Shown here: piece by piece, positions 1 through 64,000 of the stretch
Position numbering within the stretch: the first letter of the stretch is position 1
How the letters are laid out: each line of letters begins with the position of its first letter
The notes under the pieces: model-generated
Told to the model about the DNA's origin: nothing
The model's input: only the letters and a program-made list of their open reading frames with translations
The model's database searches: none
Translations under genes and position numbers: made by a program
Assembly: GCA_002104905.1 (NCBI GenBank)
Contig: MCFE01000373.1
Location: 1-64,000 of the forward strand
Length of the DNA: 64,000 bases
Reading direction: 5' to 3'
Source of the DNA: Basidiobolus meristosporus CBS 931.73
Taxonomy: Eukaryota > Fungi > Basidiobolomycota

Positions 1-2326
1 CATGAATTCTTCACAAAAGCTCAAGTGATGCCTTGTATTTTATTGCTGCACAATAAGATGTCACCAAATTACATTAACCATGACTGCACCATCAACCCCC
101 TAAGGCTAGATTTTGAAGCAAAGTCATAATTCCCATTTTGTACATTGAGTGACAAATTTCAATACACTCCAGTGAATAATTGGTAGATACGTCAATTGAA
201 TCGTAAATATCATGCCGTTTAACTCAATGTCTCACCACTTAATCAAACTTTACCTGTGAGCCGCGTGCATGGCTGTGTTTGATAATCAACGCATTTGGAG
301 CTCCTGTGATGTATATGAGGTATATCAATGGTGTATATCGTAGGATGAGATCGTAAGTTATGATACTTCCAGGAATGGGCTATTGAACTGTACATCATGC
401 TGCGTGAAGAAAAATTTGGTGAGATATTTGGAGCTAGTGTTTTCTTAGAGCATTTACAAATGGCAATTTGGTAAGTCAACCTGCATTCCTGGATAACCCA
501 ACACCAGTACCAGCGAATTCGGCCCGCTTGGGAAGCTGCTATCGACCTAGGTCAATAGGTGTAGAAACATGATGTTATGGCCCTACACCGTACTTTGCAA
601 TAAGCTGATCCATTCTTGGACTAAATTGGCCATTCAACATATGCACAGAAATCTGGAGATTGGAACTGATATGTTGACCCTACACATGGGTATGCCACCA
701 ACCCAGCTCACTTTGTTTACTCTATTACACTCCATGACTTAGAAAACCATCAACAAAAGAATTGGCGCTAACGGAAGTGTACAGTTGTCTTTGTCATCAC
801 ACTGTTCCATCTAAATGTAGTTTACTCTTCAGGTACATGGGGTAATAGCTGCTGAAGTGTTCAACGGCCTTGATGGTCAAATTAAAAATTTATTTGATTT
901 GAATGAGACTGATATATGCAACACTGACACCTGGTCACATGGCATTATTTGAAGAATACGGTTAATAGCCATTGCCCCAAGCTAATAAACAACTGACCTT
1001 CCTCAGCGCCTCACACGGAGCATTATAGCAATACTATGTGCAGCAACTTCAGGTAAGGAGCTGTAAATCCAACTCCTTAATAGACCCTATTGTTACTCAA
1101 GATACAGTGGCTTTTGATGTACACCGCCAAATACCAAACTTAGGCTTCCGAGCAGCGGTATATCTTGCATAGGAATGGGAGACTGACCTGTATTGTTAAT
1201 TTCGTGAGGGTTTCAATATCAGGAAGCAGAAGTTCTGTTCAAGACCCAGCCCTATCATTTTTCATTGGATGGTTTGAGTCTAAATCTCTGTCATTTATTA
1301 GCAATAGTATATGTCGCTTAATCTAAATCGTACACTCCAGTTTGTTTTTCTGTAAGAGGTCGATGAGAAACCAATGACACCACGAATCCAGGTCCCATTA
1401 TATTAAATGATATGAAAATGACTGAAGAGCTATAAATATCTGCTCATGAAACATAGTGGCGAGGGATCCAGAGGGCGGAAACAGAGCAGATCAACGGATA
1501 TCCAGATTTGAAATTTGTACAACATTCCAAGGCAGTACCTTAATATAATGAAGCCATATCCAAGGCCAAGTAGACGAGCATTGCCTCTTTGTGCCTTGAT
1601 CCCAATCAGAATTTATATTAGTCAACTTCGGCCACAGTGGTTACCTGATAGGAGCATTTTTACAGCATGATCTCCTACAGGATTCGTCGTCGCCACTAAA
1701 CGCCAAACTAGCTAGCTGTAGCGTCACGCAAAAAGTTTGTACTCCGTCCAGGGCTTGTTTAGTTTACGCCAGCCTTCGTGTAACGCGGACTATTTTTATC
1801 CTCATTCATCGGGAGGGTTTTCCGCCCGTAGAGTAGCACAGGCCCTTTCTGCTTTGGCTAATCTGAGCGGTAGCAAGATGACAGAAATGGAATTCTGATC
1901 AATCGCCATCCATCCCAGGCCCTTCGTGCCAGCATTGGTACGCACACCACAATGGATAATATGCCAGTCTAACCAAATCACCCTCTTGTAATCCATCCGT
2001 CACCAATGCTCAACCCAGGCAACTTTTAATCTACTGTGATCACGGCTTATCCTACAACGTCATATCAATTAATCGAGCAAGTCACTGATACTTCATCCAC
2101 GATAAATATTTTTAGACCTCTACTCATTGTTTCTAACTTGTTTCTACCCCTGATAGGTAGTGGTGTTGGAATGCCGCTTTAGGAGACTCACATTTGTGTG
2201 TGTCTGAGCCATATTGTTGAGGCTGAGGACCCAAGTGATTGGTTACTCTCCAGCTACGTATTTTTATATATATACTTCAGAATCTCAGCGGGTAGGCACC
2301 GTGATAGACTCAACCTCTCCTCCATA

Positions 2327-3643
2327 ATGGATAACCGCAAATTCACCCTATTTGTGCTCTTTGTATTTGTATGGTTTGTATTTACCATTCTTCCTCATCA
2401 GTGGAATGGCAAAGAAGATCAGGTTTCTCTGAGCTCGCCGGTTGAGCAGAACTATAGCCCAGCCTCTTTGCTTCCTCAGTTAAATGAAACCTCTCCCGAT
2501 TCGGAGCGATTCATCACCTATTTGACGCACAGCACCTTCCACAATCAAAGAGCTGCTTTAGAAAACGCCATCATCCTTGCTCGAGTTCTTAATCGCTCAC
2601 TTCTTGTACCTAGTGCCTACATGGGCGTTCCATACAATTGGGAGCCATTTGACAAACTCTACCAATTGGAGCATAAAACCAAGAAGGGGAAGGAGTACTG
2701 TAGCACCGCTTTGGTTGAAAATATGCCTCCCGAATGTAGCAGCTACACCACTTGGACCAGAGTCCCCTGGTCTTACTTCTATGATTTCTCGCCTCTTGAT
2801 GGCTATGTGACGCTCTATGAAGAATCGGAAGTTTCGTTCCCCGCAGCGGACATTACCTACATCAAGGACTCTTCCAAACTGGATTACAAACTCGTTGACA
2901 ATGTAGAGAAAGCTGGCGTTGGTAAATTCGAACGTTTGATCAGTATTGATGAGCTTAAGAAAGACTCCTCCAAGCTGATTCATTTTGGCTCCCTTTTCCT
3001 CGCTGGGCGTATCCAGCTCTTTGATCCTGAACTGCAAAAGGCAGGGAATTTCATCCGTAGTCAGTTTATCACGTACAAGAATCCTGTAATCGCTCAGATC
3101 AGCGATCAAATTATCGAAAAGCTTGGCGGGGCTAGAAACTATGCGTCAATTCACCTTCGCTCAGCAGACAACACTTTTCATAAGAACCTTGATAGGAACG
3201 TTCAGATTGCGGTCGAAAGCTTGAAGGCTCGCTTAAGTCAGAGCCCCACCAGCAATGAACGCCAGCAAGAAACAATTCAATATACCCCACCAAACGCTAT
3301 TCCCTTGAGAAAGAATAAGCCGCCCACCATTGGGCAATGCCTTGATGCTGCCAAGAGGGGCCAACACATCGTGTTCTTGGCTACTGACTCCATAAACCCC
3401 AGATTTAACGGGGCACTCCGACCAATTTTCCGAGAATTCCCGTGCACCTTCGTAATCCGGGACTTTGCCGAATATCTGAGCGCATTATCCGGTGAAACGA
3501 ACCGTATCGATGGTGTGAGAATCGGACCGCATATGATTCCCATGGTAGAAACGCTGATTGCCGCACGCGCACATGAATTTGTCGGCACTAATGAATCGAC
3601 TTTCTCTTCCTATATCGAGCACATTCAGAAGTCGGGACTGTAA
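2327..3643 (+). CDS. GDP-fucose protein O-fucosyltransferase-family (O-FucT, CigA-like) type II membrane glycosyltransferase, about 438 aa, intronless
   Basis: The ORF track gives 2198..3643; the first ATG is at 2327 (MDNRK) and is followed by one hydrophobic anchor. Family motifs: YLTHSTFHNQRAALENAIILARVLNRSLLVP, IHLR, FLATD, FVGTNESTFS. Clear paralog of 4138..5589. Confidence 0.85.
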   Translation: MDNRKFTLFVLFVFVWFVFTILPHQWNGKEDQVSLSSPVEQNYSPASLLPQLNETSPDSERFITYLTHSTFHNQRAALENAIILARVLNRSLLVPSAYMGVPYNWEPFDKLYQLEHKTKKGKEYCSTALVENMPPECSSYTTWTRVPWSYFYDFSPLDGYVTLYEESEVSFPAADITYIKDSSKLDYKLVDNVEKAGVGKFERLISIDELKKDSSKLIHFGSLFLAGRIQLFDPELQKAGNFIRSQFITYKNPVIAQISDQIIEKLGGARNYASIHLRSADNTFHKNLDRNVQIAVESLKARLSQSPTSNERQQETIQYTPPNAIPLRKNKPPTIGQCLDAAKRGQHIVFLATDSINPRFNGALRPIFREFPCTFVIRDFAEYLSALSGETNRIDGVRIGPHMIPMVETLIAARAHEFVGTNESTFSSYIEHIQKSGL

Positions 3644-4137
3644 CCCCTCGTCCAAGTGCCGCAATCGCTGCTGCCCTACCACGCCCCATCATGTAAATTA
3701 TATGAAATCGTATCACACCATGCACATCACCTTTTGTACATCAAGCATTCGCTCCTTCATTTTTTAACCCAACGGCCATGTTCAATATGTAAAAATCCAA
3801 TCGATTGATTGGATAGAGGAATAAATCCAGATTTCAATTAGACACCGTTCCAGTCCGTTTATACATATCAAAAACTTGGCCACTTGGCGTTTTTTCAGCT
3901 CCATGAATCATAGCCAAATTGCACATTTCAACCAGTGGATTGCCATTGGCGAGTATATTCCATACGGCGTCAAGCAAGTCGATTGAACGGTGCATTTAGT
4001 TAATCAACTCGGTTTAATAATTGTGTACAAAGTTACATGGCTGGTAGGATTGGGTGGGAAAATGGGGTACAAGGATGGTGTTGAATACAACGGCAGTGGA
4101 CGGATTAGGGTATTAGGTTGGTGGGATTTCTGCATCA

Positions 4138-5589
4138 TCAGTACTTCAGATTCAAGGGATCTGCAGTTCCCAGATATTGGTTGTGCATCCGTCGCACGTA
4201 CATGGAGAAGGTCGATTGGTTCGTTCCAACGTAAAATTCCCCCTTGGCTGCAACAACCGCGTCGACCATTGGGATGAGATACTTGCCAATGGATGTATTG
4301 TCCCAAGGATTCTTCTCCGCCTGGATCTCGGTCAATTCGGATAGGAAGTCGCTTAGAATGAATGTGCACGGGAACCTTTGGAAGATTAGGGAGAAATCAG
4401 GTCTTTGGCGGGGGTCACGGGCATCTGTGGCCAGATACACTATGGGGGAGCTTACGGCGACTTCGGAGTCTCGCTCAAGGCACTCCGCCAAAGACATGCG
4501 TCTGGTAAAAATGGGCACTTCGTCTACGATGGCCTCATTGTACTCCACACCCTTACTCATGGCCAGCATGCGAGTCATTAATTGCAAAATGCCCTTTGCA
4601 TTTTCCTCGACCTTGTTGCTAAAGCCACCGTCTCCCACTCGGAGATGAATGCCTAGATAGCCCCCCAGGCCCCCTAGCTGATCGACGATGCGTTGGGACA
4701 CTCTCATCAATGTGGGATTGTTGAACTGCAAATTGTTTAGGATTGTCTGGTACAGCTGTTTGTTGCTACGCATCAACGTAGTCACCCGTAGGTTTCCAAA
4801 AATCGAACCGAAGTGAATCAGCTTGTGTGGAATAGCCTGCAGCTCGGTGACCATCATCTTTCTCTCGTACTTTCCGACAACGTACCCTTCGGGGAAATGA
4901 TCAAATATACGGTAGTCATAAAGTGATGTATCCTTGACAAAATGGATATCTTCATCCAGGGAAATGCCGTAGTCTTGCAGGCTATCCAGGCCCATATCTT
5001 CTCGTTCGGCATACTGAATGAACCCTTGGAGGGAGTTTAGACTATAGATGGAGCTCCATGGTAGCATTGTCCATCCTGCATAGAGGGCACACTGCTTGGG
5101 CCATTTCATCACTGGAAGTTTCTCGTACTTGGAGCATGCCACCATCCCGGGCTTGGTTCTTTTCTCCAATGTGGTGTACAGCTCTTGAAAAGGTTTCCAA
5201 GCCTGTGCATTACCAAGGTACACCGGGGGGATGAGCAAGGTTCGATTCAGGTACTTGGCCAGTAGAATAGCGTTCTCTAGAGCAATCCTCTGGTTGTGGA
5301 AGCCACTGTGTGGCAAATAGGCTAAATATCTTTCTTGCTGCTTGTCTTCTTGTGCATCATGAAGATCAGAGGTGCCCTGTGGAGTGGAGCCGTTATCATG
5401 TAAAGGGATTTCCTCGGCTTGATTGGGTTGGTGGGAGTTGGGGCTCGGCGGGAATAGAAAGGAGAAATCGGAGACAAGACCATTATCAAAGGTAGGGGCG
5501 AAGTTACTTTTCTTGTACCTCAACACGGTGACAACAAAGGAGAATGCGATGATGGTGGCGATCAGGATTTTTTTGTGGAAACGAAACAT
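4138..5589 (-). CDS. O-FucT-family (CigA-like) type II membrane glycosyltransferase, about 483 aa, intronless
   Basis: The ORF track gives 4138..5622; likely ATG at 5589 (MFRFHKK followed by a TM anchor). Motifs YLPHSGFHNQRIALENAILLAKYLNRTLLIPP, IHLRVGDGGF, YLATD, YVGTNQSTFS. Confidence 0.9.
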   Translation of the reverse strand: MFRFHKKILIATIIAFSFVVTVLRYKKSNFAPTFDNGLVSDFSFLFPPSPNSHQPNQAEEIPLHDNGSTPQGTSDLHDAQEDKQQERYLAYLPHSGFHNQRIALENAILLAKYLNRTLLIPPVYLGNAQAWKPFQELYTTLEKRTKPGMVACSKYEKLPVMKWPKQCALYAGWTMLPWSSIYSLNSLQGFIQYAEREDMGLDSLQDYGISLDEDIHFVKDTSLYDYRIFDHFPEGYVVGKYERKMMVTELQAIPHKLIHFGSIFGNLRVTTLMRSNKQLYQTILNNLQFNNPTLMRVSQRIVDQLGGLGGYLGIHLRVGDGGFSNKVEENAKGILQLMTRMLAMSKGVEYNEAIVDEVPIFTRRMSLAECLERDSEVAVSSPIVYLATDARDPRQRPDFSLIFQRFPCTFILSDFLSELTEIQAEKNPWDNTSIGKYLIPMVDAVVAAKGEFYVGTNQSTFSMYVRRMHNQYLGTADPLNLKY

Positions 5590-7899
5590 GATGCCGTACA
5601 AAACGGGGAAACCGACGGTCAATCTCTTCTATGATGGAACCGAGTATTCCAAGGAGATCCCAGGATAAATAGTTGGTCTGACTGAAAAATAAAATGGGAC
5701 CCAAGCCAACGCCAACCGCTCAACTTTTAACTTGGGCGAGGTTGGCACAACCCTTATCAGCAATGAATCAATACAAAACGGAACGGTTTCATCTCCTCAT
5801 CATTGTGCATATCACTCAGCATCCCCACGAGTGCTGGCATCGTTACAAATTACGCCCACCAAACATCACCACTAAATGGGCATCCCAGAAATGTGCTGAT
5901 GGTAATCGATGATGTGAAGGTATGGAATAGGCCATATATAAATATCAGGGGCATTCATGGGTGGTTTTAAATAGCAACTATATGGCCGCTACCGGTGGGC
6001 CAACGGGAGCTAATCAACGACGTCACAGTCATGAAAGCCCGAAGGACTCACCGCGGTGTCTATACACTGGGATGGCCAAGTAACCGGGAAAATGAACTCA
6101 CCAACCACACCATCAACCGTATGGATCAGTCGCCAGCTAAGTGTTCGTCTGATGGTTTCGCTCGGCTATATGAAGGCTGGCTATATTGACACGATTGCAT
6201 CACGCCCGTATCACGTGGATGGTCCTGAGCACATCTTGATCTTGTGAATCTCCATTTTCTCATTCCACTGGGATCCTCAGCCACTAGCACCGCAGATACC
6301 CACCCGAAGCGAGCGGTGGGGAGTGGCCGTATCAAAACGTGTAACCAACTCTTAAATGGAAACCCCCGGTGTGTCCAATCCGCCCAAGTTTCTTCCCCCA
6401 GCCTATCACATTACATGATTTGGATCCTATGGATGATTGGGAACTCGACCGAGGGCCAAAAGGGGCAGACTGCCTAAGATGGGTATGGCGGGCCCAGTGA
6501 CAATAAACATGGAAGTAATGGCTGATCGGGGTTAAAGATAGTCATGTTTGTGATGAGGTGGGGAGGCGAGGCGGAAATGATCTCATCCGATTGTCCAGTT
6601 CATGGGTGAAGGGTGGTCGACATTAATCTCGATCTCAGCAAATATCCACCGATGTCCATGTGACACTGCTGCTTCGACATAAAAGGGACACACGATGCTG
6701 TGGTCATTGTTTCCATTTATGTGTGGTGTGCCGTGTCATCATGGTTTGATGATTGTTGCTCATTATATTCCTGAAGTCATTTGTTGCGATTGGTTCAGGT
6801 GCGTGATTTGCTGATAATCTCGGTAGATCAACTAATACATAATAGGTAAACTCAAACCAATTCCTTACAACACCAACCCTACATAGTGAGTGTTTCATAC
6901 TTCAGGCATTGGCGAATCGAGCTTATGCTGGGCTCCCGAAGTTAGTGCTCTACTGACTACACGCAGGGGATCCGTTGGGAATAGCGGGGGTTGGCTTTTG
7001 AGCACGCCTCGTGGGACGAAGAAGCTGCAGCTTCACACCCAGATGTAGAACGAAGGTGATTCGTTTAAGCCAGGAAACGGCGTGCATCGGCGTTCATCTT
7101 AACAAGCTTTTACTTTGAAACCGCTCTGATTCTCCCAACTTTCCTGTTCATAACCAGAGGCCAAAGCAGTTACCCACCCTATTTCCAAATTCCCGTGTTA
7201 CTGGACATCTAATACTGTACCATATCTGCCATAAGCAATATATTACTAGAAATGGCCCGAAACGGTCGGTGAGATGTGGGATACCAGCATTCATCGAGAA
7301 CTCTGGGAGATGGCGCCCAACCGGCTTTGCTCTGTATAGCGTATTCCTGAGATCATATGTATTCTTCACGATTCAGCGAAGGTCTGGTATATGTATACGA
7401 ACGATGAGTGGGCTACATCTCCATATTTTGTGCCCAATTGAGCATGGTTAATTCCCAGGAACCAAGATGCGTTGGCAATCCTCCGTGCAGGGTATGCAAT
7501 CTTGGAAAGCAAGCCCGACGCTTTCACAATACCCAAGTCTGTGTGAAATATGGATGCAATTAATCCGCTCTTATGTGGTGTTGATCAAGTTGTCCTGATT
7601 CCAGACAACTCTTTTTGCTACCGAGCCTTACTTTTGGCTGCAGTTCGGGAGTACACCTCTGCACACATCTTTGTCCTACCGTTCTAAACTATCCTGGAGG
7701 TATCGGCTTTTGGTGGCGCATCCACATCCAAATCCCAGTCAAAGTGATGCTGGCCAAAAGTGAGGCCAATGGAGCTCCGAGTTGAGGTGCGCTTGCAAAT
7801 CAAGGTAGGCGTTGGAAAGGGAATCGCAATATATTGATGAAAGCCGTAATACGCCTATTGGCCCATGGGAAGTAAATGAATATCTGCTCTGGGTGAACT

Positions 7900-10800
7900 C
7901 TGTTCGGATAAAAAAGGAGATTGTGGTGTAATAGCCTTGGAAAAGACCATATGAATAAGATGCGTTTCATTGGGTTCTGTCGTTACGTAATATACCAGGA
8001 TGTTGAGCGAGTCCGTCATGTTGTTATCTCCATTACTCAGTGGGTTTAAAAATGTGTTCAACGAATATCGATCTAATTTCACTTATAACGAGTATATATC
8101 AAGGTCCTCGTATATAGTGGCAGCGCATTGAGTAACACATATCAAGTTCTTGATTAGAAAATGATTAGTCCTGATAGCGAGGGTAAAATCTCCTAGCATA
8201 TACCTCAGAAGCATTCTGTCTGAATACCCTATCATGGCAGATCCAGTAGACAATTTTATAGATTAGCATTGTGGAATATACTTATTTTATAGAATTCCAA
8301 TACTCTTTTTGATCTCACTCAGCTGTAGTGAATTGATGGAGTGCATGGCAGCTGCTTAATAGTAATATTATATAGCAGATAAGTACCTTTTAGTACTCAC
8401 GACCATATTGTGAGGGTGGTAGGCCCTCAATGATACTAAAACAAATCATGGCTGTATCCCTCATTCATAGAAAACTTAAACTTAAGAGCTTCCTTGGTGA
8501 TGATAGAGGTTGTATATCTTTCATTTACACCAAGCACATACAAGCAGTAAAATATATGCTACTTGCATAATATTAAGTCTAATGTTTAAGTGCTACTTTT
8601 ACCTTATGAATACTTAATCTTTGCTCTAAACTCAAACTTCCCTTTCACAACTGATGTTAGCTTTGTCAAATATATCCTATCTTACAAGCATTACTCAACC
8701 TAGGGACATACCTGCAATAGTCCCACTGAGTTTCAGAGTACTCCTAGTATTATAACTTGAAAGAATTATCAATTTACCTGCAGATGTTGTATATATACTT
8801 GTTGAGCCTTCCTGACCATATTTAAATGCTGGTAAATACTTCCATATAACTCTCACTTCTGGTAAACCATAAAACTAAATCCACTTGAGCAACCTTTCAT
8901 TAATACAACTCTACAATTTCAGATCTCCTACTTTAATTAGTATAATACACAGAGAATTGATAATTCATTTTACTTACAAACTAGCATATATAGATATTAT
9001 AGGCATATGCTCATAAAAAACTATAAGTCTGTTGCAGTCAGCTGGTTAAGCATAGTAGAGCTTAAGACCAGCCCAGCTTTATCAGCATTTGCTTATTGTT
9101 AGAATTAGCAAAGGTTTGGAAGTGATAAATATTTTCAAACTTGCCAAAAGCCCCAAGTTTTGAATAGAGTTCTCTGGAACCTTTCTTCAAGTATGGATCA
9201 TTAACTTTACAATGCTCACTTAAAGGTATAGACACTCTACCCGAGCTCAGTAAATTCACAAGTCAAGATTATGCAACTCATCTAGTGGTCTAAACCACTT
9301 CCAATATTTGCTAGAATCTTGCAGCATATCAAACATACACCCAGTAGCACTTTCTGGCATCCTATGTTATTATATAGCATGCCATGCACTATATTATGAT
9401 CAGCCAGAATGAATGAGCAGGTCCATATTGTGGCTGCTTTACTGATAGGCCTAAGGTTTTCTACCAGTACTTTTATGTCAACACATATACATATGCAATC
9501 TATAAGCTATACTTCAACACACCTCTTAGAAAGACAACTTGGGAGCAAAAATTGAAGGAATTATACACACCTATGCTAAGTAAGGCCAGAATATCCAATG
9601 GCATGAGTTATGACTACAATATAGAATATATTTCAGCTGATCATATGCTGGCATAATGCTTGCAGTAATAATATGGGGTATAGTCATAGGTCAAATCTAC
9701 GACTTCATTTGATATCAGGATATCTCAAAGCAAAAAACCCTGAATTACAATGTAGACCTCCATCATTGGGCTTTTATTAACTGGCGCTATAAAAGCCCAA
9801 GTGTACCATGGGGCAGTTAAATAAGATAAAATCAAATCACAATCAGCCCCCACCAAGTCCAGAAATTACCACCGGCTCAATGACTGAATCGCAAGTAGAA
9901 TGTGAGCTGGCAACATGCTCAGAAGTATATGAGTAGCTTAGATGTATGTTAAGCACATATGGTATTTATTGGAAAAATTGCATTGAGCAATTATGTCCCA
10001 ACTTATGAGCTTGGTAATTTTTTGAACGAATGCTTAGCATGGATATGGTATGAGTATTTCTTCACCAGTTTGGTAAGGCTGAATTGCACTACCTCAATAC
10101 ATAGTCTAAAGATCCATGACTTAGTGCTTGTAGACTCATGACCTTCTGGATCCAAGATTTGGCTTCAACTTCGAAGAGAATGTTGCACAAACATCTCAAA
10201 TCCTATGAGAAAAACTGGAAAAAGGACGGCACAAAATTGTCATAATATTAGCTAATTTCCAAGTTTCTCAAAACTGACAACTCTCAAGATCTGAGTTATT
10301 AGCTGTTAGGCAGACAAGCAGACATACTTTTCAGGGCAGACTAGGCCAACTGGAACTCATACCAAACTTGGTAATAAGCTGCTCATTACTTTCACCAAGA
10401 ATTGCAACTGAAAATTTGAAGGATAAACATCAGCTGAATACCAACCAAACATTGATAGAGTTCTTAGTTTGCGATTTTTTATAGGGAAAAGAAATTTGCT
10501 CCATATCATTTGCAGTATCTTCTAATCATACTATAACTCTAACTCTGGGGAATATAGCCACAACCTCAATCACAAGCCAAGCTTATTATCTGCGACACAA
10601 GCTATGTTTTGCACTTACAGACTATCCCAATTTGTTATTGTAATGGCTTCATGTATTGTTACTCACTCACTCCTATCTGGTTAGGATTATAGGGTTAGAA
10701 AGCAATGTGCCTTTGTAAGATGCCATTAGACCATAAATGATAGCAATCTTAAGCAGATGAAGCATATAGCTTGTGGAGGGATCTAACTGAGCGATATGCA

Positions 10801-10900
10801 TATGGTATCACCATGTAAAACCTACTAATATGAAACAGCACAGCTAGTGGCCTGGAAAGGTTACATGCATTTGTCGAACTTGAAAGTTTAAGATGATGCA
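7900..10900. other. AT-rich, CpG-depleted block, probably a heavily decayed transposon of unassigned family
   Basis: Abrupt loss of CpG and excess TG/CA/TA relative to the flanks; no long ORF; same composition as the 30-64 kb TE field. Boundaries approximate. Confidence 0.4.
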
Positions 10901-13900
10901 ACATGGACTATACCGTGAGTGATCTTGGGAGTGCGGCCGAAGATTTCCAGAGAGCTTTCACGCATCGCGGATTAAGCAAACATGGGAGTACTCTGCACTG
11001 GTGGGAATGCCTTCCAAGATAAGCTAGTATCGAGTTCTGGATGGATCCTGACCACTGGGCGGTTTATAAAATCCCAGTCTATCAATGGGACAGATGCGGA
11101 ACAATTTCCATATTCCAGGTGCCAAGAAGACAAACTTGAAAACTCTTCAAGAGCACCTCGAACCAAGGCCGGATTGATCCTGCGCATCGTAAGCCCATGG
11201 CTACTCGAGCACAATACTACCAAATACATGCGTGCATTGGTTCCATTCAGCGCGTTTTTCCAGCCTTACGGCAAGAATGAGGACTGCTGATAAGGTGTGT
11301 ATCTCAAACAATAATACGCGCCTACATAGGGCAATGGGTATCAGGGGCCTAGATGATGAACAGCTCAGCTGTACTGGAGGTGTACCATATGGAGCATTAG
11401 GAGGGGAGTATGGAGAAAGCGGGGTTGTTGCACCAGTATCCAGAAACAAGACAGTATTCGAGCTTTGCCGAAACTCCATAGAGCAATTGATGGGGCGGGG
11501 TTTTAAGGAGTAGACTGTCTGAGGGTTCAAGACTGATTTTAGCACCTCCCTTCGACATCCGGGCAGTTTGGAAACATGGCCAGCAGCCAATTCGCGAGAC
11601 CCATCAGATCGCAACATATGTATGTTGAGGTGCTAAACTATCTCGCCAAATCAGCGTTACATTTAATGCTCGACATTGATCCAGCAGTGCCGATGCAGGT
11701 CAGCAGTCAGGCCGGGTATAGATTGACCCGCACTCGTTTCCACCGACATCAAAAGTGGCTTGGTTAATCGGGCTTCAGCAAAACCTTGCCATGTCCGTAA
11801 ATGCGACTATTTCTCATGCAGAAATGGATTCTCGGTACACTTCAATACACTGGAGGAATCGTATTGGATTTGTATGTAGGTAGCGTGGGCAGCCATAAAT
11901 GGCAATTCCATGGCAAGCCTTTGGGAATCCTGGCAAGTCAACACTGGGAGTCTCGATGGATATCTGCATGGATCTGAACCTGGTCAAATGCAGGCGAATG
12001 AGTAATGATGCAGCCGTGGATTCAGGTGTTGGATCCTAGGAGCCCCAAACCATCATCATGGCATCATTTGCTGATTCTCACCAGAAAATCAAGGCGAGTG
12101 GTGCGTTCAGATTGGATCGCATATCTCTATCCCGTATCTCTGATGGATTTGGTATAGGATTCGTATTGTGCAGCTTGTAGATGATCTTCTGCCATGGTTT
12201 GATAGCATCTTCGGATCTCTGGTGCTCTTGATAGACCTATCGGGAGCCAGTCGCAGAGGGGAATACAGCTGTAGTCTTAACGCTGCTTCTGGCAAGGTCA
12301 TATCCATATGGGGTCAAGGAGGGGTTAGGTTGGAAATGTCATACCGTTGAGCTGTCCTCCTTCAGGGATCCAGGATCGGTGTGGACTCCTAGACGATGGG
12401 TCGAAGCTACTAATGTTACTGAGGTGCCACGGACATGGCCATGCCATCTCCTACCCCGCGTAACTCCTTTGTCCTGTAATCCCTGCCATCAATTATGTGA
12501 TGCTACGAGCGGATAAGGCCGAGCCGTCTGGAACACACAAAGATCCACTAGAAATATTAGCCTTGGCCGAGTCCAGCTTATCTATGGGTAATATTGACCT
12601 GCATCTGGATTCAGATACTTAAACAGGGACTGAGCCTTATACTTGCCCTTCAGATTATTGGTTACGAGTCGCCAGCAGGTAAGGCTCCGGCTCCTGTCTG
12701 CAGGTCGTGAGATTGCCATGATACTCGACATTTCTGATGGGATGGTGCGGCTAACCCTAAGGGCCTTCGAAATAGGAAATAGGTGGAATTACCAAGGGGT
12801 AGCGAGAAAGCCATAGTGATATTTTTGGAGTTGCTATTTACGGCAGGTTGTGTAACCGAGGAGCATTCGACGTGCATTGGACGGGATGGTTTAGGGATGA
12901 GGTCAGAGCCGATTATTTTCGGGAAGTCTTATCGAGGATACAATGTTACTGAATCCATGGCTCGTCATTGGATTTTCATTCGAAGCTGTGCCATGGAAGA
13001 AATACGGCACATCGGAGAGCAGCTGCTATGTGAGTGATAAACCCACTCGATCACATTTGAATCGAGGAGCCACGCATAAGCAGCCGCTCCTCAGAAACGA
13101 TGTCCTGCGCAGAAGGCCGAATGGTGGAGACGGTGACGTGCTGGATCCCCATTGTGGTTGCGGCACCAATCGATCGCCTCTATTGCTCACGGAGATGCTC
13201 GTCCGCAGATAGCGGGCCCTTGTTCGCGCGTGAAACGGATACGTAGTGAGGATTCACTAGATACCAAATGTTGGAGACGACAGGTTTCTGAAAAAGCCCC
13301 ATTGGATATGACTCGAGAAGATTGGGTACCTAGCCATATGCCTCATGCATCCAACCAAACAGTAGCTGGAATTCGCCACGCACTTCCCTACTGGGCCGAG
13401 GATGTTGAGGCGGCACGAAGCCCTTTGCCAGATGGCGGTCCAGGCAATTGACCAACCATCTCCCCTCCCTGTTCCATGAAACGGGTAGAGAAGCAGGTCA
13501 GATAAGCCCACGAAGGCTTGCCTGGTGTGCATCTCACCAGCAACACCACCTCTTCATTCGCTACGCTCCGAGCGGATATCAAGATACCAAGTGTGGTTGT
13601 GTTGGCCATGACTAGTATTAGTCTCTGAATTTCTTTCACGTAGCATGATTTATTTACGAGCCCACTGGATCAACATAAAAACGAAAAAGGAAGGTAGGGA
13701 AAAAACCTGTTTTTCTATATTTAACAAGACTCAGAGGTTGGAAGCAGGTATCGAACCCGTCAGATGGATGGCTAGAATTGGGGGGGGAGAGTGGAAGCAA
13801 GGTGCACATCGCCTGGGTAACAGGGCTCCGTCGTATCAATGGGGATCACAAGGATGAACTCGACATGTGGAAATGAACTCCTGTGGAGGAGGGGATTAGT

Positions 13901-14890
13901 TTACAAAGTTTGCTGACGAGCGTGTCTCTTGTTTCGCGTGGTTTTTCGCTGATGGGTGCGTGTGTGTTGTCTAAGATTGTCTTGCCTCGAAAAGGCCTTC
14001 CCACAGCCGGGGTATGAGCAGGAGAACGGCCGCTCCATCGTGTGTATACGATGGTGGCGCTTGAGATGTTCCAAACGTTTGAATCGCATGTCACATCCAG
14101 CCACTGTGCATAAATGAATCTTCTCCGTTTGCAGTGTGATGATCCTTTTGGGGCTCGGGTTCTCACTGGGCTTGTTACCAGTTGAATGACACCCTGATTC
14201 GCCGAACGTTCTGGACGAGTCATGGGTGCTCTCAAAAAAACAAGGTTTCCGAGGCTCTGGGGAGTTCGTGAATGAATTGGTTGCGTAGGTCTCGTGTGAT
14301 AGTGCGGTAGAGAAGTCAGGCATTGTGGAGATGGTGTGTCTTCTTTCACGTTTGGCCCTTTTGGATTTCGGGAGGTTTCCAAACAAACCGGTTCCATCAT
14401 CGTCCCCATCATCGTCATAGTTAAGTAGCATGCTAATGGTGATTTTGGAGCAGATGCTGGAGGTCGTCTGAGCCTGCCGCTTTCTCTCGAACATCTCGCT
14501 AGACGCTCTTTCGGTGATGGGTGGTGGCACAGAGCCTTGGCGAATAAGTGGAAAGGTCACTGGCGAATATTCAGCCTCATGATCGTTGAGGAAGTCGCAC
14601 ATGCGACTTGGTGTTTCTGAAGAGACCGTGTGGTCCGAGAGGGGGTCCAACATAGCTGGGGATTCTGTCAACAATGCAGGTAATAAACGAGTGCGAAATA
14701 TTCCCTCCGAGGATAAACCGGTACTCTGTGAATACTTGCTTGCCATAGTAGGATGATGGGCCAAGGGAAAGCCAGGGAAATCCAGCAGGCTGCTGGACAG
14801 CATTGTCCCTTCGCCAAATCTCTCTGCAGGGTATGTTGTCGGGTGGCCAAAAACCATTGGGTTAGGGAAGGATTCTCTATTCCAAGACAT
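13901..14890 (-). CDS. C2H2 zinc-finger transcription factor with two C-terminal fingers of the Msn2/Ste12(SteA)/BrlA type, 329 aa; 5' end uncertain
   Basis: [53 protein letters not shown] gives two canonical fingers with a HTxERPF linker. Ser/Pro-rich low-complexity N-terminus, acidic DDDGDDD patch, basic KSKRAKR putative NLS. Confidence 0.85.
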
Positions 14891-17800
14891 TTCTTGCTAC
14901 TCTAGCTGAGTTCAGTGAAGGGAATGGATACTTCAAGAAACAACGGGGATGCGCAAAAGGGTTGTATGACTGCGAACGATATGACCAAGGATGAAAAGGA
15001 ATGTACAAACAACTCTTTGATCGCACAATATTCATTTCGTGGCAGCCGAGTTTTTATAAAGAAATCATGGGCATGATAATGGCAGATCCAAACAATATTA
15101 GACAGCTCTATTGAGTCCATGGTTTGGCCAAGATCTGTTAAGCACTATATGGGTGGGTTTTCAGGTATTTCGAGGGATCCTCTTGAATTGGTTGCCATAC
15201 CAATGATATGCATGGCACGAGTCGAGTGATTCCGAGCGTTGAAAAGTTTTTTCTACTGATCATGATCACAGTGGATGATGAAACATCAACCGCTCGTAGA
15301 TCCAGCCCGAGAGAGGTATACAGGTTTGAAAATTGAGGGATCCGAAACCATGAGAGGATCTGGGTGATGCCCTTTGATTCGCAGAGCAGATGTGGCGCCT
15401 GCCTCGCGAACCCAGCGGTGTTTAAGGGGCTGGGACATAACGAATACGACATTTGGTCAAAGCTCTCTGAATCACTCTATGGGTATTGATAGAGTAGCTT
15501 CCATGCTCGGCCCGCCACTCTGCTCCTGATGACTTCAATCTCATATGGCAGAAGCATCACCGTGTGGAGATGGCTCTCCAAATCTTTGGTCCAGGTAGCT
15601 CAGCAACCATTACATACGGGCTTGAAGGAGGCCAGACGGGCCAATCAAGCGGCTGAGGCTTATCCATAAGCAGCCAGACTCCAGGAGTGGTCGATGCATG
15701 AGCCCTCTGTCCTAGAGCAGCCAGCCCTCGCCGCCACACTGGAGGGTCGAATACGTCACAGCAATCCCCGATTCATGCGAGCTCACTGCCCATAACGCTG
15801 AAGCAGCGTGCTCAGCGATGGCCCAAAAGGATCATCCACACTGAATGATCACTCAACACCGACCTACCTGGAGGCCTGTAAGAAGTGGGCTGCATGGTGT
15901 ATGGTGAACCCGAATTCCGTTTTCTGATTCGAGGCCAACTCCTTAGCACATCGGCAAAAACGGGGACCACTACCCGCGGGGGCATTAGCATCACTGTACG
16001 CCATGCTAGATATGTTTAAGATTCCACAATCGGGGCTGAGTGCCTGGCTTAGATTTCATTCGATCGGATGCCATAGCTAACCTGATTCGTTTGGCTTCCT
16101 GCTCTACGACATCCTCACCATCCCGCGTCTCTTGCACCACATGATTAGCTGAATCATTGTTTGTTTTAGATCTCTCAGGTCTTGTTTGCTGCATCCTGCC
16201 CGGATTCGGCCCAATGGAAGGTGCAGGCTATAGAGTGGGGCTACTATGTAGATCGTGGATGCGTGATCGATATCACAAGTGATCTTCATCTATCAAGGTT
16301 TAATGGGATTCCTACTATTATCCGTTGGGTGCTCCGGATCACAAGCATGCAGTTGCTGAAGCCAGCTGTTGGTGAATATGAACCTAGAATCAACCTTGGT
16401 AACATTACCTCCTTGTGCGGAATATATTGGATCCTCCTCTGATCGTATGAGGCGATGGGAACTTTCATGTAGCATGAAACACTCGGGGAAGATCTAGCCA
16501 TTCAAGGGGTTGCCTGGCAATTGGTTCATTAAGAGGTGCATCATTGCTGCTGTATCACTGAGGAGATTTCCATCAGAAATCACGGCCATTCCTAGAATGG
16601 AGTCACAGCCAATACAGCTCAAGGAGGATATTTCAGCCTGTAAGTGATGCATGGCATGTGGTTTGTCGGGGAGTCAGCGGTGCGGAATCTCTACATCTTG
16701 GTCACTCAAGCCCTCTGTACGCAGGCGAAGACAGCCGGGTGTCTCGTTGGCCGGCTCGCCTGGCGGGAATTGTCAGAAGCCTCGGCCGCGCTCGGAAAAT
16801 TTGCCAAATGGAGGTTTGGGGGTAAAAATCGGATTAGGGTGCGAGGTGATGGCATGCTGGCAAGACAGGTCGTGAGAGGGTGACAAACGGGCTGATGGGC
16901 AAGCGTCGAATCTATATTTCATTATCCAGGCAGCCAGTTTGTGTCCCAACCCACCTAAGACATGCATCCCTCCCTTATCATCATGTTTGCGTGGTATCCA
17001 CGCATTTTACCATTTGGGGAAGTGCTGACTTCCAACCGAACTCGATATTTGCTTGTTACTGCCATGCACGACATTGCCTTCGCATATCTCATGTAAACCT
17101 TTGTGGGTTTCATCCACGATACTTTGCAACACTGATAATCAATCTCCTGATCAAAGCCGCACGGCACTGGGTCGCCGAATTCATGATCGGGTACTGTAGC
17201 CAGAGCCAATTTAGTGGGAGTGGAATGCCTCCTGGGACACTCATCAAGCCCGGCACTAGGGACTGAAGTCCATCCTCCTCGGTTCCCCAACGTTGGTGCC
17301 AGAGCTTGCTGACACCCAGAATCCGATTCAGGTTGGCCTACCAGATTACTCAAGTCCTGGTTGTATCACTGATGAAGTTCTCTTTAGCCTGACCGAAGCT
17401 GTGGTACTAAACCATGTACCACTGCCCCGTCTGTGTCCATATGCAGGTGTTTATACCAAGCCCTCACTCTCTCCAAAAGAACTTGGGTGAGACAGGCATG
17501 TTGATGGAGATGACCACTCCAGCCCAAATTAAGGCTCAATGCCAGTGTGTTAACTTGATTCCATGATTCGGGATGTGTGCAATGGGCTTTATCAGATGAA
17601 CAGCCACTCCTAAGTACACTCGTCATTATCCAAGGTTTCAATGTGACAGTGCATGGGGTCTTTTGGTGTTCTAGGTGCACTGCAATGACCATAGATGGGG
17701 TCGCATGATGCTGGCTAGGAAGTATCCATCTGGAACTACACAACTCCAGATTCTCTGGGCTATAACCAGTTTAATGAGCTCTAGATAGAGCGTGACAAAT

Positions 17801-18225
17801 GCAATTGGCGAGCACAGAATATAACCACCTACCGGAAATGTTACCTAGCGTGGTGAATATTGATGGCTCATACTTGATTTCACATATCCGGCCTCAATGT
17901 CATCTATTTGTATCATCCGAGTAAGTGATTCTATAGGCCAGACCCGCACTTGGCCGTCTGACGTTTCAAACTCATCAAAGAAAATTGGTGCCAATTTGAT
18001 GATACAAGTATATAATTATACACGCTTCTGTTGATGCGTCTTGCGTACTTCAATCCACTCTATACTATTCGTTTTGTATAAACTACCCTCTAAACCTCAC
18101 TTCGTCCATAACTTAACAGGGCACTTTGTGCTTGTCATCGCTCTATAACTCTAACGGTAACTTGAACATTTCTGCCAAGACAACAGGCTATTTACACAGA
18201 CCCCGATTGATTTAGACATTTCTTT

Positions 18226-18915
18226 ATGAGAATCCCATTCCTAATTGACGTCCAAAAATCAACGTTACTCGTCGTTTCTCTACAAAGCCTCGCTCTAACC
18301 ATCCCCATCGTTCCCGATGCCCATTCAAAAGGGAAAGACCTTCGGGGCCGTAGCACATATGACGAAGGGGCGGACTCTGTGCTTCCGCTAGGTGGAAAAT
18401 CACTAGTAAAAAGGATATTGGAAGAGGCAGATGTGAATAACATGATTACTATCGGTTCCATCACGATATCCCCGCTATATCTCGCCATGTTCATCTGCAT
18501 TTGTGTATCAATGACCTGCTTATGTATAGCAATAGTTTTCCTCCAATCACGTAGGGCAAGGAAAAGAAGCATGGAGATGGAGGCCAAGAGCAGGAGCTCC
18601 ATGTTTGAGGACGTTTCTTCTCCTCGGCTGAACATTTCCGAACGAGAAAAACAGGATGCGGCGAACATGAGCGAGCTCGGTGAGCTCCTGGACGGGGAAG
18701 AAGGCTACTCAGTGAGCCCACCACTCAACGGTGAGTCGACCTTGAATTTGCTAAACAATTTGGCTGGTCCAGACTCTTCGACAAATCAAGATCACTCCAG
18801 AGCCTGCGAAAAAAGGGATAAGGAACGCACTTGGCAGTTGGGGAATTTAACCCTCGGTAGCTATCATCAACCACCACAACGCCGGTATCTTAGAGATTCC
18901 TATCTAGTATGGTGA
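18226..18915 (+). CDS. Hypothetical single-pass (type I) membrane protein, 229 aa
   Basis: ATG-initiated ORF with a signal-like N-terminus, a dibasic KR site, one strong TM (LYLAMFICICVSMTCLCIAIVFL) followed by a positive-inside RRARKR, and a low-complexity cytosolic tail. No recognised domain. Confidence 0.6.
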   Translation: MRIPFLIDVQKSTLLVVSLQSLALTIPIVPDAHSKGKDLRGRSTYDEGADSVLPLGGKSLVKRILEEADVNNMITIGSITISPLYLAMFICICVSMTCLCIAIVFLQSRRARKRSMEMEAKSRSSMFEDVSSPRLNISEREKQDAANMSELGELLDGEEGYSVSPPLNGESTLNLLNNLAGPDSSTNQDHSRACEKRDKERTWQLGNLTLGSYHQPPQRRYLRDSYLVW

Positions 18916-19889
18916 GCTATGTGATACAAGCCAACAAGCTAATACCCTGCTCTTAACCATGCTAACTTATCCCCGGTTTTAATCTGTACGTCTAATGACT
19001 CATCGGCCATCTCAATCGGCATTGTATTTTAAAGGCACCTGTACTGCCAGAATCCCACACTCTACCATCCAAACATGTAACCCACCCAATTACTCGACTC
19101 TTAACCATGTCGGCTTGTCCATTTGCTGGCAATGGATATATTGAACTCTGTGATGAGGATGAAGCTGAAATCCTATTGTTCTTCACAATATACAAGCAAG
19201 TCCACGAGCTGCATCCTCAAACATCATATGCAATAGGCAGTGTTCGGTTTGGTACTATATATGATGGGAGCCCGGGAATATTCCCGTGTGTTGTTTCTGG
19301 AGACGATGAAACTGGAATCCAAGTTAGAGTACGGTCACGATCATCACTCCCATGGACAAAATATTTCATGTCAAACAGATCTGCTAGCTTACTGGGAACG
19401 ATGTAAATAGCCTCTGGAAGAAAGGGGTGATTACGGTATCCTTATCTGAATCAGCAGTCCATGCTAAATACCGGAAGTCAGTCATTCCTGACGTCCATTA
19501 GGAGTTAATGAATCATCTGCATACCACTTAATGCGCAGGTCCCTGGATTGCTGTATCAAGGATCCATTGGTGACTATTTTTGGGATTCCCATGAGTCACA
19601 GCTGAAAAGGGTCCTTCAGGCAATAGGAAATTTGGAGCCGGTGGGTCTTCATGACCGAAATTTTGGATGATGTTTTTATTGAGTCTTCTAATGGGAGTAA
19701 ATCAATCTCGAAGTATAATTAGTAAATACAGTAAATATGATATACAGATTACGGGCCAGCGTTCTTTGACGAACTCTTGGTACCCAAGAGTGGGGGTGAG
19801 TTAGTCCATCCTTGCGCATGAACGGATGTACGTTTTAACAATCAAAACTGGGCTGATTTACAAACATGTGGATGCTTGCATTAAGGCAA

Positions 19890-21194
19890 TCACTCGGTTT
19901 CTCCTTTTTCTGTCGACCCCTGGGTATGGTTTGTTTCCTTGACATCCTTAGCAATGAAATAAGTGAACGGCAAGGAGACTGTAAAGAGTGCCCAGGAGAT
20001 GATAAGCTGAGTAAGGAATGCCGTATTGACGGCATCGATTCTCCAAGCAATGGCCCCACCTGCTGACTGGAGACCCTTGTAGAACCCTGCGTATCTAGCA
20101 AGTACAGTGGAATCATTCGATAATGCTCCCATGAGCCAGTAGGCGTATGTTTGCAGGGCTGCATCACAGAGCCCGTAGAAGACGTACAACAACCACTTGG
20201 GCCAGAATGCCCCAGGGTTGTCGATGAAATCAATGTTCTTCGGATGATCTTCGCGGGTGTACTGAAGCTGGAGAGCAAGTCCACCGCCCCACGTAGCGGT
20301 GAACATCGCCCCCACAATAGCGAGGCCATAGAGTGCTCTGGCACGGCGGTCAAACCTTGGATTGTCCAGGAAGGTGCCCAAGGCAAAAGCCCCAATCATC
20401 TGAAAGCCCCAATAGAAAGCGTTGTTGAAAGAGCGGGTGCGCAAATTAAACAGCACCCCATTTACAGCTCCGAATTGGTACGAGTAGAACCAGTTGGAAG
20501 CTAGGCACATTGGAATAAGTAGAAGCATGTACTTGTCCGTGAAGAGCTTGACAATTTCCACGATTTCGTGCCAGACATTGCTGAACTTCTCAACATGAAC
20601 TCGGCTTCCATCGTCACGAACCACCTTCTCCGGGGGAAGAAGCGCCAATCCGGCTATGGCTCCGATGATCATGATCACCAGGAAGGCAAGATACGTAGAG
20701 TTGCTCACCGCTCCAGCTTCAGAGTGGAAGTTTAGCCCGAATGGAATGAACGCTCCCATCACTCCACCAAGATTGAAGATGATCCAGAAAAGCCCTACGC
20801 ATCTCCCCTTCTGATCCTCGGCTGGGTACGCCATCATCACCACTCCCTGTGTGGTCCAGAGAATACCCGCACCAACACCAAGGATCGCACTCGCACCGAT
20901 CACGAAGCCAGCGTTCCCGGTATTGTTGTAGTTGAGAAGGGATCCGGAATAGAGAGCGTACGACAGTCCACCAAACAACAAACATAAACGACCGCCAAGT
21001 ATGTTGTAGAAACCACCTCCGAGGTAACCAAAGACGGCGAAGCAAGCGTATAGAGCGACGTTTCCGTTCTTAGCGGTGTTGTCGTCCATCTGGCCACCGG
21101 CACCCATACCGTTGATAACGTTGAACATTCCTGGACAGCAAAAACAGATAAGGCCCACAAGGAGCACTTGCGCGAGTGGACTATTATAACGCAT
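19890..21194 (-). CDS. UNC-93-like MFS membrane transporter, copy 1, 434 aa
   Basis: ATG at 21194 (MRYNSPLAQVLLVGLICFCCPGMFN), the typical start of fungal/plant UNC-93-like proteins. Multiple TM segments; motifs GILWTTQG, WIIFNLGGVMG, RYAGFYKGLQSAG. Intact and intronless. Confidence 0.92.
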   Translation of the reverse strand: MRYNSPLAQVLLVGLICFCCPGMFNVINGMGAGGQMDDNTAKNGNVALYACFAVFGYLGGGFYNILGGRLCLLFGGLSYALYSGSLLNYNNTGNAGFVIGASAILGVGAGILWTTQGVVMMAYPAEDQKGRCVGLFWIIFNLGGVMGAFIPFGLNFHSEAGAVSNSTYLAFLVIMIIGAIAGLALLPPEKVVRDDGSRVHVEKFSNVWHEIVEIVKLFTDKYMLLLIPMCLASNWFYSYQFGAVNGVLFNLRTRSFNNAFYWGFQMIGAFALGTFLDNPRFDRRARALYGLAIVGAMFTATWGGGLALQLQYTREDHPKNIDFIDNPGAFWPKWLLYVFYGLCDAALQTYAYWLMGALSNDSTVLARYAGFYKGLQSAGGAIAWRIDAVNTAFLTQLIISWALFTVSLPFTYFIAKDVKETNHTQGSTEKGETE

Positions 21195-24100
21195 TGCTAT
21201 TTTTTGGGATGGAAAGGAGAGGTGCCCTGCTCTTATATAAATCTCCAAACCGTCATGAAATCATGCACAGGGTGGTGGAAATTCGATGAATTAGATATAC
21301 CAGTCAAATAGAGTCTAGGATTGCGAAGTTCGCAGTTGGCTGAGTGGATCCGACGGACCAAGCCAATCGTAGTCGGCGGACGGTCTCAGGACATGGTTGG
21401 TTTCTCGGCTAATTAATGGGCTTCTGAATATGTGGTGTATATTAAATTGGGGTTGTCAGATATTTATGAAAGTTGTAATTCAAAACCTGACCTTATCCGA
21501 CTCAAGCAAGGATTTTATCAAGCCCCTGCGGTCAGCCACATGGCTCCTAAAGGTTGATACTTCGGTTACAGCCATTGTTTATTCCACAGCCAGCCTAGCT
21601 TTACATATGCACCATCAGGGAGAAGATAGGCAGGCTAACAATGGATTCAATCCACCCGGTTACGCAGCCCGAGTGGATGTTTGCTAATCGTTTCAAATCC
21701 ATGGTTGCCACCAATCCATTTGGGATTTTGACGAAGCTTAAACCTAAATCTACGCGTATTACGAATGTCTCTAAGGTTTTGGACGACAGCGCGTCGTACC
21801 ATTTTGTTCCGGCTCCTATGAGCCAAACAGAGAGGATTCTTGATGAAGATGTCTCTTTTCAGAATAATGGTGGTCATTGACATGATTAGTGCGCCAAGTC
21901 GCGTTAACTGCGATAACGACCAATCTATTCGCGGTGACTTCACCACTTGAATCCATATATAGGGGCCAATGGTGCCTCGATACCGATGGCTCATGTTCGC
22001 TCTATCTGCCAATAATGAGAGAATTCATTTTATGCCCAGCTCAATCCACTAACAGATCCCCAATCTCGCACTGCCATTGCACCGCAGCGTTACTCAGTAC
22101 ACATCACGCTCTACCATTTGTCAATTCGTGGTTGCTGAATCGAGCTCATGTGGGATACCTCGGTAGCCGTTCATGAGGAAGCTTCGTTTGAAGAAATAAC
22201 CGACTGTTTTCATCTCTGCATGGCACACATATGCAGCCAGGTGCCTCGTTGGTCTCTTCCAAAAATGCGCCAACGCATTGCTTGAGCAGCGAATACCTCC
22301 TAGCCTGATCAGGTTAACACCGACTTCGCCTGGTCACGTTATGGCGCAAATCTATGCACTCCAGCGTCCCATTTCTGAAACCGGATACCAGCAACAAATA
22401 CGGTCATGTGGGCTCCAATTCTCAATCCAGGACAAACATCCTTCACAAAAAGGCCAAACACAGCCAGTAGTAAAGTACGAATTATCCGAGTTAACCAACC
22501 AGCTACTTAGACTCCTCATTAATGTTCATAAATATAGATGCATCTACGCCGTCAGCCAATTAGCTTCACCAGTAAGAATACGCCCAACTGGAAGTGGCAG
22601 CAACGATTTGCTGGAAGTTTGTTAACCGTAATGATAGGACGCTCTCTAAGCAATATATGCATTTGGAGCTAACCGAATTGGTAACGAATGCCCCGACCCA
22701 CTCGAGCGTGATGATAGAGTGCAAGGAGCGCTCATGTACAAGTATTCCCGACTACGACGATGTTGCGAATCACAACTGCAGTTCTGGGTGGCCAACCTTG
22801 AATGAAGAGAAGGTAAACAAAAGGTGGGTGGGAAGGAAAAAACGATCTGGTGGGAATAAATGGCCATTGACCCAGGATACGATCCGTGATTATCGAAACC
22901 GCGCAGAATCAAGGCTGATCTCTAGTTGTCGCCAACCATCTACGAGAGCCATGGCAAGTGGTTTCTCTTGCTGGACATTATTCCAATGGATGCCCGTGGG
23001 CGTTGGGATTGGAGCGTAGTGGTGGAGGATGTCTCACCCTGTCTCACACACCAGAGATGTGCCAGTATTCCTGTACAAATGGAATGCAAGATCCGGGTAG
23101 TCAAATGATCACGAAGCAACCCAAAGCTTGGAACTTTGCTAGAATTTTATTGGGTAACGAGCGCGCATACAGGATACAAATCAACAGAGGGGATATCAAG
23201 TGCACCGACATCTCTCGCGCTAGTGTAATATTGCAAACCATCAGACGAAGGGATAAACTGGGAAAGGCGATGGGTCCCCTGAAGTGTCCGAACGCAGAGC
23301 CCATGCTCGTTTTGCGGTACTGATGCCGCCGCAATGCGGCCTAGGTCTTTCAAAACCCTGATGAATGGTCATCCAAGTTACTTCCCCATTGAATCTTCAT
23401 CCGTGGCTTATGATATCGCTGCTTTCCATTTTGATGATCGGAGTGATCGGGATGAAATGATCTTAAATTTGGGAATGGCTGACCAGGTCAGCATAGGATC
23501 TAGATAAAGTGAATGTGGCTTGGAAGCGCACTCTCGAAACACCATGACCTTCCTCCAACAGACCGAAGTCCAGGAGAGTTCGTAGCCATTTGGTGCGAAT
23601 AGGCGACTCCTCCCCTCGGCGGATTACGTGTTTATCATAATATGGTTTCGAGCGTCGCAAATGAGGTCTCTAGATTGCAATTGATTTTCAGATCACAACC
23701 TATCAGTGGGTTAATTTGCTTCAATAGGAAGTATAGCACCCTATTCTTTGTCCCCAGATATTCAGTGCTCAATTTGCGTCAGCCAGTGTGTGTGTGCCAG
23801 TGTGACGGTATAGGCTACATGAAACATGTGGGAAACCAGAGTTGGATATGGTCAAGCAGTGTTCACAATGTCGAGTATGGCTCAGCCGGTGATCCGCCCA
23901 GATGGAAGAAATCATCTCAGCTTACTGGCAGCTTCGTAGGAATTGGTTACCTTCTTAGATCTGGCCATCAATCAGGATCGATGCTAATGGTCAGTTGGCT
24001 TGTATTATGACCAAGAATGCTCTTTATACATGCCCACAATGGACCCCAGTCGTGTTCAGATGTTCATTGGCTGGGTCTTGTGTACTTTGCATTTCAGGCG

Positions 24101-26759
24101 GTTCTAGGACATATATGGCCTGATATTGTATATGGAGTGAGGCTAATAATCTATTTACTTTTCAGGTTACCTAGCAACTGTCACTTGGCACTGACAAGGA
24201 TGATATTGGATATTTGACATACAGTGAGATGCACGGCAGAATAATCAATTTAAGATACCATTATAATGGACAGTTCCATAATGTCCTCAGCCGCAGACCT
24301 ATTAGCGGAGGCCCTCCTAGTAAAGAATAGAAACAGCGGCGTGACCACGGAGGCACCCTACATCGACGGTAGTAAAGAATGGGCCTTATCGAAACGAAGC
24401 GATTTGTCACTGTCCGTTTCCTTTAGGAGGAATAATAGGATGACAAAACTAGCTGAAGGGGTCCCTAACGAGGAAGATTGTCGCACCGGTATTCTTGGGC
24501 TATTTATAATTGGGTCGTTTCATTATTCCTGTACTGCAGCAAGTTACGAGGCTGGTTGTGTATGGGCGGCCCTACCTAGTTTATCCCCTGTGTAGATATA
24601 TACCTCTGGAGTAAGGAAGACCTTCATGCGACGGTGCACGTGGTGGAGCAATACCAAATCTTTCACCGTGGAATATTTAAAACCTGGCTATGTTGGGAAA
24701 CGGACGTGACCAAACCATAAAATAGGGTACCAGGGACTGAAGATAACTTCTAAAGATTCACTATCTCTTGTGCAATTTCACAAGGTTGGTATAGCCCGTG
24801 CATCAAAAGTGGTTACACGGACATGTGTATGTTAAGTGATCTTGTCATCAGAATACCTCATCATATCCATGATGCGTCGGCGATGAATTATGTTACTTGA
24901 TTAGGAACACCTGACACTTCCAACAATAGACCCCATTTGAGGGATGCTTTCATTCGTTGGACTTCAAATACAGGGAAGTTGAAGGTGATTTGAGAGTAGT
25001 TCTGGTAAACCAAATCTGGGCGCCAGTATGGGCTTGCGGCCTTGGCCAGTTGTGAGGTTAAAATAGTAACAATTATTCCTATATATGGCTCTCAGGGCAG
25101 CAAGTTCGGCTTGGTGTTTATGGGTCCGATTTATACTGTATTGGAGAGAGTGGATGAGTATGAAACAAGGTTCTTACCGAGAACCTTATTTTGCCTGTAA
25201 AAGGGCATCCATGTCATCCGGTAGCGTAGAATTAGAAAGTTTGCTCTATACTTTTAAATAGGCCAACGCAACTAGATTAACCTGGGCGACACAACGTTCA
25301 TGACGTTTGCTGTTCACCTTGCACTGTGCACTGTACTCTTGGGGCTATTGCATGCACGAAGTTGCAGATCTCGCATCATTAGCCCTTGGACTTCTTTGAC
25401 AGCTATTGAGGACTGCAATCCAGGATTTGAAGTGTTTTCTAGCATGCCAAAAAGCTTCCCACTACTAGCAACAAGCTAGCCGCCACTCGAACCCTATTCA
25501 TATCCCATTCTGAATGCGTTTCTAGCTTGGGTTGGTAAGGCTTGTATGTTTCTGCTGCCCAGGAATGTTCAACGTTATCAACGGTATGGGTGCCGGTGGT
25601 CAGATGGACGACAACACCGCTAAGAACGGAAACGTCGCTCTATACGCTTGCTTCGCCGTCTTTGGTTACCTCGGAGGTGGTTTCTACAACATACTTGGCG
25701 GTCGTTTATGTTTGTTGTTTGGTGGACTGTCGTACGCTCTCTATTCAGGATCCCTTCTCAACTACAACAATACCGGGAACGCTGGCTTCGTGATCGGTGC
25801 GAGTGCGATCCTTGGTGTTGGTGCGGGTATTCTCTGGACCACACAGGGAGTGGTGATGATGGCGTACCCAGCCGAGGATCAGAAGGGGAGATGCGTAGGG
25901 CTTTTCTGGATCATCTTCAATCTTGGTGGAGTGATGGGAGCGTTCATTCCATTCGGGCTAAACTTCCACTCTGAAGCTGGAGCGGTGAGCAACTCTACGT
26001 ATCTTGCCTTCCTGGTGATCATGATCATCGGAGCCATAGCCGGATTGACGCTTCTTCCCCCGGAGAAGGTGGTTCGTGACGATGGAAGCCGAGTTCATGT
26101 TGAGAAGTTCAGCAATGTCTGGCACGAAATCGTGGAAATTGTCAAGCTCTTCACGGACAAGTACATGCTTCTACTTATTCCAATGTGCCTAGCTTCCAAC
26201 TGGTTCTACTCGTACCAATTCGGAGCTGTAAATGGGGTGCTGTTTAATTTGCGCACCCGCTCTTTCAACAACGCTTTCTATTGGGGCTTTCAGATGATTG
26301 GGGCTTTTGCCTTGGGCACCTTCCTGGACAATCCAAGGTTTGACCGCCGTGCCAGAGCACTCTATGGCCTCGCTATTGTGGGGGCGATGTTCACCGCTAC
26401 GTGGGGCGGTGGACTTGCTCTCCAGCTTCAGTACACCCGCGAAGATCATCCGAAGAACATTGATTTCATCGACAACCCTGGGGCATTCTGGCCCAAGTGG
26501 TTGTTGTACGTCTTCTACGGGCTCTGTGATGCAGCCCTGCAAACATACGCCTACTGGCTCATGGGAGCATTATCGAATGATTCCACTGTACTTGCTAGAT
26601 ACGCAGGGTTCTACAAGGGTCTCCAGTCAGCAGGTGGGGCCATTGCTTGGAGAATCGATGCCGTCAATACGGCATTCCTTACTCAGCTTATCATCTCCTG
26701 GGCACTCTTTACAGTCTCCTTGCCGTTCACATATTTCATTGCTAAGGATGTCAAGGAAA
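19934..26759. repeat. 1201-bp inverted repeat (arms 19934-21134 and 25559-26759) around a 4424-bp spacer
   Basis: Line-by-line reverse-complement comparison shows only 4 mismatches (25600, 25747, 26048, 26731). Both arm ends lie inside the UNC-93-like coding sequences. Confidence 0.95.
21233..21239 (-). promoter_or_regulatory. TATA-like box of UNC-93-like copy 1
   Basis: TATATAA on the minus strand about 40 nt upstream of the ATG at 21194. Confidence 0.45.
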
Positions 26760-26800
26760 TAAACAATGTGGAGGAGGGAAAAGAAACCATTGAAGCTTAG
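25532..26800 (+). CDS. UNC-93-like MFS transporter, copy 2; 5' end unresolved (possible upstream exon, truncation or pseudogene)
   Basis: Near-identical to copy 1 from CCPGMFN to KDVKE, with a different C-terminal tail. In-frame TAG at 25523-25525 (also a possible TTCTAG splice acceptor). First ATG at 25565. Confidence 0.78.
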   Translation: MVRLVCFCCPGMFNVINGMGAGGQMDDNTAKNGNVALYACFAVFGYLGGGFYNILGGRLCLLFGGLSYALYSGSLLNYNNTGNAGFVIGASAILGVGAGILWTTQGVVMMAYPAEDQKGRCVGLFWIIFNLGGVMGAFIPFGLNFHSEAGAVSNSTYLAFLVIMIIGAIAGLTLLPPEKVVRDDGSRVHVEKFSNVWHEIVEIVKLFTDKYMLLLIPMCLASNWFYSYQFGAVNGVLFNLRTRSFNNAFYWGFQMIGAFALGTFLDNPRFDRRARALYGLAIVGAMFTATWGGGLALQLQYTREDHPKNIDFIDNPGAFWPKWLLYVFYGLCDAALQTYAYWLMGALSNDSTVLARYAGFYKGLQSAGGAIAWRIDAVNTAFLTQLIISWALFTVSLPFTYFIAKDVKEINNVEEGKETIEA

Positions 26801-27659
26801 GCTGAGCTCCCCTCCCTTCTGCCCACTAAATATTTTCATATGAACGACACTATTTTCTCAGCATAAGTGATTTTTTTCAATTGTGTGTGTATTAATTAAA
26901 ATAAATCCCGTCGTCCTAGAAAAATTCGGAGTCGTAAGTTTTGGAAATAACAACTCCTTGCACATTCATGACCAAATCGAATTTTGAATACTAGGTTCAT
27001 GCAGTATGATGGCAAACACCAGCGCATAACTTGAGCGGAATCGTATATTCGTTCTTTAAAGAGGTCCAACTATGGTGGAAACCGACCCCTAGTGCAAACG
27101 TTGGCAACAGGTGGCACATACAATATACGCCTGTAAAACGTACCTGTTTCAAGCATAGTCCCCATCGGAGATGTCAGGGAAATTGCGGATCATCATCGAC
27201 AATTGAATACATGTCCCAAGTGAATGCTCGGCGAATCCTGATTCTAGATAGATGCCAGTGAGGGGAAGGCCTCCGCGATAGAGCGCCCGTTTGGTGGTGC
27301 TTGCTACCATAGGCCCTCCTGCAATAGCACTCGCCATCTGCTTCCTAAACCATTCGAAAGGAATTCCACTTTGGCCACTATGCCCGTTGGTTGTTCCCAT
27401 TTTTGGATGCGTGATTAATCATGTGTTGCGTATCTGACCACCAAATCGATGTTTGCCCTTCAATGGATGTTACGAGACGAAAATAACCACCAATCATGAA
27501 GCGGCCCTCTGATGTCCTGACTGCATCCTGATGGCAATCCATAGTAATTGAACTTGATGTTTGCAGAAGGAAAGACCAACCCTCCAACATCATGGACACC
27601 ATTCCATTGGGTGTAACATAAGAACGACGCCAACCTGATTTAAAATGAGCCGCGTCGGG

Positions 27660-27667
27660 TATAAATA
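27660..27667 (+). promoter_or_regulatory. TATA box of the FAD oxidase gene
   Basis: TATAAATA about 43 nt upstream of the ATG at 27710. Confidence 0.55.
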
Positions 27668-27709
27668 CCGATTTGTTTACTGTCGAGTCAGCAAAAAATA
27701 ATCTCTACC

Positions 27710-29202
27710 ATGAGGACTATCGTTCTCCTAACCCTGTTGCCCGCGCTGGCCTACGGTGGCAGTATCGAGGACTGCTTCAAGAAGGCAGGCACACCTATCG
27801 TAAGTCAGTCGAGCTCCGAGTATTCCAAAGTCAACTTCAACTTCAACAAGCGATTCAACTTCAAGCCATTGCTTTACGTGGTTGCTGGGAGTGTGAAGGA
27901 TGTGCAAAACGCCGTGAAATGCTCGGTTCAGAACAACCGAACCATATCGGCCAGAAGCGGCGGGCATTCCTACGAAGCCTACTCACAGGGTGGACGTAAT
28001 GGGGATGTCATCGTCGACCTGTCCAAGTTGAATGATGTCAAGATCGATGCCAAATCCAGCTCTGCCGTGATTGGTGCCGGTAGTTTGCTTGGCCCTACTT
28101 ATTACAAGCTGTTCAAGAATGGCAACTACGGGATACCCGCTGGTACCTGCCCTCAGGTTGGGATCGGTGGCCACGCTTTGGGTGGTGGATTCGGATTATT
28201 CTCCCGTAAGCATGGGATGGTTTCAGATAACGTACTGGAAATCAACATCGTCAATGCCAAGGGAGAGGCCCTGGTGGCAAATGCCAAATCAAACCCCGAC
28301 CTATACTGGGCTCTGCGTGGTGGAGGCCAGGGCTCATACGGCATAGTAACCTCATTCAAGGTCAAACTCTTCAAAGCACCATCCAAAGTTACCACATTTT
28401 CGTATTCGTGGGACTTCAAAGATTTCACCCGTGTATACCAGGCCTTCCAGGACTTGGCGTTTAGCGATCCCAGCGATCTGCTTGGACCCAGTCTCTACAT
28501 TAATCCAGGTGATGGCGTTATCTTCCAGGGAGCATTCCAAGATACCAAGAGCAAGCTGAATGCCGTGATCAAGTCATTCTTATCTGCTGCACCCAAACCA
28601 ACCGGTGTGTCGGTCAAGGAGGGAACTCTATTGGATGCAGTCTCGGAATTCAGTGGAATCTCTGGTGGTGTGGAGGCCCTGGCCAAAGTGAAATTTGGAG
28701 GTACACCGCGTGAGTATCTGAAAGCGCACTCTGCTATTGTTCAGAAACCGATAAACAACCAGGGAGTCCAGGCCCTTCAAGCCGCTTTGGCCAAGGCACC
28801 AGCTTAGTAAGTACAAGCCCAACCTCACTATCAGTTACTGTCAGTTCTAATCACGGTTACTTTAGCGGATACTTCTTGTTTGACATGTACGGAGGAGCGG
28901 TTGGACGGGTGAGCCCTACTGCCACTGCCTTTGTGCATCGTAAAGACACCAAGATGGTTGCTCAGATGATCATCGAGCCACCCAAGGTCAGCGCTAGAGA
29001 TACAAAGTGGTTGGCTGATGCGTACAAGTCTGTAAAACCCTACTTCTCGTCCTCCGCCTATCAAAACTATATCGACCGTGACCTCAATGATTGGCAATCG
29101 GCGTATTACGGGGTGAACTTCAAGAGACTTGTGCAAGTCAAAAGGAAGTATGATCCCAGTAACGTATTCCACTTCGCTCAAAGCATACCAGTCAAAGCTT
29201 AG
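27710..29202 (+). CDS. Secreted FAD-linked oxidoreductase, berberine-bridge-enzyme-like / CAZy AA7-like, 477 aa; exons 27710-28806 and 28866-29202
   Basis: Signal peptide MRTIVLLTLLPALAYG; ARSGGHSY (His for covalent FAD); PAGTCPQVGIGGHALGGG (Cys); WALRGGG; C-terminal AYQNYID and KRKYDPSNVF (BBE domain). A 59-nt intron 28807-28865 (GTAAGT, CTAAT branch, TTTAG) joins the two ORFs in frame. Confidence 0.93.
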
Positions 29203-31289
29203 TTAGGCCTAATTAGACGTCATCACTGCATATATTAAACTAATTCGCGCTGTTCCTGCCCGTTACATTGCATATTTGAATGAACGAGTCTTGGACAGAT
29301 GCATCTCCAACTAACATGGCTTAACGCTGCCCTTTTCGGGATTGATTGGGTGGTTCAGTGTTGGCTTGAAGCTAACCGGGTTGTTGGTGGCATCAGAAAT
29401 CCACCACTGCACCGCACCATGGTCACGTGAAATGAAAGCGGGATCAACATAATGATGACCACATTAAAGTGAATCCAAATTGACGAGATCTAGAACATGG
29501 TGATTTTACCCAATTTTGGTTAAACACAAATTTCCCCCAAATGAGCCAGGTCCAACCAAGTGCCATTCCGTGACGTGTCCGTAGTATGACGGCCAATTGA
29601 ACTTGGCGCGGACCATTTCCAGAGTCTCCGATCCCACCTGAGATTTCCGAGAAAACCATCACTCCATGCTCGCTTGTGTTTGAATACTGATGAAAGTCGC
29701 CACCATACAAACCAGACTGCCATTTGCCATGCTCCAGCTGATGAAAGATTCTCACCCCATTGTCTGATGGGGTACGTCAGTCCGTTTGGAATCTACCTCC
29801 AGCTGTTTCAATAGCCCATCGGAAGTTTGGATATGCAATTACATCAAAATCCCCATAGGAATTATTATGATCGCAAAAGAAAAAGCCATCACTTCGGGGC
29901 TCTAAATCATCAATTGGAAGTACCACCATATTAGCAAATAATACTGGTGATTCAGGTTGCAGTATGCTTGGCGGTGGGTACTCTGTTACCAACTCTGGCC
30001 AAGTCATTTTGCTTGGTACGGAGTGTTTGGGTTATTGTTGAGGTCTCAAACCAAAGTTTGAAATGTGACAGCATCTAAATGGTTGAAATTTCCACAGCTT
30101 CTGCAAACGTATTGGTTACTTGTCACATCAAAGCTAGTTCGGATTAATTAAATTTGATTCTCCATGCATTTGGTTTTTAGGGTTATCGTGCGGTATGCAT
30201 ATATGTGTGGCAAGCACTTCCATGTTGGTTATTCTGCATCACTTTCTGATTGTCTAGTATATACCAGCTTATCCTATTTATCAATGTACTTAATATTTAC
30301 TCTCCTTTCCTTGTCTCATATTCACTTCATAGGGGACTGAAATAGCAAGTCCTCCCCAATTGTCCTGTCATATGCCAGATCAGATACAGAATGCAGATGT
30401 AAATGTTACATTTCTATACATGAGTAATGCCATTAACTCCAGCTACATAATCTACAAATGTATTGTCATGGCTATGAGGATCAGGTGTATTCATTCAAGA
30501 TCAGCACAAAGCTCCAAATGCTTCCAACATGTTGGCAATACCATATTCTTTAGAATACTGATGAAATAGGTGTAGGTGTCAGCAGCTTTTGCTAAAACCA
30601 AATCTACTTGGAGCTTTGGTATGAATAGAAGCCAAGTTTGTATGGTGAGAGCTGCCACATATTGAAGGAGAAGTAGCACTGAAGCTCCAGAAAAATATCA
30701 TTCCATCAACTCCAAATGTGTGAATTAATGATGATCATACCAAGTGACAATTCAATGATACACAAAGGTGTAGAAACAGCAGCATAATCATCAATGTTTG
30801 ATGACTGCCACTACAAGAAGCTGGTACATACTGGCACAATAGCAGCAAAAATTCAATTCAGCTTCTATTTCAAGCTTTCTAAACTATTGGCTTTAGCATT
30901 ATTGAGCACAGGTGAATATACTTCTCAGGAGCCTTGTGAATTTCTTTTGATGATCTAGTCTCAGGGCCACTGAAACACTGAAATCTTGTTACAGGGAATT
31001 AATGATACCCACATGGAATTGTACAAGTACCATGAAAATAAAGTTGCAACCTAAATGCCTGTAAGCCATGTGAAGCTCTCACTTCAATGAGTTCCAAGTG
31101 GGTATTCATAGGTTGTCTATTCTTTGATGTGCATGCCCCTATGAAAAACAGTTGTGATGATCCTGTCAATAGGCCATCACAAAATTTAAGTCACATGACT
31201 AAGAGGTATTGATCCTATCAGGACATTATGCAAAGACCATTAAAGAAAATTGAACCCCAGATTTCACAAAAAACTCTGGCATTATAATG

Positions 31290-31736
31290 GTAGTATGGTG
31301 GCCTACAGCTAGCTCTTCATATTGCTACTGTACCAATTTACTAAATGGTATTGCCTTTTTCTACCTCCCCTTGTTCATTAGAGTCTTGCTGTGAGGCCAT
31401 TGAAACACCATCAAGTTTTTTGCCATATATGGCAATTGGATGTCCAGGCCAGTTGGATCCATTTAAAATAGTTGTAGAGCGCAATAAGCTCACAACAATG
31501 CCATGCAACTATTGTCACAGTACCAATCAAATCTTGTCAAGTTTTATCCCTTTATTTGGCTGTGAAATTTGCAAAACACTGTCATGATCTTGTTATAAGA
31601 TTGTCAGGAGGGTCACTAATTCCAAGCTGCTGTTATTATGACGGTTTCTCAACAGGATCTTGACAAATGATCCGGATCTGATCCACCCACGGGACCAAAT
31701 GTATTCCTTCTCCCTACTGGATTCTAGGCTCCTTTA
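31290..31736 (+). mobile_element. CACTA (EnSpm)-family relic, 3'-region fragment
   Basis: 31390-31720 is the reverse-complement homolog of 40537-40740, 48390-48700 and 62280-62580, which lie downstream of CACTA transposase remnants. Confidence 0.55.
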
Positions 31737-34700
31737 TGCTGCAAAAATTTGCAATTCCACCTAAATGTTCACCTAACTTAATCACTGAGATCATACCTTC
31801 AAATCTTAGAGAATATTGACCAAATTCCTTATTGGGATTACTGAGAATATTTTCACCAAAATACCAGGTACATAAAACATGTTAATTCTCAAAGTTGTCC
31901 AGACAGCACCAAACCTTGCATACATGTTCTTGGGACCTTTCTTAGTCTACTCTACATGTTTAAAATGCCAAGACTATGTAAAAGTATGAATATTACTTTT
32001 ACATTTAATAAACAATTATGTGAGAACCACACAATATACTTGTTCTCCCAATCACTTCCAGTATTTCCAAGACTCTTACAACAGGTTATGAGCCCTGAGC
32101 TGTCACTCTCTGCAGTGTCTACTACTGCTATTACTAGAACTTTTCCCTCTGCTGAAAAGTTGGATGGATCAAACTATCAGGTGTGGAAGGTGAAGATGAA
32201 GATGCTGCAACAAGAAAGAGGCCTTTGGGATATTATCATGGGAGAAGAATGCCCTCCTAAAAATGTGGGAGAGGAAGCCTTAAAGTACCAGTAGAGAGAA
32301 CAAAGTGCCTTTAACTGCTTTTGCCTAAATGTTAAAGACAAATTGCCGATTCAATGCTCAAGAGCAAATATGGCAAAGGATGCCTGGAAGGCACTAGAAG
32401 ACACCTACCAGTCATGTTCAGCTGCTAAGAAAGTGTATCTTAGACAAAAATTCCTTACTAAACAATGCTGCCATGAGAAGAAATGGAAAATCTAACTAAC
32501 CAAAAACCCTGCTGGTGGATGAGATGGAACTTGTGGGCATACCAACTACCAATAAGGATATGAAAGTAACCATCCTGAATAGCCTGACTGATGTGTTTCA
32601 GGTCCTTGTATTAGCCCTAGAGTCCAGAACTGAAGAATTGACCTTAAATTATGTATATGAAAGGCTTCTGGATGAGGAATTAACAAAATCAAGCACCAAT
32701 AAGAAGGAAGAAGAAAATACTTTAATCAGCAAGGATAACCAGCCAAAGGAGGTACCCAAGACCCTACAAAGGCAACAGCAACCTGTTATGCAACTACAGC
32801 AAAAGGAAAGGAAGCACATAAGACCAGTGCTTCAAACAGAGAGATGGCTAGCAGAGAAAGCCTGAATATGGAAATGCTGCAACAACTGAAGATAGACCAT
32901 TCATATCAGCACTAGATATGGCTACAAAATAGGATTCTTGGATGTGGTATATTGACTCTGGAGCATCTCAATACTTCACACACCAAAAAGAACTTTTTAC
33001 CCAATATCAAGAAATTCCAATTAAGAAGGTTTTCATGGGTGACAATAGAACACTTGATGCTGTGGGAGAAGGAACTATCCAAGTAAACCTTAGAAGCAGT
33101 GAAGGAAGCCATACACTGACCTTTAGAGAAGTGCTCTATGTACCAGATATAGCCAAGAACCTACTTTCTGTAAGGAAGGCCACTGCAGAAGGACTCAGTT
33201 TCAACTTTGACAATTCTGGATGCAAGATCACTGATCAAAATGGTGCCCATATTGCTTTGGGTATCTGAGATTGGAATCTATGCAGTAGACTTATATTCCA
33301 TCATATTTGGAAGCCAATATAAGTAACTTAAATGAAGAAACACCAATGCTTTGGCACAGGAGATTTGGGCACATCAATTTAATTATATATTTGTACAAAA
33401 TGATCAAAGATCAGCTAATTTCCGGAGGACAAGTTGATCCCCCAGCTGATTTGGAGCACTGTGAGGCCTGCATATATGCAAAACAAGCTAGACAGCTGTT
33501 CAAGAGCTCTGGGTTAATCAAAACTAAGAAAAAACTAGATCTAATTCACTCAGATCTGTGTGGGCCAATGTCAACTTATCCTTTGGTGGGATGAAGTATT
33601 TAATCACTTTTATTGATGAATATACAAGATACATGTGGGTTTACTTCGTGGAGAGAAAGGAAGAAGCTCTTTCTAAGTTCAAGGAGTTCAAAGCCATGGT
33701 GGAGAGAAAAACTAGTGAACAAATCAAGAAAATTTGCTCTGACAACAGTGGAGAATATACCGCAAACTCTTCATCCACTTCTGCAAAACTCATGGGATAA
33801 AGCAAGAGACTACTGTTCCATACTCCCCACAGCAAAACAGAGTAACAGAATGTGCTAACAGATCAATAATTGATATGGCAAGATCTATGATCCATGATCA
33901 AATATTATCCTATGATTTTTGGGCTGAATCAGTTGCCACTGCTGTATACCTTAGAAATAGGAGTTACAACAGAATAATTTGTGATCTGACTCCATCTGAA
34001 GCATGGTATGGGTAAATACCAAGTGCAGAACATCTAAGAATACTTGGTTGTACAGCATATGCCAAGAAACTTCCTTCAAATCTGTCAAAATTTGAGCCAA
34101 AAAGTGTAAAATGCATATTTTTTGGTTACTGCAATGAAGCCCTTTTCACTCCAGAGCACTCTACAACAATGTTTCAGCCAGAATCAATCCCCAGAAATAC
34201 CCCAGAAGTGATCATTTCAGTATCAAATGCCTGGAGATCCAATTGGACAAGAAATAGCCCAAATTACTACATCAATGAGGGTACAAACTTAGCCTATGCC
34301 TATTCAGTCCATATTGATGAGCCCCAGACTATAAAAGAGGCCCTAAATTGCCCTCAGACAAAGTCTTGGAGATCTCCAATGACTGCTGAATATCAGGCCC
34401 TGATGGAAAATCAAACTTGGGACTTAGTCAAATTACTAATCAACCAAAAATCAATTGGATGCATATGGGTCTTTAAGAAAAAATACAAGGCTAATGGTAC
34501 ATTTGAAAGATGCAAAGCAAGACTTGTGGCCATGGATACTCTCAAACAAAAGGACTTGACTATACTGTGACCTTTGTACTGGTAGCAAAGTTTAATTCCA
34601 TCAGATTAATATTGTCTATTGCAGCCAAATATAAGTTTTTTATACATTAAGTGGATGTAAAAATTGCTTTTTTGAATGGAGAACATGAGGAGAATGTTTA

Positions 34701-35790
34701 TATGGACCAGCCTGATTGGTCTGCTGACCAAGATACCCCCCATTTAGTCTGCAAGCTTAGAAAATCTCTATATAGTCTCAAACAATCACCAAGAGCCTGG
34801 AATTGTAAGATAGATTCTTATTTGGAATCTTTGAGTTTCAAAAGGAGTAGTGCTGACTATAGCATATACTATAAGCCAGATAGAGCAAATCCAGTTCTAT
34901 TAGCTCTGTATGTAGATGACCTTATTATAGCCACCAATAACCTATCAATATTAGAAAAGACTAAATCCAGCCTATCTAAAGAGCTCAAGATGTCCAACCT
35001 AGGAAAACTCAGTTACTACTAAGAGCTAAAGTTCCCCATAGACAGATGTACCTTGACTATTGCCCTAAGCCAATCCAAGTATATTCAAGATATACTAAGG
35101 ATGTACCAAATGGAAGACTGTTAACTGGGAGCCATCTTAATGGAGACAAACCTTAACTTGGTCAAAACCCAACCAAATCAAGAAAGCTTGGTGCCATCTG
35201 AAAGCCCTGACTTTCCTTATCAATCAATGGTTGGCAGTCTGACATTTATAATGCTTAGAACAAGTCCAGATATCTAATATTCAGTGGGAGTTGCCCACCA
35301 GAATAATCAGAACTATGGATCTCCTCATATTGCAGCAGTTAGGTGGATCTTTAAATACCTAAAAGGAGCTGCTGATATTTACTTAAGATACACTTATAAG
35401 GATTCAGAACAGAATCTTGTGAGATACTCAGATGATGATTGGGGACAAAATCTGGAAGACAGAAGATCCACCACAGGACACACCTTTCTTTACTCTCAAG
35501 GAGCAATTTCATGGAATTCAAAACAGCAACCAATTGTAGCACTTCCCACCACAGAGGCAGAGTACATGGCAGCCTGTGAAGCTACAAAAGAAGCAATGTT
35601 GTTAAGAAAGCCTTTTACAGATTTTGGCCTATGTCAAAAAATGCCTATTACTTTATCTCAAGATAATGAAGGATGTACACAGTTAGGTTCAAATCCAACT
35701 TTCATTCCAGAACTGAGTACTTACATATTAGACATCACTTCATACGTGAAGCTATAAAGAATAACTTGGATCTAATTCAAGATATATTTT
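31737..35790 (+). mobile_element. Ty1/copia (Ty5-like) LTR retrotransposon, degenerate, 3' LTR missing
   Basis: 5' LTR 31737-32083 (TG..CA); PBS GGTTATGAGCCCT at 32084-32096; gag (KLDGSNYQVWK..M, ERGLW); protease (WYIDSGAS); pre-integrase (LWHRRFGH); integrase (LIHSDLCGPM); RT (WVFKKK, MDVKIAFLNG, YVDDL); RNase H (YSDDDWG, TEAEY). Copia domain order, with many stops and frameshifts. Confidence 0.93.
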
Positions 35791-36215
35791 CCTTCAATGT
35801 CAACATATGACTCTCAATGCTTCAGATGTATTTTGGGTAGAAACTGCTTCAGATGGCTACTTGAATAAATAAACATCAAGTTTATCCCGTTCTTGCATTT
35901 GTAGTGTTGCATATACTTATGACTATTGATTGGAGCTTGGGAGAAATAGCATGGGGAGTGGATACTCCAGAATATCTTGCCAATTCTTTCATATTTCTTC
36001 AGCATCTCAAAGGGCTCATTTAGCTTGAAATGCCACATGTACAACTTGGGCATTAGTGTAGGGATATTGCTGAGGAGTAAATGCATTGCTACCAGTGGAA
36101 AGCTTTTTCTCCTACATATTCCCGCTATTTTTAGTACCACTGTTCTTGATTAACTGCACTTTCTGGCCAATGGCTTATAGCTTGCCAGCTTTGCTGCATT
36201 TGTAGGTTGACTGCT
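35790..36215 (-). mobile_element. CACTA transposase internal fragment
   Basis: Colinear nucleotide similarity to 63570-64000, e.g. ATATGACTCTCAATGCTTC and CAAAGGGCTCATT..GCTTGAAATGC. Confidence 0.65.
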
Positions 36216-39200
36216 ATATGTTCCCTTGATGAGAAGATGATGTTCTTAGATTTGCTGGGCACCGGTTGGGTAGAGTACTTTCATGGAATGGTTCTAGGAG
36301 GGATACATGGAATGTATCATGAATTTTCATACTTGGTGGCAACTGAAGTTGGTACACAATTGCACTAAGTTTCTTCTTGATCTTGAATGGACCTAGTTTC
36401 TTGTAGTCTAATTTGTCACAAGGGCAGCTGGTAGCAATGTTTCTGCTCAAGAGCCATACTAAGTCTCCTTCATCAAGCTTGGGGCTAGGCTGCTGTTTGT
36501 TGTCTGCAAACTTCTTGTACCCCTCATGGGCTAAGGATAGTTCTTGCTTGAGTGTTTCTTGGATTTCTAGAATAATTGACACATGTTCAGCTGCTGGGGG
36601 GCTCATAGGGTTGGTTAGGATCTGAATATCAAATTGCAGATGAAAACCATAATTTGCATAGAATGGGGTGAGACCTGTTGCATGAAGTGCTTCCAGAATC
36701 TTGATATGAACTGGGGCCATCTATCTGATACAACATCACTGGAGATACCATGGAGTTGGAAAATATTCTTGATCACTAAGTGGGTAGTCTCCTTAGCATC
36801 TATGTTCTTTGAGCAGGGAATGAAGTGAGCCAACTTGGTGAGCCAATCTGCCATTACTAGGATTGAATTGAATTTGTTGAATTCTGGGAGGTTGGTAATG
36901 AAGTCCATTGAAATTGACTTCCAATGCTGGTTGGGGATTGGCAAGGGTTGGAGTAGTCCATATGGCTAGGGTCTAGCAGATTTTACATGGTTACATATAT
37001 CACAGGATTGGAGGTACTCCTTGACAAGAGATATCATCTTGATTATTGTGGCTATGGAACTGGTGGCTTGGCTGGCCTTGACTTTCTCAAGGAGTGAGGG
37101 AGCAATAATGCTGGACAACTGGGTGGCAAGGAGCTCAAAGTGTCTTCTGTTGAGTACCAGGTGTTTCATTTGCTGACAGGCATCATCCCCTTCTTCAAGG
37201 GAATACTCCACCTTTCTGGACAGGGCATCAGGCTTTCCCCGTTTTATTCCTGGTCTATAGGTGATGACAAAGTCAAGGCTGGACAGGACAAGGGACCATC
37301 TGGCTTGTCTACGGTTTAGTACTTTTGAGGAGGTAGAGTACTCAAGCTTCTTGTTGTCACAGAAGATCTTATCTTTTGGGCTGCACCATCAAGGTAGGAC
37401 ATCCATTGTTCAAAGGCAACAATGACTGCAAGTAGTTCCTTATCATAGATATTGTAGTTTACTTCAGCTGGAGTAAATTTCTGGGAGTAGAATGCAATAG
37501 GGTGTAGAACATTCTTGTCATTGTACTGGGAACAGATTGCACCAAGTGCAAAGTCAGAGGCATCAGTTTCAGTGATGAAAGGTTTCTCAAGATCAGGGTG
37601 AGCAAGCAGGAGAGCCTATAGGAAGGATTTCTTGATGGAATTAAAGTGCTTGAGCTGTTCCTCATTCCTGGCAAAGGGCAGATTCTTCTGGGTGAGCTTT
37701 GTCAAGGGAGTGACTATCTTGGAGTAGTGGGCAATAAATCTACAATAGAAGCTGGCAGATCCAAGGAAGGACTGCACTTCTTTTACATAATAGGGAGTTT
37801 TCCACAACTGGATGGCTTCTACTTTCTTGGGGTCCATTCTTGTTCCATCTGAGCTGATAAGATAACCTAAGAGCTCAACTTCTTTTGGGTCAAACTCACA
37901 TTTCTCCAATTTGGCATAGTGACCAGCAGTGTCAAGTTTGGTCAAGACTTTCTTGACATGGGAATTCTGTTCTTCTTGTGTCTTAGAGTAGATCAAGATG
38001 TCATCAAGATAGATAACCACAAATTGGTCAAGGAATTCACAGAAGATGTCATTCATCAGGTGTTGAAAGACCGCTGGTGCATTGGTGAGACCAAATGCCA
38101 TAACTTTATACACAAAATGACCATATCTTGTCCTGAATGCAGTTTTGCATTCATCACCAGGCTTGATCCTGACAAGGTTATATACTCCTCTGAGGTCAAT
38201 CTTAGTAAATACTTTGGCAGCAGAGAGTCGATCCAGCAGGGTGTTGATCAGGGGTAAATGGTACTGGTTCTTGATTGTTATCTTATTCAGTGCATGGTAG
38301 TCTACACACATTCTTAGGGTACCATTCTTTTTTTTGACAAAGAGGATTGGGGCACCAGCTGGGGACTTAGAGTGCTGAATAAAACCTTTCTGGTGGTTTT
38401 CTTGAATATAGCCATGGAGTTCTTTCAAATCAGATTGCAAGAGGTTGTAAATAGGACCAAAAGGTGGGGTTCTTCCTACTTCAAGGTCAATGGGACAATC
38501 ATAGCATCTATGGGCTAGGAGTAGTTTGGCTTTCTTCTTGTCAAAGACATGGGCAAACTCTTGATATTTGGCAGGTATTCCATTGGAGGGGGTTCCTTCA
38601 GTGATGATGGGCTCCTGTATCTGGGATAGCTTAGGAAAGGATACTCCTTTACCTGAAAAATGAGGTGGTTTCATGGAGTTGACATGGTGGATTCTGGGGA
38701 ATGTCAGGATTTTGGTCTTCCAGTTATAGCTGGGTTTTGGTTACTAAGCCATGAGCTTCCAGGGACTACGGAGTAATGGGGAGTGTTGATGATGCCTGGA
38801 CAAATGACTGGTCAACAAAACAAGAGGAAGCACCAGAATCTATGAGGGCAAGGACACAGACAGGGCTGGATTCATGGATGTGGATGTTGACAGGTTTTCT
38901 TAAGGACTGGATGGACTTGGTAGGGAATGATATTTCTTGAATGTGCTGAATTTGCATTGGAGGGTCCAGTTGCAAGCCTGTGATTGTAACTGGACATTGG
39001 AGTTTCTCAATAATTCAGGAGAAGATTGCTCACTGGATGATTGCAGGAGCTTGAAGCTGGACCTCTTGTTAGGACAAGACTTTGCAATGTGGCCTGGCTG
39101 GCCACAGTAAAGGCACAGGTTTGCCTGCTGATGTCTAGATCCTTCTTCTTTGGTGAGTTTCTTATATTTAGCACTGTCAATTTGCATAGGATCATCAAGC

Positions 39201-39848
39201 ATGGTAATGGGTGACTGGATTACTGGAGAGGAGGTTGGCTGATAAGTATGTTGGAATTTCTGTTTCTTCTGGAAAAGACATCCACAGGTAAGTCAGAAGC
39301 AGTCTGATAGAACTGTTATGAATAGACACAAGACAGGAGGGTAGAGCTAGGCAAGACAGGACCAGGAAAGGACTTAGGTGTGGATCAACAAGGCAAGATG
39401 TATTTCCAAGGCAAGGCTGTTTATTCAAGACCTGTGTTTATCAGACTGAGGAATAAATAAGGGGGGATAGGAATATAATTACTTTTTGGCAATATGGATG
39501 CCAAGAGATATTGGCTAATTCTAATGGGGTTCTGGGGTGAGGCACAGTAAGTGTGCCAAGATAGAATATACTAAAGAACAGACCAGAATATCACATGGAG
39601 ATATGTCAGGGGTCAGCTGATCATGTAACTAGGTCATCTGACATGTAGTTACCATATATGGCATGGGACAACATAAACTCTAATGGGAAACTTCCATAGA
39701 ATGTTCCATTGTGTAACATTGACTTGGAGCATTCAAGAAGTTGCTAGAATGCAGTGGAACTCTCTAGACAGAACTGGGATTTCTTCACTGACTTGGTTTA
39801 GCTAGATGATTGGAGACCAGGAATGTCATGTGATCATGACATGTAACA
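36215..39848 (-). mobile_element. Ty3/gypsy (chromovirus-like) retrotransposon, degenerate; most of gag deleted, 3' end truncated
   Basis: Putative LTR 39314-39848 (TGTTA..TAACA); zinc knuckle CLYCGQPGHIAKSC; protease ALIDSGAS; RT 37616-38674 (RMCVDY, YLDDILIYS); RNase H (TDASDFALGA, YDKELLA); integrase (ISMDFITNLP, FHVSLLEP). Ty3 domain order. Confidence 0.92.
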
Positions 39849-39999
39849 TGTCAGAAACATGCATGACACTATCTTGGTCCACTGGTACTATCTGCCACTA
39901 AATTTAATTACTAGCCCTAAAGTAAGATCTATACAAAGCACTTATAGTGCCAGATAGTACCAATGGACCAAGATAGTGCCATGCATTTTTCTAACATGC
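39846..39999. repeat. Foldback: about 55-bp imperfect inverted arms (39846-39900 / 39945-39999) with a 44-nt spacer
   Basis: CACTATCTTGGTCCACTGGTACTATCTGCCACTA pairs with TAGTGCCAGATAGTACCAATGGACCAAGATAGTG (2 mismatches in 34 nt) and pairing extends further outward. Confidence 0.85.
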
Positions 40000-40520
40000 T
40001 ACAAGCCACAGGAGCTAGATTCAGAGTGCCATGGTTATTGAGTAGCTGATGCATGTACTCAGCTCTTCTGTGCTCCTACACATTGTGCACAACATTGACC
40101 TATAAAAAAAGGTCAAAAAATGGATTTTCTCCAACACAATGGGTGTAACACAGAGGTGGCTTTGCATGAAGATGCAGAGCTATGTTTCACACTCTCTGTC
40201 CAAGTATAGGTCCACTTGGCCTCCCTGATGCACTATGACATCATTTGGCACTCATGGCTCAATGTGGCACCGTCCAATGGAACAACTCTAATATAGTGCC
40301 AGATAGTGCCATGCACCTTTGTGGCATATTACAAGCTGCAAAAGCTAGATGCCTAGTGCCATGGGTATTGAGTACCAGATGCATGTCTTCAGTCCTTCTG
40401 TCCTCTTACACATCATGAAAAATATTGATCCCAAAAATAAGGTCAAAAAATGGACTTGCTCCCACATGATGGGTGAAGCACAAGGGCTGCTTTGCATGCA
40501 GCAGCAGAACTATGTTTCTA
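39945..40520 (+). repeat. Two diverged direct repeats of roughly 330 bp carrying recurrent TAGTGCCA motifs
   Basis: GCTAGA..AGTGCCATGG.TATTGAGTA..GATGCATGT and AAGGTCAAAAAATGGA..GCTTTGCATG..GCAGA.CTATGTTTC each occur twice about 330 bp apart. Confidence 0.75.
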
Positions 40521-40536
40521 CAATCGTATGATGGGA

Positions 40537-43180
40537 TCATGACGGTGATTTGCTAATTTTACAACCAAATAAAGGTATAAAACTTGACAAGATTTTATTG
40601 GTGGTGTGACAATATTTGCATGGTATTGCTGGGGTCATTTGGTGCTCTGTAACTATTTTAAGTGGATCCAGTTGGCCAGGACTTCCAATTGCCTTATATG
40701 GCAAGAAACTTGACGGTATTATGATGGCTTCACAGCAACCTCTACAAATGCGCACACCTGCCGCAATTGACATGCTTCTACCACCTCAACTTTATAGCTT
40801 TTTAGTGTGATACTTGCAAAGCTGCCATATACCTTGTACTGCTGATAACATATACATCTTGCAAGCATATGCTTGGTTATTGCCACTTATGCCATGAATA
40901 CCTCCTGAATATCCGCAAAGAACTTCTTGGTATTTTGCCAATATATTCCTTCTACCTGCTGGATTCTAGTTCCCTTTATAGGTGTGCTTGGGCCTTTGTT
41001 TTTGTGAGTTCCATATTGAATGGTGTAGAAATTGGCTTGTGACCATGAAAAATCTGGCATACCTAGGTCAAGTTTTCCCAATAAAAATTAGTTGCTTGTT
41101 CCACCCAACCTAACTTTGTACTATTTAACTGATTACCACACATTGAGGCTTCTTAGCTTCTTAATACTGTAGGCATAGGTGTCTCCATGTGCACACTTGT
41201 CCTCAGTATTGTCCAACTCTTTTTGGCTGTCCTCCATGTGCCAACTCATCACATCCATGACAGACACAAAGGTAACATTCTTGATGAGATTGGGGCATGG
41301 TAATACCTGCAACTTGACTGGTCTTCATATATCCCTGTTGTGCATCAACATTTAAAACTTAGCCTACTTCACTCTGTTAGAAAATCTAGTACCCTAACTG
41401 ATTTTCCCTAACCCAGACATAACTAATCTGTGTTATGGTTTATTTTTTCACTTCTCAGAATCTATTTTTAGCTGTTAACCTGATCAATTTTCAAGTGGTC
41501 ATTACTTCCTGAACTCATCTGCTAAGCCTTTCCAAAGGATTAGTCATCTGGGATCCATCCAGCCACTTAGTAGTTGCCAAGACATCAGCTGATTAATGAT
41601 GCAATTTTTCATTTATCTTATGCGCTTATGTAATAATACATACTTTTACACAACAGCATTTACTGTTATCCTGCCAGAAAGCATACAAAACTCATCCAGC
41701 AATAGGTACAAGTAGCTATCCAGGTTGGACGGTGATTTAGGCCCAGATACCAATGAGACTACTATCAGATTATTGCTCTGATACCGTAAGATGGGAGGTA
41801 GATTCAGGTTGATGAGAATCAGTGGCCAGCAGGATTTGCTGGTAGAGTACTTGTTTAATGAGAATCCATGGAGTGCTAAAGCAAAGGCATGGTCATACAT
41901 ACCTTCAAAGTAGCCCTTGCTTCTTAGCTGTTTGTAATGTTTGCCATCAAATATAATGGATGTGTTTGTGCTTGATTGATACTGAGTGTGGTACTCCATA
42001 GCTTTGCAATATATTTTTCACTGCTTCAGCTTCCTCAGTTGTGGCATGACCAAAATATATCCTGAGTGTGAACAATGTTTTCCCTCAATTGTGGTGGATT
42101 CCTGACAATTTGGACATGTTGCAATGGTAGCATTTCCAGATGTGAATGCCATGCAACTGTTAACACATGCTGGAATCAGGATAGTCTCTGGCTCATATGT
42201 TGCCAGTTGCGTGACAGTTGTCCTCTTGTACCATATACATGGTAAGTTGCATTCTGGTATGATTTTGGCAAGAAGTAGTAATAAATCCTTAAAGCCCCCA
42301 TTACTGATATTAGTGGAGATGTGCCACTTCTCTAGCCACAACATTATATCATTCTCCAGTAGATGAATTACTGGGCTCACTTGGCTCCATAAAGCATCCT
42401 TTGCATTTGCTTAAATGGGTGTTGTCTCATTGCATATAGGGATTTGACTGGGCTCATATGTGGTACTGTTGTTAGTGGAGATAGGCTCACAATTAATCAG
42501 TGAACCTTCTTTGTCAGAGCCATCACTCTGTGTGCCATATTCAGAAGGTGGAGGTGAGCCTAAAGCTGTCACAAACTCACTGGACTCAGTTTGTGCAAGT
42601 TGACAAAGATGGCCAGGTGCCAATATAAAAGTATCAACTGGCTGTCAAGATAATGCTGGTACAGTAGTTACCAATGAATGGTCAAATATGACTTAGGTGG
42701 CAAAACACTGGCTATGATCCTTGTAATACTCCTATGCTGTTTGCATGTTTCATGGCTGAGTGGCTTGTCACAATAGCCACATGGTCTTTTTTCTCTTCTC
42801 TTACGGTGTTGAGTCAAAGTAGTCTTGTCCATGGGGCAAACAGTTTGACCTTCAACAACGTAATGCTATTATATCACTTTTTGGTCAATACTCATGTGAA
42901 CTTAAGTCAGTCTTGTATTTGAGACATTGCACCTACATGAATGTAAAATTCAATGATGATCCGTTTATTGTGCAGGATGAATCTGGCACTCTACAGCACT
43001 ATCTGGCAATCTAATTTCTATTTTAATGCCAGTGGTAGGATGCGGTTACTGGTATTTTTACTCAATTTTAATTATGTTGCTCACAACAGTGCTTTTCTTG
43101 CTTTATTTACTCTAGAGAGCTCTCTAGGGACATTCCTCTTGGTGCATACCTTCTTTTATGGATATACTGTGCATTAATAA
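40537..43180 (-). mobile_element. CACTA (EnSpm, Transposase_21/tnp2-like) DNA transposon relic with internal deletion
   Basis: ACVNSCMAF..CPNCQE (42018-42380); ALALHGFS..SCWPLILINLNLPPILRY..VSGPKSPSNLDSYL (41646-41999); C-terminal remnant 40887-41350. Terminal CACTA TIRs not identified. Confidence 0.85.
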
Positions 43181-43189
43181 GTATCTTAG

Positions 43190-45202
43190 CTACTTTGCCT
43201 AATATGAGATTTTCTCCTATATATGACCTTCCACTTTATTTACTTGCCAATATGCTTAATCTCTTTAGATATCCAAATGTACACTGTAGTGGTGTATAGG
43301 TCCAAGGGAGAGATATGCCCAACACTTCTCAGGTGTTTTGTGTGTGGGGTGTTCACTGGGTGCAATAACCTCTGGCAAAAGCTTGCTAGGAATACTTGGG
43401 TTCTGTCTCTAATATCATGTGAAAGGGAATAAAGCCACAAGCTTGTCAAGGGAAAGCTATTGAGCTACAATCCCCAACTTGGTTGGCATCTTAACAAAAG
43501 TATGTGCTGGGTTCAGCGTCCTTTGAGATGACAATCTACTAAAGCTTCCAAAGTCAAAACAACTGTAAACTCAACCAGCAGGGACTTGATAAGAATGCAG
43601 CTGCGGTCAATAGATACAAAGACAGAAAAGTATTTTTGCCTGGACAACAACAAACTTGGGAAAGAGTCAAATATAATAAAAGAAACCTACTCTGAGTATT
43701 CCTCACAAGTAGTGCCTCCAAGGTCAGTTGGCTGTCAGCATGGTTTCCTGGGAGTGTCCTGTGGTCTGGGGTTGGAAGTTCAAGTAGCAGCAGGTAGCAG
43801 TGATCACACTAATCAACAAGTTGGTATATTGATAAAAGGGATGATGATTTATTGTTGAGGGATAGCCTCCCTTATATACTTTTCTTACTGGCTAAGTGAT
43901 TACTAATCATGATGTTCCAGAAGGTTCCAGATATGAATAGAAATCTAAATGACATCATAATGACCTAAGAATGTTCTAAGTAGGTGCTGGAAGGTTCTAA
44001 GAGGCACAGCACATCCAACCAATCAGGAATCAGTACTCTGAAACCTGTGTAACATAGGGATACCATATATGGAATGGAAATGGTAGGGATGGTGATGTGG
44101 GTTGATCAAGTGTCATGGGTACTAGTGTGGGTACTTGCCTAATATAGAAGCACTTATAGCTAGTAATCTTACATAAAGTGAGGGATAACTTATGCAATAA
44201 GGTAAGCAGATGTGATAGTCAACCAGCTTATGGGATAGTACTGATCAGGTAAGACAAATGGGATAAAACTAAAATAAGTGTAGTAGAGATATAGGGAAGT
44301 AGAAAATATGGGAATGAGCACATCTGTCAGTGAGTTTCACTGTCACCCCACTGCAACACTCTACTCTCATTCTGAAATGATCAAATATCTCATTGTAGTG
44401 CTTCAGCTTCCTGCTGAGCACACAATTCCTAGGCTTCCTATGAGCCATGATACATCCTAATCTCTGACAATCCTCTCCTATATAGGCTAAGTCTGCCATA
44501 CATTTCTCCCCTCTACAGAATTCAGGATAACTCCCTACACAGAGTGCTTTGTCATGCCTACTTCCAGCAAATGATCCACTAAGCCAGATGATGTTATCCT
44601 CAATGTCAGACAGTGCTTGGGGCTACACACAATGTGCCTTGTACTTGCCAGAGTAAATGTGCCTCTGCCTGCTACAAGGTCTGTTAATCCTGACTGGGAA
44701 CTGTACAAAATGCTCCTGATATGGAACCTGTTGCTGAATACTCTGCAATACGGAAGTCTATTGGAGGTTCTGATCCTAGTATTCCAAGCTTGCTCTAAGT
44801 CATTCAGACCCTCATATTTATATGGATATATTTACCCTACCTCAGCAATCAGAATATGTTAATTAACTTGCCATGCACTACAATTACACCTCCATCAATT
44901 GCCATTTATCCCGTCTTTATATAGCAAAAATCATCTGCAAGCAATGACTTTGAGATTTTATTGATGATTTACTCTCAAGTCTATAATCAAATGGGAAATC
45001 TACAATGATGTGATCAAATCCATGCCAATGAGTTCTAAGTTGCATCATGCATAATATATGGAAAATTCAACAATTACATCAGTTTTCATACATATTTTAT
45101 AAAAGACCAGGCTGATGCCAATATACTACTGCATAAGTATCCAAATCTATCACTATGAGCCCTATATTGCAGCTCAACTCCTCTGTAGTAGGGCCTGGAC
45201 AA
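43190..45202 (-). mobile_element. PIF/Harbinger-superfamily (DDE_Tnp_4-like) transposase relic, split by a solo LTR
   Basis: Manual minus-strand translation: RINRP..YSGKYKAHC..Q..FAGSRHD..GEKCMADLAYIG..KPRN..YNEIF..RVE, then the LTR, then TFGYLKRLSIL. Removing the LTR and one TSD copy restores RVECTFGYLKR. Outer boundaries approximate. Confidence 0.8.
43285..44355 (-). mobile_element. Solo LTR (1071 bp), diverged relative of the 53655-57271 element's LTR
   Basis: Inverted termini TGTAGTGG..CCACTGCA; perfect 4-bp TSD ACAC (43281-43284 / 44356-44359); reverse-strand homology to the 804-bp LTR (AATCAGGAATCAGTA, GGGTACTTGCC, GGGTGCAATAACCTCTG). Confidence 0.88.
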
Positions 45203-45548
45203 TGTTGCAAGAGTTTTGATGATTTAGGAAGTGATTGGGAGAACAAGTAGATTATTTGGTTTTCACTCAATGACTTATTCAATATAAAAGTGGTTTTATA
45301 CTTTTACATGGTCTTGACATAACAAACACATAGAATAAGTTACAAATGGTCCCAAGAGCATGTGTGCAAAGCTTGGGGCTGTTTGAATAGCTTTGAAGAT
45401 TTTCATGTTCTATGAACCTGGTATTTTGGTAAACTATTCTAAGTAAGTCCCAACAAGGAATTTGGTCAGTATTCTCTGGGATTGGAAGGTAATGATCTAA
45501 GTGACTAAGTTAAGTGAATATTTAGGTGGATTTACAAGCTTTACAACA
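45203..45548 (-). mobile_element. Solo LTR of the Ty5/copia-like family (346 bp)
   Basis: Full-length reverse-complement homolog of LTR 31737-32083; TG..CA ends; flanks GACAA / TACAA (5-bp TSD with one mismatch). Confidence 0.85.
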
Positions 45549-47289
45549 TACAAAATCCATCCCCCAGCTCACTAGTGCAGTCTGGACCAGATAAGGTGAT
45601 GTTGGCTATGTTTAAGTTCTTGCCAAATGATTTTAGTATGGCACAAGTGTCTACAATGAGCCTTCATACAGATATTTGGCCACAACTCATCAATCACGCA
45701 GAGCTGGATACCTCACAGTGTTGAATAAGATGGAAGAATAGGAGTCCAGAGCTGTGGCATGTGTTCTACATCAATATGCCAGTAGATGTATATAAGGAGA
45801 TATATAACAACACAAGTATTGATGACAAGAATGAGCTGCAAGTGAGGGGACTTGACAAGGAAGCCAGATACAAACAATTCCACACGCAATTTGCACAGTA
45901 TAGGAAAGACACATCTGTTTGTGGCTCAACTTTGGGAAACAAAGTGATTGTGAATGATTTTTGCCTCAAATGACTAATGTACTACAGGATATTAGTAGAG
46001 CTAAGTGGCTTCTGGGAAAATATGCCCAGGGCTCATCAAGGCAACAATTCCAAAGTATCAGGCAGAGAATAAAGGAACACCTTGAGGAACCAGAAGGTAA
46101 GCTTCAAGAGGACCAACAGAGGCTGCAAGCAACTGTGTTTAGATTGTACCAGCATGCCTTACTTGACTCCTTACCATCCCCTGCAATGCTGGTGCACTGG
46201 CACATATCAGTCCAATCTATACCAATACCCAAAACAAAAGCGCCTCTTATCAAGTCAACATGAGCCAGATCAGCATCTGCACTTCAGAGCAAAACTACCA
46301 GAGCTTGCCAAGCTGCTCATTTGGACACAAGCTCATTGGAGCGGGCCAAGACACATCAGCATATAGCATCACATAAAACTCAGCCAAGTGCTATGCCAAT
46401 GCATCAACTCATGTCTGTGCATGCTGTTTCACCTGACTATCAGCAAGCTTTGACTGGGGAACTAACTGACAAAGACCTGCATGAAGTGTCTCCACACCAG
46501 AGCCTATGGCAAGTAAAGATCATGTCAGTTTGTGGCACTTCAGGCTAGTGCTGATATATCATCTGGAGTAATTCAGTGCAGCCAAGCTCCAGCATGGCAC
46601 TCATCAACTAGGAGGCAAAATACTAACTACAAGTACACAGGTAGCCAAGATGATTGTCTACAAGGAGGTAGATGCAATTGCATTGAATTGTTACCATTTG
46701 TCATGATTCAAACAATGCATTTTCTTTGCAATTTATATCAAGTTGTTGGGAATTTCTCAATTTTTGATATAAGTAATATCAAAGTTGTCTTACATTTGAA
46801 ACAAAGCCCCTTCAATAAACACCCTGCCTATATATACATCATCTGTAACACTAGTGCCGTTATTTGATCTGATTGGCACCTACAGAATTGGTTGTGTACT
46901 TGCTATTACACCTTGTCCAGTCACTAAGATCAGGTATTTACTTGCTCAATGGTCAAAATGGGATATATGATGGCAAATCAGGTAGCATATGTATTGGTCA
47001 ATGACCTGTTTGGGGGCTCACAGCTTCAGAATGCTCTTGGACCTATCAATTATTGATGTACCATCTACTTGGAGTGATGGTAACCAAAAATAAAAAGTGT
47101 CAGTGTATTTCATAGTGTGATATGCTTTATTCCCATTTACATTTAAGAACCATATAGAAACCATATCCAAACACCAGATTTTACCTACCACAGTAGTGGC
47201 ATCAAATTGCGCACATGATGCAAACATTCAAAGTCAGCGTAATCATCTGTGCCAACCTCATCATGTCAGATTGTGCCATAGTGTGCCAG

Positions 47290-47940
47290 ATTGTCCCATA
47301 TAGTGCAAAATCATCCAAGCGCAATCCTGCCTACTGATAGCTACAATATTGCACTTGATTGTTCTTTACAACAGCAGATCATGCATGTGCCCCAGCACAG
47401 TGCAATGAAGCAAGTCTATTGTTCTCCATGGGTGTTATCTCATTGCACATTAGTGTTTTGCCAGGCTCATGCAGGGTACTGTTGCAAGGGGAGATAGGCT
47501 CACAATGCGTCAATGAGCCTTCTCCTTCAGAGCTATCACTCCACTGGCCATATTCAGAAGGCTTTGGTGAGCCTAAAGGTTTCACAAGCTCACCCAGCTC
47601 AGTGTGCACATGGTCAAATCTGCAGCTGGGTACTGTTATAGGTTTTAGGTGGCAAGCAAGATATGATTGGTACAACAGCACCTAATGTGGGCTAAATATG
47701 ACTCTGTGGCAAAATGCAGGCTGTGATCCTTGCAATACTTCTTAAGCTGTCTGAATCCTTTATAGCTGCAAGGCTTGTTACAATATCCACATGGTTTTGT
47801 TTCTTTACTCTTTTGGCATCTGTTAACAGTGTAACACTACCATATCACTTTTTTGTCAATATTCACATGAATTGAGTACAGTTCTTATCTGAGGCATTGC
47901 ACCTTGACAAATGTAAGATTCTAAGATGACCCACCTCAAT
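47290..47940 (-). mobile_element. CACTA relic, N-terminal transposase region
   Basis: Colinear homolog of 42411-42950 (LGSPKPSEYGQWSDSS vs LGSPPPSEYGTQSDGS). Confidence 0.7.
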
Positions 47941-48389
47941 AGACATTTTAAATAAAGCTGTGATTCCATATATATAAGCATATGTAACACTCCATCCCCT
48001 TAGGCATGACCCACTTCTATATATGTGCTGCCAACAAATAAAGCAAAGTTATCTGGTTCCCACCCCAACCTTACAGCTAATAGCAACAGAAGAACAATTG
48101 GACAACAGCCTGCCCTGACATTCAGTGCAACAAGCAGCAATGCATCCAAAAGATGCATGTCAACGGTGTGCCCACTGAGGGTAATAATGCAGACTTCTCA
48201 AATTCTCTGTCAAGTGTACATTCAAGAATCTCTGCAGAGCAGCAATCTTACCACAATGCTCAGGTAGATGTGAAGGCGGTAAGTATAGTACCCAAACCAA
48301 TGACTTTTGTAACATGACCACCACCAATATCAGTAAGTATGCTGCCATCTCACACCAAAGCATCAATAAGTTATGCTATCAAAAAAATT

Positions 48390-49590
48390 TGGTCCTGCAG
48401 GTGCATCCAATCTGAATCAGCCATCTGGATCTTGCAGTGAGGCTGTCAAAAGGCTGATGGCCAAGAACTAATGACCCCCTATTCAGTATTATAACAAGAT
48501 CATGATGGCATTTTGCTAATTTTGCTGCTAAATAGAGTCAAAAGCTTTGAAGTGTTTGAGCTGTCTTTTGAAGAGAATTGCAAGGTATAGTAAGAGACTT
48601 GATGCATTCTATATTTACCTACATGGACCCAACTGGCCAAAACATTGAATTACCTTATATGGAAAGAAGTTTAATGGTGTTCTGATGGCCTTATTGCAAA
48701 ACTTTGCCGGCACTTTAGCAGCAGTACAGTAGCCTACTGCAATTTCTGTATAAGGCTACCATAACAATTTACCAAATAGTATTTTCTTTTTTAGCTCCCC
48801 TTGGGCCTTTCATATGTTCCACTATAAAATCATCCTTCTTTCTTTGCTTACCCGCTACTACCATGGGCTTTCCACATATAGCTCAAATCCAAAAAAATAT
48901 GACATCCTGTGTACTGACCTCTGCATAAACACACACCTACTGCAATTGAAATACTTCTATCACCTCAACCTTACAGCTTTATAGTGTGATACTTGCAAAG
49001 ATGCCCTATACCTTGCATTGCAGGTGGCATTCACATTTTGCAAATGTATACCTGATTGCATCTGCTTTTGCAACCAAAACCTTCTGAATATCTGCAAAGC
49101 ACTCCTTATGCTAATTGCACTCTGGCTTTTGTTTATGAGCACTCTCTATTAAATGGTGTACCAACTGGATTGTAATCAACAGAAAACCGGCATACATTGG
49201 TAAAGTTGTCCTAATAAAATTAGTTGTTTGTTGCATCTGACTTAACTTTGCATTACTTAACTGATTACCCATGCATGGGGGCTGCTTAGCTTCTTGGTGC
49301 CAAAGACATAGGTATCTCCATGTGCAAATCTCTCCTCAAAATTTTCCAGCTCTTCCTGGCTATCCTCCATGTGCCAACTAATCATATTCATACTATACTT
49401 GAATGTTATGTTTTTGATTAGATTAGGATACAACAGTACATTCAACTTGACTTTTCTTACTATCTTCCTACAAATCTGCTTTGTAGGTAACTCCCCAAAG
49501 ATACAGCAAGCCTAGTATTTTCCACACACCAAGTAAGATGGAGTAGAGATTGAACACTGTAGTAGCAAAGATCTACCAGGTATGCATTAT
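48390..49590 (-). mobile_element. CACTA relic, C-terminal and 3' region, interrupted at about 49590 by a Ty3 element
   Basis: Colinear with 62280-63480 and with 40537-41350. Confidence 0.7.
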
Positions 49591-50322
49591 GTCTGTGTTG
49601 TACCTATGAAAAATAAGTATGAAGATCCTATCAAAAGACTATCTGTGGTAATGGAAAGTATTCCATTACTACAATATCTCTAAACCAATATTGCACTCAT
49701 TTCTTTATTTTGCTTTTTTGCTATTGTAACACACAAGTGAAAGATCAAGAATTTCCAACTTTGATGAACAAATGCTCCAGACCCTGACAAGCAATCCACC
49801 CAAGAATTTTATGTCATACAAAACACGTAGTAGCCAACACATGTTTCAAATTACAGCTCATTTAAAGCAGTACTTAAGGAGTTATGACCAAAAGAGTCCA
49901 ATTATTATATATATTATGCCTTATTGCTAGGATTACTAGGGTGACTTTGATTGCATGTAACTTTCAAACCAGCCAATCAAATCACGTGAGATTTTCACAG
50001 GTGCTGCGCCTATGTCCGATCTGCGCCACTGCAAAATTTTAGCTTTGTATAACGTGTATTGCTTGCGCAATTGCCCAAAAACTTTGATCCTTCAAAATTT
50101 TCATATATATGACTTCCCCAGCTGAAAAATAAAGGGAGAGCCTCTCTTTCCAGAATCTCCACACTACAATTACAAGTTTAAAGGTTATAAGACTTCCCTT
50201 GCATCACTTGCACTGTTGAGTATTCTGACTTTGATTGGTACTACATCAGTAAAGAGACTGCAAAGCTCACAAGAATCCAATCTAAGTTCTACAAGAAACT
50301 ACCACTTTTCTGTCGGAAAAGT

Positions 50323-50585
50323 CCCCTCTAAGAAACTCCTTTACTCTAAAGACACCCCTTTAGGCACCCCTTTATTCTAAAGACCCCTTTAAGAAACCCC
50401 TTTACTCTAAAGAAGCCCCTTTAGGCACCCCTTTAGTGTAAAGTCCACTTTAGAGACCACTACAAGAAGCCCCTTTACTCTAAAGACACCCCTTTAGACA
50501 CCCCTTTAGACACCCCTTTAGACACCCCTTTAGGTCTAAAGACCCTTTAGAGACTTCTACAACACACCCCTTTAGGTTAAAGGGG
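50323..50585 (+). repeat. Array of CCCCTTTA-core short repeats in the host Ty3 5' LTR (second copy 53227-53459)
   Basis: 13 CCCCT plus 1 AGGGG in about 265 bp, including (GACACCCCTTTA)x4. The 3' LTR copy has 12 plus 1, with only x2 of that unit. Confidence 0.9.
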
Positions 50586-53500
50586 AGTTCAGAATTTCCA
50601 TATTAGGCAATATTTTCTCAGAAAGTAAAGTGACTTCCAAATAAGGAAAATACTATAAAAGTAAATAAGCCCATTAGTCAACAGAAGGTCAGAACACTGC
50701 TGTAGAAGTGATAAACACTGCCTACAGTATATTTTGAGCCCAAGATTGAGGAAATTAGTGAAAGTTATATCTTCTATTGGTATATCAAACTCCCAATAAA
50801 CTATTTCAGTATTAGCATACTGGAAGTTGTTGTATGTTGTTGATTAGCCTCTACATTGTAGAACAAGCCCCAAACTAATCATAATACAACACAACAACAA
50901 TTTGGTGGAGGACCTGGGTAGTTTGAACCTTTCACTATACAAGCATCAAGAAACGTTACAAGAATGACCAATACACCACTCCCAGAGTTAATAGCCACTT
51001 TTAAAGGTGCCATCCAGTAAAATTCTCAGGAGAGAATGTTACTGAGTTTCTAGAAGAGTTTAACAATATAGCTGCAGCATTTGAGCTATCAAACAAGAAC
51101 AAAATCCACTCTTTCCACTGAGGAGAGAAGTCTCTTTTTGACTATGCTACAATGCTATGACAATGTCTTTGCATTTAATGATGCACAAAGAGGATGTTTA
51201 TCCACAGAGCTATTTCCACTGGTTAAGATCCATACCGTTGAACATACACCATAGGCACTGAGATCATATCCTATTCCCTCAAGATTACTGAACAAAGTAA
51301 TTGAAATGCCACAATCAAGATTTCAAAGTGGAGTCATTGAATATAGCTATGGACCTTATCGCAATCCCTGGTTTACACCGTTGATGAAAAATGAAAGTCT
51401 ACGGTTTATTCAAGACGTACAGCATTTGAATAAGGTCACCATCAAAGATGCTATGCAACCACCCATACAACATGAGTATATTGAGTCATTTACTGGATAT
51501 CCTCTGATTACAACATTGGATCTCTATTCAGGATATGACCAAATACTTCTGGATCCTACCTCAAGAGATTTCACCGCTATGGATACACCAATAGGACTCA
51601 TAAGGATGACAAGAATTCCTCAAGGATGGACAAACTCTGTCCAAAATTATCAACGTGCAATGATTTGAGTTTTGGATGACTGTTTCCCTGAGATATGCTG
51701 ACCATTTCTTGATGACATTGCAGTTAAGAATAAGTCAAGAGAAAAAGATACATCGCATGTCTTACCTCAAGTAAGAAGATATGTTTATGATCACATAAGC
51801 ACAGTTGAGAGGGTCATGAAGAAACTTCAAGCTTCTGGTCTGACTGTATCAGGAGCCAAATGCAAGTTTGGCTACAACAAAGCAATCATTCTAGGTGAAC
51901 TTGTTACTGAAAAAGGGAGATTGCCTGATCCTGCAAAACTTTCATCGGCACTAAATTGGAAGCCACCAAGGAATATTCATCAAGTCAGACAGTTATTAGG
52001 ACTTACTGGTCTATTCAGAATCTGGATCAACAACTATGCTCAAATTGCTAAGCCACTGACTCAGTTATTACAGAAAAACCAGAAATTTGAATGGCATGAA
52101 GAACAGGCAAATGCTATGTCAACATTGCTTGAGTCATTATCAAAGCCACCTGTCTTAGCAGCTATAGACTACAGTGTTATTGATTCACAACCAATCATTG
52201 TATCAGTTGATAGCTCTGGAACTGGGGTTGGTGGAATCATGATTCAAGTTTCAAAAGTTCATCATTGACAACCTTGCAAATATCTCAGTAGACTTTTCAA
52301 AGGGAATGAGCTTAACTATCCATCTATCAAGAAAGAAGCACTGGGAGTACTCTATGTACTCAAAAAGCTAAAGCCATACTTATTAGGAGTACACTTCACA
52401 CTGGAGGTTGATGCCAAGCCATTATTAGGAATGTTGAATAAGTTAGAGCTTTTGCCTGATCCTATTATAGCACGGTGGATATCATACATCCAGATCTTTG
52501 ACTTTACGCTGCAACACATACCAGGAGTCAATCACAAAGGACCTGATGCCTTATCTAGAAAGCAACCAAATTCACCGTACTCAACTGATGATGATGAGAT
52601 TGATGAGTTTCTTGAAAACACTAGTCTTGGATTCTCATTCAGACATATGATACAAAGCAATTATCAACAAATCAAGGAATTTCTTACATCACTCAAAGTT
52701 CCTGCTGATATTCCCACAAATCAATGCAAAAATTTTAAAAAGAAGGCTCTGAAGTTTATACTGCATGATGGCACACTTTTCAGAAAAAGCAAACATGGAG
52801 TTCCTTGACGGTATATACATAACAAGCATGATCAAGAGAAGATCATTCAAGAATTGCATGAATCTGAATCAGGAGGTCATAAGGGAATTACATCAACATA
52901 TGCAAAAATCTCTTTACGGTATTTTTGGCCAACGCTGTACACCAACACAAAAGAATATGTGAAATCATGTATTCCATGTCAAAGAAGAGACAACCAAAAG
53001 ATGCATGAACCACTTCACAGTATATACACATCTTATGCTTGGCAAATTGCACATGTAGATATTATACATTTACCAAGGGCAACAGCTGGGTATAAGTATG
53101 TGGTGGACTGTTGTGATAACTTTACTGGTTGGATAGAGGCTAGAATGCTGAAACAAGCCAATGCCAATGCTCACAAGAATCCAATCTAAGTTCTACAAGA
53201 AACTACCACTTTTCTGTTGGAAAAGTCCCCTCTAAGAAACCCTTTTACTCTAAAGACACCCCTTTAGGCACCCCTTTAGTCCAAAGACCCCTTTAGAGAC
53301 CCCTTTGAGAAGCCCCTTTAGGCACCCCTTTAGTGTAAAGTCCACTTTAGAGACCACTACAAGAAGCCCCTTTACTCTAAAGACACCCCTTTAGACACCC
53401 CTTTAGGTCTAAGGACCCCTTTAGAGACTTCTACAACACACCCCTTTAGGTTAAAGGGGAGTTCAGAATTTCCATATTAGGAAATATTTTCTCAGAAAGT

Positions 53501-54462
53501 AAAGTGATTTCCAAATAAGGAAAATACTATAAAAGTAAATAAGCCCATTAGTTGACAGAAGGTCAGAACACTGCTGTAGAAGTGATAAACACTGCCTACA
53601 GTATATTTTGAGCCCAAGATTGAGGAAATTAGTGAAAGTTATATCTTCTATTGGTGTGGTAGGGTAATCATACCTCCCACAGACAGGTTTATTCATATAG
53701 TCATTATGATATACTTATCCATATTTTATCTTATCAGTATTATCCCATTCTTCTTTTGCCCATATTATCAGTATTATCCCCATATGATGTTTACCCTGAT
53801 TAGTTATTAGCATTAGTTATCCCAGATGTTATTCAGCTTTGTGATCAGTAGATGTATCTATATAAGGCAAGTACCCGCGTCAGTACCCGTGACACATGAC
53901 CTAGGTCTGTGTTACCATCTCTACCATTTCAATACCATATATGGTATTTCTATGTTGCACAGGTTTCAGACTACTGATTCCTGATTGGTTGAGAGTGCTG
54001 TGCCTTTTAGAACCTTCCAGGACATTCTTGGCATATTTTTAGCTCATAGTGATGTCATCAAGAATTCCACTGATACCTAGAATCTTCTAGAACCTTGTCA
54101 TTAGTAATCACTTGGCAATCAGGAAAAGTATTTAAGGGAAAGCAATCCCGCATCAATAAATCATCCCTTCTATCAGTAACACTTCTACCTTATTGATTAG
54201 CAGTTGATCACTGCACCTGCCTTCAACAGTACATCTAAGACCTGCCATCAAGGAGCTTTTCAGGGTAGTGCACAAGACACACAGAGGCCTTTGGAGACAC
54301 TTGGAGCACCTAGGAATCTAGAGAAGCAGGAGCTTTTACCATAGTGACATATTGACAAAGACACCAGCAGTTTAGACACAGAGGTTATTGCACCCATCAG
54401 ACACCTCACACACCTTGAGTTGTGTAGCTTCTCCCAGGAGTACCTCTACACCACCACATATT

Positions 54463-54480
54463 TGGCACCCAACGTGGGGG
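54463..54480 (+). promoter_or_regulatory. Primer-binding site, tRNA-Lys type
   Basis: TGGCACCCAACGTGGGGG matches the tRNA-Lys1,2 retroviral PBS TGGCGCCCAACGTGGGGC at 16/18 positions and starts 5 nt after the 5' LTR. Confidence 0.85.
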
Positions 54481-54532
54481 GTTTGACTGAACTGCCCCTA
54501 GAAGACTTAAGAAAGAACAAATTATCAAGACC

Positions 54533-56389
54533 ATGGATCTACCTTTACCAGGAATGCAAGGAACTCCTTTCTTTGATGGAACCAAAGTTAAAGCTTTCAT
54601 CAAGAGGTGGGAGCTTTTCTGCAGAGCCCACAAAATACCTGAGGCCATTATGGCTGAAGAGATGCCCCCCTACAGCACTGATGAGATCATGCTCTCATTA
54701 TATGAAAGAAATGATCTGCTGACAAATTGGACCCTCTTGAAGAGCTACTTGATTGATGAATATGGAGAGAGACAAGTTGACTACACACTTCAAGACTTGG
54801 AGAACTTTGCTTATAGCAAGTTTAAGCAGCTACCATTGAAAGAATACTTGAGTGGCCTTGAGCAAATTGGAGAGTCACTGAAAGCCCAAGGCATTATCAC
54901 TGATCTGACTTTATCTGCCTATCTGCTCAGAGCACTACCAGAAGGCCTGGTGAGAAGGATTGAAAACAATCCTACTGTGAAAGCTATGAGTTCACTGCCT
55001 GCATTTCAGTTAGCTAAGCAGATTCTACTTGCCCCTGAAGAAACCTCACCAATCAGAAAGCTTCTTTCAAGCCCAGAACAAAACCAAGATAGCCAAGACA
55101 TACTTAATCCCAGCAATCAAAGCACTCAAATTCAGGAGTTGACACAGCAACTAGAGAAACTCTCTTTGCTACTTACCAGCAAAGCATATGGTCAGAAGCC
55201 AGTAGAGAAAGAAGTCAAATATACATGCATGTGGTGTGACTCTGCCAACCACTCCAAGAGAAATTGCCAAGAGCTTCAGTCATTACTATCCACAGGTGAT
55301 GTCCTATATAGTCCTCAGGGATACATAGTCAGTAAGCATGGTGACAAATTATCCACAGCATTTGGACAAGGAGGAATGAGAGTTCACTACAAGCAAGTCA
55401 CCTCTCAAACAAGAAAGGTTCACCTCCATGAAGAAGAAGATCCTGACTACTTTGATCCAGCTGAAGTTCTGAACTTTGACTATGAAGACCCCAGAGAGGC
55501 CCAAGATCATATAGCTTCAATTTATGCTTCAAAGAGACACCATCCTGAAAAAATGGCTAATCTAGGCCCAGCAACAAAAGTACCAAGATGTGAGCCAGAA
55601 GTTGTGATTGAGAAGAAAGCATCACCCCCATTAATTTTACAAGAGTCTACCAAGGCCAACAACTACCACATGCAGCCTAGAGTAAAGCAAAATGGTACCC
55701 CAGAGGCTCTGACAAGTCATATACTAGGAAGCAACATATCAATCAAGGTTGGAGAGCTACTCAGTGTATCACCATCTGTAAGAAAGACTCTGGATGAGCA
55801 TATCAGAATAAGAAAGCATCCAATTGAATCAACTCAAGGCAACCAGGTCAGGACAGTTCAAGGAAGCCAAAATATCAGTAAGCTGCATCAAAGCCAGAAA
55901 CACTACTACTCAGTGGCAACTGCAACAACTACAGGAACTGTGCATAATCAAGAAATCCTATGTCATATAGACAGTGGATCTGAGATATGTGTGATGCCTT
56001 TGGAGGCTTGGAAACAACTACCATGCAAAGACTTATTGCCCATAGACACCAATATCAATTGGAGTATGAAGGATGCCAACTCAGGGCAATCAAAGCTTTT
56101 AGGAATTATTCACAGCTTCCCTCTCATCATTGAAGGAATACCCCATGAGATCCCAGTATTCATATGTGCAAAGGCTAACTTTGAATTACTTCTTGGAAGA
56201 CCATGGGAAGTAAAAGCAAGAGCAACTGCAGTGAACTACCCAGATGGTTCAGCATGGTATACTATATACTCAGAGAGCCCAGGACTAACAGCAACCTTCT
56301 GTGGTGTGGACTCAAACAATATCCGATCAATGACATCATGTAGATTTCTATCTCAAGAAAGGACAGGTGGCTTCATTGAGGAAGACTGA
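54533..56389 (+). CDS. Gag-aspartic protease polyprotein, 618 aa, intact
   Basis: Gag N-terminus (TPFFDGTKVKAFIKRWE); perfect CX2CX4HX4C knuckle CMWCDSANHSKRNC; protease HIDSGSEIC and LLLGRPW; stop 78 nt before the 3' LTR. Confidence 0.92.
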   Translation: MDLPLPGMQGTPFFDGTKVKAFIKRWELFCRAHKIPEAIMAEEMPPYSTDEIMLSLYERNDLLTNWTLLKSYLIDEYGERQVDYTLQDLENFAYSKFKQLPLKEYLSGLEQIGESLKAQGIITDLTLSAYLLRALPEGLVRRIENNPTVKAMSSLPAFQLAKQILLAPEETSPIRKLLSSPEQNQDSQDILNPSNQSTQIQELTQQLEKLSLLLTSKAYGQKPVEKEVKYTCMWCDSANHSKRNCQELQSLLSTGDVLYSPQGYIVSKHGDKLSTAFGQGGMRVHYKQVTSQTRKVHLHEEEDPDYFDPAEVLNFDYEDPREAQDHIASIYASKRHHPEKMANLGPATKVPRCEPEVVIEKKASPPLILQESTKANNYHMQPRVKQNGTPEALTSHILGSNISIKVGELLSVSPSVRKTLDEHIRIRKHPIESTQGNQVRTVQGSQNISKLHQSQKHYYSVATATTTGTVHNQEILCHIDSGSEICVMPLEAWKQLPCKDLLPIDTNINWSMKDANSGQSKLLGIIHSFPLIIEGIPHEIPVFICAKANFELLLGRPWEVKARATAVNYPDGSAWYTIYSESPGLTATFCGVDSNNIRSMTSCRFLSQERTGGFIEED

Positions 56390-57399
56390 GAGAGCACTTT
56401 GTTCCCCAAACTTACAGTGGTTAGCTAAAAAGTTCCCTGAAACTTTTTAGCTCAAGTGGGGGGTGGATGTGGTAGGGTAATCATACCTCCCACAGACAGG
56501 TTTATTCATATAGTCATTATGATATACTTATCCATATTTTATCTTATCAGTATTATCCCATTCTTCTTTTGCCCATATTATCAGTATTATCCCCATATGA
56601 TGTTTACCCTGATTAGTTATTAGCATTAGTTATCCCAGATGTTATTCAGCTTTGTGATCAGTAGATGTATCTATATAAGGCAAGTACCCGCGTCAGTACC
56701 CGTGACACATGACCTAGGTCTGTGTTACCATCTCTACCATTTCAATACCATATATGGTATTTCTATGTTGCACAGGTTTCAGACTACTGATTCCTGATTG
56801 GTTGAGAGTGCTGTGCCTTTTAGAACCTTCCAGGACATTCTTGGCATATTTTTAGCTCATAGTGATGTCATCAAGAATTCCACTGATACCTAGAATCTTC
56901 TAGAACCTTGTCATTAGTAATCACTTGGCAATCAGGAAAAGTATTTAAGGGAAAGCAATCCCGCATCAATAAATCATCCCTTCTATCAGTAACACTTCTA
57001 CCTTATTGATTAGCAGTTGATCACTGCACCTGCCTTCAACAGTACATCTAAGACCTGCCATCAAGGAGCTTTTCAGGGTAGTGCACAAGACACACAGAGG
57101 CCTTTGGAGACACTTGGAGCACCTAGGAATCTAGAGAAGCAGGAGCTTTTACCATAGTGACATATTGACAAAGACACCAGCAGTTTAGACACAGAGGTTA
57201 TTGCACCCATCAGACACCTCACACACCTTGAGTTGTGTAGCTTCTCCCAGGAGTACCTCTACACCACCACATCGGTATATCAAACTCCCAATAAACTATT
57301 TCAGTATTAGCATACTGGAAGTTGTTGTATATTGTTGATTAGCCTCTACATTGTAGAACAAGCCCCAAACTAAGCATAATACAACACAACATATCACAA

Positions 57400-58150
57400 A
57401 GTTAATTTTTCATGATTAAGTGGTGTTGATCCCACAGGACACCATGCAAAGACTAAAAGCAAAATTGCACTCCAGATTTCACAAAAATCTTATTCCATAT
57501 TTTGCATCAAAGCAGTACATAATGGGCTTTTAAGTGGTTTCAACTAATTCTCTCACTTTCTATTCCCAGATACTCATTCACCTCCTGTATTTGCATAAAT
57601 ATATTGCCTATTTCCCATTTGTTACACTGCTTACTTGCTGCCTTAGCCAATTCTCTCCCATCTCAAGCATCCATGTTGCTTTCTTACTATTGAGACTTCA
57701 GTGAGCACTCAATGGTCAATTGCATTGAGCTTTACATGTCTGTATACCCATCACTAATATTAAGCTCAACACCACACTTAACAAGTAGCTTCATTAAAAC
57801 CCATCATTTAATCAGTATTTCTGCTGTAACTCCCTATTTCCATGACTTTGCTGGGAATCCTACAGCATCATAGCATTGCTCATTCACTTGTTCCCCTATA
57901 TCCTGGTTGTTGGATTGCACTGCAAGATTGAGCACCTCATCTGTCAGTTTTTTCAATATATCCTTGCATTATTTAAGTGCATTTTGTTGAGCACTGCACT
58001 TGAAGAAGTGTTGCAACCTCTTGGTGCACCAATTAATGTTCCAAGATTCCACTGCAGGCATTGTACTAGCAATTTGAGTTCTTGAAATTATTGCTTTATC
58101 TTTCAGTGAGATCTCCACTCTTTCTGCCTAGGATGCACCTCCAACTTGTG
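57400..58150 (-). pseudogene. Decayed reading frame of unassigned family, possibly retroelement-derived
   Basis: Manual translation gives one frame of about 250 codons with scattered stops (..KDILKKLTDEVLNLAVQ..YDAVGFPAKSWK..). It lies near a same-strand LTR fragment. No diagnostic motif. Confidence 0.3.
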
Positions 58151-58984
58151 TAAAAACAGATGTTGTCCTGCAGGTAATTTCTCTTTGCTATTGTGGAATT
58201 CAACCTGTTGTGAACCAACAGCGTAAATTGGTGAGAGCTGCAGCTTCATTCCTATGCTTCCCTATCTCTGGCATGCTAATACTCTTTTCCTGTTACCTTT
58301 ACCATTATTGTTACCAGGTCTTTTACTCCTACTCAGACTGAGGCATCTGGTATTGCACTACAATTCTTCCTTGATAGGTGCTGCACTGCTATATTTGTTT
58401 TTTCCTGCCTTGCACTTGCCAGCACTCTCCAGGTAACCAGTTATTTTGCTACTGCATGTTTAGAGCTTTAAGCCCTGCTTGTGTAGGCTCCTGAGAATGC
58501 AACTGGTCTTATTACTACCAGATTCTTTACTGGTACTTTGACTGAATTTTTCTTCAATTGAGCTCTGTTCTTTTCTTAATAATCGCTGGACTTAAGGTAA
58601 AAATGCTGACTCCTCGTGTTGTTAGTGAAGTAAGCAGTTAGGAATCTTTGCAGAGCTGCAAGCTGATCATAATTTTCAGGCTGATGCAAATTTAGCCAAA
58701 GCAGTACCTCCTTTCAATTTTCAGTTGTAACTTAATTTCAATCTGTTATGACCTATACAAGTCCCTATACCAAACACTGACCTTAAACTCAGCCTCAAGC
58801 TCAAGAAGTCACTATATTGATATCCACCATTCAATAAGTATTTCAACCATAAATCATTTTTCCGTGCCTTTGGCATCCTAAAACTTTATGCCATTGTTCA
58901 TTCACTGATTTCCATGTATCCAGGTCTTCAGCCAGCACTGTAAATTCTAGCACCTCACTTGACAGTCTTTGCACATCCAACCAA

Positions 58985-59303
58985 TCATGGTTCAGTACAC
59001 TGAAGCCTGTGTAACATAGAGTTACCATATTAAGGATGAAAATGGTAGGAATCATGACACAGATTGATCCTGTGTCATAGATCCTAGTGTAGGTACTTGC
59101 CTTATATAGAAGCACTTAAATCTAGTATTTTTACACAAAGTGATGGATAAATTACAAAATAAATAAATAGGTATCATCATTCGGCAGCTTATGGGATGGT
59201 ACCAATCAGATTACACAAAGGGGATAGAACTAAAGCTAGGGTGGAGGTAAAGAATATGCAAATGGGCAAATCTGTCAGTAGGTGTCACTGCAGCCCCACT
59301 ACA
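58985..59303 (-). mobile_element. LTR fragment of the 43285-44355 / 53655 LTR family
   Basis: Colinear with 44030-44355 (GGTACTTGCCT.ATATAGAAGCACTTA; CAGCTTATGGGAT; end CCCCACTACA). Confidence 0.75.
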
Positions 59304-59618
59304 CTGGCACTCATCCAGCAAGCTGACATTTACTTACTGCTTGTTTTGTGCTTTCAGCCCTAACTGCAATAGGCTCCTGAAGAAGCAGCTGGTTTCTCCT
59401 GACAGGTCCATCACTGCTACTCTGACTGAGTGCTTCTTGAATGGAACTACACTTTTCTTGCGCAATGTTATGCCAGCTCATTGCTATATACCTACTTGTC
59501 CCAAGTTGGTGCTCTGTCAGCTGCTGGATGTTTCTTTGATACTTCCATAGAGCTTTTGGCCCTGCCTGTAATGAGCTCTTGAGGCAGCTGCTGGCTTTTA
59601 GCCACAGCTCCCTTGCAC

Positions 59619-61505
59619 TGTTGAAATAATTAGGAGTCCACCTAATTATTGATATATTATGAACTAGCACTTAGTGAAATGATATATTTCAGATTATCAA
59701 CATGGAAATTAGTTTGTAAGATATTTACTAATTATTAGGAATTTGAGAAGTACAGAATTTTAGGAAAATCTGAAACTTGTCCAAATGAGCTGAAACTTGG
59801 CACATGTACTCCTGAGACTCCCCTAATAATGACCAAGTAGCCACATTTACGTAGTTCTGCAATATGTATCAATACTGTGTTGCAACTCAATAAAACATAA
59901 AGTGAATATCATGTAAATCTTCTAATTCTCCAATTCACTTCCAATATATCTCTCTAATATTTCAACAGGTTATGAGCCCCAAGCTTGCTTTATCTTGGTT
60001 GTCTACTTTGCTCTAGTGCTGTGTCTTTATTCTGGAGAAAGACAGCCTAGTCTACCTGAAGTTACAAAAGACAGAAAAGTACTGCCGCTGCAAAGAACTG
60101 TTAGATGGGATATATTGTTTTAGAGAGAGAGGCCTTTGCCCTTAAAGAAGACACTAAGCAAGGAAAAAGGTCATATGTATGCTGGAAAGTTCTATCAGAA
60201 GTAACAGTGGCTTATCAGAGCCATTATGGTAGATTTACGCAATTGGAAAGTGCCAGATCAGGTTGTACTATTCAAGCACAATAGTACATATGAGACCATA
60301 TCTATCCTGTTTAGGATTAGGCCTCTATGAATAGCTGCCAATCAAGCTGTGGTATCCTGTGATACCAAATCAAGCCTATCAAGATGTAAAGGGAAGATCT
60401 GAATACTGTAACAGGATATCAGTCCAAGAAAGTTATGCCTAGATCAGAAGGATATATATGATCTATCTCAGTCAGTTTTAGAAGGCAGGAAGCACCAGAA
60501 GACGTAGCTTCAGTGGGAGTACCAGATCAGGAATGAAAAAAAGCTAGGCTAGATACCACTGAAGGCACTAGTCCGGAAGAGGAAATACTTGGTCAACCGG
60601 TGAAGAATAAGGCAACTACAATGCTGATCTTTGTTGGTCTCAGCAGATTATATATGGAGTATATGAGGAAAGTTACTATCCAGATTCAGTTATGGATAAA
60701 TGGAGGATAGTCTAAGTGAATTAGACTATAGACCGGAACTGTGGATGATCCAGATCTACTGGAGAGAAGACCACTTCCTAACTTTGCCAATTATTGACCA
60801 ATTTTACTCAAATAAATAACAGCAGATAGCCTGAGAATGCAGCTCTCTGATGATACAAAGTATGCTGGGATTTGATCAGTATCTAAAAAGTTTTACTCCA
60901 ATCAAATTGATGATACTCATTCATAGATACTTGTGATTAGATCAGAGTTCAGACTCAAAGCAATTTGATCTGAAGTATGTAATTAACAGCATGGACCTAT
61001 ACTCAGTTATTACAGATAATATGCTATCCTTAACATTTATTGGAGAATACATTAGTCCAATAGGTTAGATGGTTAATTGCAGGTTTAATTTCAACCGCAA
61101 GATACACAACACCACAGCAAGTTCATAAGTATATGAATATATTATGTGAGTGGGAGTGTTGAAATAATTAGGAGTCCACCTAATTATTGATATATTATGA
61201 GCTAGCACTTAGTGAAATGATATATTTCAGATTATCAACATGGAAATTAGTTTGTAAGATATTTACTAATTATTAGGAATTTGAGAAGTATAGAATTTTA
61301 GGAAAATCTGAAACTTGTCCAAACGGGCTGAAACTTGACACATGTACTCCTGAGACTCCTCTAATAATGACCAAGTAGCCACATTTATGTAGTTCTGCAA
61401 TAAGTTTAAATACTGTGTTGCAACTCAATAAAACATAAAGTGAATATCATGTAAATCTTCTAATTCTCCAATTCATTTCCAATATATCTCTCTAATATTT
61501 CAACA
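59619..61505 (+). mobile_element. Small non-autonomous Ty5/copia-type LTR element (1887 bp), TRIM-like deletion derivative
   Basis: 349-bp LTRs 59619-59967 and 61157-61505 (TGTTGAAA..TTTCAACA, about 11 differences); PBS GGTTATGAGCCC at 59968; PPT GAGTGGGAG; 1189-bp interior without ORFs but with a faint gag trace (WKVL..YQS). Confidence 0.9.
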
Positions 61506-62269
61506 CACATGATATACACTTATCCTGTCTCTGGACTATTTTCTGATTTCTCTGGGCCATTGCATCAACCCTATCAGCCACTCCACTTAATATCCTCATC
61601 AATGATTTGGTAAGAACTGACAAAATACTTGCTAATACTGATAGTGGTGCTTTATGATAGCCACCTGCTAGGCATATACCAATGGTACAGCATTTGCAAC
61701 ATTTTTGTTTTCATGATCTTTATGGTCAGCTTGTGGCTCTGCAGAGGACTCAGGACTCTACATTATTTACTTTAATGGGCACATTGTGATCATGGCCATT
61801 TTTAGTTGTAGCCCTGGTTGTTGCAGTCAATGTCAACTCAAGCTGTTGTCAAACAGTTCTTCTGCTCTGTCAGCAGTGCAGTTTGATTAAGAACTAGACA
61901 GCTTTGCTTTATTTCTTGATGGCATATATATAGAAGCAAGTCAAACCAACAGAGAAATAATGTTACAAATATATGTGCATGTGGTACCACCACTTTACTA
62001 TAAGGCTTACTATGGTAGGTCATCTTTGAATGCTACATAAATGTAGAAGCAATGTTCCAAATACAGAACTATGGTAAACTCTCAGCAAAAAAAATATAAA
62101 GATTACACACAGCTGCATTCAGGTAAGGCCCTGATGGCAGAGTTTCAGTTGTTCTAACTTGTAGGCTTTAGAGTATTGTCTTCTCAAAGGAGGCCAAACC
62201 CAGCACATACTTGTGTTAAGATGCTATCACAATTGGGGATTGTGGCTCAATACCCTATGAGAAATAACT

Positions 62270-64000
62270 TGGTCCTGCAGGTGGATCCAATCCAGAATAG
62301 CATCATAATTCCATCAGGAGACTCACATAATACCAGCAGCTTGGAATTAGTTACCATCTACACAATTGTGTGACAGGATCACCATTGCATTTTGCTAATG
62401 ATAGATCCAAATAATGCTGATAAAATATAACAGTGTTTGTGTGGAGTTTGGCCAAGGGTGGCATAGCATTTTTGCAGTCTTAGTATGCATTATAACCATC
62501 TCAGTGGATCTAACAGGCCAGTACATCCAATAGCCTTGTAAGGCAAAAAACTTAATGGTGACATGATGGCCTCTTTGCGGCCTTTAATAGCATTAACATG
62601 GCTGTATGGCAGCCTACAGCTAGTTCAGTATTATGCTACCATACCATATATCTCACTGTAGAATCACAGCTCCTTATTTGCTTACCAAATGCTACCTTGC
62701 GTATTTCATACATAGTTTAAATCAAAAAATACTAAGGCATCCTGCTTACTAACCTCCACAGATGTGCACACCTGCAACAATTGACGTACTTCTATCATCT
62801 CAACCTTACAGCTTTTTAGTGGGATGCTTGAAAAGTTGCCGTATACCTTGTATTGCTGGTAACATACATATCTTGCAAGCATATAATTGGTTGCTGCCAC
62901 TTCTGACATAAATACCTCCTGAATATCTGCAAAGACCTTTTTGGTATTTTGCCAATACATTCCTTGTCCCTGCTGGACTCTAGTCCCCCTTATAGGTGTG
63001 TTTGGGCTCTTCTTTGTGTGAATTCCATATCAAATGGTGTAGAAATTGGCTTGTGGCCAAAAGAAATCTGGCATATTTTGGTAGAATTATCCCAATAAAG
63101 TTACTTGCTTGTTGCACCCAACCCAACTTTGCATCACTTAGCTGATTACCCACTCATTGATGCTCCTTAGCTTCTTAGTGCCATCAGCATAGGTGTCTCT
63201 ATGTGAACATTTGTCCCCAGTATTTTTCAACTCTTCTTGGCAGTACTCTATGTGCCAACTCTTCACATCCATGATGAACTTGAAGGTAGTATTCATGATG
63301 AGATTAGTATATGTTAGTACTTGCAACTTGACTTGTCTTCCTATCTCCCCACACATCTGCTTCATAGAAAACTCCCAGAAGGTGAAGTAAGGTTTGATAT
63401 TCTCAAGACACCAGGCACAATGGTTCAGTAGATGGATATTGTAGCAACAGAGATCTATGTGCTCAGCTTTATGCTTGTAGTGTAGCAGCTCCAATCCCAT
63501 CATTAACTCCTTGCACCAAAGCTGTAGATGTGTTAAATTGACATTGGTTATCTGCATTGGATAAATATTCCAACAATGTGCATATATGACTCTCAATGCT
63601 TCCAATGTACTTTTGATAGGAATGGCTTCAGAATGCCACTTGAATAAATACACGTCTAGTTCATCCTGTTCTTGCACTTGCATTGTTGCATATGTATATA
63701 AATGTTGATTAGAGCACATGAGAAGTACATTGGATAGCAGATACTCTATAATATCTTGCCATTTTTGTCAGAATTCAATGGTATCTCAAAGGGCTCATTC
63801 AGCTTGAAATGCTGCATATACCATTGGTCATGAGCCTAGGAAATTGTTGAAATGCAAATGCATTGCTTCTTATGGAATGCTTTTGCTACAACAGATACCC
63901 TCTATCTTAAGTAACTCCAGTTTCCCATTAATTCCATATTCCAGCTGATGGTTAGTAACTTGCCAATTCTGCTGCAATTGCATGCTGACTTCTATACATT
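62270..64000 (-). mobile_element. CACTA transposon relic, C-terminal (DUF4218-like) and 3' region, running off the window edge
   Basis: 63138-63719: NIHLLNHC..FTFWEFSMKQMCGEI, a degenerate HLLxH..GP..W.F.MER.CG motif. Colinear with the other CACTA copies here. Confidence 0.78.

Follow-up and report, generated by a model that had tools for sequence, protein, structure and literature searches.

A recently integrated LTR element encoding Gag and protease, probably an internally deleted Ty3/gypsy-type copy, in the fungus Basidiobolus meristosporus

Identity and status of the element

An LTR-bounded element of 3,617 bp (positions 53655-57271, here called element G) in the genome of Basidiobolus meristosporus CBS 931.73 is probably a recently integrated, internally deleted and non-autonomous copy of a Ty3/gypsy-type (Metaviridae) retrotransposon. 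It lies in a 64-kb window (the whole stretch of DNA analysed) of contig MCFE01000373.1 from the PacBio assembly GCA_002104905.1, and the coordinates of its parts and of the neighbouring repeats are collected in Table 1. Its LTR ends, target-site duplication (TSD), PBS and PPT, Gag with a CCHC motif and retropepsin are those of a Ty3/gypsy element, and the RT, RNase H and integrase of an autonomous one are absent. The initial annotation of this DNA had described a Gag-protease LTR element without replication enzymes, and that description holds: the gag-PR ORF is present, no RT or integrase match was found inside the element, and there are just 78 nt between the stop codon of the ORF and the 3' LTR. 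Element G therefore cannot carry out cDNA synthesis or integration with enzymes of its own, since RT, RNase H and integrase are all missing from it.

In structure it agrees with the TR-GAG and GAG/PROT-only elements, which have LTRs, a PBS, a PPT and an internal ORF for Gag and protease only, and not with LARD or TRIM elements, whose internal region is non-coding, since an intact 618-aa ORF occupies the internal region of element G. This kind of element is already known from plants, and as it stands element G is an ordinary deletion derivative. It is also a clean, datable case of recent LTR-retrotransposon activity in B. meristosporus, whose genome is reported to contain <8% repeats (PMC7466969). 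The transposons of this species have hardly been described.

Table 1. Positions of element G, its parts and neighbouring LTR repeats in the 64-kb window
Feature	Position	Strand	Details
5' target-site duplication	53651..53654	+	TTGG; uninterrupted paralogous site 50777-50780 also TTGG
5' LTR	53655..54458	+	804 bp; ends TGTGG...CCACA
5' LTR motifs	53859; 53984; 54128; 54155	+	TATATAAGG; ATTGG (CCAAT complement); GTATTTAAGG; AATAAA
PBS	54463..54479	+	TGGCACCCAACGTGGGG; 4 nt past 5' LTR; tRNA-Lys1,2 type, one CpG-position difference
Gag-protease ORF	54533..56389	+	single, unbroken, 618 aa; homology to gag-pol polyproteins
Predicted capsid-like helical domain	54533..55030	+	residues ~1-166; AlphaFold model, pLDDT 85-97
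CCHC zinc knuckle	55226..55267	+	CMWCDSANHSKRNC; residues 232-245
DUF4100-like linker, nucleocapsid to protease	55640..55816	+	residues 370-428; Pfam PF13352, E = 4e-5, below gathering score
Retropepsin domain	55910..56332	+	residues ~460-600; DSG 55970-55978; LGRPW 56192-56206
19-aa unalignable tail and TGA stop	56333..56389	+	alignment to P0001, P0004, P0006, P0011, P0018
Spacer	56390..56453	+	between ORF stop and PPT
PPT	56454..56467	+	AAGTGGGGGGTGGA; directly before 3' LTR
3' LTR	56468..57271	+	804 bp, same sequence as 5' LTR
3' target-site duplication	57272..57275	+	TCGG; 1 mismatch vs 5' copy
Upstream LTR-like repeat of element H	50261..50896	+	contains empty insertion-site paralogue TTGG 50777-50780
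Downstream LTR of element H, left part	53165..53654	+	split by insertion of element G; right part 57272-57391
Solo LTR, LTR family of element G	43285..44355	-	~76% identical; ends TGCAG...CTACA; perfect 4-bp TSD GTGT
Truncated LTR fragment, LTR family of element G	58971..59303	-	~75% identical

LTRs, target site and priming signals

The two LTRs, said at first to differ nowhere visibly, have 0 mismatches over 804 bp; on the left the identity ends precisely at the LTR edge, on the right 1 nt beyond it. The PBS and PPT, likewise annotated as intact, are both in place (Table 1). The PBS sequence occurs once in the window, where 0 matches are expected by chance, and a search of the window that allowed ≤3 mismatches also returned that of element G alone. 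It agrees at 16 of 17 positions with the published tRNA-Lys1,2 PBS TGGCGCCCAACGTGGGG (PMC3386198), a reference that comes from foamy virus; no tRNA genes were found in the window.

The insertion of element G interrupts the 3' LTR of an element that is older and decayed (element H), and the upstream LTR-like repeat of element H holds the empty paralogue of the insertion site (...CTATTGGTATATC..., at 50777-80). Because this uninterrupted site exists, the 4-bp TSD is genuine, and the initial annotation was right to that extent; the duplication is not intact, however, as it reads TTGG on the left and TCGG on the right. A 5-bp duplication was ruled out (ATTGG against TCGGT), and the 4-bp habit of this LTR family is backed by the GTGT that surrounds its solo LTR. 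The mismatch is explicable by CpG-to-TpG decay at a TCGG target. Set against the 0 differences in 1,608 nt of LTR, it would also fit homogenisation of the LTRs by gene conversion, which, if real, would make this copy older than it appears.

In principle, assembly collapse or polishing might have created the identity of the LTRs or the shortness of the internal region, since a collapse too would give perfect identity over 804 bp, and the one-base mismatch in the TSD could be a consensus error. We consider this very improbable: the assembly was made from PacBio long reads, which should span an element of just 3.6 kb, its unique flanks, once joined, match the paralogous empty site exactly, with 4 bp duplicated, and its interior is a single continuous ORF. 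Because its LTRs are identical and a 4-bp TSD flanks it, the data show that this copy was made via reverse transcription and integrase.

The Gag-protease ORF

The single unbroken ORF with a CCHC knuckle and a DSG protease was correctly recognised in the initial annotation, and comparison with relatives and structure prediction support the view that element G encodes a Gag, made up of a putative capsid-like domain and the CCHC knuckle, and a retropepsin. The PDB folds closest to the model of the capsid-like domain are the dArc1, PNMA2 and Arc capsids, all weak matches (E 0.016; target TM-score ≤0.65). The linker matches Pfam PF13352, as do relatives P0006-P0009. For the retropepsin, in which DSG is residues 480-482 and LGRPW residues 554-558, Foldseek returned HIV protease and the retroviral-protease-like domain of DDI1, with E values as low as 4e-8, and the alignment profile matched, at E = 1.8e-7, DDI1 and the protease of Ty3 Gag-Pol. 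Cysteines 232, 235 and 245 and H240 of the knuckle and D480 and G482 of the protease are nearly invariant in a 37-sequence alignment, and element G retains every residue that is nearly invariant in this clade. Its main use is in annotation, as Pfam captures the gag, DUF4100 and protease regions of the zoopagomycete gypsy clade poorly.

The ORF is almost free of CpG, as had been noticed (1 CpG in 1,854 nt; observed/expected 0.012). This depletion is a trait of the whole TE compartment, where observed/expected CpG is 0.04-0.16 as against 0.72 in host genes, and not of this ORF alone. RIP was rejected as an explanation of the base composition, the depletion being CpG-specific with TpG and CpA in excess. 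It is likewise the case that this is the sole undamaged TE ORF in 34 kb: no other TE ORF of at least 150 aa between 30 and 64 kb exceeds a fragment. Nonetheless, in a copy whose LTRs are identical, an unbroken ORF is uninformative on selection for the deleted form.

An intact ORF with gag-PR coding architecture could also belong to a domesticated host gene of the PEG10/RTL type, in which a Gag (capsid and CCHC) is similarly followed by a retropepsin. PEG10, however, is a host gene that is conserved as a single copy, lacks LTRs and expresses its protease via a -1 frameshift, whereas element G is an insertion with one continuous frame. Its identical LTRs, PBS, PPT and TSD, its nesting in the CpG-poor TE cluster and the lack of an orthologue above 51% identity in B. 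ranarum or another genome make domestication hardly credible.

The probable deletion junction and the origin of the copy

The ORF had been said to end cleanly 78 nt before the 3' LTR. The distance of 78 nt is correct, but the end is not clean, with its unalignable 19-aa tail and apparent off-frame pol codons beyond it. Homology to the full-length relatives ends at about residue 600, where those relatives run on into RT, and in the AlphaFold model of the ORF pLDDT falls below 50 at residues 603-616. The left breakpoint of a deletion would thus be placed about here, at ~56333..56389. In another frame, positions 56425-56475 read LKSSLKLFSSSGGWMW followed by a stop, crossing the PPT into the 3' LTR, and resemble the pol C-termini of relatives: the spacer frame ends ..LKLFSSSGGWMW and stop, to be compared with ..RLKIF..SQLRGDM and stop in P0011 and ..RLKRYF..SSQGGEMS and stop in P0006. 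This is suggestive of the last pol codons being held, in a different frame, in the 78-nt spacer, a stretch too short for statistics. Judged from the sequence, the unalignable tail and the possible off-frame pol remnant fit an accidental, out-of-frame internal deletion.

Such a deletion, of about 3 kb, would have taken out RT, RNase H and nearly all of integrase and fused what was left of pol, its last few dozen nt, out of frame to the protease region's end, which would account for the 19-aa junk tail and the stop 78 nt ahead of the 3' LTR. It would have left element G with all its cis signals (LTR ends, PBS, PPT and LTR promoter and poly(A) motifs) as well as the gag-PR frame. Unless the deletion followed integration, RT and integrase would have come from a full-length relative, be it in the very particle where template switching created the deletion or later, in trans, on an already deleted RNA. 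A transcript of element G could in turn yield Gag-PR able to co-assemble with the Gag-Pol of a partner.

Alternatively, a full-length autonomous copy may have integrated, and illegitimate recombination may afterwards have removed RT, RNase H and integrase in situ, so that the deleted form was never mobilised. There is a precedent nearby, as element H was cut inside integrase and directly adjoins its downstream LTR with no PPT between them, a junction that cannot stem from reverse transcription. Yet with 0 differences in 1,608 nt of LTR a 3-kb deletion would have had very little time to occur, all cis signals were spared at both breakpoints, and deletions that arise during reverse transcription are frequent among retroelements; we regard loss in place as unlikely.

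Relatives, and the search for further copies or a partner

An exhaustive HMMER search of about 15 billion proteins with the ORF of element G gave 679 matches. Identity is only 24-31% over the best long ones, which belong to Smittium and Furculomyces, with others from further zoopagomycetes. Full-length relatives carry RVT_1, RNase H and rve domains downstream of the matched gag-PR part, in the order PR-RT-RH-IN in P0006 and P0011. The Gag-CCHC-DUF4100-protease layout of element G is shared by Smittium culicis OMJ17852.1 (P0006) and OMJ18467.1 (P0001), Furculomyces PVU87237.1 and locus L003, and an N-terminal F.G, C.YCD..H..R.C, EL..SP..RK, D(S/E)GSE and LGRPW are motifs common to it and the Ty3/gypsy elements of Harpellales/Kickxellomycotina. 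The latter differ in their low identity (24-31%) and in having RT-RH-IN in the same polyprotein, whereas element G ends where the RT linker starts. Database proteins of gag-PR size were considered as possible gag-PR-only elements and rejected, because the Smittium loci L003 and L004 carry RT, RH and IN downstream; among the relatives, proteins of this size are fragments of full elements produced by annotation.

Among the ~15 billion proteins, which include assemblies of sequencing runs, identity to the ORF never exceeded 51%. A word-index protein search with the 618-aa ORF gave no match in the 340-1080 aa range, a back-translated scan of JGI metagenomes gave 128 pattern matches and 0 relatives, and the exact protease 26-mer of element G had 0 matches in a metagenome scan. 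Exact-protein look-ups of this ORF and of two neighbouring TE ORFs returned no records; the TE ORFs of this assembly are thus without gene calls, and the absence of records is uninformative on copy number. Within the 64-kb window, tblastn with the ORF found no second gag-PR copy, and no full-length partner with the LTR ends or PBS of element G was found there or in any of the collections searched.

These results bear on the idea that element G represents a maintained gag-PR-only lineage, a capsid-encoding satellite that has passed through many cycles with a selected Gag-PR and acts as parasite, helper or interferer of an autonomous element. Being very young and perfect in structure, the copy points to recent activity of the deleted form or its parent; the conserved Gag and protease residues are all intact; the LTR family has existed for long and its termini and promoter core are conserved; and GAG/PROT-only families are known in plants (PMC13570524). 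Against this stand the single known copy, the out-of-frame junction with its junk tail, the expectation that a zero-age copy is intact with or without selection, the spread of CpG loss over the whole compartment, the derivation of the relatives' gag-PR-sized proteins from full elements and the lack of any closely related protein in the large search. We consider a maintained lineage quite unlikely, and it is just as doubtful that element G belongs to a propagating gag-PR-only family which builds or co-builds particles, takes RT and integrase from a partner and has its ORF under selection. Were it so, the GAG/PROT-only class known from plants would reach into fungi, and helper or interference effects of Gag could be studied in a tractable system. 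Should further copies with this junction exist, they would form, among the reports that we could find, the first non-autonomous family of the GAG/PROT-only kind in fungi, and would test in nature whether the capsid supplied by a defective element benefits or impairs its partner.

Comparison with known non-autonomous elements

Read as a deletion derivative, element G resembles members of several known pairs. RIRE2/Dasheng and MusD/ETn are autonomous/non-autonomous pairs made by internal deletion. In these pairs and in BARE the derivative keeps its cis signals and is copied by the enzymes of its partner, as we suppose for element G; however, ETn and Dasheng are non-coding and BARE-2 lacks Gag and has pol, the reverse of element G with its Gag-PR and no pol. 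BARE-1/BARE-2 of barley is cited as an autonomous/non-autonomous pair in PMC13570524. The same paper places GAG/PROT-only elements and those of the TR-GAG kind in Coffea, Arabidopsis, Triticeae and sugar beet, with 28-29 GAG/PROT-only families in sugar beet in addition to TR-GAG (PMC13570524). Like element G, these plant elements have LTRs, a PBS and a PPT, encode Gag or Gag and protease only and have no RT, RH or IN; they depend on an autonomous partner, as element G would. They form multi-copy families, some with a traced partner, whereas element G has been seen as a single copy in an early-diverging fungus, and classical TR-GAG elements have gag only, to which element G adds an apparently intact protease. 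Ty1 p22 offers a further likeness, in that a Gag-derived retrotransposon product might interfere with particle assembly; p22 itself is a Gag whose N-terminus is truncated, and full-length Ty1 makes it from an internal transcript.

Genomic neighbourhood and LTR relatives

Older, diverged LTR relatives had been annotated at 43285 and 58985, and both were recovered, as the solo LTR and the truncated fragment of Table 1. The core of the LTR (LTR positions ~200-355) is conserved in each. Because the solo LTR and the fragment are ~75% identical to the LTR of element G, they support an old age for its LTR family.

The LTR pair of element H has 15 mismatches in ~605 aligned columns (2.5%), and this element has no gag-PR. 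The possibility that elements G and H are complementary halves of one family, with exactly gag-PR lacking from element H, was rejected: the two elements have neither related LTRs nor a related PBS, and only 24% identity links the gag-PR of element G to that of P0011, the full-length relative of element H. A 1.9-kb non-coding LTR pair at 59619-61505 also lies near element G, and it and element H are further deletion derivatives next door.

Structure of the element and its coding region

The two LTRs of G, the gag-protease-only LTR element studied here, are identical over their full length, with sharp identity edges and termini TGTGG...CCACA, which bears out the initial annotation's statement that they show no visible difference. 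The PBS and polypurine tract, reported there as intact, were both located next to their LTRs, and the PBS sequence occurs once in the window. It differs from the foamy-virus tRNA-Lys1,2 PBS at a single position, a CpG, and is exactly the PBS variant reported (PMC3386198) for the endogenous foamy-like virus of the coelacanth. G and this virus carry the same G-to-A change relative to the foamy-virus PBS, probably because the CpG decayed in parallel or because the two use the same variant of the tRNA.

Coordinates of element G, its parts and the element H that it interrupts
Feature	Position	Length or sequence	Remarks
5' LTR of G	53655-54458	804 bp	sequence comparison
PBS of G	54463-54479	17 nt, TGGCACCCAACGTGGGG	starts 4 nt 3' of 5' LTR
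ORF of G	54533-56389	618 aa	unbroken; sole long ORF of element
CCHC knuckle of G ORF	residues 232-245	CMWCDSANHSKRNC	
DSG of G ORF	residues 480-482		
LGRPW of G ORF	residues 554-558		
Polypurine tract of G		AAGTGGGGGGTGGA	directly adjoins 3' LTR
3' LTR of G	56468-57271	804 bp	sequence comparison
Host element H	50261-57391		older LTR element

The single unbroken ORF with CCHC and DSG motifs was recovered as annotated, and the description of it as almost CpG-free is correct: it holds one CpG, and its Arg codons are AGA/AGG 23 times versus CGN once. Gene calls are absent from the transposable element ORFs of GCA_002104905.1. Pfam gave only sub-threshold matches to the ORF, DUF4100 and Asp_protease (E = 0.016), and a word-index protein search gave no match; an exhaustive HMMER search returned 679 matches at E <=1e-3 and 7 at <=1e-30 (best E = 4.6e-41), the long ones <=31% and the short ones <=51% identical, with proteins of Smittium culicis, S. 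simulii and Furculomyces at the top. A 95-aa fragment from B. ranarum is 40% identical to residues 19-106. Two full-length gag-pol relatives, P0006 (S. culicis OMJ17852.1; 1,407 aa) and P0011 (1,656 aa; from sequencing-run assembly ERR14656589), have RVT_1 and RNase H downstream of the part aligned with G, and P0011 additionally has integrase domains there. In a 37-sequence alignment the nearly invariant positions C232, C235, H240, C245, D480 and G482 are all kept in G, as are the clade motifs, and the alignment profile matches the Ty3 Gag-Pol protease (E = 1.8e-7). In the AlphaFold model of the ORF (mean pLDDT 76) the retropepsin domain is predicted with confidence and matches DDI1 and HIV protease with E down to 4e-8. 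When residues 1-300 were modelled separately (pLDDT 85), the best PDB matches were the capsids of dArc1, PNMA2 and Arc, with weak E-values, consistent ranking and target TM-score up to 0.65. The encoded protein has a Ty3/gypsy Gag (capsid and CCHC) that a DUF4100-type linker connects to the protease.

The ORF end and a probable internal deletion

The ORF aligns well to its full-length relatives up to ...DGSAWYTIYSESPGLTATFCGVDSNNIRS (~residue 600), where the relatives go on into linker and RT, and past this point G has 19 unalignable, low-confidence residues and then a TGA stop. Another frame yields, over the final 16 codons leading up to and into the 3' LTR, LKSSLKLFSSSGGWMW and then a stop; this frame passes through the G-rich polypurine tract and terminates no more than 8 nt inside the LTR, and similar ends close the pol ORFs of P0011 (..NRLKIF...SQLRGDM, stop) and P0006 (..NRLKRYF...SSQGGEMS, stop). 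Although so short a putative remnant does not allow statistics, the sequence fits an internal deletion of ~3 kb that placed the very 3' end of pol, out of frame, right behind the post-protease region. With such a frameshifting deletion, the "clean" ORF end would be a chance outcome and not evidence of design; the stop does lie 78 nt before the 3' LTR, as claimed, but the unalignable tail and the putative pol-end remnant tell against a clean end.

Insertion site and age

Repeat analysis found the flanks of G, 53417-53654 on the left and 57271-57391 on the right, to be contiguous in a repeat copy at 50543-50896. The empty paralogous site reads ...CTTCTATTGGTATATC... and the filled site ...CTTCTATTGG[element]TCGGTATATC..., and therefore 4 bp were duplicated when G inserted. 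The TSD said to be intact is thus a true duplication with one mismatch (TTGG on the left, TCGG on the right). The simplest account is that the target was TCGG and that the left copy later underwent CpG to TpG decay, as in the paralogue. Possible alternatives are a consensus error and homogenisation of the LTRs. The strain, B. meristosporus CBS 931.73, is reported as PacBio-sequenced (PMC7466969). A perfect 4-bp TSD, GTGT, flanks a diverged solo LTR of the G family at 43285-44355(-), and 4-bp duplication is the habit of this family.

The repeat struck by G is the downstream LTR of the older, decayed LTR element H. The H LTRs differ at 15 of ~605 aligned positions, plus indels, compared with 0 of 804 in G, and G is therefore much younger than H. 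The intact ORF had been taken as a sign of a maintained lineage, but G is too young for appreciable decay, so that intactness is expected and uninformative on selection.

Origin of the element

The identical LTRs, PBS, polypurine tract and TSD show that the DNA of G was made as cDNA and put in place by an integrase. G encodes neither RT nor IN, and both would have been supplied by a full-length relative. The deletion may have arisen once, by template switching within the particle that supplied the enzymes, or, in a family of such elements, the enzymes would have acted in trans on RNA already deleted. Deletion in place after integration is possible because H bears damage of this kind, but little time was available for it in G, and we consider it less likely than deletion before insertion. 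If transcribed, G would yield a predicted Gag-protease able to co-assemble with a partner's Gag-Pol, and helper, parasite and interfering element are all conceivable roles. The near-absence of CpG in the ORF reflects how long the lineage has existed in a compartment where CpG decays, a history that may wholly predate the deletion. That G represents a maintained gag-protease lineage or satellite seems to us improbable.

Family members and known counterparts

Within the window the relatives of G are LTRs only: a fragment at 58971-59303 and the solo LTR described above. Each is ~75% identical to the G LTR, in agreement with the older diverged relatives annotated at 43285 and 58985, and conservation extends to the termini and to a promoter-like core with TATA, CCAAT-complement and AATAAA motifs. 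The 64-kb window has no second gag-protease copy and no other element with the PBS of G, and searches of protein and metagenome collections found nothing closer to G than relatives 24-31% identical. The solo LTR sits in a decayed PIF/Harbinger-type transposase remnant at 44356-44604(-) (Pfam DDE_Tnp_4, E = 0.0018, below the curated cut-off).

Plants have established examples of non-autonomous LTR elements reduced to GAG or GAG/PROT: the TR-GAG elements of Coffea, Arabidopsis and Triticeae and, in sugar beet, 28-29 families of the GAG/PROT type (PMC13570524). Fungal surveys report incomplete pol genes in many LTR elements (PMC3248453); our literature search found no paper on TR-GAG-like families in fungi. 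G, known here from one copy, has the structure that defines the plant class. It is a real feature and, by its structure, a member of this established class of non-autonomous LTR elements, and its initial description was accurate, the TSD excepted. We rejected its assignment as a PEG10-like domesticated gene and as a LARD or TRIM. Gag-protease-sized Smittium proteins were also rejected as precedents, being gene-model fragments of full elements. OMJ27956.1 and PVU90090.1, annotated as hypothetical or "Peptidase A2 domain-containing", are gag-protease parts of LTR elements. At the S. culicis locus L003 (LSSM01000760.1) RT, RNase H and integrase follow gag-protease in other frames, and at the S. 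simulii locus L004 (MBFR01000277.1) the downstream RT and integrase matches are patchy only.

Neighbouring elements and genomic setting

Element H retains the beginning of gag as a stub (50965-51117), together with RT-RNaseH-partial-integrase sequence in decayed form (51105-53171), whose pol is 70% aa identical to P0011. It lacks gag-protease (the counterpart of P0011 residues ~52-709), and it is broken off inside integrase and joined directly, without a polypurine tract, to its own downstream LTR. The LTR and PBS of H are unrelated to those of G, and the reading of G and H as complementary halves was rejected as coincidence. The PBS of H, TTTGGTGGAGGACCTGGGTAG, also occurs at locus L001. Imperfect ~27-nt tandem repeats based on CCCCTTTAG lie in the H LTRs at 50330-50560 and 53230-53450, and their unequal number explains most indels between the two copies.

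A small LTR pair at 59619-61505 (349-bp LTRs, 97% identical, ends TGTTGAAATA...TATTTCAACA, TSD not clearly resolved) looks like a TRIM/LARD-like non-autonomous element, since no coding homology was detected in its ~1.19-kb interior. A decayed gypsy-type element of a family distinct from G and H lies at 35781-41335(-) and 62751-63996; it contains RT sequence at 37352-38494 and integrase SH3 sequence at 36214-36720, both fragmentary, and LTR-like segments of this element are found again at 48811-49575 and 62645-63996.

The window corresponds to positions 1-64000 of the 84,939-bp contig MCFE01000373.1 in GCA_002104905.1, the JGI assembly of B. meristosporus CBS 931.73; a host gene at 4138-5622(-) matches this contig at 100%, and the named matches that rank next are annotated proteins from B. 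ranarum and B. meristosporus CBS 931.73. The first 30 kb of the window hold ordinary genes, which encode two O-fucosyltransferases, a C2H2 protein, two UNC-93/MFS transporters and an FAD oxidase. CpG observed/expected is ~0.72 for these genes and ~0.75 for the gene-dense left half; in the transposon cluster from ~32 kb onward it is 0.04-0.16, with TpG and CpA in excess, which is consistent with methylation-driven CpG decay. The boundary is sharp, at ~30000-32000, and the drop fits CpG methylation limited to transposons in this early-diverging fungus. Paralogous host genes lie side by side at 2198-5622 and 19890-26800, the O-fucosyltransferase pair in divergent orientation and the UNC-93/MFS transporter pair on opposite strands.
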